Below, piece by piece: positions 1 through 64,000 of a DNA stretch of 64,000 nt. Numbering within the stretch: the first letter of the stretch is position 1; every line of letters begins with the position of its first letter. This DNA comes from Klebsormidium nitens. Lineage: Eukaryota > Plantae > Klebsormidiophyceae. The notes under the pieces are model-generated. The model was not told where the DNA came from. It searched no databases and worked only from the letters and a program-made list of their open reading frames with translations. The stretch lies in the NCBI GenBank assembly GCA_000708835.1, contig DF237397.1, forward strand, positions 10,262-74,261, given 5' to 3'. Position numbers and translations under genes: made by a program.

Positions 1-559
1 GTCCACACTGATCCCCTTGGCGGGACTGACCGCTTTTGTCTAAACCGGGAAATGCAACCAAGGCAGCAAATTAGTATTGAACGCGGTTGGTCGAGCGCAC
101 TGTGATGAACAAAGAAGCACTAAGCTCCGGTCACGATCAATATCAATCTCGGCATCTTGTTGCAGTTCTTCCCCCGGCAGGCTTCGTCATTGCACGACAC
201 CAGTTCGCCAATATAGGGAAAAGGAAGGCATGAAAAGAAACAACATAGGGGACAAAAAAGTGAAAGAGGTAAGGCGAAGGGACAGAAGATGAAGCAGGAA
301 GCAGAAAAGGAAGGGGGGGGCAGACGAACGAAAGAGTACTGGATTCAGAAAGACAACAAGGCGTGACAAGATGATCATGACGGGGTTCAGAAAAGGAGGC
401 ACATGAAAAAGAACAATGTGTGCAACGGAACGGAACGAAAAAAGAACCAGACTGGTGCGAAACGGAATAGAAAAACACGCGAACAGACGGGAAGACGCGA
501 GAACACAGATTCAAGACAAGAGAAGAGGCGAAGCAAGGAGGAAGACGAAGACCATAGAG

Positions 560-2717
560 AAGTGGGCAGAGGCGCACGGTGATGAGGTGCGCCAATAGAA
601 GCGACAAAGGAAACGGGACGCGGAGGTTAGAGAGACGCGAACAAAATTTAAAACATGAGGAGGAGAAATGGCCGGAAAAAAGGGGTGACGGAAGGAGAGC
701 AACGAGAAATCAGAGGAGGATTGGCAGAGACGCACCGTGACTGGGTGCGCCAACAAAAGCGAGAAACGAAAAGCGACGGCGGAGGGCAAAGGAATACGAA
801 CAAGAAGGAAGACGCGAGGGGAAGAAGTATAAACAGAATTAAAGGCAAAGTAAGGGGGAGAGACGGAGAACTGGAAAGAATCAGGCACAAATGTAACGTG
901 ACTGGGTGCGCCAGCAAAAGCAAACCAAAAAGGACGCGGAGGGTAGGGAGACGCGAACAGAAAGGAAGACGCAAGGAGGAAGAATTAGAACAGAACTAGA
1001 GGCAAAGCAAGGGGAAGAACGAAGAACAAGGACGAGATCAGGCAAAAGCGCAACGTGACTGGGTGCGCCAAACGACGCGAGAAACGAAAAGCGACGCGGT
1101 GGGTAGAGGGCTGCGAAGAGAAAAACAGACGCGAGGAGAAAATGTCAGAAAAAAGTTAGTGGCAAAGCAAGGGGGAAAACGGGGAACCAGAGAGAGCTGG
1201 ACAGAGGCGCTCAGTGACTGAGTGCGACAACAGAAGCGAGAAAGGGAATACAACGCGGAAGAGAGACACGAAAAGAAAGCAAGACTCGAAGAGAAAGAAT
1301 CAGCAGGAAAACACAAGGGGTGAAGGAAGGAGAATAGCAAGAAAACAGAGGAGAAAAGGGCAGAGGCGCACCGCGATTGGGTGCGCCAACAGAAACGAGG
1401 AACGCGCACGGAGGAAGAATCAGGAAAAGAAGGGGTGAAGCAGAAAGCGGAACGAAGAACCGGAAGAGAAGTGGGCAGAGGCGCACGGAGACTGGGTGCG
1501 CCAAGAAAGAGGAACACCACGCGGTGGGTAGACGGATGCAAACAGAGAGGAAAACACGAGGGGAAAAATCAGGAGAAAAGAAGCGGTGAAGCAAGGAGAG
1601 GACGACGAACCAGAATAAGATCAGGCAAAGGCGCACGAGGACTGGGTTCGCATACAAGAGCGAGAATGGAAACGACGCGGATTGTAGAGAGACGCGGACA
1701 GAAAGGAAGACGGCAAAAGAAAGACAAGAGACGAGGCGGAGCAAGGAGAAAAAGGGAAAGGTAGAGAGACGTGGGCAGAGGGGAACAGAGACTGAGTGCG
1801 CCAACAGAAGCGAGGAAGGAAACACGACGCGGAGGGCAGGCAGGCGCGAACGAAAAAGCGACGCGAGGAGGAAGAGTTAGGAGAAAGAAAGCGGTGAAGC
1901 AAGGAGAGAAGCTTAGAACCGGAAGGAGATTAGGCAGAGGCGCACCGTGACTGGGTGCGCCAACAAAGCGAACGTGGCGATGAAGGTATGTAGACGCGAA
2001 CGAAAAGGAAGACGCGAGGAGGCAGACTCAGGAAAGAAGTAGGAGCAAAGCAAGGACAAGAACCTAGAATCGGAAAGAGATGAGGAAAAAGGGCATCGTG
2101 ATTGGGTGTGCCAGAAAAGCGAGAAACGAAAGCGACGCGGAGGGTAGGAACCGCGAACGGGATGGAGGACGCGAGGAGAAAGATTAGGCAAAACAGGAGG
2201 GGTGAACGCAGGAGAGCAACGAAGAACCGGAAGAAGATTGGCAGAGACGCACCGTGACTGAGTGCGCCAACAAAAGCGAAACGAAAAGGGACGCGGAGGG
2301 CAGGGGCAGAGAGATTCGAACAAACATGGAGACGCGAGGAAGAATGATAGCTTGAAAGAAGGGGTAAAGGAGGGAGAGCAACGAAGCACCGGAAGAAGAT
2401 AGGCAAAGAGGCACCGTAACTGGGTGTGCCAACAAAAATGAGAAACAAAAGCGACGCGGAGAGTAGAGAAATGCGCACAGAAAGGAAGAGACGAGGAGGC
2501 AAATTCAGGAAAGACGTAGAGGCAAAGCAAAGGAGAAAGTCAAAGAACCAGAAAGAGACTAGGCAAAAGCGCACCGTGATTGGGGGCGACAACAAAGGCG
2601 AGAAACGAACAGCCGCGCGGTGGGTAGAGAGATGCAAACAGAAGAGAAGAGGCTTGGGGAAGAGAAAAGGCGAGGCTTGAAGACAGACAGAATTTGCGAG
2701 AGTGGGTATAGGCGCAC
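560..2717 (-). repeat. Intronic tandem array, about 14 degenerate units of about 155 bp; each unit copies the 3' end and 5' splice site of exon 2810-2718
   Basis: The plus-strand core GGCGCACCGTGAYTGGGTGCGCCAACAAAAGCG recurs near 569, 727, 893, 1048, 1205, 1363, 1479, 1629, 1784, 1936, 2092, 2245, 2408 and 2567. The authentic junction is at 2710-2735. Spacers are strongly purine-rich on the plus strand (pyrimidine-rich on the sense strand). Confidence 0.9.
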
Positions 2718-5700
2718 CGTGATTGGGTTGACAAAAAGCATGCGGCGGCCTGAGTGGTACGCCCATATGCTGATCAGCCGCTCTAGCAGGTAACAGTAGC
2801 AGTGCAGGCTCTGCGAATGCAAGAACAATCTCGTCAGGTCGATTTGGATGGAATTGACAATGAGCTCAAGAAAGACCGGTCTGCAACTACGCAGCCTCAT
2901 TATTCTACGCTCCATCTCAGCTTGTCAAAAGGAGCGTCGCCTAAAACCTCCAAGGGTGATAGAATCGTAGACTGATAACGAGGTCTCTCTATTATCAACA
3001 AGACTGGATCCATGTTCACATCCCTCGCGTCGAATTCCCCTAGCCGCGGAGTTGAAACCTGCGTTCTTCTCGTTTGATCTCCAGTTCCATGTGGATCGTT
3101 CCCGATTGAAGTCTCAGTTGAAAATGCTCTGGATTTTTGACGGACAAGAATACGTCGGACGATAAGAGCATAATTGTAGAAAGTAGACCCCTCCTTACGA
3201 GTTCTGCGTTGAAGTTGGTGAGTACCGGATGCGGAACAGGATGGTACGAGCAATTCACGCAGAACGTCGAGCAGTTGCAACGTCGGTACTCCACGAGAGC
3301 GGGGCTGACCAGAAAAGAAGATGCTCCTGCGATAGGCATACTGGGGGGCTACGCTCACCTCGTATTCCGGGCTGCTCGAGACCCCCTGGGCCAGAATGCA
3401 TACGTTTGCGTCCCGGTGCGTGTGAAACCACATGTCATCGACCGCGATGAAGAAGTCCCTGCGGGAGATCGAATCTGGACTTTTGCTGAACCATCTTAGC
3501 TAGGAGAAAGTCCAGTTGGCCGATCCGTCCGGGAAAGCGGTGCCCAGGATGGAGCTTCGGTTTCGACCCTCAATTTTGGGGTTGGGTTCTGCCGTATTTG
3601 GGGTCCCATTTGAGAGCTTGGAAACTCAAGAAAAGGAGCTCAGTTGGCAGATTCATGCACCTGAAAAGTCGATTAGAAGCCAGTGCAGAGAAGGCCCTGA
3701 GCCGGATCGTCTGCGGCATAACCAATTTTTTAGCGGTGATAAAAGTTCCTCTTACGGTTATCAGGAAAGAGTGGTGCACGCAATGCGCTAGACACTCAAT
3801 TGTGCCAAGAGCACAAGAGTTTAGGCGGGGGCTTGACAGACGGGGGCAGCGAGCGATCAACGGAGTACTAGTTGAAAATTGTTCTTTGGAAACATACAGT
3901 TCCAAACCTGAACAGGTAGCTCAACGTGAGGCGCTGTCAGCCTTGGTCTCAGAAGTCGTGCTGGAGGGGTGATGGCAGCCCACAAAAGCGGACAGATCTC
4001 AGAGGTAGCTCACAGGTGGTAGATGTGAGCTCAGAGTACGAAGCGCATGTACTCGTGAAAGCTATTTTGCCACATGACGCCCTAACTCATGGAAAAGTAA
4101 TAGCGCTCCACTTTATCCAATGTGTGGCTCAAGGTAAGGCGCTGTCCAACCAAAATTCACAGCTACCACCAACCTTGGAATTCATTGGGAGCACTCGAAA
4201 CCGAGGGTTTCAAAGGCCTCACTTACATCACGAAGCGCGTCTGATCGAGGAAAGGAGTTCTTCAATGACCTGATAAGGACCCGAAAGCAGTCTACCGGGC
4301 ATACTCAGCTTTGACGGTCCCCCTGTCCACGTACCGATCAGGCGTTGGTTCGAAAGAATTGCAGCGAACCGACAGGAGTTCAGCTTCAAGCTTTCCGAGC
4401 TCTCACCTTATCAAGCACATGTACTTCAAGAAGCTCTCGGTCCAACGCAACAAGAGGCGCTGTCAGCGCAATACGTAACACCAGAGTCGAACCTTGGAAA
4501 GTATATCGGAGACAGTCTATGAATGCTGATATTCAAGGGCGGAAAATGCTGAAGGTCTCACTCACCTTACGAAGCGCATGTACTCGAGAAAGCTCTCCGT
4601 CCGCATGACGAAGTAGCTCATGAACACCCAGGCCCCGCCGTCATTGGGCATCGGAGGCGCGTCCGGAGCGTCGGTTTCGCCGGTCCGGTGACCGAACAGT
4701 ACGCCAAACGCGCGCTGAAAAGCGATCCTGCGGGCACAATTGGCTTGTTGAGTATGTACGAACGGCTTGCATCTGCTCGTGTTAAACGTCCTGATAGAAC
4801 GACAGACGCGGTGGTTTGGCTTCGGAGGCACGTCCGGAGCGTCGGTTTCGCCGGTCCGGTGACCGAACAGTACGCCGAACGCCCGCCGAAAAGCAATCCT
4901 GTGGGGAGGTCAAAATGGCTCATGAAATATGCCCAAGCGGCTTGCATTGCCTCGTATAGGAATTTGAGATCAAACGGCTGTTCGCCATCGTTGGGCATTG
5001 GCGGCGCTTCCGGAGCATCGGTTTTGCCGGTCCAGTGCCCGAATACTACCCCGAACGCTCGTTGAAAAGCAGTCCTGCGGCAAGCAATGAATGTCGAAAT
5101 GAGAAGCCCGACCCGTTTTTGAGATCCGGGAGGCAGTGCCAGACTGAAACCAAGTTACGGAGCGGTAAGGGGAAGGATTCGCTGTTGCTGGGGGAACGGC
5201 ACTTCCATTTTACCGGTCCGGTGACCGGATGGTACGTCAAGCGCTCGTTGAAAAGCGATTTTATGGGCGGTAAGATGTTTGTTATGGAAATTCCGACCGA
5301 TTAGAGATCCGGAAAGCAGTGCCGAAGTGAGACCAAGCTGCAAACCGTTTCAAGAAGGCTCCGCCGTTGAGGGGCTTTCGGCGACGCACCTGGGGAGTCC
5401 GTTTCGACAGGCCGATGACCAAATATTTGCCCGAAAGCCCGCTGAAATGCAACCTTGGGTGGAATCAAAAGTGGTTCAGTGAGTATGCACAGACGGGTGC
5501 GCTGTCCTGAGATAGGAGTTGAGGTCCAAACGGAGCCGTCCTTGAGCTTTGGCGGCGCTTACAGAGCTAACCGTCTAATGTCCAGAAAGCCGAATGCCAG
5601 CTAAAAGCAATCCGGCGGGATGGAAATCATCGTTAGGGGCACCATGCGAAGTTTTAACTTTCTCATAAGATAATGACAGCCTTGAAAGACACTTCATCAA

Positions 5701-8700
5701 GCAGATTGCCGTCGCTTTGACATCGAAGGCGCTGCCGAAGAGTCCGTTCCGCCGAGCTGGAGTTCAACGGTACGCTCAATGCCCAAGGAGAGAACACGAA
5801 AAGGAATAGCAACGGCTACGTAGCAAGCATATTGATTGCAAGTAAGGTGATGAAGCTTACCAATATACCAGCCAGAGAAGGAAGAGAGGGGTGCATGCAT
5901 GCAGGCGTGACGTTTAAACCCCGTGCAGTGCTCGTGACTGCAACTAGAGGTTTTCCAAGCTCAAAGCATCCGTGCTTCGTAGTCGAAAAGTGGTTTGGAT
6001 GATTTTGAGGACCAAAGCTAGCGCATCCATCTAACCAGACAGATCAGACGTAGACGACAAAGGACCGTTTGAGGGTCGTTTTTGCAGTGAGCGTCGATAA
6101 GACCGCAACCGCGCCCAAATCTAGCACACAGGACATTCAAGATTCTCAGCCAGAAATCACTTCAGCGACTGCAGTCTGAGTCAGGGGATGTCCGGAATGG
6201 CGAGTTAGACAGAATGTGACACGCAATGAAGAGGGCAGAAAGGGTGAAACGGATCTAAGCTGACAGGCTCACTTGCAGTGCTTGTGGCTTCGGTCGCAGT
6301 GCTCGTAAAAGTCCAACACGCGTACGTCGTCCTCCCCCCCGTCTGACCAGAAGTAGATTGCATCGCCGTGGCTTCGCTTCCCGATGGCCGATAGAATCGA
6401 GTCCTCCGCCGCTTGCGAGATGGCTCTCTGCGCAGACCACGTTCTAGAATCAGTCGGTATGGTTTAACATTCATTTACCGGATTACCGAAAGTAAAGCGC
6501 GTCGTCGTGGCTCTGCTTTCGGGTCGGTCTCACAATCGAGTCCTCTGCCGCTTGCAACAGGGCTTTGTGCAGATACAGAAAGACAGAATTTTAACTTTGC
6601 TTTACAAGGTCAGAGAAAATTTTGGCAGTTGCTTCCGCTTTATATGTTCGACCCGAAAAACCACGTTGTTTCGCCTAAAATCATGGTGGCCCTTACCCAT
6701 CGAGGCTCCGCTGCTTGCACAAGAGCACTCTGCACAGACGCAATCGTTAGATCCTTCAAAGATTGTTTTTCCCAAAGAATGTTGAGCTTATGCCACGGTC
6801 CGACACGAACGTAGACTACTTTGTCATGGCTCCGCTTCCGGGTAGCCTTTCAAATAAGAGTCCTCCGCTGCTTACGAGATGGCTCTCTGCACGTATCAAT
6901 GTCATTAGTGCGTAAGAAGCAAATTTCAGGTGCAGGAAAACGAGAAAAACCCGCAGCTGCGTGGTCCCGCTCCTGGTGGCTAACAGAACCAAGTCATCCG
7001 TGGCTTTCGAAAAGGGCTCTCTGCACGTGCGAACAATTCAAGCGGTCAGTGAGACAAGTTTACTTCCCGTCAAATCCATAAGAAATGCGCCATAGAGCCG
7101 CCTCTTCTCGAATATCTGGATCGACTCTTCCGCCGCTTGCAAGGGGGCTCAGACCATTCAGATAGGAGAGAAGGTTTGTTCCTCTCCTCGTTCCGGACAG
7201 ATTCAGAACACGTCGCAGTGCCTTTGCTTCTGAATTGGTCGCCGAGCTTTGACGTTCACCAAAGAAAGCCTTACATTCAAAGCCAGTGCGAAGCAACCAA
7301 TAGCACCGAGACTCTTGAGCTGTACCTCAACATCTTTTAGACAGACCTGCACTCACCCGCTTATCGACGGCCCTCCAGCTCTGGAACCCAATCCACTCCT
7401 GGGGGTGTAATCGCGCAGCGTGTGCGGCCACCGCCAGCATGCCCGAGAACTCGCACAGCAGGTTCTGGTAGTACGGGTCCGTCGCCAGGGGGAACATTGT
7501 GGGGGCGTCCAAATCGTCCGAGTTCGGACGCCGCTGGCCGGCAGCCTGGAGAAAAGGAGTGAAGGGAAATGATGAGACTCGTTGAATAACCTATAAATAT
7601 CGAAAGTAGTAGGAATCCGGAGGAAGTCGCACAGCAGGTTTTGGTAGTAAGGGTCCGTTGCGAGGGGAAACTTCGCGGGGGCGTCCAAATCGTCCGAGTC
7701 TGGACGACGCTGGCCGGCAGCCTGAGGAATAGGAAAGAACCCAGAACTTGACTTCAGTCGGTCTGAAAATTTGAAGAAAGGCTTAAAATACGAGGGGTTC
7801 GCACTGCAGTTCTGAGACAAGTACCATTCCATTCGGCTACGGGGGACACACGTCCGTAGGGGGCGTACCGAAACCGGTTCGGACGTTTGGACGACCGCGA
7901 ACGGTTGACGAGCCGTAGGACGAAAGACGACNNNNNNNNNNNNNNNNNNNNNNNNNNNNNNNNNNNNNNNNNNNNNNNNNNNNNNNNNNNNNNNNNNNNN
8001 NNNNNNNNNNNNNNNNNNNNNNNNNNNNNNNNNNNNNNNNNNNNNNNNNNNNNNNNNNNNNNNNNNNNNNNNNNNNNNNNNNNNNNNNNNNNNNNNNNNN
8101 NNNNNNNNNNNNNNNNNNNNNNNNNNNNNNNNNNNNNNNNNNNNNGACGCCGCGACTTGCAGCCTGGAGGAAAGAGACGACTATTGGCAGAGGACAAAAA
8201 GAATCGAAAAGTTCACGAGCAAAAGCAGGAGATTCGGAGGGTTCGCATAGCGGGTTCTGGCAGTACGGGTCCGTCGCGAGAGGAAACATGGTGGGCCGTC
8301 CAAATCGTCTGAATTCGGACGCCGCTGGCCCGCAGCCTGGAGAAGAGGTAAAAAATGAATTGCAAGTAGATACAAAGAAGCGAGAGTGTCAGCGGCTTAT
8401 GCAGAGAACTTCGGAGGGATTACAGAGCAGCTGGTAGTACGGCCCATCGCCAGGGGAAACATGGTGGGCCGTTCAAAAGGTCCGTATTCAGACGCCGCTG
8501 GCCGGCAGCCTGGAGATCAGAGGAGATTAAAAGGCATATTGAGATTTCTCGCTCAGAGAGCAGAAAAATTGAAAGGTTTGCACAGCAAGCTCCAAAATCG
8601 TACGGCTTTACCGCCAGGGGAACATGGAAGGGGCGTCCAAATTCCGTTCAAATTCGGAGGCCGCTGGCTGGCAGCGTATCTAACACAAACAAGGTCAGGG

Positions 8701-10655
8701 CGACTTCTCTCTTCGTGATATGCCCGAGTGCTTCGGAAAACCAATCTGGCAGTACGGGTCCGGCGCAAGGGAAAACAATCTAGGGGCGTAGATTGTCAGT
8801 ATTCAGACGCCGCTGGCCGCCAGCCTGGCGATTCTCGAGGAGCTGTCTTGTAGATTCTTTCGAAAACTGAAAGTCTCGAAGGTGAAGAAGACAATCTGGA
8901 GGTATTGCACGGAAGAATTTATGGTTGCGGGTCATCACCAAGAAAGTCGCAAAGCAATCTGGACGCAAGGGTTCATCGTTTGGGCATCCAAAGATAACTT
9001 CGCTGGTTCAGGAACTTATCTGGGTCAGCGGCCGGATTCAGACGAATGCGGTCAGATCTGAAAGTCAAGATATTGTAAAACAAGGAGATTTCAGAGAAAT
9101 TGCACAACTGAGTTTGTCAGTAGTTGTCTGGTGCCAGAGGGACCATCTGGAGGCGTCGAGATCAAGGGCGTCGAAGTCAATGCTTTTGCCCAGCCGCGCG
9201 GTAAGAACAGTGAGACAAGTACATTAGTACTCGTTTCCTATGTGAAAATTTGTACACTTGCCAATCGCTGCTGATGCTCTGAAGAGCGTACAACGAAGTA
9301 GACATCCGCTCTAGTTGGAGGCATGTGCAGACGAATACGTTTGTCGAATTTGGTCGCCTCTGGCTGATAGCCTTAACTAGGAAAGAGAAGGTGAAACAGC
9401 CCCGAAATATCCTGGTTTGGAGTCAAAAGGCGACATCCCTGGAAAGTCGTACAGTTACTTTCACGAAGTGAGAGGCTGTTTACTGCGGACCCGACTGACA
9501 AGCGTTCAATCGAAACCTCACCTGATTCAGCCCTCTGTACAGGCTGTTGTTGTACAGGTTGTGGTAACATGCTGTGCTGTGGTACTGCTGGTAGATGACC
9601 AGGGTGAGGCTGGAGGGTCTTGGCTGACCGATGTTGGTCAGGGGCTTGGTTCTGAGCAATGGCCGGTGTTCAATCTGGCAAGCAGTCAAAAGTCTGTTCT
9701 CAGGGATTGCTCTTGTGGCCTTGGGGTTGGAAGGCTCTCTGTCTCAGAAAAGCGTGTCGTAAGGGCTTGTAGTGGCTTGCTTATCATGTTTGCCGTCCAA
9801 GCCTTCTGAACATATCCAATTCAATATCCGTCAAAGGACTCTCGGATAATCGCGTCGGCCTCCTCACCATAAGGAAACACGCAGATAAGCCAGAGCGGCA
9901 CCGAAACGATAGCCTACAGAGAGGATGGTGTTGTAGAACCTGTCGAACCAGTAAGCTGAAAATCAATCAGCGGATTTTGTAGGTAAAAGTGGCTAAATTT
10001 AAGCAAGAGTCAATGGAGGGGGAGCCTGTCTAACCTTTGAAGTTTCAAAAGCTTATGTGTTCGAGAACGACTTAATAGGTGAAACGTGTAAGGGGCTCAA
10101 AAGACTCTTTCGCTCTGGGCTGATTTGGTTCCATTTTATGGAGACAAGTTGCACATGACCGTTACTGACGACACTCTGGGGTCAATTCCATTGGGCATGG
10201 CTTCATTCTGTTGGCAGAGAACGGTCAGATGGAAAGGCGTGAATAAATAATTGGCAAAACTTCATACAGCACCTGAAATGGTTCACAGAACTGAACTTCA
10301 TAGGAGAGCGACATCATGCCCTTGGACAATCTGTTGTTATTTCTTGCTGAACATTCTGCAATCCTTGAGTGTATGCCAGCAAGGGAATCATAAAACATCT
10401 GCTTCAAGTGGAAACTTCAAGTATGTACAACGCTTCACTGAGTGAAAGCATTGCTGCCAGAATGTAAATCCAACAATTCTCAAACTTTAAGCAGTCAGTG
10501 TAGTAAACCAGCGTATCACGGAAGGTTGGCTCTGGCGACCTTACCTCGACGCTGTCTCGAGTCAAGATGTACATTGCTGACATCACCAGTATGAAGGTAG
10601 CGGCCAGGCTGGCAAGGGCATTCCGGAAAGCATGCTTGAGAGACAGGCCTCGCAT
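2718..10655 (-). CDS. Type II membrane protein homologous to the C-terminal half of plant BUP/At5g04480-At4g01210-type glycosyltransferases; 3' end lies beyond the left edge of the window
   Basis: Phase-consistent GT-AG exons in transcription order: 10655-10545 (MRGLSLKHAFRNALASLAATFILVMSAMYILTRDSVE, one hydrophobic anchor), 9674-9522 (...LVIYQQYHSTACYHNLYNNSLYRGLNQ), 7545-7357 (...SDDLDAPTMFPLATDPYYQNLLCEFSGML...WIGFQSWRAVDKR), 6427-6273 (...GDAIYFWSD...FYEHCD), 4727-4566 (IAFQRAFG...PPMPNDGGAW...FVMRTESFLEYMRFVR), 3458-3359, 2810-2718 (SLHCYCYLLERLISIWAYHSGRRMLFVNPIT); 321 codons in the window. The motifs match, in order, my recollection of the Arabidopsis At5g04480 C-terminus (SLYRGL; DDVDA...YY..LCE.GGM; WIGFQSWRA; IYFW; LPPMP..G..W; MPTPSFLEFVMFSR; HCYC..LE...WAYHSGR.M...NP). 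The first two exons are less certain than the other five. Confidence 0.85.
4020..5460 (-). repeat. Degenerate copies of both ends of exon 4727-4566 in the flanking introns
   Basis: Acceptor plus exon-start copies (plus strand CCGGTCCGGTGACCGAACAGTACGCC...AAAAGCGATCCTGCGGG) near 4850, 5025, 5215 and 5400. Donor plus exon-end copies (CTCACCTTACGAAGCGCATGTACTCG) near 4403, 4218 and 4035. Confidence 0.85.
6530..7165 (-). repeat. About 5 degenerate copies of the acceptor and 5' end of exon 6427-6273
   Basis: The plus-strand motif GAGTCCTCCGCCGCTTGCGAGATGGCTCTCTGCGCAGA (true copy about 6398-6435) is echoed near 6538, 6703, 6858, 7010 and 7122. Confidence 0.8.
7600..9050 (-). repeat. At least 6 degenerate copies of the acceptor and first about 95 nt of exon 7545-7357, interrupted by an assembly gap
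   Basis: The plus-strand motif GGTAGTACGGGTCCGTCGCCAGGGGGAAC...TCGGACGCCGCTGGCCGGCAGCCTG recurs near 7640-7725, 8145-8165, 8255-8340, 8430-8512, 8595-8675 and 8745-8828, with a weak trace near 9030. Confidence 0.85.
7932..8145. other. Assembly gap (214 N)
   Basis: Run of N inside the repeat array. Confidence 0.99.
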
Positions 10656-11605
10656 CACCCTGTCTCAGCCTTGCCCCCAAGCCTAGTTGTTGCCGGTACG
10701 ATGCAGGCAATAGAAACCCGGACTCCGGTTTGCTACCTTCTATGCACTGCTTGCTGCTTCTTGTAAGTTTGATCCGACTGGGGAATGCAGACAGGGGTAG
10801 ATGTCTGAATGTGGTCGCTCATTAGGATATAGAAACCTGCCTAAGCCGCTCTTGATCAAATGCGCTGGAACAGCAGCAAAATTACTGGATTCGAAAGCAA
10901 AACCTTCTTTCTAAAACCTTCAGAAGCTTCTGTTCCGTCAAACCGATCATTGCAACGGGGTAAGACAAAACGAGCCGGTGCGCACGACTAGTTCTCTTTG
11001 GGCTGGAGAGGCTCATCAACTATTGAACCAGCATTCAGTCAACAGGTCTCAGCTGGAAGAAAGTGTTGCTGACTTTGATCCATGCGCGCACCAGCTCCGC
11101 CTTCTCCGCAAACTTCGGGAGGGCTCTCTTTGATCGCAGCCTTTCCACCTAGAATGCAGCGTGTGACCACGCTATAATGTTGCCAAGTTGCCACCACAAA
11201 CTGAACAGCTTGTAGCCAAGCAAGCAATGGTGTTGGATGCCTTTGCTGCAGACTTGCTCCTTGATGCCCTTCTGAACACCTCTGCGAATGTCTCTTGGGA
11301 CTCGAGTCTTGTGCTTCTTATTTCTATCAGTGGTAACCAGGTAAGGATCCAGCCAGCCTAGCTCAGCAATCAGGTTTCAGATTGAAAGCGTTTTAAGGGG
11401 GAAACCAGCATCGACTTATACCAATCTCTATGGAATTATAATATAGCCTATAGGCAGCGAGAGCCGCATTCTGCTGCAGTGCGCAGCAGGTTGCTTAATT
11501 TCAGCCGTGCTGCTTTGCCCACACGGAACCATACATTCTGAGGGTGCATATATGGTATATGGCCCAGGGCACAGCGCCTTGAGCTGTCCCAGGCTAGCTG
11601 AGTAT

Positions 11606-12016
11606 GGCCGTCCGAATTTGATTGGCGGTTTCCTGTCCCCGATCGACCCAGACCGACCCAAATTCTGAGAAATAATCGAGTCGGCTGATATAATGTTCTG
11701 AAACTGTGGAGGTCAAAACCGATATTTGTCGTCTCAAAACGGGATTCTGGTTTGACAATAAGACGCCATCAGTGAACATGGATACTCTGAAAGGTTTGTA
11801 CCTCAGTGTGAAATCCAAGTTTACCATTGACGCCAGTGAAAACGCACGGTGCGTACCGGAAGAGGCCATTAATGGAAGTCAAATGAGAGCGGTAACGCTG
11901 ATATCCGCCAAAATAACCCTTACCATTTTTTGAGGAATATTTATCATATTCTTCCGAACGACCGACCCACCCCCAGAGGGGGTGGACAGGAAACCGGAAA
12001 TATAATTCGGACGGCC
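11606..12016. mobile_element. MITE-like non-autonomous DNA element (about 411 bp)
   Basis: Terminal inverted repeats GGCCGTCCGAATT...CGGTTTCCTGTCC (11606-11640) and GGACAGGAAACCG...AATTCGGACGGCC (11984-12016). No coding capacity and no clean TSD. Confidence 0.7.
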
Positions 12017-12750
12017 TTTACATTACAATTTTAATACAAATACACATGTGCAAAACACAAATTCACAAGGGAGTGCACCCTGCAAAGAAGCTGGTTCAAG
12101 AAGCATTCGCGGGCGCAGGGTGCAAGCGCAATTGAACTGTGCAGGCCACATGCGCACATCACAATGCGGGTTGTGCTGGATGGGGCATCTTTCGTTAGAG
12201 AGCTAAGTACATAAATGCTGCACAGAAAGATGGTTGCGAGGGGTCAAGAGTCTGAGACGGGGTGCAGGATAAAGCTTAGTGGCCAGCACTCAAGTTTCAG
12301 AGCTCGATCATCAATTCTTTCATAACAGTCCTGCGACCGGCATCGTGCTTAGAAAGGTGAGCTTCTATCAGCGCTCTCCTTGCAACAAAATAGAGCTGGT
12401 AGTAACAGGATAACATTCCCCCAATTGTCGGAATTACACAAGCTACGACAGGACCAAATTGCATTGTCTTTGTATGTTTATTCTTATGCCAGGGGTCTTC
12501 AATCGGTCCAGATCATTCATTTCAGGTCCTTTGTGGAATCAGCAATGCATTCAGCTACGGTACAGAAGCGTGTATTCAACTTGCCTACTGTATGCTCAGC
12601 CTGTGTCTTCAAAGGAAACAGGACCAGCTAGGCCCAAACCTAGTCAAAACCTTACACAAAAGAAATTGTAAAGAAACGGGATTGTTTTGATACAGGTAAA
12701 CACACGCCAACTGATGCGCTGAAAGGCGTCAAGCAGCCCTTCTGACAATC

Positions 12751-15700
12751 ATGGGGTTCTTTGTATCTGCATTCCTGTCTTTGATAGGCTACGGATGGGG
12801 CCTTGCTCTAGGTCTCATAGCAGGCTACCTTTACTACCTGCATCCAACAACCAAGGCCGAAAAGGTAAGGTTAAGAGCCGTGTTCTGAATCAAGTCTGGT
12901 TACACTTCCCCTTTTCAGGGTTGATCGGGGTGAAGTCTGACTCAGTTCAGCAAGTAAGCCATAGAATTCCTTTTGCAGGCGGCTATCGCTGCCACCTTTG
13001 AAACCTCGAAAGATGTTGTGCAGCCCCATAGACAAAATGATGTCTCCAGCTTTTACACAAGTCCATTGCTCTCAGTGTAGCTATTATGAAAGTGGGCCCC
13101 TACAGAGGGCATAGGGTCTCCTCGCTGCCACCGGATTGTCAGATGAGATTTAAAACATTCTTCTTGATAATTGTTCTCTGTTTGACTTGAGGAACTGGCT
13201 CCTACTTCATCTGGATGTCAGTAATTCCACAAAACATATGCATGTTCATCCAACTACCAGACATGTTAGTGCTGACTCGCTCATTAGTTTTAACGGAACG
13301 CGTACCCTCTACCTTGACAAGGTCTGGCCCAGTTGAGAAAGTGTCTTCTCTGGTTGCTGGTTGCGATGCTCACCTACTTAGCTTGTCGAATACAGCCATA
13401 ACCTAGCCCTCCCCCCTCCTCACAACCCTCAGCAGAACAAGAACTACGATCTCTCTGTTGAGGCACACCATCACTTGTTCCAAAGCCAATGAAGACGAAA
13501 TCAGGGGCTGTCATTTCCATCGAAGCCCATGGCAGCCACAGCACTGACTCTCAGGACTTCAAAGTGCACCCTGTCAGGATAAGGCATACCCAAAGGCGGT
13601 CTGACGCCGTATGGTGAGACAGTTTGTAAGTCCTAAGAAATTACCCCAATGACAACCACAACACCAGTGATATCTCCTCTTCAGACCTGTCTCCCATTGT
13701 GTTCTGCAGCCCAAGAAGCCAAAACTTCAGCGGGCAAGGACGCTCAGCCCCTCTATACTCAAAAGCGCCATGAACCAGATTCCCGCTTGGACGATGTACC
13801 CTGATTGGGATAGGGTGAGCTTTGTTGGTATTTCCTTGTTTTGGATGCTCTATGCTCGATTGTATCATCCGTTGGATTACCTTTTGTTACCAGATCAGGG
13901 CCAGAATCGTCGAAACCAGAATATTTGCACTTCACCTTTGCAAGGCCTTCCACTCACATACACTTGATTTACAGGCTTTATGATACAACGGCACCGAACA
14001 GATAGTTCGCAGGGACTTAGAAGGATCCTTCCGGTTAGTATTACATGGTACCAAAAGAGGGGGTGTGCTCACCGGGAATGGGCCTGCCATTTGGCTGTGG
14101 TCAGGCTGAGGGTACACAAATCGGGTCCCCCAGTCTATGGGTAGAGAGTTTACCCCATGAGCATCTAATTCTCGACGTCAAGGTTCAGAGAAAGAGGCAC
14201 GTGTTCCACTCCCTCCTTTAGTAGTGCTCGTAGTTCGCCTTGACTCGTCAGTTTCGGTTGGATCCGGTCGGGGCAGGGACTGGGCTCTTCCGCACTTGAT
14301 GCCAACTGCTGATAGTTGAAGTCTTATACCAAGTTGCGGAACTCCTCTTATCAAACCCTTTCTGGCAGTCTGCTGAAACTCTGAGTATGGTTGTCTACCT
14401 TCTTCGCAGACCAGTTTTCTCAACAAGGCAGCCAGTAAGCTATGGCCATACCTAGACACCGCCGTTCGAGACACCGTCTACGAGATGGTCCCGCCAATCA
14501 TTGAGCAATACCGCCCCAAGCAGATTACCAAGATTGAGATCGAGGAGCTTTCGCTGGGGGACTTTCCGGCCACTCTCGAAGGTATGTGGTCGTGTTACAC
14601 ATACTGCATGATCAGCTCCCTGAAATTCCGGCCCTTCAACTACGAACGACGATGGAAGATTGTTTTGAACTCGGCTAGTCCAAATCTGTGCAACTTTGGG
14701 TGTACTTCCACGTCAAAGTCTCTGACATATGCAGGGGCAACAAAGGCGGCCAAACATTTCCGTCTTTCCTTCACCTTCCGAAGTCTGGGGGACGTCTGGA
14801 TTCCTGATTAGTCGCTTCTCTGGTAACGGAAGAATTCTTTCTTCGGCAGTAGCTTGGAACCTTCAACATCTCTTAAGGCTGTAAATTTCGATGCTGCGGA
14901 TATATGGCAAGCTCAGATTGGAAGGCGGACGGTTGCGCCAGTAAATGTTCACGCCACCATGCATAGAAGCCCTTTATCAAAGCTTCCGATGCTTCCGCAG
15001 GCACTAAGGGTATTTTAGTAGGAAGGATGTCAAAAGAACTGTGAAGAGCACACAAGCTTGACTATTCAGCTACTTCCACAGGCGCTAAAGCGTTTGACAC
15101 GGTGGATAACTTAAAGGCCATACACGATTGACTCTTGAAATGCTTCTGCAGGCGCTAAAGTGTTTGATACAGTGGATGACGAGATGATTGTCGAGACGAC
15201 ACTGAAATGGGCGAGCAACGGGAGGGCAAGGGTCGGGGTCCATGCGTTTGGCCTCAAGCTAACTGTAGAGGTAAGATCGGAGTTCCACCCACTCTTCACA
15301 CAGTAGTACCCCGTCTCACGTTGATGCAACTACGTTGATATGGCCGACCGTATCGTCCATATTCTAACGCCTTTTTGGCTTTCGGGCTGCTCTTACAGGC
15401 GTCGAGTACTCCCTGTCGTCCCTTGTCTGAACAAGGTTACTTGCCGGATTATTCAGCAGAATTTAAACAAGCCTGGAATCTCCGGACGCATCTCGGTATG
15501 TTCGGACATTTGTCGACGTTCCAGACGGCTCCTGCAGGCGTCCGAGTCGTAACAGAGCTTCCTTCTCGAGAGCCAGTTGCACGATATCAGGCTAGGTTGC
15601 CTGAAAATTTAGCACGTATCCAATATTCTCGAACAACCGGGACAAATCTGGATACGTCCGAATTTTCATCAGCGGATCGGACGGCGTCCGAGCCCTCGCA

Positions 15701-18700
15701 GACAATCCTTCCCAAGAGCGTCGGGTGCATGTGATCATAACAAAATGCCTTGAAAGACAATCTTCCAACGAATTATGATAATCTGCACAGAATCGGACCC
15801 ATTCGGACAACTCTTTGACCTTTTGAACGGCCCCTGCAGGCGTCCGAGTTCTGGCTGTCCGTCCCCGTCCGCGCCACGTTCCGCCCGCTCGTGCCCGTCT
15901 TCCCCTGCTTCTCCAGCATCCGCGTCACCATGCCCAACAAGCCACGTGTCGACTTCTCGTTGAAGATCGGCGGGGCTGACGTCATGGCTATCCCAGGGCT
16001 CCTTCAGATCGTGCAGGTGGGGGGACATGCAGCTTTTCGTTATCGGTGTTGTAGAACGTTGAAGCACGCTCTGAGTGTTTTCGAAGGTCGATTCTGCTGA
16101 CGTCATGGTCATTCCCGGCCTCTCGGGGTCGTACATAGTCGTTTGTAAAGTCGCAAACGTTTTCGTCGCTTCTCAGAGGGTCGGAGGATCGGATTCGCCG
16201 ACTTTTTCAGACGAGCTGAATGCAATCAACTGCTGCAGGTGACAAGCGTTTCTTATGTTCCGACGATCAGCGCGTTCGGTGAAATGAGCCGCCGCACTTG
16301 AGCAAGTGGTTTTCATCTCCCAATGAAGACTGTGTTGAGCAGTTTGTTTGGGTCTCGAGTTGTCGTACTGGAGGACTAACGTGTCCAGATTCTGTTGGCG
16401 TTGCTGATGTCAGGGCCATCGGAATTCGGCTTGTTTGAAGCCTCTCCTTGTCAAATCCATCCTGAGCCTCTTTCTGCTTCTTTGATCCCCTCTTATCAAT
16501 GTGGATCAAAGGCCTCTGTTAAGCTTCCTTGGTCATTAGTCCAATATACGCCGCTTGCTTATTGGTTCCTTTTGTAATTAATCACTGTGTAGTACAAAAC
16601 TGGACATCAAATGCACGCAGCAGAGTGTCACGATTGATATCCGCAAAGGGCACTCACTACTTTCTTTTGTGCTCTTGCGTTCGAAGTGCGTGTGTGGAGC
16701 GCAGAAGCGGAGGCACAGAAGCTTCATTAGTTTGTCACACATCAAACAGCTGCAAAATCAACTGCAGGTCAGTAAAAGGTCAGTGACTGTCCTGGTCGCG
16801 ATTGAACGCCTGCACGCTGACATTTGCTGACGTCGTACTGACGTGGCAGGACCAAATACGGCAAGCAGTGGCGCAGCTCTTCCTCTTCCCGCAGTCGATG
16901 GAGGTCTACACCATCGAGATGGGCTCGTAAGTCGTTCAGGTTACGAATTACGGGTTTACGGGTCACGGGTTTCGTTCGGGCAGTTACCAAAACTGCAGAC
17001 ACCTAAGGTTCACCGTCGACCGAAAAGTACTAGGCTCACCAGCTTGGCATCTCCGGTCCGCGTACAGCTTTTGTACACTGCTTCTCTGGCGAAATCCTGT
17101 ACTAGGTCTGTACATTTTATGCTACGTGATTGATTGAAGCATTTTGATTGCTCCGGAGGGCCGAGGATGAGCGCTCACCCATTTCGGAACCTACCCTCTT
17201 TTTCGACTTAAAGCTTGTTCCATCAGTACAAGCAAAAGTAGCTCTGTCCCTTGTGTCTACGACAATGTAATCGAGCTTGAAGTCGGCACTGCGGTCTTGG
17301 ATATCGTAGCAACGTTGCGATACTGCTAAAGGAGACTATTTTTGACTCGTTTGGCCAGCCAAAGAGGACAATAGCAATTGCTTCGGGGATTGTGGACAAG
17401 AGCCAGATTCGATTGTCCAGGCACCTTTTCCGTTGAGTGGAGACTGCATATATTGCAATGACGTGTTGAACCACGGATTCCAAGGGGCAGCTTGAATTGA
17501 CTCTCAGAATCTCTTGATCTTCATCCTTGAAACAAATAAGACGAGCGCTTTCAAGATTCTTTGAGGACACTGGGCCATCCCGAAAACGTTTCTCGATGAG
17601 TTCCCAAGTCACCGTCCAAGTTACTGCAGCCAAATCATCACCGGGAAACCAGTACTTTCCCCTCAGTTGATGGATGTACCACACCTTCATATCTATGAGA
17701 ATCCATCTATCAAGCTGCCGTCTTTCTTCGCTTACAGAACGACTCAAAGACCGACTGGCGCGTTGTACGTCAAACTGATCGAGGGCAAGGACCTGAAGAA
17801 GACGGACGTGTTTGGGACTTCAGATCCGTTTGTGGAGTTGTGGCTAGACGGCAGTAAACGATACACTAGCGACGTGAGTAGTCTATTTGCTTTTTCTGGT
17901 CTCCCTTTTCTCTGTCAGCTAGTGGTACTTCCGTTCCGGTTTCCACCTGTTCTTGCGCTTGAAGCCAAGAACAAACCAATTCAGGTTGCTTCCATCATAT
18001 TTAGATTCTGGTTGTGTCATCCCTTTGTGGGGCCTTTCGGTAAAAGCCAGCAATCCCCTTTTCGGTCGTTCATATTTTGTCATTGCACCTTCTGTTCCGT
18101 AATCACGATAGACATCTCTGTCTTTATGAGAAGATCAAACATCCTGTCGTTCGAGCCTCTGATTCTCAAATTTGGGACGGCAGTAAAGCTCACTCAAGAA
18201 TACTAAGGTTTCACCGTACTTCCTATCTCACTTGTTTTGCTTGCTGTCCTTTTCTTGCCTCTGTGCTCTTTTCGCCTTACTTCACTTTTCCCTTTCGAGA
18301 TTTTAACCGCTTCTATTACCGCCCTTTTAGTGAGCGTCCAATATCTTAGGAGCCCTTTGGCGATCTATGCGATCAGATTCTGAGTTGGAGATACATCTAG
18401 TGAGTTCTCGGGTTGCAAAAATCGCACGTTGAACATTCAGCGGACAGTAGCAAGGATCATACATTGCTTTGCGCTAGTGATGCGCTTTTTCCTACGCTCT
18501 CATTCCATTTACCACTTTCCAGAGGCGCTTCGGCAACGCAAAAACAATCTAGTGTGTCAGATGCGTTTTCTAATGCAAGCGTTCTCTGTTTCAGGTCAAG
18601 CACAATACGCTCAACCCAAAGTGGAACCAGATGTTCAACTTCCTGGTTCGTGATCCGACCAACGAACGGCTCACGATACAGCTGTTGGATCGGGACAAAG

Positions 18701-21700
18701 TGGGGTCAAAGAAAGTAAGTTCGACCTAACCCGAAACTAGCACACAGTTACGTCATTTAGAAACCGTGAGTATGTAAAGCCTTGTCTTCTCTTAATGTTC
18801 CTCCGCTAGATTCGGTTTCACTGAGTACAGGAAGAAATCAAACTGGGGGCCTGAAATGGAGGCTGACTGTCCGGATGTCGAAGCTTTTATGGAGAACCGA
18901 ATGTCACAGCCTTCAAGTCTTGTTGAGCAATTTTTTTAATGTCCTACTAACATGAGGGTTGTACGCTGCCTCGTCTAGATATCAAGAGTGGTCTTGATGA
19001 TTGTACGAACGTGGCTTGCCTATTGAAGTCGATTTGGATTGTCGCTAGCCGGAAAAGAGTTTTAAACCGCACTTTTGAGATTCTTGAACCGGAATTGAGT
19101 CTCTCTCATACTGAGGCCTATTCTTGATCCTTAAATATCAGATCCAACTTTTATTTCGCGCTGAAATTTCCAATATGGGACCACATGCGCAGTCTACCTT
19201 CAGTGTAACATACAGCTCAGAATCGCAAATGCCTCGATCGCCCTATTCTAGAATTCATTGAAGGAGCGTGAATGCTTCGAGGAACAACAGGGGTCTATGC
19301 TGGAGCTGAGACCCCTACTTCATGTAGACGATGTCTACTTCAAAACCGAGACGCGGCAGAGAAAATGATAGAATCGACGACTTGAGTAAAGGGAATGAAA
19401 AACCGCGCAGTCCAAACTAAGACAGGACGTACTTTTTCAGGTGGCGATGTGTCAAATCGACTTTGCGGACCTAGAGCCCAACGAGTTGCGCGACTATTGG
19501 CTGGACCTGAAGAAGGATCTGGAAGGCGACGCAAACCCCAAAAACGCAAAGTTCCGTGGGAAGCTCCACCTAGAAGTTGAATACCGTCCGTTTGCCGGGG
19601 AAGATTTGGATCCGGTTGAGGTGGGCGGAGTGGTGGGCGGAACGGACGGAACGGAGATGATACAACCGGACGTGGAAATTCCGCAGGGGGGCGGGCTGCT
19701 TTCCATTACGATAGGGCAGGGGATCGATTTGATGCCGGTCGATCGGGGCACGTGTAATGCGTACGTGGAGTTCAAGTTTAGGAACGAGTTGCACATAACC
19801 AAGGTGGGAAGATCTTACTCGTTTCGCCTTCCATCCCTCGTTTCGTCTGACACTTGCGTACTTATTCTCCTTGAGGCCAGATCGACGAGAGCTCTAATAG
19901 AAAATCTCTGCTGCTTCGGCTTTCTCCGTGAGGGCGGAATGCTTTTCTGCCGTGTCATTTCACTAGTTACAACCTGTATTGCTGACGAGTGTCTAAGCTG
20001 AGAGACGCGATACGCTTTCGCCGCTCGAGGGCGTCTGCGCTCCTACTCTCTTTCCTTTTTTTGTGGTAAGTTACGCAGCTGAGGCCTGCGGCCTAGAAAT
20101 GGTGGTGTCATGCTCGTTTGTTCTAGAGCTGAATAGTGATTTGTTCTCGATTCACGTTCTTGGGTGCGACGTACCTTACCAGGCTGAGGTTTGCCATTCA
20201 AGCGCCTATCCGTTTTCCGGTCCTGGAAGCGGCGATGCTTCCTGAATAGCCGTCACAATCTGTCCGACTAGGGCCGTTTCAATTGTTCAAGAGGGAGATT
20301 CTCAAACGCCTTTCCCTACTAACGATTTATGCAGGGACACAGTTCCGAGAGGGTTAGTCTTCTCCAAACCCCATCAGTTGATGTGCAATAGCATAAGCAA
20401 AGCACCAAGGAAATGGTTTATTAAGCTAGCCGACGTTCTGCCGATGACCCACGCGACTAGTCGGCCTGTACAACTGGCAGGACGTGGAGCGTCTAATCTC
20501 GTTGAATGGGTGTAAGAACCTGCAAGGTTACTTCGTGTACGGCTTTTACCGACCGGCATGGTAGGATTCCGAATGTTCGAAAATGATAATTAATGAAGAA
20601 ATACGACCGATTTTGGCGACTTTTTTAACGAATGCGACCCTGAATCCGAATCTCCCCTGGAGGACCATCCGAGCACCTTTTCGCCCCTGAAAACCCGCTT
20701 CTGGAGTGACCGGTTGATACTTGTTACTTTCCGACCGTGCTCGACCAATTTTTTTCTGAATCCGAATGATCATTTTCCAAACCAAAAATCGGATTTCTAG
20801 CTTTCCGATAGGCAAATCAATATTTAACCATTCGGAATCATACCTTGCCGGAACAGTATTTGACCCGGTTGCGAACTCAGTTTGCAAGCAACCCACTGAT
20901 CAAACCAATGCCTCTGCTATGCAGGACGTGAAGAAAGACACGAACCCAGACTGGGGCGAGCACTTCCAGATTCTGTGCGACAGCCCGCCGCGGGACGAGT
21001 TTCTGTTCATCCGGGTGTGGCATCGCAACCGGGGGAAGGATAAGCTATTGCGGGCGATGACGAACATCAAGCATCTTGTGAAGGCCAACATTGAGGGCAA
21101 GGTAAGAAGGGCTGAGGCATCGCTACGTTGCGAGCAGCCTGCATAGTCTTTCTGCGGAAAGTCAGGGGTGTCCTTTTTCGAAATCTCTTTCTGGCTGCTG
21201 TAAGAGGGGGCGTTCCGCCACGTGGCTCTTGGGCGGACACACAGTCCTGGACCTGGGACTAAGTTTTGCCGTGGACTTGTTACTGCGTGCACTTTCGGGC
21301 GACCATCAGAGCGGAGCTTCGCCTTGAATTGTCGCCTTAGGGTACCGGGTCTACTGACGCCTTTTTTTGAATTGTGGCCTGTGAAGTCTTCTCTTGCGCA
21401 TGCGGGAATCTATGAGAGCTGAGGTCACTTCAGAAAGGTCAGGCGCAGCTTTGCGGCATTCTCAAGAGACCAACGTCACATTTTCTGCAACAGCTTTCCA
21501 GTTTCGATTAAACGCAACGTCTTTGGGGGCCACTGTGTATGCGCAAACGCTTGCTGGATATTTGCTCAGTTGCTCGACGCACTTGCAAGAATACTGGGCC
21601 CTCTTGGCAGAATCACTTGCCAAAAGTCAGGTCAGAATGGGAGCGCACGTGTTTGAGTTGGAAATATACCCCTGCAGATACATATACCTTCAAATTCCTC

Positions 21701-22025
21701 TTTCGCTGTTGTTGGATGCATCTGCCTAGTACGGCTGTGAGCGCTGCCTTCGTTTGAGCATGTGTAAGGAAGCCTCAACGAGTTGCTTTAGACCCCATGA
21801 ATATAGCAACGGTCGAGAGCGGCCAGATTCATTGGCGTTTGAAAGTACCATCAGGCAGCGCTCTGACATAAGCTTTTGCCTGTGCAGAAATCTCTGGGCG
21901 ATTGCATGATCAATCTCTCCGATGTAGTCAACAACAGGAGGATCAACGACGTGTACCAACTTGAGCACACCAAAAAGGGGTCGATCAAGGTTGAGTTACA
22001 GTGGCTCACGACAGGTCAAAACTAG
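12751..22025 (+). CDS. SYT: Plant-type synaptotagmin (N-terminal TM, SMP domain, C2A, C2B), about 565 aa, 11 exons
   Basis: Phase-consistent exons 12751-12864 (MGFFVSAFLSLIGYGWGLALGLIAGYLYYL), 13710-13814 (IPAWTMYPDWDR), 14410-14581 (FLNKAASKLWPYLD...LSLGDFP), 15152-15270, 15840-16016 (LVPVFPCFSSI...PRVDFSLKIGGADVMAIPGL), 16850-16926, 17738-17873 (GALYVKLIEGKDLKKTDVFGTSDPFV), 18595-18714 (NTLNPKWNQMFNF), 19441-19803, 20925-21101 (DTNPDWGEHF), 21888-22025 (GSIKVELQW..., TAG). Total 1698 nt. Confidence 0.93.
14990..16140 (+). repeat. Degenerate splice-junction copies in synaptotagmin introns
   Basis: Exon 4 acceptor (cag|GCGCTAAAGTGTTTGATAC, 15152) is echoed near 15000 and 15081. Exon 5 acceptor (cag|GCGTCCGAG, 15840) is echoed near 15397, 15537 and 15682. 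The exon 5 3' end (GACGTCATGGCTATCCCAGG) is echoed near 16099. Confidence 0.75.
20553..20851. mobile_element. MITE-like element (about 300 bp) in synaptotagmin intron 9
   Basis: 24-bp terminal inverted repeats CCGGCATGGTAGGATTCCGAATGT / CCATTCGGAATCATACCTTGCCGG with 3 mismatches and an AT-rich interior. Confidence 0.65.
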
Positions 22026-22732
22026 GACCCTTGAGAAGAGGCTCGCTACTGGTCTACAGAATATTGTTATTTGAGGAGTTGTTTTTAGAATATGACCCGG
22101 CTTGCTGGTCCACTTACAGAAGCCTTTGACATATAAACTTTGATTCACGTTATTTGATCTAAAATGGAGCAGGTAACGTTCAGTGAGTTCAGAGTGCCAC
22201 TGTAGACCGTTTGTGCTGGCCGGATTCTTCGTGGTTTGCGGATATATAGTATAGTCCAAACGATGTGTGTTTTGGCCCGTAGGTCCGGTTCAGAAGTGAC
22301 GGAAACATGGAGTCCGCAAAGAGAAATTGCTTGGAAAGAGCATTGCATGTCTATAGCTCTAACTTAATTTTGTCAATATGGCCATGATTATGCTATCCAT
22401 GGGATTTATGTACGCCAACGTATGAACAATAATCAGGGCGCGACCGTGCCAGAATCAGTGGTTGCAGTTGACCGTCGATGTTCGCTTTGAAGGCATGCTA
22501 GAGAAGCGAGCATGCGAGTCTCTAGCTGCATCCGGGATCAAATTTCAGATCGGGCTGCAGGGAACTCCTTCTATATGGCTAAGTTGGATCTTCCATCACA
22601 ACTTCACACTTTTTCTTCGCCCGCTGCATGGCTACGTACTAATACCGAAAAAACCATCTTTCTCGATCGAAGCACATTAAAATTGGAGCGAGCGGAGGCA
22701 CTAAAGATATTCTGGACCTCTCTCCTCGCGAG

Positions 22733-23699
22733 GCGCACTTGAGGCCTTTTGATTTTTTTATCTGCAATATATGAATAATCTGGCCACACGCAGCTCATCA
22801 TCAGGAGTCTGCGGACTGGCACACCGCTTTGGAGCGGATTTTCAAGTCAAGTTGCTAGTACTGATTCACTTGCATGGCTGCTAATGCAGCGGTGTACTGT
22901 GCCTAGAACGTTTCCGGACATGCCGTCACTTCATCTATGAGGGGAGCACCGGTGGTGGTGTCGACCGGCCCCTCCCGAGTGGTTGCGCTTCTCTTCTTGG
23001 CGACATATGGCCATGACAAATTAGGAGATGTTCGTTTGCGCCAGGCATCTGCAAATGCAGCAAAGTCATCTTCGGTGAGCTCGGCAAACGGTCTGTCATT
23101 TGGCAGTAATGCCAGACGGTCTCGAAAAAGAAGGCCTCGCTTTTTGATCACTTGGCATCTTGAGTGCCAACAGCGATGAAAGGATTCCGCTAGCAGAGTA
23201 TGCAATAGACGTCCAATCTTTAGTGAACACTTTGACAGTGACCGCACGAACGCCGACAATTCGCCGGCCGCCACACCCCCGACCCCCAGAATTTTGCGAA
23301 ACTTTTCACGCCAGCCGCCAGGCTGACCCCCCCGTAATTGAGAACAAAAAAACTTAAAACTGCGCTTATAACGCAGAATACGGCCTATTTTGGTAAGAAA
23401 TCAGCGCATATTCACTGTTGGTGTCTCATACGTATGTCAAGTAGGCTAAATCTACCACAATATATTGAAAACTGTTTTGGTATTTGCGGGCGGGTCCGCC
23501 CGGGGTACTTTACCCGGCTGCCGCCGCCGCCGCCGGACACCCGACCCGCTCGTCCACCGGGCACTTTCGCCAGCCGCCGACCCACCTCTCCGCCATTTCA
23601 ATTGTCGGCGTTCGTGCAGTGGCTGTAAAACTGTTATGAGACCACGCCTTACACGAAGAGATACAGAGCGGCTCGAGCCATTCTCGCGCACTTGAGGCC
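22733..23699 (-). mobile_element. Possible 5'-truncated retrotransposed insertion with a 14-bp target-site duplication
   Basis: The direct repeat GCGCACTTGAGGCC occurs at 22733-22746 and 23686-23699. A T-rich tract directly follows the left copy (an A-rich tail on the minus strand), and a minus-strand ORF fragment ends at 22903. Confidence 0.35.
23235..23626. mobile_element. MITE-like element (about 390 bp)
   Basis: Terminal inverted repeats ACAGTGACCGCACGAACGCCGACAATT / AATTGTCGGCGTTCGTGCAGTGGCTGT, with a perfect inner match (GCACGAACGCCGACAATT). Confidence 0.7.
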
Positions 23700-23900
23700 G
23701 CTTGCAGCACAATCTGCCTCCCAGCGTACCAACGCTGAGGGTAAACGAGACTACATTTACCGGTACTTGAATACCATACTACCGGAATTTTCTGTAAGCT
23801 TTACGTCACACACTCAGGACTGAGCTTTATAGTGGCAGACGTCACATCACACGCGTAATAATACCGTCCGGCGTCACCGTCCCCATGCTGGATTCGCACT

Positions 23901-24412
23901 AAGGGTACCGTCATTTTGTACCTGGTACCCCCCCATATTTAATTGGGGGGGGGGGGCTCGAGGCCTCAGTGGTGACGCAGGGTGGAGGGGGGGGGGGGGC
24001 TTGGGGGCATTCTGAGAATCAGGGCCCCCATGGGGGGAAGGCTTGAGGCTTCCCGAGCGGGGGGTCTTATGAGCGGCGTTCACCAACATATCTTTGTGTT
24101 TGTCCCTCAAAATGAGCATCAAAAGTGTCAAAGTGGTTCGCAAACTTCAAAGAGCTGCCCTGCGGGGCTAACTAGCTTTCAAAAAGCGAGGGATATATAC
24201 GAGCATTTGCCAAAACCATACAGGCAAAAATTTCAAAAAAACGGGTTTCTGGCTTTGGCTTCACTGCCCTCTTATGCAGCAGGGCCTAGGGGGGGGGGGG
24301 CTTGGGGCCTCTCGGCGCAGCCGAGGCCCCCCAGGGGTCCTGGCAAGGGGCAACTTCCGAAAATGGTCGATTTAAATATGGGGGGTACCAATTACAAAAT
24401 GACGGTACCCTT
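23901..24412. mobile_element. MITE-like element (about 512 bp), possibly PIF/Harbinger-related
   Basis: Near-perfect terminal inverted repeats of about 41 bp, AAGGGTACCGTCATTTTGTA..TGGTACCCCCCCATATTTAA and its reverse complement at about 24372-24412. TA/TTA-rich flanks, G-homopolymers inside, no credible ORF. Confidence 0.8.
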
Positions 24413-24501
24413 TAAACTGCTGGGATTCTCCAGAATTCGGCCCGCCCCCAGGCTTGAAGCTGAGGTTTGAACAGTGACCATTGGCATGAGGGACCATTTC
24501 A

Positions 24502-24532
24502 ATCTCTCTTTCTCTCTCTCTCTCTTTCTCAA
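24502..24532 (+). repeat. Short CT microsatellite upstream of the first GLR gene
   Basis: ATCTCTCTTTCTCTCTCTCTCTCTTTCTC. CT tracts are common in plant 5' UTRs, but that role here is inference. Confidence 0.6.
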
Positions 24533-26258
24533 GATACATGCTACGTAGCATCGCCCTTCTTGCCAGGTACCTGGTAGTATTCTTCTTTGCGTTTAAGTTT
24601 CAAGCAGCTTGCATTCTCTTCTCATATTGCTGTGTACGCGGGGTCACCTTCATCCTGCATTCATTGGAAGGTCAATTGGAGCACGGTCAAGCAAATGCCA
24701 GCCTGCACAGTTCTATTTGCAGCAGCCAGCTCCGTCCAAGGATGCAACGAGCAGATAAATTGTCATATGCGTTCTTTTGGGTCTACTGAAAACTGTAACC
24801 TGATAAGAAACATCCGCCTGATGAAAAAGGGGCTGAAGAAGTGGCACAAGCAGCTTTGAGGTCGTTGTCTATTCACCAAGACTCAAGAGCTGGGTGATTG
24901 AAATTTTGATAACCGCTCATAGTTGCCGGCACGTTGGATATAGGCAGATAGTCAATCCGCTCTACAAACATACTAAGCGTAGAAAAGAGCCAGCATATCG
25001 AGTTTCTGCTCTCTGAGCTTTCTTTTCAATCACGACATCCTGCTGCAGCCGGCATGCCGTATTGCAATCTAAGAACAATCAAAAAGTTGCTTCAGCACAT
25101 CTGGAAGCTCTAATTTGGGCATAGACGACCGGGTTGAAGGTGAGCTATTAAATGCAACATTGCACCACCATATTGTTAGATTGCTTTTCTCTTTCTGCTC
25201 GCAAAAGCTTTTTGTCTTTTTGTTGTTTTCCTCCAGATTGAAGCTGATATGAGTCTGTACCCTGGAAAGAACCCAACTGTAAAACTTGAGCTTGCCCTTG
25301 GAACACTTTTTACCCAGGGCTTCGTGCTTCCGGACGACCCTTACCCCGCTCCTTGCTTGTATTTATTTCTCAAGGGTTTATCATGAGGCGGATCTCTGTG
25401 ATCAAGTTCAGCATGCTTTGTCTGAGGCCGCTCGAAGAACTTTATACAACAGAAAGGACTCGAAAGGGTTGGGATGCATTGCATAACGAGAGTATGAGCA
25501 AGGACGTCAACCTGAGTGATGGAATTTTCAGAGACTGGTAGTAGAGCCATATCTGGACAAAGCATACGCGTCTCACAACCAAAAGAATTGTATGCTTGTG
25601 GATCACTCCTCAGGCTGGATCGTCAATTGCATTCGAGACTGCCGGTTACAGAAACCTTGGTAGAGTCGATGAGCAGGGGGCTTATAGAAAAGATCGTGGC
25701 ATAGCTTGTGAATGCGCGTGCAGATGAAAAAGATGGATGGAAAGTAAGGAGGGTGGGTCAATCGTGGTGGGGTGAAGTGACACGAAGAGGGCAGCTCTGC
25801 GTAAGAGGAAACAGAGTGCCAAGGCTGAAAAACATGGCTGCTCCATTGTAATGTGGTCCCCTCAATCCACTGGCCTGTTGAGATAACTGGAAGCAATAAA
25901 CCAGCGGTCCAGATCTGCTTGTGAATCACGACCTGACACAATATATAATCTGGAATCATAATGATTGTGTACTAGCTCCCTCTTGTGATTCAACCAATGC
26001 AGCACTGCTTTCAGATTCAGATGGCAATTCGCTTCGCCTGAGTGTATACTTGCTTATGAAGGTTCACAAGCCAGCAGAAATTCATCGTCACGGCGTCCTA
26101 CCATACCCTCTTCTCCTCGTTCTGAGCTTCCCTTGATTATTAGCTTTTTTCAACCCAGAGAGAACAGCTCTACCCATGGAATACCTACGATTTTTCTGGC
26201 TGAAACCCCTTTCTACATCTTTCCAGGCCCTCATAAGCTCCACATAGCTCCATAAGCT

Positions 26259-29200
26259 ATGGCCGGGGTCAACCTGAATATAGTCACAGCGGAGCGTCCC
26301 CCTTTTGTGTTCAAAAGCAGTCGCACGGACGGAGGCGGAATCTGGTTTGGTTTCCTGGTCGAATTGCTACCGTTGCTGTTTCAATATGCCAACCTGAATG
26401 TGACGCTCAATTACTACGAGTCCCCGACAAACGAGGGTGGAAGCCTACTGCCAAATGGAACGTGGTCTGGTGAGCTTGTTGGCCTTTGCTCTTCAAGTGA
26501 TTCAGGGGCTTTTGGGTTCCCAAGTTAGTGGCGTTTATTAACAGGAAATAGAAATGGACAGATCTGGAGGGTTAGGAACCTCGGTCAGGAGCTGCGCAGC
26601 AATTGCGTTGGGGTTTCTTGAAGTTACTGGGAACGTTGTTTCAGACTGGTTCGGGTTTGGGTTGAGCTGAAGGTGGTAGTTATGAAGGAGCTGCTTTCCT
26701 GAAAGCAGGTTAAGGTGGCGGTCAAGCACAGTCAGAAGTGTTAACTTGAGAGTTATTAGGGTGTGGGTTGGGGATACTTAGGGAGGGCTGAAAAGCGGTT
26801 AAAAAAGGTCGGATACGGCGGGTTTCAAAGTATCCACCTTAGACCTACAGGCATCAGCTTAAATGTTTGTGGAAGGACGGCACCATCAAATTCTGTATGA
26901 ATAAAGTCACACAAACTGGAATCCGCTTCCAGCCGGTTTTAGGGTTTTACGGATTTCGCATTCGCAGGCACGTCCAAAACGCCCCGTCAGCCTAAACAGA
27001 CCCAAACGTCCAACACATCATTTCTGCTTAAAGGCGGTGTGCCATGCCAAAGACTACTCCGTGTGGCTTGATTATGTTGACACTACTAAAGAAATTTTCT
27101 GAAAAATCTTTGCATTGCAGGAGTGACCGGGGAACTGGTTTACGGGCGGGCCGACATAGCGACTTTCCCTTTGGTCCAAGCCCCCTGGCGGTGTGCCAGT
27201 CCACAGACTATTTCGTGTGGCCTGAAATTTTTGACACCAAGAAACGAATCAATTATCCTGCCTTGCAGGAGTGACCGGGGAACTGGTTTACGGGCGGGCC
27301 GACATTGCGGCTTTCCCCTTGTTCCTAACACCAGGGCGTACCGCAGTGATCGATCTCACATACTCGTACTATGAGTCGGGTCTCGGAGTGCTCGTCCAAA
27401 AAGAGGTTAGTCCCTTAAAGAGGACACTTCAAATATGGTTATCTCTCGTTTCGGGTCTCGGGGTGCTCGTGCCGAAGGAGGTTAGTCGCTCAAACTGAGG
27501 GTTAACCGCTTTAAGAGTGGCGCATCGCAGGCCGGTTATCTCACGTATTCTTTCTACGAGTCAAGTCTCGGAATACTCGTTCGAAAAGAGGTTAGTCGCC
27601 CAGACCTAGGGTTAGTCGCTTGATGAGGGCGCGTCAAAGGTCGTACTCCTACTACAAGTCGGGTCTCGGAGTACTCACTCAAGAAGAGGTTAGGCGCTCA
27701 AATCAAGGGTTGATGGTTTAACGAAGGCGCATTACAGTGCGGTTACTCTCACATCCTTTCACTACGAGTTGGGTCTTGGGGTGCTCGTGCAAAAAGAGGT
27801 TAGTTTCTCAAGGAAAACACGTTACATACGACCATCTCACGTCCGCCCACTAAGAGTCAGGTCTTTGGAGGCTCGTCCAAAAAGAGGTTAGTCGCTCAAA
27901 CAGAGGTTTAGTGGCTTCAAGAGGGCTGGTCACAGGGTCCGTCGAAAAAGTGGGTACCGTCGAGGTGAACGGTCACGAGTCCTAGCAGCGTTTCTGCTCG
28001 GGGAGGAATCTCATCTATCTCCGTCTTCTGGGGACATAAAGCAGAAATGCTTGCTGTGCACTCGCCTTTCTTCAGCTTCTGATTTCCTGGTCTCAAGATA
28101 GTCAGGGCCTCTTTGGAAGCCTACCTTTTCGAGGCGCTGCATCAGGGATTGCGCCAACGTTCAGTTTCAGATTGTCAAACGTCGCAATTCTTATTCTTTT
28201 CCCTTAGCGTCCACGTTGTAACTTGCGAACGCCTTTGGCACGTGAGTTCCTTTTAAAGCCCTGCTGCGCTGGACACATCGGAGTGACTCCTGCAATTTGA
28301 GACCTGTGAACCTCAATCCTCTGATGCGCTGAGAATTGAAACCTCCAATCCCAAACCATAAACCCTTAGCCGTTTTCTGGACCATGTGCCGACCGTTTAA
28401 CTCGTCATTCGCAAGCAACCCTGGTACGGACCTTTTCCTTATGCTCTCCGTTTCAAAACCTTGTATAAGTTTGGGCCTTTAAGAAACGAGAGGCCGGCGA
28501 AACCTCGAGTTCTAAAGTTCAGGATTTAAACCTTTGCCCGAACAGATTGCAGGCACCCCCGGTACGGACCTCTTTCTAAAACCCTTCACTCCCGCGCTCT
28601 GGTTGGCTCTCATTGCGACGGTCCTCGGAATGGCCATCGTCTATCACCTACTCTCGTGGGCTTCGCCTTTGGGCGAGTTTGAAGTCGTTAAAGTGCGCAA
28701 TGTGTCTACGAACTCCCCCGTCGAAGAGTTCTCCATTAACTCAGGTGAGCCACACGGTCTTAGCAATAAAGTGCAGTTCTTGTCCCCCAAGTTCGACAGA
28801 ATTTTTTCGTGTAGTCTAAACGTTTACTGCTGTCCGTAGGGGCCAAAAGTCAAGGAGCGCACTGCAGTCGATGGACCGTTTGACGGTCGAAACTTTCGAG
28901 CGATGTTTAGGTTTTGCATGGTAGAGAACGTTCCCATTCTAGGGGCGTCAGAATGAGTGTCGCCCTTGAGGGGGGGTGAAGGTTTGAGGGTCAATATGAG
29001 TTTTCCTTGTGGCTAGACTCTGATCACGTCTCTCTTGAAGTTTGTCTGACAGCTGTAGTGGTTTGGTGAGCTTTTGATGATGGTCTGACACACGAGACAA
29101 ATCCCATGTCAATCGTTTGATGCCGAAACGAAATTTTCAATGCGAGCTTCGTCGTACTATGACGAGTATGTCGTCCACTTCATTTTTATCGAAGCTAGTC

Positions 29201-32200
29201 CTTCCTGAACTTGCTCGCTTTTTTGGCGCAGAGAACGAGTCGTTTCTGCTGGACGCGCTTCTGGTGAGCCGCACAATAGTTGCTCCTTCCCTCTTTCGAG
29301 CTACGCTCCCTCCGAAAAATCAGAACTTGGAATCAATCACAATTGAAACGGGTGATTGTCTTGGGACTACATTCTAGCTTGCGGAAACGACTTTTCGTGG
29401 CTCTTCAAGCTGGTGTATCCTAGTTTCGTTTTGTGAGTTTGCATTCTCCTGTGCATGAATCAGATGCTCATCACTAGCAAGACTCTGCTACATTCAGGGA
29501 CAATCAAAATCAGGTATTGAGAATTGGTTCCCCGGTACTATGGGTGCGTGCTCGAGTTTCTGCTTCAGGACATTCAGCAGCTCTCAGTATTCCTCTCTGG
29601 TTGTGTGACTTCACTTGTCGTCTAGGCTGACGTAGGAGCCCTGTTTCCTGACGCAGGCGGCCATGACCATCTGCGCGACTCCACGTGGCAAGAGCTGGTC
29701 CATCCGCATCCCCAGCATAGCGTATTACTTCTTCACCATGATCATCGTGGCTTCGTATACGGTATGCCCACTCGCCCGCATATTCTTTCCAACTTCAGAT
29801 TGTTAAGGAGCAAAGACTACTATAGGAAGTGACGACTTGGTAGTAGACCGAGTTGGGTCGGAGGTACTGTGATGCTTGTAAGGTGCTCGTACCAAGCTGA
29901 TTCTAGCTCTTGATATATATCTCTGAAGAAATTTCCGAGTCAAGCAACCAATCACTCTCGGGTGCCGCTGAATATGCATGCATTGCGTTCCCTCAAGTGT
30001 TCTTATCTCTCACACCTACATCCGCACCCGGCGTTTGATGGTACGTTGCATCTCATTTCTAACGGCTAGGAGATGTCGAGTAGCTAGAGGTTGCACATCG
30101 TTTTCTCATCCCTTCAAATTTTAACCGTCAATTTATCGCCTTTCCTGACAGACAAACCTGCCTCTTTTCAATGTACTAGTCTCTGAAATAGAGCATCAGG
30201 ATGGAAAGCCAGGCCCATTTTCACACTACTATAACTTCGTCTCCGGTCTGCCTTTTGAACCCCTCTTTTAACCCGTATCTTTCACGAGCGAACTTAGCCA
30301 CTTACTGTATTGTCCAACGTCCCTTGATCTTTTCGAACAAAGTCGGAAGGCAGCTAGACCCACCTTCTGTTTCTGGTTAGCCTTAACCCCGTCCTTAGCC
30401 CGTCTCTTCACAGGCCGACTGTTCCGATTTGCCTTGACCCCGTTCTTAACCCGTCCCTTCGCCGGCGGGCTTCACGTCATACTCAAGGGTGCAATCGTCA
30501 AGTACCCTGTTAACTGGTTGAAGAGCTAAGACCCACTGGCACCTTTGGTTTGCCTTAACTTCGTTCTTAACCGGTCTCTCGCGCAGGCCAATTTCGCGTC
30601 CTATCTAACCGTCCAATCCTTCAAGTACCCGGTTAACAGTATCGAAGAGCTGGCCGCGCGCAATAAGCTGAATTACGTCATCAGCGGCGGGGGGGCGACC
30701 GAAAGCTACTTTCAAAACAGCGTCGATCCCACCATTCGTGCACTGCGGTCACGGTTACGGGTGAGAATCATTAATTGCAGGGGTTAAGCTTTGGTTAGGC
30801 GAAATATACGCGGGATCGACTTCTTACAGCGAGTATGCTCCAAATGGTATACAAGGGTGAAAGTCATTTGTGACAGGGACTACGTTTTGATTAATGTTTT
30901 ACGATTGAGACTTCAGTCTCAGAAATCTTAAAGGCTCTGTAAATGCATCCGCTGAGACGCACCAGTGTTGCTAGGTGCCCTACTCCGCAGCTTCCCTTTT
31001 TGCGCTCTCCCACACAGCGTCGATCTAGCAATTCTCACGCAATTCGGATACATTGTTTGCGGCCGAGACCGAATGTGGAGTCATTCAGGTGGCATGCCTC
31101 CGTCCTGTGAAGACAGTCTCTAAACTGCAAGTTTGTTCACGTTGTAAGGGAGATTCGTCAGGGAAATCAGGGTCAGAGAGGGCGTTTCGTGAGGAAGTGT
31201 ATGAGCACGCTGCCAAACGAGAGTGCTTTTTGCGCAATCATACCTCAATATGACACTCGCCGTGTTGCGCTTTCCCTGGGCATAGCGGGCTGCTTTTCCA
31301 TCGCATCGTGGGAATCAAGTCTGCTGGTACTGCACACGTGTTATCTGCTGCGCAGAATGAAGAGAAGTTGCTCTTTAACGTCATTGATGAACTGTGCGCC
31401 TTCTGGTTGTGCAATCTGTGCTTTGCCTCCACAACAGCAGATTTTCCAGATTTTCCTGTGTTGCCGTCCGGTTGAATTCGCACCAACGAGCATGATAACA
31501 GAGACAATGTTGCAGGAGAGGCGCGTCACTTGACTCGAAATCTCGAAAGACGCACTCCCCCTTGGCTCAATTACCCCAATTGCGTAAGTCTTTCTCAACT
31601 GCAGACGGTCATTGGGAACATCGACGGCGTTCAGGCAGTGCGCGACGGAAAGTACACCGCTTATCTCGCAGAGACGCCGACCCTTCAATACTTCTCGGGA
31701 CAGGATCCGTGCGATTTGCAGGTTAGTGACCGGTTTAACAAATTCCGCGGGGACCCATCTACTCAGGAAGGGTTTTGGCTGCTAACCAGGTCTGGTCGTT
31801 GGGCATTAGGCTAACTTCCAGCCGATAATCGGCGGTGATGCACCGCCATGTGACGTATGCGCTTAGGGCAGCTTCCGGACGCTAGGGGGCGCTGCCGGAC
31901 CGTACTAAATATTGAGGGCGTTTGGGAAAACGGTTCTTCTCGCGCGCTTTCTCGTTTACGGCGCTGGAATCAAAACACAGGCAAGTGTTCGGAAGAATGG
32001 TTCGTACACGCAAGCTCCACACCCTCATCCAATAGAAGCTTAGATCCGCAAACGGAATGTATACCACTTCGGACGCTCCCCAGGTGGTGGGCGCGCCATT
32101 CGGACCGTCCTTTTACACTCTGGTGTCCGAAAGAACGGTCCGTTCAAGCGAGCTCCTAAAAATACTCTAGTCCTCAAGTCCCGAAACCAGAAACCTTTGA

Positions 32201-34650
32201 CCCGAAAGTCCGAACCTTGAAACCTCAAACATCACTTTCGGACGCTATTTAGAAGGTTGGTACGCCGTTCGGCCCGTCCGTCCCGTCCGTTGACACCCCA
32301 AGGTTCCGAAAGAACCACCTTCACATAACTATTTGCATCAGATTCCGTTTATTCTTAGGATTTGAGGATCAAGTCACTATCTCTCAATGAATCCTTCGCT
32401 AAGAGATCGAAAACCGTAAGAGCGGATTCTTGTCTCGGACTTTTGCAGGTGGTCGGTGCGCCCTTCGACTCGTTCCTTTCAGATTTGTGACATTCGAAAG
32501 AACGATCCGTACAAGTCAACTCTCAACCAATCCATTACCCTAAGATCTGAAGGCCCTAGAAGCCAAAACCCAATTTCGGACGCTTCCTAGGTGGTCGGCA
32601 CGCCTTTCGGACCGTCCCTGTCACTTTGGGCGTCCAAAAGAGTGGTCTGGACACGCAATGTCTTAACCCCAAACCTTAACCCTAGATTGTAAAGACTCTA
32701 GAATCCACTTTTGGACGGTTCAGGTGGTCGGCGTGCCGTTCGGACCGTCCGTTTACACCTTGGACGGTCCGCATATGCAAGCTGTCTACCCTAAATCGTC
32801 AAAATGCCCTTACAATTTAGTTTGGAAATACCAAAACCCTTCAAACATTTGAACCCCAAAACTTATAGCCCCGCTTTCGGACGCTTCCCAGGTGGTCGGC
32901 TCGCCCTTTGGACCGTCCGTGTACACCTTGGGCTTCCGCAAGAATGGTCCGTACACGCGCGCGATCAACCGGGCGATGCTGCAGCTGAAGCAGAATGGGC
33001 TGTTGGACGAGCTTAGAAAGAAGTGGGTCGACGACCAGAACGTGTGCTCAGCGGAAAACTCGGTAGGCTTCCCTCCCCTTGTATTTGTCTAACGATCTTC
33101 GTATTTCTCCTTGAGCTCGTGATTACAGTCATAAGAAAGACTTTGGTCGACGACCGAAACGCGTGCACAGCGGAAAACCCGGTAAGTTTGCTCCCAATCT
33201 AAACTCATTGTGGTCATTCACAGCACTTCAGACTTTCTTTCCCGACTCTTTCGATGGCCCCGAACGTGTGCATAATGAAAAGCTCGGCAGGTGTCCCTCC
33301 CTGGTCTTGGCTTGATTTGTCTCTTTGTGATCGTCACTTTCGTGAAACTCGTCTGATCCCATTTTTCAGAAGCAGTGGCTCGATGACCACAGACCTGTTT
33401 GCTGCGAAATCTCGATGGGCTTCCCGCCACTAGTTTCGACGTCTCGTGGCCCCTCGCTGTCGTCGTTTTTGTCCAACTCTCTGTCTGACCGTGTCACAAG
33501 AATAAGATGCACTTCTAATCAAAAGCGTGTACTGCGGATATACTGGTAACTTTCCTCTCATATGCATGTCATTGTGTTCTCTTCGTGCTTGGCCTTCACA
33601 TTCAAAGAACGAAGTGCTTCTGATTCTTTTCCTCGGAATGAGTTGGTTGACGGCCAAGATGTGTGCAGCTAAGGACTCGTTGGGCTATTCTATCTCCTTG
33701 TTTGCAATTCCGAACTCTGATGTTTCCTTCCGTCTGCGGGCCTCCGATCTTTGATTGTGGGTGATACGCCGGAACTCCCTGCTCAAAACCCGGGTTCGAC
33801 TTCTGAAGCCCGTCGCTTACAGCGCGTGACGTCATGGAACAAAGGCATATGCTTCTTTCTGGACTGTTCAAAACTTCTATTCGAACAGATGACTAATACA
33901 CAACGAGAACATTCCTGATGCACCAAGGGACGTTTCGCAATTTCGCAATCGGGTCAATTCAGCATCACGGCGCATTGAACGTTTGGCAATTGTCAACGGA
34001 AGCGGAACGGACACGGAGACGGACACAATCGAAGAGGCACCGTGAATCCTTATATACGCAAGTCGCTAGCTTAACAGAACTCTCTGCTGACGTCACTTCT
34101 TGAGCGATGAGGTTCCTGGTTTTGGAGACACATCGTCCCCTTGGAGACTAACTCACTTACGCCCTGTTTAAAACAGAATTTTGGAACGCTTGTATCGTGC
34201 ATATTGAATCCCCATTCCCTTTTGCAGTTAACGAACACCTCGTTGCGCGTCAAAGACTTCAGCGGGCTATGGTACCTCCTCGTCGGCGTGCTCGCTTTTG
34301 GCTTCGTATGGGCGATCGGCGAACGGATTCTGGTGAAGACTCTTGCCGCCAACCCCGCTCTCCGAGAAAGGTTCATCCGTACGACCCACAACGTAAGTAG
34401 GGCGGGAAAGCGGCTCGACCTCTTTTCCCGGATGTCGTCGAGGCAATCGGGGGGATCCCCCGAGGACACCGCGGTTACCGAAAACCAGGCCTTCGAACCC
34501 GGGAAGGAGGGGGCCCGGCTTGAGAAAAGCGGGTCCGAGAGGAACCGGGCGTTTGACGTGTTTGACGTGCCGGAAATTGACGAGGAGTCGGGGAACGGAG
34601 TTGATAAGCAGGAGTTTGACCCGAACAAGGAAGGGTTGGTGTTGCTTTAG
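26259..34650 (+). CDS. GLR: Ionotropic glutamate receptor-like channel, copy 1 (S1-M1-pore-M3-S2-M4-CTD, no amino-terminal domain), about 522 aa, 9 coding exons
   Basis: Phase-consistent exons 26259-26469 (NIVTAERPPFV...GFLVELL...NGTWSG), 27269-27405 (GELVYGRADIAAFPLFLTPGR..VIDLTYSY), 28546-28744 (FLKPFTPALW + M1), 29232-29263, 29657-29761 (PRGKSWSIR...IIVASYT), 30587-30760 (ANFASYLTV...GGATESYF), 31605-31721 (AYLAETPTLQY...DPCDLQ), 32892-33062 (VVGSPF...INRAMLQLKQNGLLDELRKKW...C), 34228-34650 (LRVKDFSGLWYLL, M4). Total 1569 nt. Confidence 0.92.
27035..27268 (+). repeat. Tandem duplicate (about 148-bp unit) of the acceptor and 5' half of GLR copy 1 exon 2
   Basis: ttgcag|GAGTGACCGGGGAACTGGTTTACGGGCGGGCCGACAT starts at both 27121 and 27269. 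The preceding intronic motif GGCGGTGTGCCA...GACTA..CGTGTGGC is also duplicated. Confidence 0.9.
27440..27900 (+). repeat. Five decayed copies of the 3' end and donor of GLR copy 1 exon 2
   Basis: GAGTCGGGTCTCGGAGTGCTCGTCCAAAAAGAG|GTTAGT (true donor after 27405) is echoed with copies ending near 27480, 27590, 27688, 27798 and 27886, spaced about 90-110 bp apart. Confidence 0.9.
31850..32890 (+). repeat. About 6 decayed copies of the acceptor and 5' part of GLR copy 1 exon 8
   Basis: TTTCGGACGCTTCCCAG|GTGGTCGGCTCGCCCTTTGGACCGTCC...CCGCAAGAATGGTCCGTACACG (true acceptor before 32892) is echoed near 31875, 32070, 32238, 32437, 32576 and 32711. Confidence 0.88.
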
Positions 34651-37600
34651 AGACTCTAGTGTCTGGAATCCCGTTTCAGCGCTGCATTTGATACTTTGAC
34701 AGGTTAGTAAGTTTATAAATCTTTGCACCTTGCTGGAAAGCCAGCCCGCGAAATCTCAGCAGGACAGTTCGCGACTCCGCCAATCTTGGCCCCGAAACGA
34801 CGTGACGAAAGCTTCTAAAACAACTCTTAAGTAACTAGTAGTTGTTGGTGAAGGTTTAGCAAGAAATAATTAGCATACATATCTTGCCGCGGCTGTGGTC
34901 CTAACCTTCCAGATTTAAGGTAGAACGTGGACTCCATCATTAGAGCAGGCAAGGAACTGTCGCAATCAGCTCAAAATTAGCGTAAAGTTTGGGGAAAGCG
35001 CTTCCAAGCACGATCCCAGTAGATACAAGATTTTTGAACCCATTAATTACTGATTCAAAAACAAGCCATTGATGTAACAATATGGATGATGCAAAAGATC
35101 TTACCAGAGACTTGCGACGGACTACGGTGATCGACTTCATTTGTAAAAAAGACTCTAATTACGAGCTTAAGAATACTTATGAAAGCTACGCAAGTCAATG
35201 GATATACAACTGAGTTGTATATCCATTCAGAATTAGTCGTCTTTAGGACACCCTCTGGTCTACATAAGTCTAGCTTGCAGATAACATTTCAATTCGAAGT
35301 TTAGAACAATCTGTACGGTACATGCATGCAGAGCAGGTCGCGCTTTCAATGCGATACTAACCTGCAGTCGATCGACGCCCTGACCAGATAATTAGCCAAG
35401 ATTTCTAAGACGTACATCTTTGAAGCGTCCATCATATCAAAATCTGGCAAGATGTTGGACTCAACCACTGTCACTATCAGGCTTGGAACGTACGGATGCT
35501 CACAGTTTTCTGCAGACCGTCCGTTCGAATCTTTCATTGCAAAGCCGCGCATGGCCCATGCCGGTCGGACGTTTCATTGAGCAGCTCAACAAAGAATGTG
35601 GACAGTGGCGGCTGGCCTGTAATTAAAGAAGTGGGCGTGCACGGCTGCCGGTAGGTAAGATCGCCAATCATTGACGGTACTTAATAAACGGCCGGTGACG
35701 TCGCGCTGCCGCTCCAATAAGAGGGTTCGACGTATGGGCAACCCCACAAATTCTGGAGATTTTATCGGATCTACACGTCAGGCCCAGCCGTCCACCGGGC
35801 TAGATTTGTAAGAGCTGTTTGCTGCTTATAAAGTCTCCAAAATAGGAGCCGGGGCAAGCCCCCGGGTGCGCGTACCAGCCAGGCTGATGCATTACCGGTG
35901 CCACGTGGTGGCACAATTGATATCTTCGTTACTACCGGTATGATCTTTGAGTTGCCCGGGTACTTTATCAACCAAAGGAGATAACTCAGAAAAAATACCT
36001 ACTCGGTGACAAGTCAACTTGTGCCGCCCCCAAGCGCACCCTAACCCACTGAACAGTCGGCTAACCCCACACATCTTCCGGGCGGCTATCTAGGTCGATC
36101 ACAGCATCACACTACAAAGTGCACAGCAGATGTTGTTAGGGGCCTCGGCTAGGAAATCAACCTGCAATGATGATCAGAATCGCAGGATGGTGTCCACTCC
36201 CTCTGAATCTGAGACTCTGAGTCTCAGTCCACTCCTCCAGAGTTCTCATGATAAAGCCAATACTGACAGATCTGACATGTGCGGCTTCCTGCCAAAGCTT
36301 GGGTCCTCCACGTCTAGCAGCATTGTGAATTTTGTGATAGGAGTCAACAACCAGGCATCAGCTTATCGGGAGCTGCTGCTAGTTTTCAGACACAAGTGGA
36401 CGCAAGCGACGCACCAAGAGTGCAGAAGGGCTGAGACGAAGGGGTCGGAGCTAATGATAGCACAGGTCAGGAGCATTAATATAGATTGCTAATCACAGCG
36501 TGTGAAAACCTAGTTTTGATCAGTGTGAGCTTTGTGCGGATTTTGCTCAGTGGTCAGCTAGCTGCTTGCTTCTCTGCAGCTGAAGAAAGCAGGACATGCG
36601 CATCGAAGCCTGAAGATCGAGGAAGAGAGGGCAAGCATCAAAAGAAGGGAGACTGCAGATGTTAGCCGCGGAAGCTGTGAGCAGCGCAGAGAAACCCTGC
36701 GATTCTTCCGTTTACAGCTGCAGTTTGTGTAGGTCAACAAACGTACCTGGTTCTAGACTCTATTAGCGGTTGTCAGAGAGTTCATAAGCTATTCTGGAAG
36801 ATTTGTGAGCTTTGCTTAGGTTCACAAACCCCACCACCCCTCTGTCGTCCTCAAAAGCCGGGCACATTTTCTTCTGCTCAACCAACTTTTTTCCAAGGCG
36901 TTCTTTCAATGTCATTTGTATCAACGACACCTCGAGAACATTGGTCAAGCTGCTACAGGTCAAGAATGTGAAAAGAGATGCCAAGTGAAGTCTAGTTCCT
37001 AGTGAATAATTCAACAGGTAAGTTGTGACGATTCAACGGTGCGTTTTGCAATTCTTGTGCAAGAATATGATGCTTGTTTAAGGATTGCTAAAGTGTGCAT
37101 CTAATCTTTGCAAGTGCCGTTTAGTTGACCAAACCAGAATCATAGTCATAATCAGTCTGGCTTCGGTTATGGCTCACGCAGTGGACTTGAAGATGTGTGG
37201 GCCCTGCATGCTTTTATCGACCTCATTCAAGAGCCTCTGGTCAAAAGGATGATTGGACAGCTTCCTGCAACACGATCTTTAAACCGTTCTTGAGCGGCCT
37301 TCCGCAAATGAGAATCTGGGATCAATGGCAGACATCAGAGCTCAACGGGTCTTAGCAACGTGTCAATCACAGCAATTATTTGCTCAAAGCAAGAATAAGT
37401 CAGATAGTATCCTGTATAAGTTAGATAGTATCCTCTACAATACAGGGAAGCAAGTTGGCGGCGCCACTAGGCTGACACTCCAACCCTGATCTACGATTGG
37501 CTTGCAATTGTAATTTGTCAGTGCCAATCTGACTGAGGCCCAATTGGCTCACAAGTTCTTCTGGCCACCTGCTGTATTGCAATCAAACCAAATGACCCAA

Positions 37601-37896
37601 GTTAGCAGCCCCAAACAACACCAATAATGCGTAGCCCAAATCCAGCCAACATTTCAGCTGAGGCGTCTAAGCCACTCAATCAGGAGTTCTAAATTATTTC
37701 TTGCAAGGTTTGCTGCTGAAATATCAAAACCTTTTGGCAGCCCCAAATTCTGTCATCCTTGTTGCTAACTTAGCCAACCTAACCCGAATTGACAATTCAA
37801 AACCTTTGCTGAAGTTCGAATCAAGGCACCCTAAACATCATCTGAACATCCGCAGGCACAAACTAACCCATTGTGGCAGCCCCAAGTACCACGCTT

Positions 37897-40800
37897 ATGG
37901 CTAACCTGGCCAGCTTAACCCAGATAAACGTGGTAGTAGCGGAGCGGCCCCCTTATGCATATCCCAACGCTTCGGACCCTTATGGCTGGTCGGGGATGCT
38001 GGTCTCTCTGATTCCGGTGCTGTTTCAAGCGGCGGGAATCAATGCATCGCTCAACTTTTACGAGTCGCCAGACAACGGGGGAGGGACACTAAAGAATGGC
38101 ACGTGGAACGGTGAGTGGTCCTCAGATTGTAAGATTTTCGGACAATTGTGGTTCGAGATTTCTGAGTATGCGGGCCAATGCGGGAAACGTCGGAGAAAGT
38201 GTTGAGTCATCCCTTGACACCTTGAAGACTTATGTTGAGGTTGGGAACAGCTTTCAGAGCTCGGTGAGGAAATTGGTTAAGATGCCCACTTCTCTAGGAA
38301 GCAACAACCTGCAGCCACTGGATTTCACAACGGTCCAAAGGAGAACCAGCTAGAATCCTAGCCCAGCATCTGAAACTTCTGGTTAAGCCCGTAATCTTGT
38401 GCCATCTTTTAATGAAACCAAGGTCTGTGCAGTGCTTACTTAGACACACGTACGCCCCTGCATTGCGATAGCTCATACTGCGAAACCGATCGAATGCCGT
38501 AATGCATGGCTGAGCACAGGTCATCTGGGCGACGTTGATTGAAGCCACGTGTCACCATGTTGCGGCGCCAGGTGTCACCGGAGAGCTCATTGCCAAGCGC
38601 GCAGACATTGCCGCTTTCCCTCTCGTACAATCACCGGGCCGTCCCGACTACATCGACATGTCGTACTCGTACAACGAAGCGGGGCTAGGGATTCTGGTGA
38701 AGAAACAGGTAAGGGGTCATTCTTGATCTGCTGGTGCATTTATTGCCTCAACCCGTCAATGGCAGAACACATAGGCTGTCCGTTTGGAACCGCCCTTTGC
38801 GGAGCCCTTTGGAGTGGATTCCAGACAAGCCCCGAAGTTTTGCTGACCTCTTCTCCGCCGATTAGTCGAGTTGTTTCGTAATGGATGGCGTGATGGAATT
38901 TGCGCAGGTCGTCACATCACCTGGCGGAGTAATTCTCGTCCTCGTAAAGTTCTCAATTCGCTATATTGCACGTTTATGTTGCTCGCCTCCATTCTGCTTC
39001 GATTCCTCGCTGCAATATTGCAAACGGCAAAGCAGAATACGGAGTTAGAGTTCAACGGGTGGAGCCGCTTTGAGTTTCGAGACGTCAACGTTAAGAACTT
39101 GGATCAAAGCACCTCAGGTGACATGACCTGACTTATCTGCTCACCACGAGCGCTGCATTTCACGTTCCGGGCAATGACTCTTCCCTTAAGCCCCTGTTAA
39201 GCCGCTCGGTAAAGGACCCGAAACCTTCCACGTGCAGAAAAGGAGACAGCCTTTTCAGGTGACCAAAGTAGATTGGCCAACTTAAGTGACCAACTTTGCA
39301 TCGAGTGACCAACTTGAGTGATTCTACGTAGACCAACTTCGACTCATTGAAGTTACTTTCCAACGTTCTCAATGTCATTTGCAGATCTCTAGCAGCAGCG
39401 GCACTACGCTTTATCTGAAGCCCTTCACCTCCGATCTGTGGGCCGTTCTTATATGCACAGTCTTGGGGATGGGCTTCGCTCTGTATCTCCTATCCCTGGT
39501 CTCGCCGCTCGGGGGATACGCTATCAAGCGCATGCGTAACGTGACGGCTGGTACGGAGGAGCAGCGTTACGTTATCGAAGACAGTAAGACCGCCCACCCT
39601 TCGCTCGTGATTCTTCGTTCTGTTATCCGGCCGTTCGATCGTTTTTCAGATCGAGCTCCCGCACCTTGGTATTCTGTTGACGTTTGCTTGCTCACGTCGG
39701 GCTCGAACAAGAGTGATGGCAATCTTCTTCGCTTTTGAGCTCTTAGCTTGTGGATGCCTCTGGAACCTTCCAGTTGGAAGTCCTCTCCGCACGATTTGGG
39801 ATTGGTAATCTCGCTTCCTTTTTGTAAACCCTCTCCGATACTCTTCTCTTGATTCAGAACGCTGGTCTTTGTGTGCAGTGTTGGACTCTTTCCTCATTGA
39901 CGTCCTCATGGTAAGTCTTTCAGAAACCTAAAGCAGAGGAGCCTAGATTAAGCGCCCAAAGGCCCGAACTTAAAAGATCGGCTGGTAGCTGATGAAGTAA
40001 TCTATTGCTCTTAGTTCATGAGGCCTTCCACATTATCGGCATGCGGATCTAACAGTCCGGCAAAGGAAGTTTGCTTCATCCAGAAACTGTGCCCAACTCT
40101 TTCCACTTTGTGCAAGTCCTGCCGCCTTTTCTGAGCTGGCACTGCTTTGCACCTTCCCTCCCAAGGAGAGACTCTATCTACTTTAGATTACGTCACGGTG
40201 GTGGAAAGCCTGTGTCGCCTGCCCTACACCATACGCTCATAGTTAATCCCTGACAATGCGCGTCAAATCCGGAATCAGTCACCACTTATCATTGGTATCA
40301 GAGCGTTGAGAGCTGTGGAAATTGTAACTTGTAACGGCGGGCTCTTTCAGAATGTACTCGTGGTGGCCCTTGACTATGCGTCGGAAGGAAGTAGACATAA
40401 TTACCTCATTCGTTGCAAGTAAACAGTCGAGTGCTTCGCTCACCGTGGCTCCTCTCTTGTGCGTGCAGGCCGCTGTGAACAACGCCTGGGAGCCACGTGG
40501 CAAGTCCTGGTCCATTCGATTGCCGTTCGTTGCCTACATCTTCTTCATGCTCATCATCATCTCTAGTTACACCGTAAGTCTTACTGATTCCCTGCGGAAA
40601 CTCTTCGGAGTCGTGTTGTTCTTGACAATGAAACTCAGCTATCTTTTCTTCCTTGTTCATTCAACTCGCAATCCAGTCATTAGAGTAGACGAAGCCTCTC
40701 GCCTTGAGAACAGCCGATCCTACGTCCAGAGATGACATATCGCCTGCCCCTACCCTCGTTGGCGGCAGCGGTCATGCTACCTGAAGGGGTCTGAAACCGC

Positions 40801-43800
40801 CGCTTAACCGGTGCCGAACCCTCTTTGCTCCAGGCCGACTCCGCCTCGGAATGTGACGGTTAAAACTCACGTTTTGGAGATTGAACTCAGCACCGCTTCC
40901 ATTCTTGATTCGAAACCGGCGCTTGACCCCCTTCCTTGCCCCCTTTTCTCACAGGCCAACTTCGCTTCCTACCTGACCGTTAACCAGTTCAGCACCGTGG
41001 TTAGCAGCCTCCAGGACCTCAAGAAGGGCGGCCTCAATTTCACGATCAACGCGGGGGGGGCGACGTACACCTACTTCACTCAGAGCCTGGCCCCCACGAT
41101 CCTGACGCTCCAACCCAAGCTCTCCGTAAGTTTCAAGTCTGAGTTTCATTTTGAGTCTTGATTGGACTTCGGCTTTTGAATGAGTTTGCATCTGGGGTTG
41201 TCGTTCGGGTTTGTCGTTCGGGTTTGGGTTTACCCCTCTGAGGCCGTCGATGTCTGAGATCCTGAAGCTCTTATCCAATCCTCCGTTAGTTTGGAGTTGT
41301 CTGAAGTTAGCTGATACTTGTGACGTCACTCAATGCGTCGGCGTGCTCAAGTAACGTACAAAGATTTACTTCTCCCCAGAAATCTGCCACTGGCCATGTT
41401 TGGGTTTCTCAAGGATGCCGTCAACGCTTTAGAAGTTGCAGAATCTTGATGCAGTCCGACGAGATGCTGCTCCTCCTTACAAAGTGCCTGATAATCCTGG
41501 CCTTTGCTTTTTTATTCCTGATTTCATGCCCGATCGGGTGCGATAGGATCTCGAGTTGCGGCCGGTCAATGGAAGCTTCGTTATCACAGCTATCAAAGCG
41601 GAAGACTTTGCTGACTATACTTGCTGAAGGGTTAGGGTTGCTCTTGCCAACCCAGTTTTAACTGGCAAGTTATCAACCCAAAATCAAGGTGTTCACCAGC
41701 CAACTTAACCTGTGTTGCTGGGAAACGCGTTGGGGTTCAAGTTGCTCTTGTCTCAAGCTGTTAGAAATTGTGGTTCTAACCCGCTGTGTTTCTTCCGTCG
41801 ATACGACCGCTTTTAAAGCATTCCCCGCCGCTTGTAAGTCCTCACAGGGAAGATCCATTCGAGCCCCAAACACACTCCTGTCGCTTCAAATGTTTTGATC
41901 AAGCTGATATCTGACGACTCCACGTTTTCCTGGGCACTGGCCAGATCAACCACGTGCAGAATCACTCAGGAATTTGTCGCCGTCAACCCGTCACAAACTT
42001 GTAGCTTGACGTCAATTCGCTGACCCGCTTCTTTTCATCTCTTCTCTCAAAAATCAACAACCCCATTCGGACAGGACTGCCCTTGCGGCGTCAGCGCTAA
42101 CGTCACCTATCGCGTCTTGCCTCGGAATTTCGAAGCCATTTTCCCTGGGCCTGGCTTCCGTTGGTTTCGGTGCCGCTTCCGCTCACATTGCGGAAACGCC
42201 GATTCTGCTTCCGAGCTGCGACGTCAGCGCTGACGTCATCTTTCCTCTTTCACGCAGACCGTCGACGCCACCTTTCCGGGCCTGGATTCCGTCCGTTCCG
42301 GTGCCGCTTCCGCTTACATCGGCGAGTCCCCGACGCTGCGTTACTTCGCGGGAATGGAGCCTTGCGACCTGGCCGTTGTGGGGCAGCCTTTTGGCCCGTC
42401 GGTCTATACCCTCGGCCTGCAGGTACATACCGTTCCGTTCCGCAGTTTCGTTCCGCTCTGATCCTAGAGTACTTCGCCAGAGGGGATCCGTGCGACCTGG
42501 CCGTCGCAGTTCTAGGGGCCCTCGTTTCGCGTCTTGTTCCGCTTCAGATTCGTACGAGCTTGATTTGAAAAGGTCCTGATGCCAGAGGCTGAAAATTGCT
42601 ACGGCGGCACAGAGAATGATGCGTTTCGACAAAAGGCTTGGCCGACCCATCAAAACTTGTTCAGAGCAATTGGCGAAACTCAAGGCGTTCATTCTCTGGA
42701 CTGGTATGTCTGACGGCCCAGACTCTGCACCTTGTCGTGGCTCCAGGTTGTAATTGCCAATTTGCTAGCTTTGACTGCACCTCTTGTGGGAAGAACAAGT
42801 GGTTTGAGCTGGTGAACGAGGAGGGGCTATGACCGAATCGTGCGTGGTCAGAAAGTCAGCAGCATTTGACTCCCCATAGATAGATATTCGCAGCATTTCG
42901 CTTTCGGCTTCTTGGACATGTGAGAGGGCAGATTGGCGATTTAGTACGCTAGCCGTTCGAGGCGTCCCTTTCTTTGCGATAAATCTGTCCTCAAGCGGTC
43001 ATCACGTCATGCCCACGTCATCCTTTCTGCAGTTCAACTCTCCTTACACGCCACGAATCAATGAGGCCATGCTGACACTCAAGGGGAACGGCTATTTGGA
43101 CCGACTCCAAAGGATATGGATCCAGGACGCCAACGTATGTGGTGGCAACTCTGCAAGCGTAAGTTCCGCAGCTCTTGGGCTCCGGTACGAACCTAAAGCT
43201 CTGAGTCGGGGCACAGATTCATCGTCTTGACTGACTGCATGAAATCTTCGTATTAAGCCCACCGCTCCGTAGCTGCTGTCACTTCGATGGTGTTCCGATG
43301 TACTCAGCAGAGTCCCTCCTCAGGTCGTGTTTATTGTGTTAGCGTAGGCACTTACACTCCTGATAAGCGGACGAACTTCAGATTCTGACTGCATCAGTTC
43401 TCGATACCCGTTGCACAATTCATCCGTTGTAATCTTCGAGTCCTTCGAAGGCTGTTCAACGAAACTTCGCACGTCTGCCCTTCGCTCTCTACTTCAACCA
43501 ACCCCAGAATTTGGCGTCTTAACCCGGATTCTTAGAAACTGTTTCGCTCGGGTTCTGCGATCCTCACCCACCGTTCGACTCTTCGCCATTCTCCGCAGGA
43601 CACGATCGGGGCGCTGAGCATCAGCGACTTCTCCGGCCTGTGGTACCTCTTGCTGGTCGCCATCGCGTTCGGTTTTGTCTGGGCGGGGCTCGAGCGGTAC
43701 GTACTTTTCCTCCTCACCCGGTACCCTTCACTTAGGGACCGGTTGGCCGCGTGGAAGGCGGCCGCGGCGCGCCACGGAAAGAACTTCGAAATGACCCGGG

Positions 43801-44006
43801 TGTTCTCGCACGTGTTTTCCCGGTCGGTATCCATACTCGTACGGAGTAAGTCCGAGATCGCGGCCGCGACGCCGACGGGGCGCGCGCGCGCGCCTGCGAG
43901 CGCCGAGGAGGAGAGGTCGACGGAAAGGGCGGCGCGGCTTGCGGTGGAGAATTACGATCGGGAAAAGGCGGAGCGCGCCGCACAGAAAGTAGGGCGGTTG
44001 TGGTAA
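37897..44006 (+). CDS. GLR: Ionotropic glutamate receptor-like channel, copy 2 (tandem paralog, no amino-terminal domain), about 518 aa, 9 coding exons
   Basis: Phase-consistent exons 37897-38110, 38572-38708 (GELIAKRADIAAFPLVQSPGR), 39385-39583 (YLKPFTSDLW + M1), 39879-39910, 40469-40573 (AAVNNAWEPRGKSWSIR...IIISSYT), 40955-41125 (ANFASYLTV...GGATYTYF), 42258-42422 (AYIGESPTLRY...EPCDLAVVGQPF), 43033-43158, 43599-44006 (LSISDFSGLWYLL). Exon sizes 137/199/32/105 equal those of copy 1. Total 1557 nt. Confidence 0.92.
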
Positions 44007-45852
44007 TCCTAGAACTTAGGTTGCAGGAAGGTCAATAAAAGGTTTTCGTGATTCAGGAAGGTTCAAAGGGTTGGAGTTTTAAGGGGACTAAAAAGGACGG
44101 CGAGGGCTGCCGGCTGGCGGTCTCGATAGATTCCTCATTGCTCGCAGGTAATCAGCGTCAGATATAGCAAGAGTCTGGCCGTATATATTTCGGCATAATG
44201 GTGGGAGGTTTGGTTCGTGACGAGTCGGATTAACCTTCTCGATCCGGGCCTTCCTTACTTCGGTTGAAGGGCATTGGAATGGGCTCTCTGTCCCCGCGAC
44301 GGTAGTCCGAAACGTCCTGATGGTGTTGACCCAATTAGTCAGTAAAATGTGTCAGTAGACTTTGTCAATTACTGACTTTACTAGTCAAACATATAGCGTG
44401 CAGAATGGGGGCTTCTCCTACGGTCGAGGTTGGGTAGAGTGCTCGGAAGCCAATGCCCGCACGGTGCGAAGGTCGTCAAACCGGTATCAGACAAAAGGAA
44501 CCTACAAATCTGCGTTTCAAGTTCATTTCATAATTCGGTGTCGTCATAAAGGATTGATATCGATTTGGCTACCACCTTGGACATTAGTATGCCAATCAAG
44601 TCCCCTTGAAATTGTATATTAGCGGTCAGCCTGTCTTGCATCCATTGCCTAACGACCAATTCATTTTCGTACTAAGTTTGATGGACGCTTTAGGTGATGA
44701 TCGTGCAGTGTTCGAATTTAATGGTTATGTACAGCATTGAATTGGCTGGCTAACCGTGTTGTTTTCATTGTGCCCCATGCAGCCGGACGACGTGTAGACT
44801 CCGATTATTAGGATAAGTGTTGGATTCTTTCAGTAAACTACCCAAGCGTGCATGACATGGCACGCATGGTGTCGTTTGATCGAACCCTCATTGAACGTCC
44901 GAGGGCGCAAACGGGTGCATGAGCATGCATGGTTTTTAGATCGGATAATGAACTTCTACCCCTGGCGCGGCGGCCAAGGTTTAGTGTATGGCTTCGTTGG
45001 TACCCCAATAATCCGCGGGCGGCCGTGCAGCAAGCAGCCGCCAAGCTTTTAGTGCCGCGCATGAGCTGAGCTTACCGTACAGTGATCGATTCGAACGACT
45101 GTCGGCCGGCACGCAACCGGTATACATCATATGTGGTGGTTTAGTAGTCGGCTTGCAGTAAACCGTCAGTGCACACGTTGTTGATTGATAGTAAAGTCGA
45201 TGCCACTGAGAGGGCCGCAGGTGGACAGTGCGCGATCGAAATGATGACCGTTTCGTTGTAGACCCAAAAGCCATTATAGCCAAGTCGTAGAAACCGCTTA
45301 GGAAAACCTGTTATGCTTTAGATCATAAAGCCGTGTCCACGCCGGTCATGCACAGTACGTTCCTAATTGCTGATGCAAACTATATGCTAGCTCAGCTAGT
45401 TAAGTACATTAAGAGTCTTGGTCCGATCATGTCACTGGGCCAGATTCAATATGTCGGGCGGTCTGCATAAAGTAGAGGCCGTCTTTCGACTACTTTTTAA
45501 ACATGCAAGTCGAAATAATCAAATTTTTGGCCGCCCTGATGGCGAATATGATGAAAATATAAGTATATATATACGGTATGGTAACAAATCGACACGATTT
45601 AAATTGACGCCCTTAACCGGCCGGCGCTGCAATGATGGCCACATGGTGACCGCCGCGCAAATCCGGCTTTCAATCTAAGTTCAACTATAACTGCAAGCCT
45701 TCCATCGAGATGCAACTTCAGGTTTCCAACGTTCGCTACATGTACGGTCTTTAGCAAGCACTGCAGTAACACGCAACATGGTATTCAGGGCCACTAGTTG
45801 TGGCGCTACGTAGAATATAACAATCAATTGATTGCAATGCGGTGGGTTGACG

Positions 45853-48585
45853 CTACTTAGATGTTCGTACTTCTTGAGGATCGATCGCATGTGCCAATCT
45901 GTCGGTTGGCCCTTCAGACTCTGTCACGGCTAGTTCTTGAGAACGCACTTGAAGCTCAAGGTGTTTGAGAAGCAGCTCCGAGCTGGTCATTGCAACTATC
46001 ATAGCGAGCCACAGTCCTGGAGTGCCACTGTCTCGATATGTACTGTCAGTGAGGAAATGGACAAACGCTATTGCGGGCCGTGATAGGATACTGGCGTACC
46101 TGCATGCAGCCAAAGGCACACGTTTCAATGGCTGGTGACTGCATTGGATCAGCGGTGAACAAATGGCTTGGTCCTGACCTCGGAATCTGCTCTTTGAGAG
46201 ACCATACCAAAGACAAGTATATAGTTTCACAGTTGTCAACGGCTTTGCCTCTGGTTCGTTGTGCAACATTCGCTTCTCTGCTTCTATGAGAGCGTATTGA
46301 GGGATTACTAATATTGGTTCAAGCCAGAGATTTTGCAGATTCCTTCCAGATTGAATGGTAGTGTCCACTTCAAGGAGGAGCCGCTGTCAAAGCGGTACTT
46401 GGCGAGTTCTACTTGTTCGTAGAAACAAATCCTTCGAAGGAGAGTCAATTGTCGACCCGTTCCTGGATCTTCGCCGGGGTCTCTCGATCGCTTCATAACC
46501 CAGTCAGTAATATAGACAGACTCCCAATTGCTTGGAGGGGCTTGACCGGCAAAGGATCCTGAGCGGTTGATTAAATGACTTCTTGATTCAAATCAAGCGA
46601 CCCTTACAACATGCCTCTCCTGAAATGGCGGAATCATCCGCAGACAAACGCAGCCCAGCGACTGGCGACATCGTGAGACATTATGGGAGGACATAAGAAA
46701 CTGACAAGGGATTCCTTTGCTGGCATCTACTGCAGGGTCTCAATTGCTGATCCACACAGCCTAATCTGGACCGCCAGGGCGCCTTACAGATCCGTGATGC
46801 TCGTATGCTCTGAAGGCCTGCTTTGAGTTATATCGTTCTCTGCGATTTGTCGCAACGGACAAGTTAATTGGCGTTAAACCTCAAACAAGCAGGTACTCCG
46901 ATCTAGGCCTACGCACTCACGGCCTCAACCGCAAGTTCCTTGACAGTTGAGTATATAAGGTGATGAATGCATGGTAACAACCTACCAAGTATCTCTTTGA
47001 ACCCGAGCAAGGAAGAGGAATACGAGAGAGAAAGAGGAATGAAAAGGAAAGAGACGAAGAGAGATAGAGAAAGGTGGGATCGAGACTCACCCTGCAGCCA
47101 TTGTCCTGACCACCCACTTCTCATGCGCCGTCACTAGCCTCCTCTTAATAGTCCAAAGCGCCATCCCCCCACAACCAAGCCACAGGACCGATAGCGCCAA
47201 ACAAGGGGCTGCAAACCCAGGGAATTCTGACCGGGGGGCCATAACCAGCCCCGTGACAGACAGACAACCCCCGCACATCAGGAAGACGTAGCCCGAGACA
47301 CGGTGGAGGGAAGCGTGGCGTCTGAGGGTTCCCGGAAAATTGAATTGCAGGAGGGTAGAGCAGATGTAGAGACTTGCGCATGATGCGTGCAGGCACCAGA
47401 GGGGGAAGTTGCTGAAGATGTGCTGGCCCGCATCGGAGGCTTTGTCCCAGGAACCTGACGATATTAAGATTGTAAGGCGATGGAAACAGATGCATCATCT
47501 TTCATGATCATCAGAAGCTCCCTAATACATTGCTTCAATCGGCAATCGAACCAGTGGCTTGACGAAGGGGCCACTTGAGGAGACTGCTCAAACTGGGGAG
47601 ATGGCAGGCTGCAAGTTTCAGATAATTCACAGGTCGGAGGTCAATCCTTGCGTGCAACAGAACACTTGTTCTGGTGACTTGGATCAAAGAGCAAACAGAG
47701 CGCACATGACAAATTCAAGCAACAGACTTGCACGAGCCTCATCACAAGCGGCTCCAAGCGGCTCCGACGCTCTCTCTTCAGAGCGTCGGCTCCATCATAT
47801 CTGCTCCAGTACACCACCACGAGCCATTTTTTTGGACTCCTTAAAGGATTCACTGCTTCGCATGTATCACTTGGCCAAGACAATACATTCAGCAGTCAGA
47901 CCGATGAGTCTCAGTCCAGTGCAGATTAGACACAAAACCGGTGATGAGCAGTTGCTCAAAGACTGAAGACTGAAAGACTGCCTACAGAATGACACTTTGA
48001 CTTCACATGAGGGATACCTCCAGCATCTTTTGGCTCACCTGGCGTTAGGGGCTGTATGAGGGGCTCATAGCCAGAAGCAAAAGCAAGGGCGTACAACAGG
48101 AAAGGCACCGAGGTGAATGTGACGAACTTTAGTGCCTTGCTACTCTGCCAATCTACATGAGTACTAATCCTGGTATCATTTTGTTTTGTTGCTGGAAGTC
48201 TTTGATGCAAGAATCTTGGTGTCGGAGGACTGGCGAGGTTGGGCCGTTGACTGTTGGTGAAGTACCAGCTAGCGTGCTTTAGAATCCGTGAGCTCCGCAG
48301 TTGGAATGATGGGGCACCAGTGCCGGCTAGTCCTTTGGCAGCTGAAGTTTGATGTATGAGGTTTTCACTGGATCTAGAAGAAGTTGGTGGTGGTTGGAAG
48401 ATGCGTTTGAGGTTGTGAACAGGTTTAGAACTTAAGCAAAGGCGTCTATCTGTGCCGGTGCCCATGAAAGGGAGAGCCAGCCTATCAATCGCAGAGTTGG
48501 ATTCCTCCAGCTTCCCTGACACTTCGACATCCTTGAGGATGCATTGTGGCTGGGCCCAGCTGGCCACACTTTGATGAATGTCCAT
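45853..48585 (-). CDS. DUF2306-like multi-pass membrane protein with a long Ser/Pro/Arg-rich N-terminal extension, about 392 aa, 3 exons
   Basis: Phase-consistent exons 48585-48018, 47454-47091 and 46099-45853. Exon 2 reads W.LHAS.A.LY....LLQF......LRRHA.LHR.SGY.F.....LS.TGL.MA.......ALS.LWL.....A...I.RR....HE.W..R.MAAG and continues as YASI..R in exon 3. This is the His/His/His-W..R pattern I recognise from DUF2306 membrane proteins. The last exon may hide a further intron. Confidence 0.75.
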
Positions 48586-49219
48586 TGTTTCAAAAACAGG
48601 AGCACTGAGACAGAAAGTGGCGAATCACAGGAACCAAATTGGTATATCTACTTATGGACTGAATAAGCTCCGCACTGAAGAACGTTCGAGTTGACGTGAA
48701 AGAAGCACAAGAATTCAAGACCGCCGACAGGGACGGGGGAGGCCTCCTTCAGATTCAATGATCAGGCCTTTCCCTGATCAGGCCATTCGTTGCAGTGGTT
48801 AGCAATGACCATTGCGACCATTCCTGAGGCTGTAGGCAGACAGGTGAGACTGTTCATGACAGAAAGTAAACGGCGCAGAATCACCATTCTTAAAGTGCGG
48901 CTGCACCATTTGCCTCTGACGTCCCTTCTGCTGCACCACTTTTTCCTTCGCTTTCAAGTTTCCTTTGCTCAGGCTGTGCCGCCACTTTCGCATGTTTGGC
49001 AGTTTGGGGACTCTGAAAGTTCCGCAGAGGCGACCAGGCTCGGGGAATCAAGGCTAATCTGTCGCCGTCCAACATTGTCCAAGTGTGAAGCTCAGCTGGC
49101 TGGCTTGCAAAGGTCGTGACATGCATTGCGTGTCTTTCCATGGAGCTTCGAGGACCGGGGCCATTCTGTGCGCAGTAGGACTCGGAGCTGGGGCCCAGGG
49201 CCACTCTCTTTTAGGGCTC

Positions 49220-52200
49220 ATGGCGGACCTGGGCTTGGACAGCCAGGGTGATCGGTGGGGCATGGAGGAGGAGATTGACTACGGGGACGATCCATTTGAA
49301 TTGCCAGAGACGCTATTGGCAGAGCAGCCGGCGGGTGAAGAAAAAACGCATCCTGCGGTAAAGGCCGCAGGCGGGCGGAATGTGCTTGCAGGAAGTAAGA
49401 TTGATTTGAGTGGTAAAGGTGAGGTGCGATCGAGGAGGGATAGAGATCGGGGGGTGGATGATGGGAGGCGGGATAGAGAGAATGCTGGGCGAGAAGGAAG
49501 AAAAGAAGGGGAGAGGAAAGGGGGGGAGAGGAGGGAAGCGGAGCGACAGGAAGACGAGAGGAGGGAGGGCGAGAGGGAGAGGAGGCATCGGCATAAGCAC
49601 AGGAGCAGACGAGAGGATCATGTTCCTCAAGGTGAGGTTTATGCTGATTTGGTACAAAGTTATGAATTTTGTGTGACTTTCGACCCTGTCATTTTTGTTG
49701 CACCTGCGCTGTTTTCGATTGGATTAAGGAGATTTGTGACTTGAGACCCGTCATTTCGTTTGCATTTTCACCTATTTGCAATCCTTACACTTCTCATTGC
49801 ATTCTGAGTTATTGCAGTATCCCGAGTGTTGTACTTCGTATCGAATTGGGCAACTGTTTAGTGTTGGCTGCGTCAGTTACAATCTGTGATATGCAGCGTG
49901 TAGAATGTGTATGTCTATTGGTTGAGGTGCTGGAGCTTTGGCGGGAAAGTCGATTGGACTAGAGTTGAAGGAGGTCGCTGCATGAACCGCTTGATCAGCA
50001 TATGAGATTGCGTACAAGTTTACCACCACTCGTCGCTTGTCTTTTTTATCTAGGTGCTGTGAGTGCATGCGTGTGAGCTGTCTTTACGAGGTGTTAGCAT
50101 GTCTTTGTACTGCTTTTTCACAATGCATTGTCCCCTGCTCAAACTGTGCACTTGTGAAAGGCGACCTCGCACGATCAGAAGCTATCTCTGATGATCTTCA
50201 GGGGTTCCGTGTTGTGGACTTTTTGCTGTTAGCTGCACAAAACAACTTTGCTTGTTGAGGCAGGCATGCGGTACATTTGAATGTTTTTTTCAACAAAGGT
50301 GACGAGCAGTTGCTGTCAAATGCTAATGACCTGAGAGTGTCAGATTCTCACGACTTGTTGAAGCTCAGTGAGTCATGGCACTTTTCTTTTGGAGAACATG
50401 GACTGAAGAAGCATTGTTCATAAAAAGCACGGTGTGTTTCAATTTCCCATGTTTGACTTTCTTATTTTACCGGTAAGTGCTCAATCTGTGGGGTGGTCCG
50501 ATTGTATCCACGCCTGTCATCTATGGACAGCGGACTCTCGCCAAGCTCGTTTCGGTTTCCTTGTGCATCTCTTACATCAGAAGTGTGCATAATTTGGCTC
50601 TGCTGAGTTGTCCACTTTATGCCTGCTTCTACTTGCAATGAGGCAGCTTTTAGGATTGGTTGGCTTGCATAAGGCTGCAGAGCAGCTCCAACTTTTTTTG
50701 CGGCGTCCCGTAAAGTGGTTTGTGACAGCATTGGTACTGCCTTTGAAGAGACAATGCTGGCGGAAAGGACTTCATCACTTCGGGTTTGTAGCCTACTAGT
50801 ATTGCGCAGCTTCTAAACTCCCAGTATGTCGTTGAGCATCAAGATATGCATGCATTGCACGAAGTCGTGTCCCCTTTCGCAAGGGCCGTTTTGTGTGCCG
50901 TCAGGCTGGCATAATGGACCATTCTCAATAAGCCCCAAAGAATGCGGCACAGAGAAAGGTCGACGATTCTCCAGCGGGCAGTACACAGTGCTGCTGCAAA
51001 GTCCTGCATTTGGTTTCATTGCTGCCAGAAGCACTATTTGAGGTTTGTTGGAGCTAGGCATGCAAGAGCACACACAGATATTGTGTATCCCTTTTGTCTG
51101 AAAGACGCTTCAGGAAGGTTTGTATTCCCCTGGTCAATGTTGGTTCAGACCACTGTGCTCACTGTGACTTTCTGAGGGACGAAGGTTTCTCCAGCTTCTT
51201 CTTGTATTTGACCATACCATTGGTTTAAGGTCCATAACACCACCTAAGGAAAGTCAGCAGAGAGAGTGCGGTTGGGAAAGTGTTTACTTTTTTCAAATTT
51301 TGCACACGGTTGCCTAGAGCAATCTCCCACCACCATGGACTCAATTTGCACCCTCTTCCTCTGCCAGATGAGCCAGATCGCAGACCAAAGGCCGCTGAGC
51401 CCCGCTCGTTTCCGGAAGACGAAGCTCCCCGCAGCTCAAGAGAAGGCCACAGGAGCAGGCGCTCCCGGGACGATCCCTCAGGCGACGCTCCTGTGCTGGG
51501 GAGGCCAAATGAGAACTCGGTAGGTCTTCCCCGGGAGCGCGCCCTGTCCCCAAAGGAGAGAAAGGAGTCAGCTTTGGTCGAGTTGATGGACGAAGTTCGG
51601 GAAGAGAGAGAACGGAAGAACCGCAAGGAAGGGGACGTGAACGGGCGCGGCGCGCGGTGGGATCAGACCGCTGCAGACCGGGGGGGAGAAAGCAAACCGT
51701 ATAAGGTGAGCAGAGAGATTACAGAAGATAGCAAAAAGGGTTATGATAGGGACGAGAGGGGAGGGAGTGCTCGCTATGGCAGGTATGAGGAGCGGGTTGG
51801 ATTTGATGGGGGAAGGGAAGATGCGAGGAGAGGCGGTAGGTTGTCGCCTGGGGCGGACTATCACGAGAGGCGGGGTCGGATGAGCCCCGGGATGGGGCCG
51901 CGAGATGAGTTTAAGAGAGAGGATCGTGCGCGTATTCATAAGAGGCCAGAGGAGGATAAGGGATGGGAGGATGACAAGCGGTGGGAGGATAAGAGGGGTG
52001 GCGACTTCCGGAGGGAAGAGGGGCGGGGGCCGAAAGATGAAAGGCGGGTGAGGGGGGAAGACGAGGCCTGGCAAGGGAGGGGAAGGGACGAGAGGCGGCG
52101 CGGCCGGGGCGGCGAGAGAGAAGGGGATCGGGGGGAGTACGATGATAGAAGATGGGGCAATAAGGAGGACGACAAACTGGGGGGCCATAGGAGAGACGAA

Positions 52201-55200
52201 GGGAGAGGTTTTAGGGAGGATGAGGCAGGGTATCACAATGGAAAGGGGCGGCCTGACTTTCGGGGAGAGCACTTCCGTGGCAGGGGGCCGTTCAGGCAGG
52301 AGGAAGACCCCCCCCGAAGGGGCGCAGGGGACAGTCTGCGGAGCCCGGGGGGGGAAAGGTCCCCTCCTCGGCGAGAGTACAATGAGCCAGGCACAGATCG
52401 CGGGTTCGATCGAAAAGCGCCCCCCGAAGCGAAACGGCGGTCTGTTTCACCTCCACCAAAACGGAGAGCCAGAACCCCGACCTTGGAGGGTTCAATTGCT
52501 GGCGAGGGGGGGCGAAGGCAGGAAGGTCTTGAGCCCAGCCCCCGGTCGAGAAAAGTGCACAGAGAGGCGACTTTTGACAACGGGGTTCCAGCGGACGAGG
52601 TCCCCCCTCGGCGGAGCCGGAAACGGTCGCTCAGCCCCCCTCCCAAATCAAGAAGTGCGCGGGACGGGAGTGTCAGAGATGGGGACCGGCACCGTTCCGT
52701 GTCGCGCGACCACGCGAGCACCCGGGGCAACGTGGACGATTTCGAGTACGAGAGGGAGAGGCGGCGGGCGCGTCGGGGTGATACCGAGGAGCGCGAGTCC
52801 AAAGCGCCCCCCCGTTCTCCAATCGATGACCACAGGGGGCCCCGTTTCGAGCCTGGGAGAAGCCCAATCCGGCCCCCCATCCAGCTCCAGGGGGGTCCTC
52901 CAATTTTCCGGGAAGGACCCGAGGGTGGTTTGCACGAGAAGGGCCGGGGCAGGGGGGGCTTTATGGGTATGGACATGGGACCTCGCTGGCGGGGGGGTGA
53001 GTTCCCTCGCGGCAGGGGGGGCGGCTACCCCCCTTTCAGCCCCGGATTTGCACCCCCCCAATTCGGGGGCCCTCCGAGACCTTTCCCGAGGCCGGAGTTC
53101 GGTCCGGGGCCCTTGCCTTTCGTCCCAAGAGGCCAGTTTCCTGAGGGAGGTTTCGGTCGGGGGGGGTGGCGTGGACCCCCCCGCCACGAAATGGAGGGCG
53201 ATTTGCTGCCGCCGCCAATGGGTGGTCTTCCTGGACCAGAATGGGAGCGGCGAGGGGGCCCTTGGGAACGGAACGAGCCTTGGGGGGGGGACCAGCCGAG
53301 GCGAGAGTTCCCCCCCCATTTCGAGATGGGGGCCGAGCGGAGAGAGGCGGAAGGGGAGGGGCGGCCTGCGAGGAAAGCGCCGGTTGCTGCCAAGGGGGGT
53401 GAGCGGAAGGCAGAGGAGAAGGTAGTCCCGGCCCCCCCGAAACGAGAGGGGCGGAAGGGGGGCACTGCAATGGCGGCGGTGAAAGCGATGGCGGGGGCAT
53501 TGCAGGTTTCGAGGACGCTTGCTGGGGAGGCGCTCTTTGAGGAGTACAAGAAACTGCTGCCGCTGTCGGTGGCTATGAAGAAGGGGGCTACGATTGCAGA
53601 GAAGGTGCGAGGCTGGCTCTTAGATCTCTGTAGCTCTCGAGTATTTAAGCAGGTATTTAATGTATTTTATGCAGGTAATTCTGTGCTCTTAGACCGTCAA
53701 AAACTCCCATGTAAGAGTCGAGTACAAACTTTTCTGCTTTGACACTATGACAGCCCTGTTGTAAATTTCACAAGCGTGCTTAATCTGGACAGATCAGAAA
53801 CGTTAAATCTCTCTTGTACGATTACAAGTAGGTTACAAGTAGACTGGAACATATGCGGACCAAAGTCAAGAGCAATTTCTCAAGGTGCTTTATGGTCTAT
53901 AGCAAGGAGCTGTCACTGTTTCTAGCTTCAATGTAACTCAGCTCTACAAGCTTCGAGAAACGTCTGACGAACTTCACTTAACACCGCTTACCTTGAAGAA
54001 GAGCAGCATAGAGGCTGTTGGCCCAGGGTCACGCTCTGGTAGGGTTTGGTTCCAGGAGCCTGCTCTGCAGTTGTTTTCCAACTTTGGAAAGATGCTTTTA
54101 TCCGGTCTTGTTTAGTTTTTGGTGCATAAAGGCTATGCCTTCTGAACCCAGACGAACGTGCATGATCTCAAATACAGACCCGAAGGCACACGCTGTGCAT
54201 AATTCAAGAATACTGCACGTTGCACATCACCTCCGCTAATCCTCTTCGCACGATGTGACCTCTGAATGGGCCAACTTTCTTCTTCCGACTGCAATAATCG
54301 TCTCTGCGTTGGGCAAAAGCCGGTCTTCATGATCGTCACACTGGGAGTCATGTTTATGGTCCTTTCGATGCCAGAAACAGGCTTGAGGTCGTCTAGGCTC
54401 TTGCATACAGCGCAGCGGAAAACTGGAGCCGATCGATTTCTGCTTGAACGTTTGCGGCTTATCATGCTCCAGTTTCGCCGCAGATCCGCTAGTCTTCCCA
54501 TACTTTTAAGCTGCCTCAAGTTTTAGACAAAATCGACACGTCCGAGACTGCAAGCCCGCTCCTCAATTCCACTTGATTTTCAGAAACTTTACTATGCAGC
54601 GAAATGATCTGTCAGAGGATGCGTTCTGGGTGATTCAGCCAAAGGCTGCCACTTACTGTAAAGAACTTCAAAGAGCCCGTTAGTCGGCAGAGCAAGATTC
54701 CAAAAATCCATTTGCATTAGTGTAGCGTCCCTTGTAAGCTGCGGTGCAGTGGTCTGTCAATCCGAACATCTCAAATTTCTAAGGGCCTCCGAGCACGAGA
54801 AACGAGAGCATATTTAAGTTTTGTCACAAGGCCCATGGCAAAAGAGCTGCTTGTCACGTTCGCTCCCCTTGGAAAGCATCTTAAGCAGCGAGTCTGCGCG
54901 ATGACTGAATCGTAGGCGGTTTCTCATACTTAAAAGGATGCGTCTAGTTCAATAACATTTTATCCGAGCTTGCGTAATGTATGAACGCCCTCGCCTACCT
55001 TCCAGCTTGCGGATAAGAAATTTTTGATAGCTTCTAACAGTGCCACGTTGTATTTGCAGAGCGCTGTAAGCCTGGAGGATGACTCAGACTCGGCGGGCGG
55101 AGAGGAGCGCCTGCAGGCCCTGGGGCTGGCTGACGAGCTGCCACGTGGCACCTTTGAGGTGAGCTGCTCGGCAACAAGATCACAGAACGGAAGTCATCAG

Positions 55201-56673
55201 CTGTCAGACAGCACAAGATCTTTCGGCTTGTGAGAAAGGCGGAGGCGCTCTGGTGAGACGGGCTGTCGTTCTCTGATGAATTGCCGATTTCATTTGCAGA
55301 ACTCTATCAGGAGACGGTGGAAGCTTCTGACCTCGAAATTATCCTTGCGGTCGAGAAAAACGGGCATCTTCCGCCAGTTTGAAGTATTTAATTCAAGGTC
55401 TGCTTCGGGGATTCCAAAGTTGTTCAGCAAGCTTCTCTTCGTGCAATTGTACTTTGCAGACAAACCCCAGTCTTCACTTGCTGGTACCTCTGTTCGACTG
55501 CCGGTATACGCGCAACCAAATATATCCCCCTAGGTTACATTTGAGCATCCAGTAATAATGATAGCTGAAGCTGCCGAAGATGCAGACGCACTTGCCATAT
55601 TTCTGAGCCCTCTGGTACGAAAAATGGAGCTCACAAACCACATGCTATTTTGTTTCCCATCTGGTTACAGGCAGCCCTGAAGGTGCTCAAAAGCTCAAGT
55701 GGAAACTCTGTTTTCCCCTTTCTTGCAGGCCGCCGTGTCGCTCCTTGAAGACTGGATGCTCTTTTCTCACTTCTTTCACCGAGCATCCAGTACGAAACGT
55801 ACACGCTGTTTGATTGAAGCTGACTGTTTTCGTATGCCTTTTCGCTCGCAGGCGGCCCTGAAGCTGCTCGAAGATTCGGACGCCCATGGCGTCGTCCAAG
55901 CGTCCGCTGTTGGCTGCTTCGTACTCCCGGAGGCGCTGCGCGACATCAAACTGGGGCCGAAACCTGCGCTTTCGTTATTCTCGGAGACAGTCACTGCGAA
56001 CGGGTTAGCTAATGGAAATGAGATGTTAGACAGGGAAGGGGACAGTCAGAGGGAGAGCGATGAGAAACCAGGGTCGGGAGCTAAGGAGGTTGGAAAGGGA
56101 GATGAGGGAAAAGGGCCCGATAATCCGAATGCGAAAACTAGGGAGGGTACGGAGGGGTTTGGCAGCCGTGCTAACGGGCAGGTCGAATCTTTAGGGGAAC
56201 ACGAGACACGAACTTCGAAAGAAGAAAGGCTGGAGGGAGACGAAGAAGATGTTGATTACGGTAACCTGGACGTGGGTTTGGAAGACGAGGTGGATTACGA
56301 GATGGAGGAAGATGAGGGTTTGGGCGGAGTTAAGCGGACGGGTTCCAATGGGGTTCCTTTGCTCGAGGATGAGGGTTTAGACGACGAGGGGAGTGATCCC
56401 GAGCTTGATATTGTGCTTGGTCGCAGGATCGCGTCTTTAATAGGAGCAGAGAGCCGGTCTAAGGCTGCGAGGGATGCTAGCATGAAATCAGTTGGTAGGA
56501 CGGAGGATGAGGAGGGGCCGCAAGATGAGGACTTTGAGGGTCCGAGAGGCGTGTTAGGAGATGCAAAGAAAAAAGGGGAGGAGGCAGCAGGAAAAAGTAG
56601 CGAGCTCGGTCGTCAAGGGCCCTCCGCTACTGGCGGCGAGTCTGTCCGGAGTACACAGCGACCGATCGCTTGA
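49220..56673 (+). CDS. Large low-complexity Arg/Asp/Glu-, RGG- and Gly/Pro-rich protein of unknown function, about 1189 aa; possibly a nuclear RNA-processing factor
   Basis: Phase-consistent exons 49220-49631, 51368-53604, 55060-55158 and 55852-56673. Contains RD/RE dipeptide tracts, repeated RSxSPPP motifs, a GPPxFGG/RGG block, short ordered segments (LFEEYKKLLPLS; TFEAALKLLEDSDAHGVV) and an acidic C-terminus. The start could instead be ATG 49262. Confidence 0.8.
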
Positions 56674-57468
56674 TGCGTGTTCTATTACTTGCTTGCTGGC
56701 CAAGGGTTCTCTGTTATCTGCTTGCTCTCTTTTCTGATGCCTGCAATCGCTGAAGGAGTCCTCATTTGAATTACACCTGAAATCTGGTCCGTCCTTCAAT
56801 CTTATGAGCCAAGTAAAGGGGTAAATACATCCGATGGGGTTGTTTGAAGTTTGGCACTATGGCTAGCATGCACCTTTCAACGCATGCCATACTGATCAGG
56901 ATGGAGCTGTAGTGTTGTGCGCACTGTACGAGCATCACATGTACTAGCCGCTGAGCTTAGCCAAAGATTCGTCTTATATAAGAGCAACCTCGATCGAACC
57001 ATTGGACTCGGATCTCCTTTGACCTCTAGAATCGATCTGGCCAGTTGCCGCCAGGCAGCTTCTGTGTGATTTGACAGGACAGCAAGTTGAATTTGTAGGC
57101 CGCCGATCATTTAAGAACTTCCGCTGATATGTTGAATCATATATTGCTTTAGTATATATTGATGGCCATGGTACGTCAAAGCTCCTTTGACAAACCGACG
57201 CCGATTGGATAACTGCATCGATCCAGTCAATTTCACGTTGAGCGGAGTGTACGCAATACTCATTCATTCCAAAGTGTTAAGTCCGGACGCTTAGCACATG
57301 GCCGAAAATACGGCTTACCACACGCGGCAGCCAGATCCAGGCTAGCTACGTATGTTGAGATTTGCGCAATGAAATGTTCCCCCCTAGCTTATAGCATGCC
57401 ACCGCCGCCGGGCATCCGTTGATGACGGCACAGTTTAGGGATAGTAAGGGCCGTAGGAATCATATTTG

Positions 57469-57488
57469 NNNNNNNNNNNNNNNNNNNN
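57469..57488. other. Assembly gap (20 N)
   Basis: Run of N. Confidence 0.99.
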
Positions 57489-58899
57489 GGCTTACTATTC
57501 CTAGACTGTGTCGGCTCCATCCGTTGCATGCAGCGCGCATGCACAAGTTTCCCATGATCGAATCAGCATTAAGAACGCCACAGCCATGCAATTGAAGACG
57601 CGAGCCACAGGCCGCGTCCGACAACTGCATATGCATCAGATTGGTGTTCAGGCGAGTATGATTGCTCAGCTGCAATAATGTAGATAAGATAAGAATGATG
57701 GCTTTTAATACTTTCAGGTACAAGAATACTGCAGCTAGTCACGTGACGTAAACTTCGGAGCCGTCCTTGACAATGCTACGATCTAATGCGGCATTCGGTA
57801 TCCAGATGATTGATAGATTTCTAGATTCTCAACTAAATTGCGATTCGATTTGGGTCGCAGTGACATTGCTAAGCTCGACTTCAAAAAGGGATCGAAGAAA
57901 ACCTCGTTGATCATGCTAGATCTACAAGTAGCTACGTCAACATGTTTTGATCCCCGCACAACCTGCAACCTCTATCTCCACCGCAAGAAGATCCCTTGAA
58001 GTTTGACAAAGGACTCGATGAGACATCTGGACGGTACTCCTTTCCATAGAAGTTTGCCAAACTTCTATCGAGTTTCACCAAACCAACGGAATTCGACGTC
58101 TGATCGCGGGCCGGACAAGACAACATATCATCAAGTCCTTGCGTGAGGCGTATTTCCTGACGGTTCCAGGTGTTCCCGATGTGAGGCTAAGTACGCCAAA
58201 AGGTGGTACGAAGCGAAGTAGAACAGGGACGAACGACGGCCGGTTCCGTTTGTTTCAGGAACATGTCCAGCTTGAACGCCAGGTTAACGGAGCTCTGGTG
58301 GAAACATTGATTCCAATTGGGAAGCGAGATCGTTCTGGAGGGACTGAAACCCGGAAACTGATGGAGAGGAGGCCCAGCATGAGCCGGGCGATTCAGACAC
58401 AAAGAATCCTTTCCAGGGTATAAGCATTTCGAGGATTCCGCTCGCTGCATAGGCCAAGGGTGCCAGGTATTAGTATGGTACGAAGTAGGACAAGGACGAG
58501 CCGGCAGCCAGATATATTGTCAAATGGATCCGCCCAAGTCTGGTTGTTGGACGCGTAACGTGCACCTTTTCAGCCAGCCCACATTCATCTAGAGTTAAGC
58601 TTCGAAATTGCGTGTCCGCTCGAGTCGTTCTACACCTCCTGGCGCCGGAACCCCGGAAATTGCCGTCTCCTGAGGTGCGTCCTGACAAATGCGTCATGCA
58701 AGGCTTTCCTGGTCCCCCGGGTCCGTTCGGTTTGTCGTAAGCTTGTCGCTTTTGATGAGTCTCCAGGAACGCGACGCTTTAAAACGGCTCCCACTCACGC
58801 TGGACGTAATGTGCAATCTGGTCCGCCCTCAGGGGGGTTACCTCGAAAGCGCCTGACGCAGACCAGGAAGCACAGCTCGAGACCAGGCTTAAGAGCAAA

Positions 58900-59185
58900 G
58901 ACGAAGCGCCCGGGTGATACGAAGAAGCGCCCGGGTCAAACAAGGAAGCGTCCTCTGTCGGCAATGAAGCGCGGGATAAAGGAGAAGCGCCCGGGTCAGG
59001 GAAGAAGCGCCCAAGATTTAAGGAAAAAGCGCCCGGGTTACACGAATGAAGCGCCCGGGATTGAAGAAAAGCGCCCGGGTCGAATGAGAAAGCGCCCGAT
59101 CAAACGAAGAAGCACCCGATCAAACGAAGAAGCACCCGGGTCAAACCAAGAAGCGCCCGCTGTCGATTAAAAAGCCCCCGGGGTC
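58900..59185. repeat. Minisatellite, about 14 units of about 20-21 bp with core GAAGCGCCCGGG
   Basis: The core (G/A)AAGC(G/A)CCCG(GG) recurs roughly every 20-21 bp from about 58903 to about 59175. Confidence 0.85.
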
Positions 59186-61352
59186 GACGAACCGCTCGGG
59201 TTCCTGCTTCGCCAAAGCCTTCATCATCAAACATATGACCCCGGTTGCCAATCCAATCCTCTCCACCCGTTTCTCTACCACCTCCGCCTTGCACTTGTTC
59301 CTAACACCAGGTTTGGCCGCAAGCCACGGCCCCGGACGCTCACAAACATGGTTTTCAACCGTCGTCCGCAGGAGCGGCCCCCTCCGTCCGGCGTCCGTGT
59401 CCCCGGCCTCATCTCCCGACAGCCAGCGCTTCCACCGCGCACCGCTCTCGTTTCGGGGGAGTACTTTTGCGGGCCTCCCCGAATCCCCAGCCAACTAGGA
59501 AAACCTGACTTCGAGTTGGCCAGAGCATCCACATGCTCTGGGCGAGCATCTTCTCAGGGGCTCGTAGCGCGGCTGACGCCGGCGGCTGACGTCGGGCTGA
59601 GTCCTGAGGGAAGGAACGGAGGACCTTGAAAACGGTCGGCGAGAGGTGGTCGTGGTCGCTTGCGAGCGCAGAGAAAAGCGTGCCCTTCAAACTGCACAGA
59701 GGATTGGCAATCGGGGTTGGATCTTTCTTCCCCAACAACGTCGGTGGTGTGAACCAGTATGTGCTAAAGCTCCATTGCTCTAAGTGGTCTGAATGACGGA
59801 TTCTCTTGGACGTTTTGAGAAGACTCACACTTACAAGCGCAAGCAGATAGAAATCGTTGTCTATGTCAGGAAGTCATCAAAGTCACCATCAGTTCTGGGC
59901 CAGGAAGTCATCAAAGTCACCATCAGTTCTGGGCATATGCCAATCGCTTCAGCAGCTGACATAAAAGTAGAGGGGCCGGAGCAACAGTGCCTGTGGCTCT
60001 GCTTTGCACTCCTTTCTGCAAGCAAGTTTGCGAGCGCCATTTCGGAATCAACCAACACACGGAGAAGTGCAAAGAACAAACAGAGACGGCCCATATCGCT
60101 CCGTTTTCGCACGCGTCTGTTGATAAGTTCGATACCCAAACGTATCTGGTCGTGCAGATGACCGAAGGACAGAAGCCACGGCGCCTTAGTGGCCAGGAAT
60201 GAGGGGCGCACCAGGATTCGCGTCAAGTCCGGCCAGGTCACGCCGTACTTCTGGCTATGTCCGTCAACTGAGGAACGCCAAGTAGATTCTTCTTCCGCAG
60301 CAACTCGATGTGCTCCTGAGGAACAGCGCCTCTCCGCTTGCGGCGGCTCCCAACCTTCTAGGAGACGAACTGGAGAAGAAAGTCGGGAGAAGGTTGGGAC
60401 CTTCGAACGGGTATGATATGACGAGAAAGAGCCTCCAACGAGATTTCTGATGCCTGTAAAAGGTTCGCAAACCTCGCCAGCTTGTAGTGAAGACGAGAAG
60501 CAAATGGCTGCATCTTTGCCCAAGGTATGTGAGCGGCGGCAGTCCGTCGGCCGGGATGACGAACCTGCACAATTAATCCACCTCCGCGCACAAGCACTGA
60601 CACGAGTGTGAAATGAGGACGCACGCAGATGATGTAACTTATACGGATCAATCTATCTGCAGAAGTCGCAAGAGTCAGGTGAGCACTGGCGGATACCCAG
60701 GCGTCGGTCGAGCGTACATCACTGCGGAGGTCCACTGGGGTCCGAGATGAGAAGCTGAGCGTGTCCAAATACGTGCAGAGTATATAAGTATCGTCGTTCC
60801 CCCAGTAAGATGTTTACTGGATCCATTTCAGTCACACCAATGACACAGTCGAGGCGGGTCCCAGTTCTAGGTTGAAGGTCTTGTTTTTGAGTGTCATCCT
60901 TGCTGTCGCAATTGCGCAACGGAGTAGAAAAGGGATGAACATCTATAGTCCATAGAGACTCAAGAAGAACCGCTCATAAAGGCTAAAGCAGGCCGCTGCC
61001 TTACCAGCGATGCTCGTCTTGGATCCGGGGGCATTCCGCTCCATCTCGTGGGTTTGCTTGCGGAAGCCGAATCGAAGGTAAGAATCGAGAAACACATGGC
61101 GCAGGCTTCGTCCTAAAGCAACTGCATGCACAGGAGGCAGAAACATTGTGTCGGTCTGACTCCAGCTTGCGCCCGGACGGACTTTGAAAGCGAGTGACCC
61201 ATGGTCTGATTTACGGCGTTTGAAGTGCCCAGATTCAGCGATTTTGAGATGTACAAGTTGCGTGGTGCCGCTCGTGCGGAAGTGCGCCTATCGCACCGCT
61301 GACGAAGCGCGGAGCGGAGGCAAAATTGTGGGTTGAATATGCTTTTGAGCAG

Positions 61353-62843
61353 ATCAAAGCAAAAGGCGTCGAGTGTCACTATCGGTCCCACTGCCTAAGG
61401 TGCCGAATGTCAATTCGGTCCCTCTGCCTCGCCGAGCTTTCAAGATACCTGCTGAGAACGGGCAAACGAGATCTCAATTTATTCACTGCGGAAGAGACGG
61501 AATCAAACAGCGCCAAGACAGGACGCGTTTCAACCTCACCGTGTTCTTCAGCAGTTTCGACAAAATTGAAGCGTCTTCTCAGCCAAAAACCCCTCCACGT
61601 CGTCATGTGGCAGATACATTTCAGTCAGGCCCAGCCCTGCCCCCCCCAAAGGCGTCCCATGTCCTACCCCCCTGCTTCGATGGCGACGTGGCCGGCGAGT
61701 GCCCTTCCCGCGCTGTAGGGGGGTGGGACTCCCCTCTCCCCTTTTCCTGTTTGCACTCAAGCGGACGCCGACCGCTGGCCCCCAAAATGACAAACAGTAT
61801 GAACATTCCGCAGAGGCACCGTGACCTCGGGCGGAAAGACCGGACTCTTCCACACCGAAGTCGGAAGTTTGGCCGCGCTGGGCCTAGCCACAGGGTACTT
61901 CGATGGGGCGCCTTTTCCTAGTGGCCCGCCACTTGACTACTCCCCGAAGATCAAAAGCTTGTTCTCTGGTATCCTTAATCTTTCCCACTGTGCTCGCACA
62001 ATGCTGCCCGCCTAGCTGCGGACCCCTGCGACCTCCCCATTCTCCCTGTTCCATCCTACTCCCTAACCCTAGTGTGTGATACTCAGCGTACAACCTGATC
62101 TTCAACTTGTATCCATCATATCGAGACGAACTTTTGAGCTTTTACATAATGAAGACGTGGATGCCAATCTGCATCGCAACAAATAGCATCTCAAGCGAAG
62201 CGTGTATGCAGACAGTCCATGAGATACCATGAGTAGCCCGTTCGTGCATCGTACTCTCCAGCTGCAAAGCAAAGACGGTGCGTTTTGAGTCTTTTGATTG
62301 GTGTTGGACGGACCGTTCGCTGCACCAGATAACTAGATAAACAGTCCCCACAAAAGTTCAACAGTCGAGGTCATTCGCAGGCTGGCATCCGGAACTAGCT
62401 TGAAGAACTAGCTTCTGAAATCTTCAACGCAGATATAATTATGGACAATCTGCAGACGGTCCTGCAGACGATGCAATTCTCCGCATTCTCAATGGAGCTC
62501 TTCTTCAACGTTGTATGTGAATCAAGTGTTCATGAAGACTGGAGCTTGCATATTCCTTGGCGAAGGGAGGCACGTTCTGGGATACGTCAATTTCGATCGC
62601 ATGATCTGTCAGGTTTTGGTGGCGGAGATTTTCACGGATTCTAGAACCAAGTGCTTGGATAGTTTGATTGCTCGGGAGGATCACTCCAGGCTGAAGGCCA
62701 ATCAGACGTACCGAACTTCTCAGATCGACCCTTCAGGCAACTATTTGCTTCCAATGGCGGGGCTTCATTTGTTCAGGGGGACCGTCACGGCAGTCAGAGA
62801 ACATGCTTGTTGCTTTGTTGCCAAGTCAACTTCATCGATTTGA
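61353..62843 (+). CDS. Possible compact multi-exon gene of unknown function; 5' end undefined
   Basis: Hand-assembled phase-consistent GT-AG chain 61353-61722, 61814-61968, 62087-62201, 62262-62277, 62399-62512, 62613-62843 with 60-121-nt introns. I recognise no motif, so this could be a chance assembly. Confidence 0.3.
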
Positions 62844-64000
62844 AAGGATCCTGCAAACTTCACAAATCTTCCCAAGACGAAACTGCTCTTTTCTTCTTTC
62901 AACAATCGATACGGACATCATAAACATCTGTTCTGGAAAGTCTAGCGCTCTTTTTAGCTTCCTTGAAAAGCTTGAAGTATCTTGGACGTGACCCAAGTGC
63001 GCCAGGCCTTCTCTCCTGGCAGTGCTTCCGCTCTGCAATCCGCGACATCGTCTCATTGTGAGTCACTTTTTCAATTCGTCACAGTTTTTACCTTTGACAG
63101 GGTCCTCCTATGGTCACATCACACCATGCAGGTTTCCACACCCACTGGCATTCAAAGCATTTGATGACGTGACCACATAATGTTGGTGCTTGATGCCAAA
63201 AGTGCCGCCTGCGTTTCTTTCCGTTCGTGCGTGTCTTGAGGTGCGCGTTGAGTCGTATGTTTTCATCTACTGGAAGTTTGGCTGCATGGTGTCTGAATAC
63301 GTACCCTAAGGCCGTGTACATCCCCGAGCGGAGTCAGACATGGGGCCAAACAGGTGCGCATATATTCAGCTCCAGAAAAGTGGCGGACGCAATGAAGTAG
63401 ACCCCTGTTGGGGCTGGACCGGAGCGAGTTGTAAACGGTCTCTGCACGAGTTTCTGCGAAGTGGAACCGTTCTTATGAACCGACTCCTGCTTTCTAAAAG
63501 CGGCCTCGAATTGGGGCCCAGGTTCCGATTGGTCCGCCACTTTTTAAGGTGCGATTACCAGTTTTGGCACGGTGTGGTTTTGTTCTGGAGCCTTGAAGTC
63601 AATGAAGATGCTTGTCCAAGTCTAAGGAGATCGCCAGATCGCTGCCACGAGACTTTACAACGAAGCTTAATACAACTTTCTCGCGAAGCTTTAATCTCAA
63701 GTTAAAATGATAGGGTCCATGATTGGGTCGTGATTGATCTTTTCCAAACACCTCAGGCTCACGCCTCCTAGACCCTCGGCCAATCATCGGATGAGTCTCG
63801 AGAGACTTTTAGCTAGTGTCCCAGATTTCAGAAGCTCAGTGGCCTGATGTTTCAAGGACTGACGGGACTTCAGCTCGCCTTTGAATCTGGTGTGGAGGGG
63901 GTGTGGAGGTGTGAACGACAGCTTGCTTATACGAAAATCAGCTTCCTAGTCCAACTAAATTACATCCAGTTGTAGTCCACGTTCGTGCAACGACGTGAGA

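Follow-up and report, generated by a model that had tools for sequence, protein, structure and literature searches.

BURSTING POLLEN (BUP) has been described as a Golgi glycosyltransferase required for the pollen germination plaque, possibly acting in pectin synthesis or delivery (PMC7733995). Few Golgi transferases of pollen-wall assembly have been defined genetically, and BUP is one of them. In proteins of the BUP type (At5g04480 / At4g01210-like), Pfam recognizes a glycosyltransferase domain (PF13692/PF00534) at around residues 400–545; the C-terminal domain is covered by no Pfam family. In the literature searched we found neither the activity of BUP nor a role for its long C-terminal third, and nothing that mentions DUF4422 together with Arabidopsis. 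DUF4422 is the N-terminal domain of bacterial WbbM, a GT111 Galf transferase that is followed by a C-terminal GT8 domain (PMC12269835); within DUF4422/GT111, UDP-galactofuranose transferase activity is known for WbbM only (PMC12269835). A plant enzyme that will also concern us is MUCI70, an RG-I galacturonosyltransferase and the founder of GT116 (bioRxiv 10.64898/2026.09.18.752628).

The window, a 64 kb stretch of Klebsormidium nitens DNA, carries on its minus strand (10655..2718) a gene that was read directly from the sequence as seven exons totalling 963 nt, or 321 codons. The frame is open through all seven, every exon border is canonical (AG/GT) and the phases are compatible (0,0,0,2,2,0). 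Exon 1 (10545..10655, minus strand, 37 codons, donor GTAAGG) starts at the ATG 10655-10653 and reads MRGLSLKHAFRNALASLAATFILVMSAMYILTRDSVE, a basic cytosolic tail followed by a hydrophobic signal anchor of ∼ 19 residues (top 19-residue Kyte-Doolittle window, 2.13); an in-frame TGA (10665..10667, minus strand) lies 12 nt upstream of the ATG. It is joined in phase 0 to exon 2 (9522..9674, 51 codons), which encodes the stem and the first β-strand of the domain (LVIYQQYH...SLYRGLNQ) and whose C-terminal end reads ...LVIYQQYHSTACYHNLYNNSLYRGLNQ. The remaining exons, all on the same strand, are exon 3 (7357..7545, 63 codons; DDLDA motif, LCEF, WIGFQSWRA), exon 4 (6273..6427, 155 nt, ending in phase 2; YFW, C..C), exon 5 (4566..4727, 162 nt, phase 2 at both ends; PPMP motif), exon 6 (3359..3458, 100 nt; DFFIAVDD...NVCILAQ) and exon 7 (2718..2810, 31 codons; HCYCYLLERLISIWAYH; donor GTGCGC). 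The succession of basic residues, hydrophobic 19-mer and domain is, by sequence, a type II layout. A preliminary description had proposed an anchored, stand-alone domain of this length with a hydrophobic first exon spliced in phase 0, and our reading agrees with it in each of these points.

The same description took the 321 residues as the translation of the gene. This holds for exons 1–7 but not for the full protein, since exon 8 would lie beyond the window: the model stops at a splice donor (position 2718) and every relative continues into an eighth exon of ∼ 51 aa (G..EEQH..R..W..F; TG.M.EQH..R..W..F) with three nearly invariant residues, so that the 3′ end is missing. Neither the family profile nor homology searches found exon 8 in window positions 1-2717, and the window ends within intron 7; in the ortholog (JGI contig L005) it is present ∼ 1.3 kb downstream of exon 7. 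The whole gene would thus have eight exons, seven of them in the window, and would encode a type II membrane protein of ∼ 370 aa.

Exons 2–7 are co-linear with the domain in both stand-alone and fused relatives. Searched exon by exon with tblastn, they gave E-values from 3e-22 to 7e-5 (64 kb database); the family profile gave 23–95 bits for exons 2, 3, 4, 5 and 7, against only 3.6 bits for exon 6, and phmmer with exon 3 returned 88 matches, 18 of them at E<=1e-10. Every invariant or near-invariant family residue of exons 2–7 is present in the window gene, except N299, which is Ser. On this sequence evidence the window domain is the C-terminal domain of ∼ 315–320 aa of BUP-type proteins. The representatives compared were from Ceratopteris (KAH7299398.1, P0005), Riccia (KAL2613752.1, P0043) and Closterium (CAI5954627.1, P0060); their homologous ∼ 315-aa domain is 30–36% identical to the Klebsormidium homolog and has the motifs IY.QY, DD.DA, WIGFQSWR, YFW, PPMP and HCYC..LE.L.N.WAYH in common with the window family.

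Complete transcript ORFs document stand-alone relatives with an N-terminal anchor, namely K. subtile P0004 and several proteins from EukProt/Logan; besides the ortholog, nine further stand-alone relatives share the anchor layout of the window protein. In a tree of the domain, the fused forms (embryophytes plus Closterium) make up one clade (SH-aLRT 99), to which Klebsormidium is sister (support 91). The earlier suggestion that the domain is fused to a glycosyltransferase in land plants stands, but fusion is not limited to them, as the zygnematophyte Closterium has it too.

Because land-plant and Closterium relatives are 800–1330 aa long, with GT1 preceding the domain, a full-length BUP-type gene might have its GT1 exons further upstream, with the seven exons as its 3′ part. 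We consider this extremely improbable. No GT1/GT4 coding sequence was detected in the 64 kb: tblastn with the N-terminal 650–890 residues of five fused proteins gave no match, either in the window or at three related loci (L001, L003, L004), and the open reading frames of the upstream 2.1 kb had no Pfam match. N-terminal of the domain there is neither Glycos_transf_1 nor Glyco_trans_1_4, as a full-length BUP-type protein would have. The upstream space is just 2096 nt, bounded by a divergent synaptotagmin-like (SMP + C2) gene on the plus strand (first coding exon 12751..12861), and this head-to-head arrangement is kept in the ortholog. Between the synaptotagmin-like gene and exon 2, conservation with the ortholog is confined to exons 1 and 2. 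Exon 1 itself has a conserved Met and signal anchor with an in-frame stop ahead, and a K. subtile transcript is a complete ORF of 371 aa. The recognized GT domain, described earlier as apparently absent, is thus indeed missing from this locus.

Comparison with the ortholog on L005 shows all seven exons conserved, exon 1 included. Over 318 codons the two are 84.3% identical in amino acids (dS 1.20, dN 0.10, ω 0.084). By exon, identities are 23/36 for exon 1 (L005 4774-4881, Met shared), 38/51 for exon 2, 60/63 for exon 3, 27/33 for exon 6 and 30/31 for exon 7. Since the ortholog retains every one of these exons, even exon 1, at a dN/dS of 0.08, the comparison indicates that the window locus is a gene under selection, not a fragment.

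The stand-alone domain occurs in at least three paralog lineages in Klebsormidium. The K. nitens paralog KFL_009190050 (GAQ92086.1, ‘hypothetical protein’) and its K. subtile ortholog EP00243_P008777 are, like the window gene, stand-alone, with an N-terminal anchor, eight exons and identical intron positions, and K. subtile provides a complete stand-alone transcript ORF with the same layout. KFL_009190050 is ∼ 57% identical to the window protein, hence a paralog, and it keeps the invariant Asn. No arrays of decayed copies of splice-site regions were found in its introns, whereas five introns of the window gene are filled by them, all on the minus strand: copies of the exon 3 acceptor in intron 2 (7623..8831, tandem, period ∼ 165–176 nt), of the exon 4 acceptor in intron 3 (6490..7155, tandem), of the exon 5 acceptor in intron 4 (4807..5567, tandem), of the exon 5 donor in intron 5 (4037..4443) and of the exon 7 donor at the start of intron 7 (560..2717, ∼ 13 or more tandem copies of ∼ 150–157 nt). 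An assembly gap (7932..8145) falls within the exon 3 acceptor array of intron 2. The flanking exon 2 end and exon 3 start are both in phase 0, and the two exons abut without loss of a residue relative to the paralog and to the gap-free ortholog contig; as far as these alignments tell, no coding sequence is missing across the gap.

The repeat-swollen introns could be taken as signs of a decaying or silent duplicate of KFL_009190050, without its last exon and with an otherwise invariant residue altered: no exon 8 is seen in the window, N299 (ERLxNxW), an Asn in all 28 relatives, is Ser, and we found no annotated or transcript-derived protein of exactly this gene in the protein collections. We judge this very unlikely. 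The seven exons are all open and canonically spliced, ω is 0.084 at a dS of 1.2 and selection extends to exon 1; the ortholog has exon 8 and shares the Ser, which marks the substitution as old and fixed, and the window ends inside intron 7.

The preliminary description had suggested that the domain is perhaps a second enzyme and had proposed modelling its fold. The structure modelled was that of P0004, the nearest full-length homolog (57% identical, from the paralog lineage), not that of the window protein itself; the AlphaFold model has a pLDDT of 85.5 and a pTM of 0.82. Its best Foldseek match is 6u4b (E 2e-6), the structure of WbbM. VIA superposes model residues 52–316 on WbbM 7–264 (Z 16.3, rmsd 3.2 Å, 215 residues); the runner-up reached Z 9.4 when the search was exhaustive and Z 9.9 in a second look, and almost all other leading VIA matches are GT-A-fold glycosyltransferases or related nucleotidyltransferases. 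ESM Atlas features place PF14393 on 27/30 of the nearest clusters (score 0.95), and the Atlas fold rows are annotated DUF4422 and DUF4422/TOD1_MUCI70. At the sequence level PF14393 gave no match to single exons or to 61 family members (E cutoff 10 for the exons and for alignment A1 with its 28 members; cutoff 1 for alignment A2, 33 members), nor did the family profile match WbbM or a PDB sequence search link the two. The predicted structure of a 57%-identical homolog and language-model features, on which the GT111 link rests, thus support a GT-A-like fold closest to the DUF4422/GT111 domain of WbbM. This fold lends support to the idea of a second enzyme.

A candidate active site is the DD[LIV]DA motif, in which the first Asp of D-x-D (D92, K. 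subtile numbering) is invariant in 28 sequences; the second is usually, not always, kept, and the window gene has DDLDA. D92 may play the part of the GT-A DXD site, and the conserved cysteines may form lumenal disulfides. Because a fold by itself does not prove activity, we also weighed a GT-A-like domain that is no transferase but a carbohydrate-binding module, a catalytically dead partner or a regulatory scaffold for another glycosyltransferase (in land plants the GT4 domain, in algae a protein of its own). The departure of the acidic motif from strict DXD in some members and the failure of PF14393 to match would fit such a role, and GT-A pseudoenzymes and anchoring subunits are known from pectin synthesis (GAUT1/GAUT7, PMC7533613). 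We nevertheless think it unlikely, given that invariant polar and aromatic residues (D92, W138, N299, W301 and others) are clustered in motifs, that strong constraint has preserved stand-alone forms, with no fused partner, in many algae, and that the closest structural neighbour, the WbbM domain, is an active transferase.

We therefore favour, at a probability of roughly three in four, a real, selected gene for a type II protein with a free-standing, GT-A-like BUP domain, a putative Golgi transferase that was later fused to GT4. The protein would consist of a short basic tail, a single signal anchor, a short stem and one ∼ 315-aa domain in the lumen of the secretory pathway, and would act as a nucleotide-sugar-dependent glycosyltransferase in the Golgi lumen (transcription, location, catalysis, donor and acceptor are what we infer here). 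The Klebsormidium enzyme would be free-standing; fusion to the C-terminal side of a GT4 (GT-B) domain would have taken place in the common ancestor of land plants and Zygnematophyceae, and BUP probably unites two formerly separate enzymes. If its tail is a conserved GT-A-type module, solitary in algae, BUP becomes a candidate bifunctional synthase; the fusion would date to the Zygnematophyceae/embryophyte stem, a time of cell-wall innovation, and compact single-domain proteins of ∼ 320 lumenal residues would be at hand for expression, donor screening and structural work.

We speculate further that BUP-type proteins are two-module glycan synthases, made of GT4 and a GT111-like GT-A module. The latter would have stood alone in early streptophytes and other algae, would have been fused once, before the split of Zygnematophyceae and land plants, and may be a furanosyl transferase, since the nearest solved relative transfers a furanose (Galf). 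This extension is doubtful, albeit with some real chance of being right; donors could be UDP-Araf in land plants and Galf or Araf in algae. If true, it would supply a missing class of plant cell-wall enzyme, and the small proteins of Klebsormidium would lend themselves best to its assay.

Set against BUP, the window protein lacks GT1/GT4 and the long N-terminal region, has its anchor directly before the domain and is ∼ 370 instead of ∼ 1000 aa long. TOD1/MUCI70 (PF04765, GT116) is a plant Golgi GT-A-type pectin enzyme; PF04765 has no sequence match to the BUP-domain family, and one Atlas cluster carries both PF14393 and PF04765, a single row that suggests the TOD1/MUCI70 and DUF4422 families as neighbours of the predicted fold. 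The closest likeness is to the N-terminal DUF4422/GT111 domain of Klebsiella WbbM, where the aligned part spans the whole domain core and the Atlas neighbours are DUF4422 clusters. Identity is 14%, and additional conserved cysteines and a conserved C-terminal extension of ∼ 55 aa (exon 8) set the eukaryotic domain apart. If the relationship is true, the DUF4422/GT111 fold, characterized so far in one bacterial O-antigen polymerase, extends to a widespread eukaryotic family missed by Pfam. WbbM also resembles BUP in being a two-module enzyme, and fused BUP would be a two-module transferase of analogous layout, with GT4 (GT-B) in plants as the partner module where WbbM joins GT111 to GT8.

The gene lies on the minus strand of the window, where seven exons were identified by direct reading of the sequence: E1 (10655-10545), E2 (9674-9522), E3 (7545-7357), E4 (6427-6273), E5 (4727-4566), E6 (3458-3359) and E7 (2810-2718). 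AG/GT borders are present throughout, the phases are compatible and the exons sum to 963 nt, the 321 codons put forward in the preliminary description. The start proposed there, the ATG at 10655, indeed has an in-frame TGA 12 nt upstream, and the first exon is hydrophobic as claimed: in its product a short basic tail comes before a hydrophobic stretch of 19 residues (Kyte-Doolittle 2.13), as predicted for type II signal anchors. E2 supplies a short stem and then LVIYQQYH...SLYRGLNQ. No Pfam family was matched when E1-E7 were searched singly, exon by exon rather than as the spliced 321-aa model.

When the open frame surrounding E3 was used in a word search, one 80-aa JGI protein was returned (95% identity); its contig, L005, carries an ortholog on one gap-free stretch. 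Its E1 product (MRTPSLKYAFRGAVASLVAGFILVM...) has the same start Met and is identical at 23 of 36 positions. Over 318 codons (counts pooled per exon, exons unjoined) the two genes have 84.3% protein identity, with dS 1.20, dN 0.10 and omega 0.084. All seven exons are under strong purifying selection, and this omega argues, as sequence rather than transcript evidence, against the locus being an unexpressed fragment. A further JGI contig, L003, was considered as the source of the ortholog, but at 57% identity, no higher than other paralogs, it represents a third paralog lineage; L005 holds the true ortholog. The Asn of the ERLxNxWAYH motif, otherwise invariant in 28 family members, is replaced by Ser in both the window gene (ERLISIWAYH, within 2718-2810) and L005 (18409-18501). 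Because L005 has the same Ser, the exchange is fixed in this paralog lineage and does not reflect decay; lying in a core motif, it might mark a shift in specificity.

An assembly gap (7932-8145) falls within intron 2. Both of its flanks belong to one tandem array, in which the repeat unit is a decayed copy of the exon 3 acceptor region; such places are prone to assembler collapse. Since E2 ends and E3 starts in phase 0, and their homologues directly adjoin without extra residues in a K. nitens paralog (KFL_009190050, locus L001) and in gap-free L005, the gap probably hides no coding sequence. The segment just past it (7780-7931, minus strand) is a strongly diverged repeat unit, and a short motif, ACTTGTCTCA, is met repeatedly, near 9225, 7065 and 7815. 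Such arrays are widespread in the gene: introns 2, 3, 4, 5 and 7 consist for the most part of repeats of their own exon-intron boundary (140-195 nt each), arranged head to tail and decaying, and every copy bears a decoy acceptor or donor. These echo arrays occupy 560-2717, 4037-4443, 4807-5567, 6490-7155 and 7623-8831 (minus strand). In the ortholog they are found at L005 8945-9933 and 10286-11217, at partly different junctions; echoes of the exon 3 donor are present there and absent in the window, and intron 7 of L005 is without the 155-nt array. The paralog in L001 has none. As the arrays differ among the three genes, their turnover is quick.

At the 3' end, the ortholog has an eighth exon (GTIEEQHELKERTAWLHFF...ESF, then stop) 1.28 kb past E7. 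Neither blastn nor tblastn nor the family profile found exon 8 in window positions 1-2717, which places the end of the window within intron 7, an intron inflated here by the ~155-nt array. A last-exon candidate at ~205-120 (GELVSCNDEA...) was rejected, having neither an AG acceptor nor any resemblance to the ortholog's exon 8. Judged by its homologues, the 321-aa model would stop about 51 residues short of the C-terminus, and three nearly invariant positions would be missing with them (G317, R328 and F335, numbered as in P0004, the stand-alone K. subtile homolog).

The preliminary description held that the glycosyltransferase domain of BURSTING POLLEN (BUP, At5g04480) type proteins appears absent here, and this was supported; the alternative, a very unlikely one, is that further exons upstream of E1 encode it. 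With five fused proteins as queries (their N-terminal 650-890 residues), tblastn gave no match in the 64-kb window, nor in L001, L003 or the JGI contig L004, and open frames in the 2 kb upstream of E1 had no Pfam match. The adjoining gene is divergent: a synaptotagmin-like gene with SMP and C2 domains starts on the plus strand at ATG 12751, 2096 nt from the E1 ATG. This head-to-head pairing is kept in L005 at a distance of 1720 nt, and tblastx of the window against L005, from the synaptotagmin start to E2, found only E1 (with ~80 nt upstream) and E2 conserved. The synaptotagmin/E-Syt-like gene itself spans 12751-~21200 (plus strand), with an N-terminal anchor (MGFFVSAFLSLIGYGWG...), SMP around 14377-14560 and C2 domains around 17700-21100.

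Relatives were sought by phmmer with E3 alone against 1.84 billion representatives, which gave 88 matches. The top match, P0001 (3413 aa), is a repeat protein from sheep with 32 short repeated matches, and was excluded as spurious. Ferns, a liverwort, angiosperms and the zygnematophyte Closterium contribute the long relatives (800-1330 aa), in which the matching region is C-terminal. In the fused proteins that were scanned, Pfam places Glyco_trans_1_4/Glycos_transf_1 at about residues 400-545 and assigns no family to the last ~330 residues, in agreement with the BUP-type layout given in the preliminary description. PMC7733995 describes BUP as a glycosyltransferase of the Golgi that is needed for the pollen germination plaque. 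Short relatives (324-653 aa) have a hydrophobic anchor at the N-terminus followed directly by the domain, and several are complete ORFs on EukProt Trinity transcripts. The closest is the 371-aa K. subtile transcript product P0004, whose 90% cluster includes K. nitens GAQ92086.1 ('hypothetical protein KFL_009190050'). The KFL_009190050 gene in L001 has eight exons, with intron positions matching E2-E7 and an eighth exon of 52 codons; as identity is only about 57%, it is a paralog of the window gene. GAQ92086.1 (405 aa; L001:10001-10252) starts 34 residues upstream of the K. subtile ORF start, so that its annotation probably sets the start codon too far out. JGI metagenome samples 3300060284 and 3300060285 contain contigs of a Klebsormidium-like alga that measure 36 kb to 153 kb. 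L003, L004 and L005 are among them and carry three paralogs of the gene, with eight exons each and the GT1 part absent within 10 kb; the presence of three paralogs in these samples places the duplications before the species split.

A maximum likelihood tree of the domain was calculated from 26 sequences (quick IQ-TREE method, midpoint root for drawing only). All fused forms, from embryophytes and Closterium, are in one clade (SH-aLRT 99), which also includes P0084, a 644-aa Logan protein whose alignment with the fused proteins begins upstream of the domain. Sister to this clade are the stand-alone proteins of Klebsormidium (91), and two more stand-alone groups lie outside both. The tree mirrors streptophyte phylogeny and fits a single fusion, later than the divergence of Klebsormidiophyceae and earlier than the split of Zygnematophyceae and land plants. 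Fusion in land plants, as proposed initially, thus stands but is too narrow, since Closterium is fused too. To look for a GT4 partner in Klebsormidium, the Riccia protein's GT part was used in a word search; land plants alone were found among the best 8000 word-sharing candidates, a result that is uninformative for Klebsormidium.

Structure prediction used the natural homolog P0004, not the window protein (mean pLDDT 85.5, pTM 0.82). Foldseek against the PDB gave a single clear match, the bifunctional O-antigen glycosyltransferase WbbM (6u4b, E 2e-6), and VIA-align superposed residues 52-316 of the model on WbbM 7-264 (Z 16.3, rmsd 3.2 Å, 215 residues). On a second look, no runner-up among the Foldseek matches exceeded Z 9.9, and all of them were glycosyltransferases of the GT-A fold; a Foldseek-independent, exhaustive search of 48,161 chains agreed with this, the GT-A-fold glycosyltransferases and related nucleotidyltransferases behind WbbM reaching at most Z 9.4. 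The search for a catalytic fold suggested in the preliminary description therefore ends, for this homolog, in a GT-A-type match with WbbM as the best. WbbM 7-264 is the DUF4422 domain, a UDP-galactofuranosyl transferase with which CAZy GT111 was founded, whereas its C-terminal half belongs to GT8 and is a galactopyranosyl transferase (PMC12269835). As an independent line, of the 30 ESM Atlas clusters nearest by language-model features, 27 carry DUF4422 (PF14393; score 0.95). The Atlas fold search gave DUF4422 clusters and one cluster carrying both DUF4422 and TOD1_MUCI70; MUCI70, a pectin RG-I galacturonosyltransferase, is the enzyme on which GT116 was founded (bioRxiv 10.64898/2026.09.18.752628).

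At the sequence level PF14393 matched none of 61 family members, and a PDB search with the family profile did not reach WbbM, giving only a chance RNase III match (E 0.61). PHROGs and NCBIfam scans of 28 members had no match, and tblastn of the domain against phage genomes, looking for a DUF4422 gene, gave chance matches only. E. coli K-12 WbbI was tried as a DUF4422 protein and rejected (no Pfam family, empty hhalign result against the family alignment). Eight positions are invariant in the alignment of 28 sequences: D92 (DD[LIV]DA), F135, W138 (WIGFQSWR), W171, P224, C271, N299 and W301. The residue order D...N..Y..CE....N......G.xxxR in the family may resemble that of the PF14393 logo.

These data confirm that the window gene is a stand-alone version of the BUP-type C-terminal domain, and they support and sharpen its initial interpretation. 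We infer transcription of the locus, a Golgi location and catalysis with a donor and an acceptor. The predicted product is a free-standing, membrane-anchored GT-A-type module that corresponds to the second half of land-plant BUP. Because the structural match comes without a visible sequence link, we suggest calling the domain GT111-like in fold, not a Pfam-defined member; by its modelled structure it would be a new, unrecognised eukaryotic branch with the fold of the WbbM galactofuranosyl transferase domain.

Follow-up and report, generated by a model that had tools for sequence, protein, structure and literature searches.

The window, 64 kb of the Klebsormidium nitens scaffold DF237397.1, carries a tandem pair of genes that is confirmed as a real feature: two short ionotropic glutamate receptor (iGluR/GLR) subunits which start at the ligand-binding domain (LBD), without an amino-terminal domain (ATD) and without a signal peptide. 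In both copies the layout is S1, M1, pore loop, M3, S2, M4 and tail, and translations of their exons match Pfam Lig_chan-Glu_bd, SBP_bac_3 and Lig_chan. The copy 2 protein is the 518-aa GenBank entry GAQ88650.1 (P0001), deposited as "glutamate receptor". Copy 1 is represented in GenBank by a model of only 378 aa, which lacks S1 and starts at 28630, inside coding exon 3. For this gene, a homology-guided exon model gives an uninterrupted ORF of about 519 aa, and tblastn aligns the gene colinearly with residues 9-458 of P0001. Both genes are transcribed and their frames are intact, as judged from RNA contigs and exon models; for copy 2, the RNA evidence consists of spliced transcript contigs from runs X1, X5, X6 and X7. 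The features are the following.

26225-26258, + strand: copy 1 acceptor and 5' leader; candidate CAG (26225-26); TAA 26234-36, TAG 26245-47 and in-frame TAA 26253-55 block all three frames; read from the sequence
26259-26469, + strand: copy 1, coding exon 1; carries the start codon and the beginning of S1 (MAGVNLNIVTAERPPF...); Pfam Lig_chan-Glu_bd, tblastn with P0001
27269-27405, + strand: copy 1 coding exon 2; end of S1, ligand-binding Arg (FPLFLTPGR); Pfam E 2.8e-7, tblastn, conserved in L002
28546-28727, + strand: copy 1 coding exon 3; pre-M1 and M1; tblastn, homology-guided model, 3' boundary modelled
29167-29197, + strand: copy 1 mini-exon; start of pore helix; the least certain exon, with weak splice sites, modelled on copy 2 exon 39879-39910
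29657-29761, + strand: copy 1 exon; end of pore loop, start of M3 (PRGKSWSIRIP...SYT); Pfam Lig_chan, tblastn
30587-30753, + strand: copy 1 exon; end of M3 (ANFASYLTV), start of S2; PDB phmmer matches to kainate/AMPA receptors, tblastn
31589-31721, + strand: copy 1 exon; middle of S2; tblastn, model; 5' boundary uncertain (alternative 31550)
32892-33062, + strand: copy 1 exon; end of S2, second conserved Cys; tblastn; 3' end set by a loose RNA contig end, which matches 33033-33061 only
34228-35382, + strand: copy 1 last exon; M4, C-terminal tail, stop 34648-50 and 3' UTR; RNA contigs 34227-35258/35382 in 4/4 runs
36272-37017, + strand: copy 2 first exon, non-coding; forms the 5' leader, which contains 7 upstream ATGs; RNA contigs and joints
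37856-38110, + strand: copy 2 exon 2; 41 nt of leader, in-frame TAA 37864-66, ATG 37897-99, first part of S1; joint 37017|37856 in 4/4 runs, exact match to GAQ88650.1
38572-38708, + strand: copy 2 exon; end of S1, ligand-binding Arg; RNA joints, P0001 match, Pfam
39385-39583, + strand: copy 2 exon; M1 and M1-M2 loop; RNA joints, P0001 match
39879-39910, + strand: copy 2 mini-exon of 32 nt; RNA joint 39583|39879, loose end continuing at 40470
40469-40573, 40955-41125, 42258-42422, 43033-43158 and 43599-44006, + strand: remaining copy 2 coding exons; pore, M3, S2, M4, tail and stop; GT-AG exons that rebuild the 518-aa GenBank protein exactly

The N-terminus of copy 2 is fixed at the RNA level. 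Contigs of four runs contain the joints 37017|37856, 38110|38572, 38708|39385 and 39583|39879, and translation begins a few residues 5' of the first LBD strand. An earlier note, made from the sequence alone, had joined the donor after 37017 to an acceptor at 37879|37880. The donor was right; the acceptor lies 24 nt away, at 37855|37856, in contigs from all four runs. This shift preserves the frame, and the in-frame TAG that the note placed at 36993, with no later ATG in the spliced leader, is indeed there. An alternative leader donor, read as 36676, was found in X1 only, and both junction variants enter at 37856, 5' of the TAA 37864-66, which is in frame, inside the coding exon and ten codons 5' of ATG 37897. 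This stop leaves copy 2 with no in-frame N-terminal extension or signal peptide. Upstream coding exons that might have supplied one are absent from the copy 2 RNA contigs of four runs, in which the leader is non-coding. It has to be noted that the seven upstream ATGs in this leader could make translation of the main ORF inefficient.

The 5' end of copy 1 is deduced from comparative sequence. Its start codon (ATG 26259-61) is directly preceded by GCT and this, in turn, by the in-frame TAA 26253-55, exactly as the note had described. TAA-GCT-ATG is invariant in three Klebsormidium taxa, as is CATAAGCT, which precedes the ATG, and CATAAGCTATGGC, in-frame TAA included, is kept in the three of them. 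Cross-species conservation sets in 9 nt 5' of the ATG, and no conserved block exists within 0.8-3 kb upstream in orthologous contigs. Exon 1 shows 76% nucleotide identity to these contigs, restricted to the exon, and its protein is 82% identical to P0002, values which place it under purifying selection across species; a protein search with the exon-1 ORF returned only genomic exon ORFs of other Klebsormidium strains (P0002, P0079). The acceptor candidate at 26226 is a CAG, like 9/9 RNA-verified copy 2 acceptors, and the sole acceptor past the stop is the AAG at 26254-56. Exon 2, of 137 nt, has the same length and phase as the RNA-verified copy 2 exon 38572-38708. It seems, from these comparisons, that copy 1 starts as copy 2 does and that exons 1 and 2 would be part of its mRNA.

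The domain content agrees with these starts. An ATD (PF01094, ANF_receptor) is missing, S1 being reached at about residue 8, and the first ~400 residues of five ATD-bearing tblastn queries gave nothing but noise across the 64 kb. A cleavable signal peptide is likewise missing: in-frame stops precede the ATG in both copies, and the maximal 12-residue hydropathy is 1.65-1.9, located in LBD strand 1 or helix 1, vs 2.6-3.0 in relatives with a signal peptide. This call is based on hydropathy together with an AlphaFold model (pLDDT 81.6) in which residues 8-14 form the first domain strand. The copy 2 hydrophobic stretch LASLTQINVVVA was considered as a weak signal peptide and rejected, taking into account that the model assigns residues 8-14 to the first LBD strand with high confidence. 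M4 is present after S2, as indicated by a hydropathy peak at 389-407, a model helix at 391-424 and the alignment with GluA1 M4. The claim that both genes lack ATD and signal peptide and keep M4 holds, at the RNA level for the copy 2 N-terminus and by comparative sequence for that of copy 1.

The bipartite S1/S2 LBD (PF10613, PF00497) is backed by the Pfam domains of the exons and of P0001, the model and Foldseek, and the channel domain M1-pore loop-M3 (PF00060), with a SYTANLAAF-type gate, is present in both copies, which share the M3 motif SYTANFASYLTV. The amino-acid-binding residues, an Arg of S1 together with Ser/Thr and Glu/Asp of S2, are conserved: R95 is nearly invariant, and the GluA1 counterparts of the GGAT and GES motifs are GST and the E of LLES, while the position equivalent to GluA2 T480 is occupied by Val or Phe in the two copies. 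Cys322 and Cys377, invariant in 11/11 family members, correspond in the alignment to the GluA1 cysteines of PCD and ECG, a pair that forms the LBD disulfide of animal receptors. The pore loops are AAVNNAWEP and AAMTICATP, with no GYG. With an intact Arg/Thr/Glu ligand triad and SYTAN gate, the assembled tetramer is predicted to be an amino-acid-gated cation channel.

The best solved relatives are animal AMPA receptors, with a Foldseek E of 5e-26 against AMPA LBD-TMD structures and a phmmer E of 2.4e-39 between P0001 and GluA1 from S1 through M4. The pair shares with AMPA/kainate receptors (GluA1-4, GluK2/5; PDB 9nr7, 7qhb, 3kg2) the S1-M1-M2-M3-S2-M4 core end to end, the SYTANxxxxLTV gate, the Arg/Thr/Glu triad and the LBD cysteine pair. 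It differs from them in having neither the ~400-aa ATD nor a cleavable signal peptide; its pore loop is short and divergent, its M1-M2 linker is shorter, and the identity is ~24-26%. The prokaryotic GluR0 (Synechocystis slr1257) lacks M4 and has both a TXVGYG filter of the K+-channel type and a signal peptide. It resembles the pair in the lack of an ATD and in the S1-channel-S2 order, whereas the pair has M4, the SYTAN gate and no GYG, and is not of the GluR0 type, which is defined by a missing M4 and a TXVGYG filter.

The note had regarded this layout as an intermediate architecture. Taken as an evolutionary half-way stage between GluR0 and full-length receptors, this description is not supported: the pair is eukaryote-type in its gate, LBD cysteine pair, M4 helix and lack of a K+-channel filter, its best solved matches are animal AMPA receptors, its clade relatives include signal-peptide bearers, and ATD-less receptors with M4 were already known in the tuning IRs of insects and other protostomes (PMC2924276). 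Unlike the pair, which starts directly at S1 and keeps the ligand triad, these IRs have a ~200-aa non-homologous N-terminal region, a divergent LBD without glutamate-binding residues and obligate ATD-bearing co-receptors, and they form a protostome-specific branch; with its streptophyte host and retained triad, the pair does not belong to them. Land-plant GLRs (AtGLR3.x; P0074, P0077, P0078) share with it the superfamily and core domains, Klebsormidium being also a streptophyte, but they have an ATD, a signal peptide and SYTASL-type gates. Amphioxus GluE1 and GluE7, iGluRs without a predicted signal peptide, reached the HEK cell surface only with a grafted one (PMC6307864); they are of the animal epsilon class and, unlike the pair, have an ATD.

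A midpoint-rooted tree of the LBD-TMD core was built from 17 sequences. In this tree, short receptors of Klebsormidium, Coccomyxa, Volvox, Gonium and Monoraphidium form a green-algal clade (support 100/99), and land-plant GLRs a separate one (100/100, branch length 1.94) with which the pair does not group. The ATD-less short layout defines, within the 17 sequences, this green-algal clade, and it is not unique to the Klebsormidium pair. Other members with the same architecture and a start lying a few residues ahead of S1 are K. nitens GAQ85569.1 and GAQ82471.1, Coccomyxa viridis CAK0787222.1, Volvox GLI61922.1 and Gonium KXZ45007.1, orthologues or paralogues with identities of 27-46%; unlike the pair, Monoraphidium KAI8472309.1 has a signal-peptide-like N-terminus. 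Nearly all long matches (>=400 aa) of the exon-1 profile have their S1 start within residues 1-22; the lone exception, P0030, is a model cut short within S1. The uncharacterised Chlamydomonas GLR1 (PMC8318260) probably belongs to the same group as the short green-algal GLRs. It has to be noted that the search with P0001 (whole, and region 1-420) found P0001 itself, a single relative from Volvox and a small number of ATD-bearing receptors, without recovering even the K. nitens paralogues, so it says nothing about family size, and that the lack of matches to the exon-1 query in bacterial and archaeal genome contigs is uninformative. A literature search found no description of algal GLRs lacking ATD or signal peptide, although an earlier one is possible. 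The pair consists of two expressed tandem paralogues from the green-algal clade of short iGluRs, fresh members of a well-known family, in an already catalogued branch, and not a new kind of channel.

Signal peptides are present in the relatives P0056, its neighbouring gene, P0054, P0025, P0036 and P0052, and the Klebsormidium genes have therefore probably lost an ancestral one. It could be argued that the real proteins extend further, with a signal peptide supplied, at least in copy 1, by an alternative first exon or start that escaped sampling, and that the forms without it are minor or untranslated. The comparative nature of the copy 1 evidence, the AAG just 3' of its stop as a possible acceptor, the signal peptide of P0052, which is split by an intron and was overlooked by the gene caller, and the long sampled copy 2 leader, rich in upstream ATGs, would all be compatible with this. 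This reading is unlikely, given that both copy 2 junction variants enter before the in-frame TAA, that TAA-GCT-ATG is invariant with no conserved block upstream, that the RNA-verified acceptors of the locus are all CAG, and that the stop-then-ATG layout recurs in paralogue P0005 (CAG acceptor 42 nt upstream, TGA at -2 codons), in a Coccomyxa transcript contig (TGA two codons before the ATG) and in Volvox (stop at -3 codons).

The account that we favour, and hold to be reasonably probable as a whole, is that of short green-algal receptors which lost the signal peptide, keep a normal topology with M1 as signal anchor and work as amino-acid-gated channels. The ancestral signal peptide would have been encoded partly in an upstream exon, which in Klebsormidium would have become non-coding, with the start codon shifted into the S1 exon. 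The subunit would keep the usual receptor topology, M1 acting as an uncleaved N-out (type III) signal anchor that carries the ~130-residue S1 segment across the ER membrane, which may be feasible because S1 forms no stable domain before S2 is synthesised. An N-tail of ~130 residues is long for signal-anchor-driven translocation, which counts against export by M1, as does the failure of amphioxus GluE1 and GluE7 to reach the HEK cell surface before a signal peptide was grafted on (PMC6307864). The charges around M1 (0-2 K/R on the N side, 3-4 on the C side, in 11/11 members) favour N-out in every member, as in signal-peptide relatives, and S1+S2 exceeds the cytosolic parts 2.6-fold in NxS/T sequon density (p 0.004), both being weak statistics, as the sequences are related. 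The note had offered unusual topology, organellar location or co-assembly with full-length subunits; N-out insertion via M1 is more likely than any of these.

Co-assembly would mean that the short subunits are not autonomous: they would depend on a chaperone or on GLR partners equipped with an ATD or signal peptide, much as IR8a or IR25a is required by insect tuning IRs, or else they would be drifting towards loss of function. ATD-less insect IRs do rely on ATD-bearing co-receptors (PMC2924276; bioRxiv 10.64898/2026.09.30.755715), Klebsormidium holds several short paralogues, and the pore loops differ between the copies (VNNAWE vs MTICAT). This seems improbable, taking into account that co-assembly follows membrane insertion and leaves the translocation of S1 unsolved, that exon 1 is under purifying selection, and that both genes are transcribed with intact frames.

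A non-canonical location or orientation, with the LBD in the cytosol or stroma and a K+-channel-like pore, or with the protein as an organellar or endomembrane channel sensing internal amino acids, would be consistent with the absent signal peptide and with a sequon-like RN[VL][ST] that the Klebsormidium paralogues conserve in their M1-M2 loop and that would be luminal in an inverted protein. GLR3.4 and GLR3.5 of Arabidopsis are delivered to plastids or mitochondria (reviewed in PMC11085791, PMC8318260), and the amphioxus receptors without signal peptide remained intracellular (PMC6307864). It is quite doubtful, however: the invariant cysteine pair matches an animal LBD disulfide that requires an oxidising compartment, M1 charges favour N-out, sequons are enriched in S1+S2, there is no space for a transit peptide ahead of S1, and RNVT fits equally a basophilic kinase site (RxxS/T). 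Its extension to the whole green-algal clade, as internal amino-acid sensors without signal peptide because the LBD faces the cytosol or an organelle lumen, with a K+-channel-like pore orientation, is very improbable.

With M1 as the putative anchor, the pair raises a concrete and testable question in membrane-protein biogenesis, that is, if M1 alone can export a ~130-residue half-domain. The N-terminus of an algal glutamate receptor without ATD and signal peptide is now set at the transcript level (copy 2), in a layout common to a green-lineage clade whose separation from land-plant GLRs rests on the 17-sequence tree. For structural and biophysical studies, its core of ~420 residues offers a compact eukaryotic iGluR that naturally lacks an ATD, and the retention of animal-like short receptors in a streptophyte alga bears on the origin of the plant GLR family. 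The exon model would also correct the public copy 1 entry, which lacks S1.

In the introns of copy 1, between 27111 and 27930 (+ strand), a repeat search (families D2-D4) found echo copies of the edges of exon 2: one at 27111-27190, which comprises the acceptor and exon start (88%), and, from 27451 to 27930, four or more degenerate ones that comprise the end of the exon and its GTTAGT donor.

The tandem pair of short glutamate-receptor-type genes on this part of scaffold DF237397.1 (Klebsormidium nitens NIES-2285, GCA_000708835.1) is confirmed as real, and the earlier observation holds with one coordinate corrected. Coordinates in L001, in which the GenBank model of copy 1 is also given, are converted as window = L001 + 27896, and the features concerned are the following:

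26259-35382, + strand: copy 1 gene, co-oriented with copy 2
36272-44006, + strand: copy 2 gene, co-oriented with copy 1
about 36264/36272-37017, + strand: non-coding first exon of copy 2, present in contigs of four of four sequencing runs

Exon translations of both genes match the Pfam families Lig_chan-Glu_bd, SBP_bac_3 and Lig_chan, and a single exon encoding the second ligand-binding half (S2) suffices as a query to retrieve kainate and AMPA receptors in a PDB search. Copy 2 has already been deposited and named in GenBank ("glutamate receptor", GAQ88650.1, UniProt A0A1Y1ICK6, 518 aa; here P0001), and its nine coding exons were rebuilt exactly using GT-AG introns.

The 5' end of copy 2 was examined with contigs of four runs (two organism labels, four study codes) placed on 34000-39999, which are taken as RNA-derived because they are spliced, the library type being absent from the record. 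An upstream-exon donor after 37017, as had been predicted from the sequence, is borne out by spliced contigs in all four runs, whereas the acceptor, previously put before 37880, is located 24 nt further upstream (37855|37856, 4/4 runs), leaving the frame unaffected. The leader intron thus defined measures 838 nt (GT..AG, 4/4 runs), and the joints 38110|38572, 38708|39385 and 39583|39879 are also common to the four runs. Run X1 alone adds an alternative joint, which leads from 36676 into 37856, as well as a contig that spans 37103-37882 unspliced. In the spliced leader, the TAG at 36993 is indeed in frame and followed by no ATG, and the mature leader contains a further in-frame TAA (37864-66) ten codons 5' of the ATG at 37897. 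Taking into account both stops, an in-frame N-terminal extension is impossible in any sampled copy 2 isoform. The leader (36264-37017 plus 37856-37896) measures ~790 nt, and in it seven upstream ATGs open short, unconserved ORFs; the longest has 71 codons and no conserved counterpart in the orthologous contig L005. These leader features may point to control at the level of translation or to a second start site further downstream.

Copy 1 required a new gene model. The GenBank version (28630-34650; L001:734-6754) encodes a 378-aa product that starts inside the membrane helix M1 and matches only Lig_chan, the exons for the first ligand-binding half (S1; 26259-26469 and 27269-27405) being absent from the annotation. 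In tblastn searches copy 1 is colinear with P0001 residues 9-458, these two exons included, and the homology-guided model keeps an intact frame over ~519 aa, with exon count and phases matching copy 2; two parts of it, the mini-exon at 29167-29197 and the point where exon 7 begins, are uncertain owing to weak splice sites. RNA contigs establish the 3' end and the final intron (33062|34228). One 829-nt RNA contig reaches upstream of 34227 by approximately the summed length of exons 3-8, which is weak evidence that the mRNA extends past the annotated start. Three runs out of four (X1, X6 and X7) contain lower-depth contigs (depth 9-14 vs 76-93) that continue unspliced across the last acceptor (34000-34256), which indicates last-intron retention or pre-mRNA.

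Around the copy 1 start, similarity to genomic contigs from further Klebsormidium strains (L002-L004, L006) is confined to 26250-26474 and to exon 2 (76-79%). The exon-1 peptide is 82% identical between strains, implying purifying selection on this exon. The segment CATAAGCTATGGC is invariant in three taxa, all sequence further upstream having diverged; thus, the in-frame TAA reported directly before GCT-ATG is not only present, but the whole TAA-GCT-ATG is conserved in the three. In each of them a pyrimidine-rich CAG lies 12-32 nt 5' of the ATG, and between this CAG (26226) and the ATG, K. nitens has stops in every frame. To bypass the in-frame stop, splicing would have to use an AAG at 26256, and CAG is found at nine of nine RNA-verified copy 2 acceptors. 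On these sequence features, the ATG at 26259 is very probably the true start. A tblastn search with queries bearing an amino-terminal domain (ATD) recovered no ATD-like sequence in the ~4-5 kb before copy 1.

It has to be noted that copy 1 introns hold echo copies of the gene's own exon edges. The exon-2 acceptor and first ~70 nt are duplicated at 27111-27190 (88%), the end of exon 2 with its GTTAGT donor recurs in degenerate form at least four times between 27451 and 27930, and the exon-3 start is repeated at 28411-28439 (83%). These are potential decoy splice sites, and may be behind both the S1-less public model and the RNA contig breaks near the exon-2/3 junction.

The short N-terminus is shared by a wider family. 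Searching 1.8 billion representatives with a profile built from the two first exons yielded 68 matches; in nearly all the long ones S1 starts at residues 1-22, and in none near residue 400, the lone exception being the K. nitens paralogue P0030, whose model is truncated inside S1. Matches include the K. nitens paralogues GAQ85569.1 and GAQ82471.1, and proteins of Coccomyxa viridis, Volvox africanus, Gonium pectorale and Monoraphidium minutum; a second Volvox, V. reticuliferus (P0075), was recovered by word search. Stops close to the start codon recur: TGA at -2 codons in the K. nitens paralogue P0005 (with a CAG acceptor 42 nt upstream), TGA two codons 5' of the ATG in a 1429-nt Coccomyxa transcript contig, and a stop at -3 codons in Volvox. 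A CAG acceptor 30-42 nt 5' of the start codon is common to three K. nitens short paralogues (26226, 37855, L010:5958), RNA-verified for copy 2 only.

A signal peptide (SP) is present in other relatives, among them P0054, P0025 and P0036. On the metagenomic contig L007 (10001-13177), P0056 and its tandem neighbour (477 and 496 aa) are intronless, ATD-less and M4-bearing, each with a clear SP; taking into account that this contig also carries a fungal-type Zn2Cys6 gene and a fragmented MutS, the short architecture occurs outside green algae too. The called start of P0052 (MTIEQPPF) is an artefact, as an in-frame SP core, KLLLLLTVSSWCDSQV, lies upstream and is cut short by a stop (L008:900-1010); this SP is probably split by an intron. 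Thus, gene-caller N-termini in this family are unreliable unless the DNA is checked. The RPPF motif falls at residues 26-30 in SP-bearing members vs 13 and 17 in the window's two proteins, which therefore start about where mature relatives would.

Alignment of P0001 with GluA1 runs from S1 through M4 (E 2.4e-39). In an AlphaFold model of residues 1-430 (16-row alignment, pLDDT 81.6), the first four residues are disordered, strand 1 covers residues 8-14, and M1, M3 and M4 are helices 133-156, 208-237 and 391-424. The closest structures are AMPA receptor ligand-binding and transmembrane domains (E ~5e-26, TM 0.55-0.6), the high rmsd being due to a different domain orientation. The ligand Arg is nearly invariant, and in S2 the Thr and Glu match their GluA1 counterparts in the alignment.

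All 11 family members conserve Cys322 and Cys377 without exception, and these residues align with the two cysteines that form the disulfide of the GluA1 ligand-binding domain. Every member, with SP or without, has 0-2 K/R in the 15 residues before M1 vs 3-4 in the 15 after. NxS/T sequons are 2.6x denser in S1 and S2 than in loops and tails (p 0.004; p 0.009 for enrichment in the SP-less algal members alone), both values being weak as related sequences were counted; in copy 2 the S1 sequons are at N24, N49 and N66. These indicators, all indirect, favour a canonical receptor topology. From them it is proposed that M1 would serve as an uncleaved N-out signal anchor, exporting the ~130-residue S1 across the membrane, which could be tolerated since S1 alone would not fold. 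However, amphioxus GluE1 and GluE7, with no SP predicted, appeared at the surface of HEK cells only once an SP had been grafted on (PMC6307864), a precedent that points the other way. As to the origin of the SP-less start, introns in relatives sit at the SP/S1 boundary; because three K. nitens paralogues have a leader intron, the SP exon could have turned non-coding in the Klebsormidium lineage, and the shared intron may be its relic. An RN[VL][ST] motif just after M1 (P0001 residues ~164-168) is kept in four of four K. nitens paralogues (copies 1 and 2, P0005, P0030), and could be read as a target for basophilic kinases (RxxS/T) in a cytosolic loop, or as a sequon usable only with inverted topology.

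In a tree of 17 sequences, with copy 1 represented by the translated homology-guided model, the green-algal short receptors form one clade (support 100/99), within which the four genes of K. nitens form a monophyletic group and copy 1 is sister to GAQ82471.1, not to copy 2. Land-plant GLRs occupy a separate long branch; the tree being small and midpoint-rooted, this separateness can be read from it, but not its direction. GluR0 lacks M4 and has a K+ filter, whereas the algal proteins have M4 and no GYG filter was found in the window's two. Plant GLRs and animal iGluRs carry both ATD and SP, and the window's proteins neither. Insect IRs, known ATD-less receptors with M4 (PMC2924276), resemble the algal proteins in both respects. 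Chlamydomonas GLR1 is uncharacterised (PMC8318260), and no description of the ATD-less, SP-less state of the algal clade was found in the literature searched, whose coverage was incomplete. What is gained here is an improved copy 1 gene model and the question of how these subunits are made.

Upstream of copy 1, ~4-5 kb away, the + strand at ~17667-21100 carries ORFs resembling several C2 domains (e.g., GKDLKKTDVFGTSDPFVELWLDG), and their reading suggests a synaptotagmin or multi-C2-type gene.

Follow-up and report, generated by a model that had tools for sequence, protein, structure and literature searches.

Two neighbouring genes on the + strand of Klebsormidium nitens scaffold DF237397.1 encode ionotropic glutamate receptor-type (iGluR/GLR) subunits whose five-residue filters, TICAT in copy 1 and NNAWE in copy 2, have no residue in common (0/5 identity), whereas the pore helix (7/11) and the segment after the filter (19/27) are conserved. 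A sequence-only reading of the window (the whole analyzed stretch of 64,000 nucleotides, to which all positions refer) had proposed both filter sequences and their contrast with the flanks, and we found the same. Five-residue windows with zero identity make up 5% of the conserved core (21/412), and it is the contrast between filter and conserved flanks, rather than a run of differences per se, that is notable. We lean towards interpreting the two genes as old adjacent paralogs of a Klebsormidium-specific iGluR clade, which have a pore loop of the AMPA/kainate type and a maintained difference in permeation.

Gene structure and subunit layout

Both copies were modeled with nine exons (Table 1). 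In copy 1, the junctions among the last seven exons are present in spliced RNA-type contigs from four runs, and those at 28744/29232, 29263/29657, and 29761/30587 were seen spliced with no mismatched letters. The public model of this gene covers only ~28630–34650 (378 aa) and is truncated at the N-terminus. The exon joins read from the sequence were upheld in copy 1 by these contigs and in copy 2 by identity to the public protein. Alternative splicing of the 32-nt exon that restores a canonical pore, an outcome that the sequence-only reading had set against its own claim, was found in none of the copy 1 contigs from the four runs. The 32-nt exon has equal length and phase in 7/7 family genes, i.e., both K. 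nitens copies (k1, k2), their orthologs in a second, related alga (o1, o2), L005, P0006, and P0012. A repeat search also located degenerate exon copies inside introns, which Tandem Repeats Finder failed to detect.

Table 1 Positions of the two receptor genes and their pore-coding parts in the window.
Feature	Position	Strand	Remarks
Copy 1 gene	26259..34650	+	nine-exon model, 522 aa, frame open on translation
Copy 1 exons	26259-26469, 27269-27405, 28546-28744, 29232-29263, 29657-29761, 30587-30760, 31605-31721, 32892-33062, 34228-34650	+	
Copy 1 exon, pre-M1, M1, and M1-M2 linker	28546..28744	+	ends in phase 1; copy 2 homologue 39385-39583
Copy 1 32-nt micro-exon, pore helix ENESFLLDALL	29232..29263	+	GT..AG; both junctions in runs X19, X20, X11, X17
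Copy 1 codon for the invariant Asp	29252-29254	+	in the micro-exon
Copy 1 105-nt exon, end of pore helix, filter, and M3 to SYT	29657..29761	+	RNA junctions
Copy 1 filter T-I-C-A-T (0 to +4)	29666-29680	+	
Copy 1 exon, gate remainder ANFASYLTV, then into S2	30587..30760	+	RNA junctions
Copy 2 gene	37897..44006	+	nine exons, 518 aa; translation = P0002 = GAQ88650.1 (glutamate receptor, Klebsormidium nitens)
Copy 2 exons	37897-38110, 38572-38708, 39385-39583, 39879-39910, 40469-40573, 40955-41125, 42258-42422, 43033-43158, 43599-44006	+	
Copy 2 32-nt micro-exon, pore helix (M)LDSFLIDVLM	39879..39910	+	GT..AG borders
Copy 2 105-nt exon, filter and M3	40469..40573	+	model = public protein
Copy 2 filter N-N-A-W-E (0 to +4)	40478-40492	+	N198-E202 of P0002
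Copy 2 exon, ANFASYLTV first, then S2	40955..41125	+	nine-exon model

Judged by domains, pore layout, gate, and ligand residues, both predicted proteins belong to the iGluR/GLR superfamily. Pfam profiles Lig_chan-Glu_bd (PF10613), SBP_bac_3, and Lig_chan (PF00060) matched on single exons, the first two covering the S1/S2 clamshell ligand-binding domain (LBD) and also matching P0002. The best sequence match of P0002 in the PDB was the GluA1 LBD-TMD (phmmer, E 2e-39), and the best fold match of its model was an AMPA LBD-TMD (Foldseek, E 1e-26). The predicted ligand contacts of P0002 (R95, A265-T266, and the Glu of a GES motif) align with AMPA residues in the phmmer comparison to GluA1. The AlphaFold model of P0002 contains helices M1 (133–156), pore helix (188–197), M3 (208–239), and M4 (391–424), with a loop at 198–207. 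The gate at the M3 end is SYTANFASYLTV (SYTANFASY) in both copies, with its junction RNA-confirmed in copy 1, and is animal-like, as had been claimed. The subunit layout is S1-M1-pore loop-M3-S2-M4 without an amino-terminal domain: neither this domain (PF01094 unmatched) nor a signal peptide was found in the proteins, which begin 7–12 residues before the first LBD strand, and copy 1 and its ortholog each have an in-frame stop just 5' of the ATG. A K+-channel-like filter was ruled out; among the seven pore loops read, none contains a GYG-like motif of the GluR0 or K+-channel signature (TxVGYG).

Alignment of the pore loop

When sequences were aligned singly with hmmalign to an animal-dominated HMM, the pore-helix gaps were inconsistent among family members; therefore, a family-consistent, gap-free alignment was used instead. 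The loop had been thought to be about two residues shorter than in AMPA receptors, which proved incorrect, given that phmmer, MAFFT, and the AlphaFold model are all gap-free. Between the Q/R/N site and M3, the algal and AMPA sequences are equally long (phmmer, MAFFT). In copy 1, phmmer pairs KSWSIR...SYT with AMPA RSLSGR...SYT, and in the copy 2 model, in which pore pLDDT is only 51–69, the pore helix stops at V197, immediately before N198. Searched alone against the PDB, the 35-aa copy 2 exon gave no phmmer match. The counterpart of the AMPA Arg is an algal Lys (Lys206 in copy 2), not Pro-Arg, and the corrected alignment is a caution that the shared Pro-Arg should not be taken for homology. 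Absence of the pore-helix Trp and presence of an Asp in this helix, both described earlier, were evident in the 31-sequence alignment, in which the Trp column is I/L and the adjoining column is a clade-invariant Asp.

Once Lys206 pairs with the AMPA Arg, the description of both pores as atypical suits copy 1 and fails for copy 2. The copy 2 filter, N(0) N(+1) ... E(+4), reads as a near-canonical animal type, and the uncharged copy 1 filter, T(0) I(+1) ... T(+4), is the real outlier of the pair. Of the GluN2 likeness suggested for copy 2, the Asn-Asn pair at the Q/R/N site (0, +1) stands, but the likeness is superficial: the copy 2 ortholog has Asn-Ser, the Trp at −8 is missing in the algal clade, and the loop matches that of AMPA receptors in length, whereas NMDA receptors have a loop with one more residue. 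A GluN2-like identity was rejected, with NN occurring only in K. nitens copy 2.

Orthologs and evolution of the filters

In the phylogenetic tree, each copy grouped with its ortholog (k1 + o1, 98/98; k2 + o2, 100/100), and the algal clade was placed on its own long branch. Copy 1 joined P0006, located on another scaffold, and not its neighbour copy 2. The two genes also adjoin in the second alga, but in a different orientation from K. nitens, and their frames are open in both algae. Whole-gene dN/dS of the ortholog pairs is 0.12–0.15, and thus both genes are under purifying selection. These data bear on a possible artefact, i.e., that the 32-nt exon is wrongly joined or that one copy is a decaying pseudogene. 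Although the public copy 1 model without a full N-terminus and the degenerate intronic exon copies would fit such a defect, the copy 1 GT..AG junctions are identical in four runs and the length and phase of the micro-exon are constant in seven genes. Taken with the open frames and low dN/dS, the RNA junctions come close to refuting this explanation, which we consider hardly credible.

The copy 2 ortholog has the filter NSASE, retaining N(0), A(+2), and E(+4), and the copy 1 ortholog has SICVV, with a small hydroxyl residue at position 0 followed by the retained Ile and Cys. Neutral drift is a possible, if doubtful, explanation for this variation. It posits that filter side chains are weakly constrained in the clade, because backbone carbonyls form most of the lining of an extended filter, and that both channels would be of a non-selective cation type with similar properties. 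The seven family members have seven different filters, with a five-column entropy of 1.77 bits, on a par with the S1-M1 and M1-M2 linkers, and the frequency of zero-identity windows given above points in the same direction. In the copy 1 pair, 5/8 filter-region residues differ, which fits weak constraint as well as tuning, and dN of this region, a segment of only 8 codons, is 0.53 vs 0.18–0.22 for the whole gene. Because synonymous sites are saturated (ortholog dS of 1.5–1.9) and the segment is so short, dN/dS of the filter is uninformative. Despite this saturation, however, positions 0 and +2 are kept in each ortholog pair, as are E(+4) in the copy 2 lineage and I(+1) and C(+2) in the copy 1 lineage, and side chains at 0 and +4 act in animal receptors (PMC12226733), all of which argues against drift.

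By analogy to the tuning subunits of insect IRs, the two proteins might instead be obligate heteromer subunits that contribute unlike loops to one asymmetric filter, either with one another or jointly with a co-receptor. At least four K. nitens paralogs lack an amino-terminal domain, as does a fifth type found elsewhere, and the nearest Atlas feature clusters, useful as a lead only, are arthropod receptors of ~500 aa, a length that leaves no room for this domain. Persistence of the gene pair in the second alga would also be consistent with heteromers, but the grouping of copy 1 with P0006 rather than with its neighbour speaks against them, and the differing gene orientation makes a shared regulatory unit unlikely. 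Overall, we regard obligate heteromers as rather unlikely. It is likewise improbable that the hypervariable filter, set between the invariant Asp and the Pro...Lys-Ser-Trp frame, is a combinatorial device of this clade without an amino-terminal domain, whereby at least five subunit types with unlike filters would form tetramers of distinct ion selectivity. If true, the clade would offer an algal counterpart to the subunit-coded permeation of NMDA, AMPA, and IR receptors.

A word-index protein search using P0002 (whole protein and region 120–420) recovered, besides P0002 itself, no more than a single plant-type protein and kainate receptors of animals, and missed known paralogs. A metagenome scan with the family alignment found only loci of 21–26% identity and no further orthologs, and the further Logan contigs L029–L033 represented the same second alga or pore-less fragments.

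Predicted ion selectivity and comparison with known receptors

The sequences, the copy 1 splicing, the alignment, and the ortholog patterns are direct observations; everything said here on ions is inference. If the two genes are old paralogs with a maintained permeation difference, as we favour, their pore loop would be built as in AMPA/kainate receptors, from a helix encoded by the conserved 32-nt exon followed by an extended filter of AMPA length. Copy 2 presents Asn(0), Asn(+1), and Glu(+4), an arrangement that accompanies Ca2+ permeation and polyamine block in animal receptors; Asn at the Q/R/N site with an acidic +4 residue is usual in Ca-permeable animal receptors, and the acidic +4 residue is required for polyamine block (PMC12226733). 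Copy 1, with Thr, Ile, and Thr at 0, +1, and +4, offers neither charge nor amide and is therefore predicted to be less permeable to divalent ions and hardly blocked by polyamines. Both filter types have been kept since before the split of the two Klebsormidium-like algae, so that what has been maintained is most likely a difference in permeation, irrespective of whether the channels are homomers or tetramers of mixed subunits. Functional divergence of the two copies, including selectivity or heteromer tuning, is plausible, and this argument is somewhat strengthened because both filter types persist, each in its own lineage, in a distant relative. According to a review, sequence comparison is unreliable for predicting GLR selectivity (PMC11479355).

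AMPA/kainate receptors (GluA1/GluA2 LBD-TMD, e.g., 9nr7, 7oca) resemble the algal proteins in the spacing between the Q/R/N site and M3, the SYTAN gate, the acidic +4 residue (copy 2), and the aligned ligand Arg, Thr, and Glu and LBD disulfide cysteines. In contrast, the algal proteins are without amino-terminal domain and signal peptide, have an aliphatic residue and Asp in place of the pore-helix Trp-Phe, ~4 additional residues before the pore helix, P-x-x-K-S-W after the filter (x-x-P-R-S-L in AMPA), and a variable filter instead of the fixed QQG(C/S)(D/E). The placozoan epsilon receptor GluE1alphaA has a hydroxyl residue (Ser) at the Q/R/N site, a property shared with the Thr of copy 1 and the Ser of its ortholog, and Ser at this site is reported to lower Ca2+ permeation and weaken polyamine block (PMC12226733). 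However, GluE1alphaA retains Asp at +4, where the copy 1 lineage has Thr or Val, and it comes from an unrelated lineage. Land-plant GLRs (AtGLR3.4; plant-type P0151) belong to the same superfamily and to the streptophyte lineage, and share Glu(+4) with copy 2 (PMC12226733). They differ in having an amino-terminal domain, Phe/Tyr at the Q/R/N site (algal T or N), and the gate SYTASLxS (algal SYTANFAS). The pore helix of land-plant GLRs carries WFS, as described in the plant literature. Insect IRs also are without an amino-terminal domain and have divergent pore loops, although this is an analogy only. The paralog GAQ85569.1 is included in the sequence set of PMC12226733, and our literature search found no paper describing these pores.

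These results are a descriptive refinement of genes that were annotated already. Klebsormidium is placed near the base of the land-plant lineage, whose GLR pores are not yet readable for ion selectivity. With its animal-like gate and filter length, and natural variation exactly at the Q/R/N and +4 positions, this small algal clade provides a compact natural set for testing how Ca2+ permeation and polyamine block depend on individual filter residues in non-animal receptors.

Gene models and transcripts of the two receptors

In Klebsormidium nitens assembly GCA_000708835.1 (scaffold DF237397.1), the window contains two adjacent, intron-rich iGluR/GLR genes on the + strand (copy 1 and copy 2), whose proteins share 49.6% identity. 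The joined translation of the copy-2 exons is identical to GAQ88650.1 (518 aa), whereas the public copy-1 model has only 378 aa and begins within the M1 exon, at ~28630. Single exons of copy 1 match Lig_chan-Glu_bd and Lig_chan (Pfam), and addition of two upstream S1 exons (26259-26469 and 27269-27405) provides a full ligand-binding domain (LBD) and 522 aa; this joined protein has no reference and was used only for local translation, alignment, and the tree. The exon upstream of the M1 exon in RNA contigs ends with the same letters as at 27405. Degenerate partial copies of the S1b exon (27120-27191, 27540-27593, and 27641-27694) flank the real exon 27269-27405 in the introns on both sides, and may be what misled the public model.

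An in-frame TAA lies directly upstream of the ATG in copy 1 (26150-26260) and its ortholog (L002, a sequence of the second alga described below, 4650-4665). Because only a few residues precede the first LBD strand in both proteins, they have neither a signal peptide nor an amino-terminal domain. In one RNA contig (X17 record 8), sequence continues for ~960 nt beyond the M1 exon on its upstream side; the two S1 exons leave ~610 nt of this unaccounted for, which may represent a long 5' UTR or additional exons.

Coordinates of the two genes and their pore elements (window positions)
Feature	Position	Strand	Description
Copy 1 gene	26259-34650	+	nine-exon model of this analysis, 522 aa
Copy-1 pore-helix exon	29232-29263	+	32 nt, precedes TICAT
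Copy-1 filter	29666-29680	+	TICAT
Copy 2 gene	37897-44006	+	nine exons, GT..AG borders; joined translation GAQ88650.1
Copy-2 pore-helix exon	39879-39910	+	32 nt, precedes NNAWE
Copy-2 filter	40478-40492	+	NNAWE

The pore letters given by the sequence-only reading were both located, each after a 32-nt exon. That reading had proposed different splicing of this exon as its refuting test, and we placed contigs of four RNA runs across 28500-34499. In every run, 28745-29231, 29264-29656, and 29762-30586 are spliced out at GT..AG borders, which joins copy 1 as read, and no letter differs from the genomic sequence. The mRNA therefore carries this copy-1 pore sequence, and these contigs, which can hide rare forms, show neither an alternative join nor editing of it. 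All seven family genes that were examined contain the 32-nt exon in identical phase: copies 1 and 2, the second-alga ortholog of each, the L005 relative, and two paralogs from K. nitens (GAQ82471.1 and GAQ85569.1).

Alignment of the pore to AMPA receptors

In the copy-1 exon, the stretch KSWSIR to SYT pairs gap-free with AMPA RSLSGR to SYT (phmmer). Full-length comparison of the copy-2 protein with GluA1 (phmmer, E 2e-39) paired LMAAVNNAWEPRGK with LGAFMQQGCDISPR, as did a MAFFT alignment of 31 receptors. An AlphaFold model (mean pLDDT 77.7; 51-69 in the pore region) has the pore helix at 188-197, the loop at 198-207, and M3 from 208. Together, the pairings and this layout identify N198 as the Q/R/N site, E202 as the acidic +4 site, and K206 as the counterpart of the AMPA Arg. 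Aligned in this way, the pore loop appears to be of AMPA length, and the Pro-Arg shared by algal and AMPA pores appears not to be homologous; it had misled the earlier estimate of a loop ~2 residues shorter, which we discard. The filter alignment is probably, but not securely, correct, because placement of each sequence alone against an animal-dominated HMM (hmmalign) was inconsistent in the pore helix.

In the same alignments, the pore-helix Trp is indeed absent, with Ile or Leu in its column throughout the clade, and the Asp previously seen in this helix is clade-invariant, directly after that column. The observation of divergent pores is real, but calling both of them atypical overstates the case for copy 2, given N198 and E202.

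Filter variation among relatives

Between the two copies, identity is 0/5 in the filter, 7/11 in the pore helix, and 19/27 from Pro to SYT, confirming a complete difference in the filter between conserved flanks. Five-residue windows with zero identity comprise 5% of the core, so it is the position of this one, not its existence, that is notable.

A profile built from one exon recovered relatives. K. nitens contains at least four genes of this family, and both copies have orthologs on one contig (Ga0590114_0001146) from a second, related alga (JGI sample 3300060284). The orthologs are ~71% identical to the K. nitens genes at the protein level (dS 1.5-1.9) and group with them in the tree (copy 1: 98/98; copy 2: 100/100), which places copy 1 with GAQ82471.1, not with its neighbour copy 2. 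The orthologs are also neighbours (L001, L002), head to head and ~5.7 kb apart; the K. nitens pair is head to tail.

Filter residues, positions 0 (Q/R/N site) to +4
Gene	Filter
Copy 1	TICAT
Copy 1 ortholog	SICVV
Copy 2	NNAWE
Copy 2 ortholog	NSASE
GAQ85569.1	LNAPM
L005	VNPPL
GAQ82471.1	SSNVE, plus one extra residue

All seven members have the frame S-(F/Y)-x-x-D-x-L before and P-x-x-(K/S)-S-W after the filter, and variability in the filter columns matches that of the linkers. Each ortholog pair retains positions 0 (a small hydroxyl residue in the copy-1 pair) and +2; the copy-2 lineage retains E(+4), and the copy-1 lineage Ile and Cys. The dN/dS of 0.12-0.15 refers to whole genes, the filter itself being short and dS saturated. 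In the clade, no filter residue is more common than Asn at +1, and copy 1 has lost it.

The copy-1 intron 31722-32891 is built from five or six degenerate tandem repeats (period ~135-195 nt) of a unit made up of the intron's own acceptor and the beginning of the following exon (CAG followed by GTGGTCGGC...). The ortholog (L002) lacks an intron at this site, and in copy 2 and its ortholog an intron lies 48 nt downstream; the copy-1 intron looks like a gain by tandem duplication. Local duplication at an exon border is seen again at L005 3690-3812, where the acceptor and the first ~20 nt of the 32-nt exon are repeated in three degenerate tandem copies immediately before the real micro-exon. The gate-splitting intron, between SYT and AN, is present in copies 1 and 2 and GAQ82471.1, and absent from GAQ85569.1 (L035 3819-3950) and the L005 gene (4061-4336).

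Predicted function

The LBD cysteines and the ligand-contacting Arg, Ala/Ser-Thr, and Glu all have aligned counterparts in AMPA receptors, making an amino-acid-gated channel a reasonable reading. According to PMC12226733, Ca2+ permeation is favoured when the Q/R/N site holds Gln or Asn, Ser lowers it and reduces polyamine block, and this block requires an acidic residue at +4. By that rule, copy 2 would be Ca2+-permeable and polyamine-sensitive, and copy 1 neither. A review (PMC11479355) cautions that selectivity predictions of this kind are unreliable for GLRs. The main rival explanation is that a filter lined by backbone atoms is weakly constrained. Both genes belong to the iGluR superfamily and were annotated before, with a variable filter that is undescribed, and the two copies may differ in permeation.
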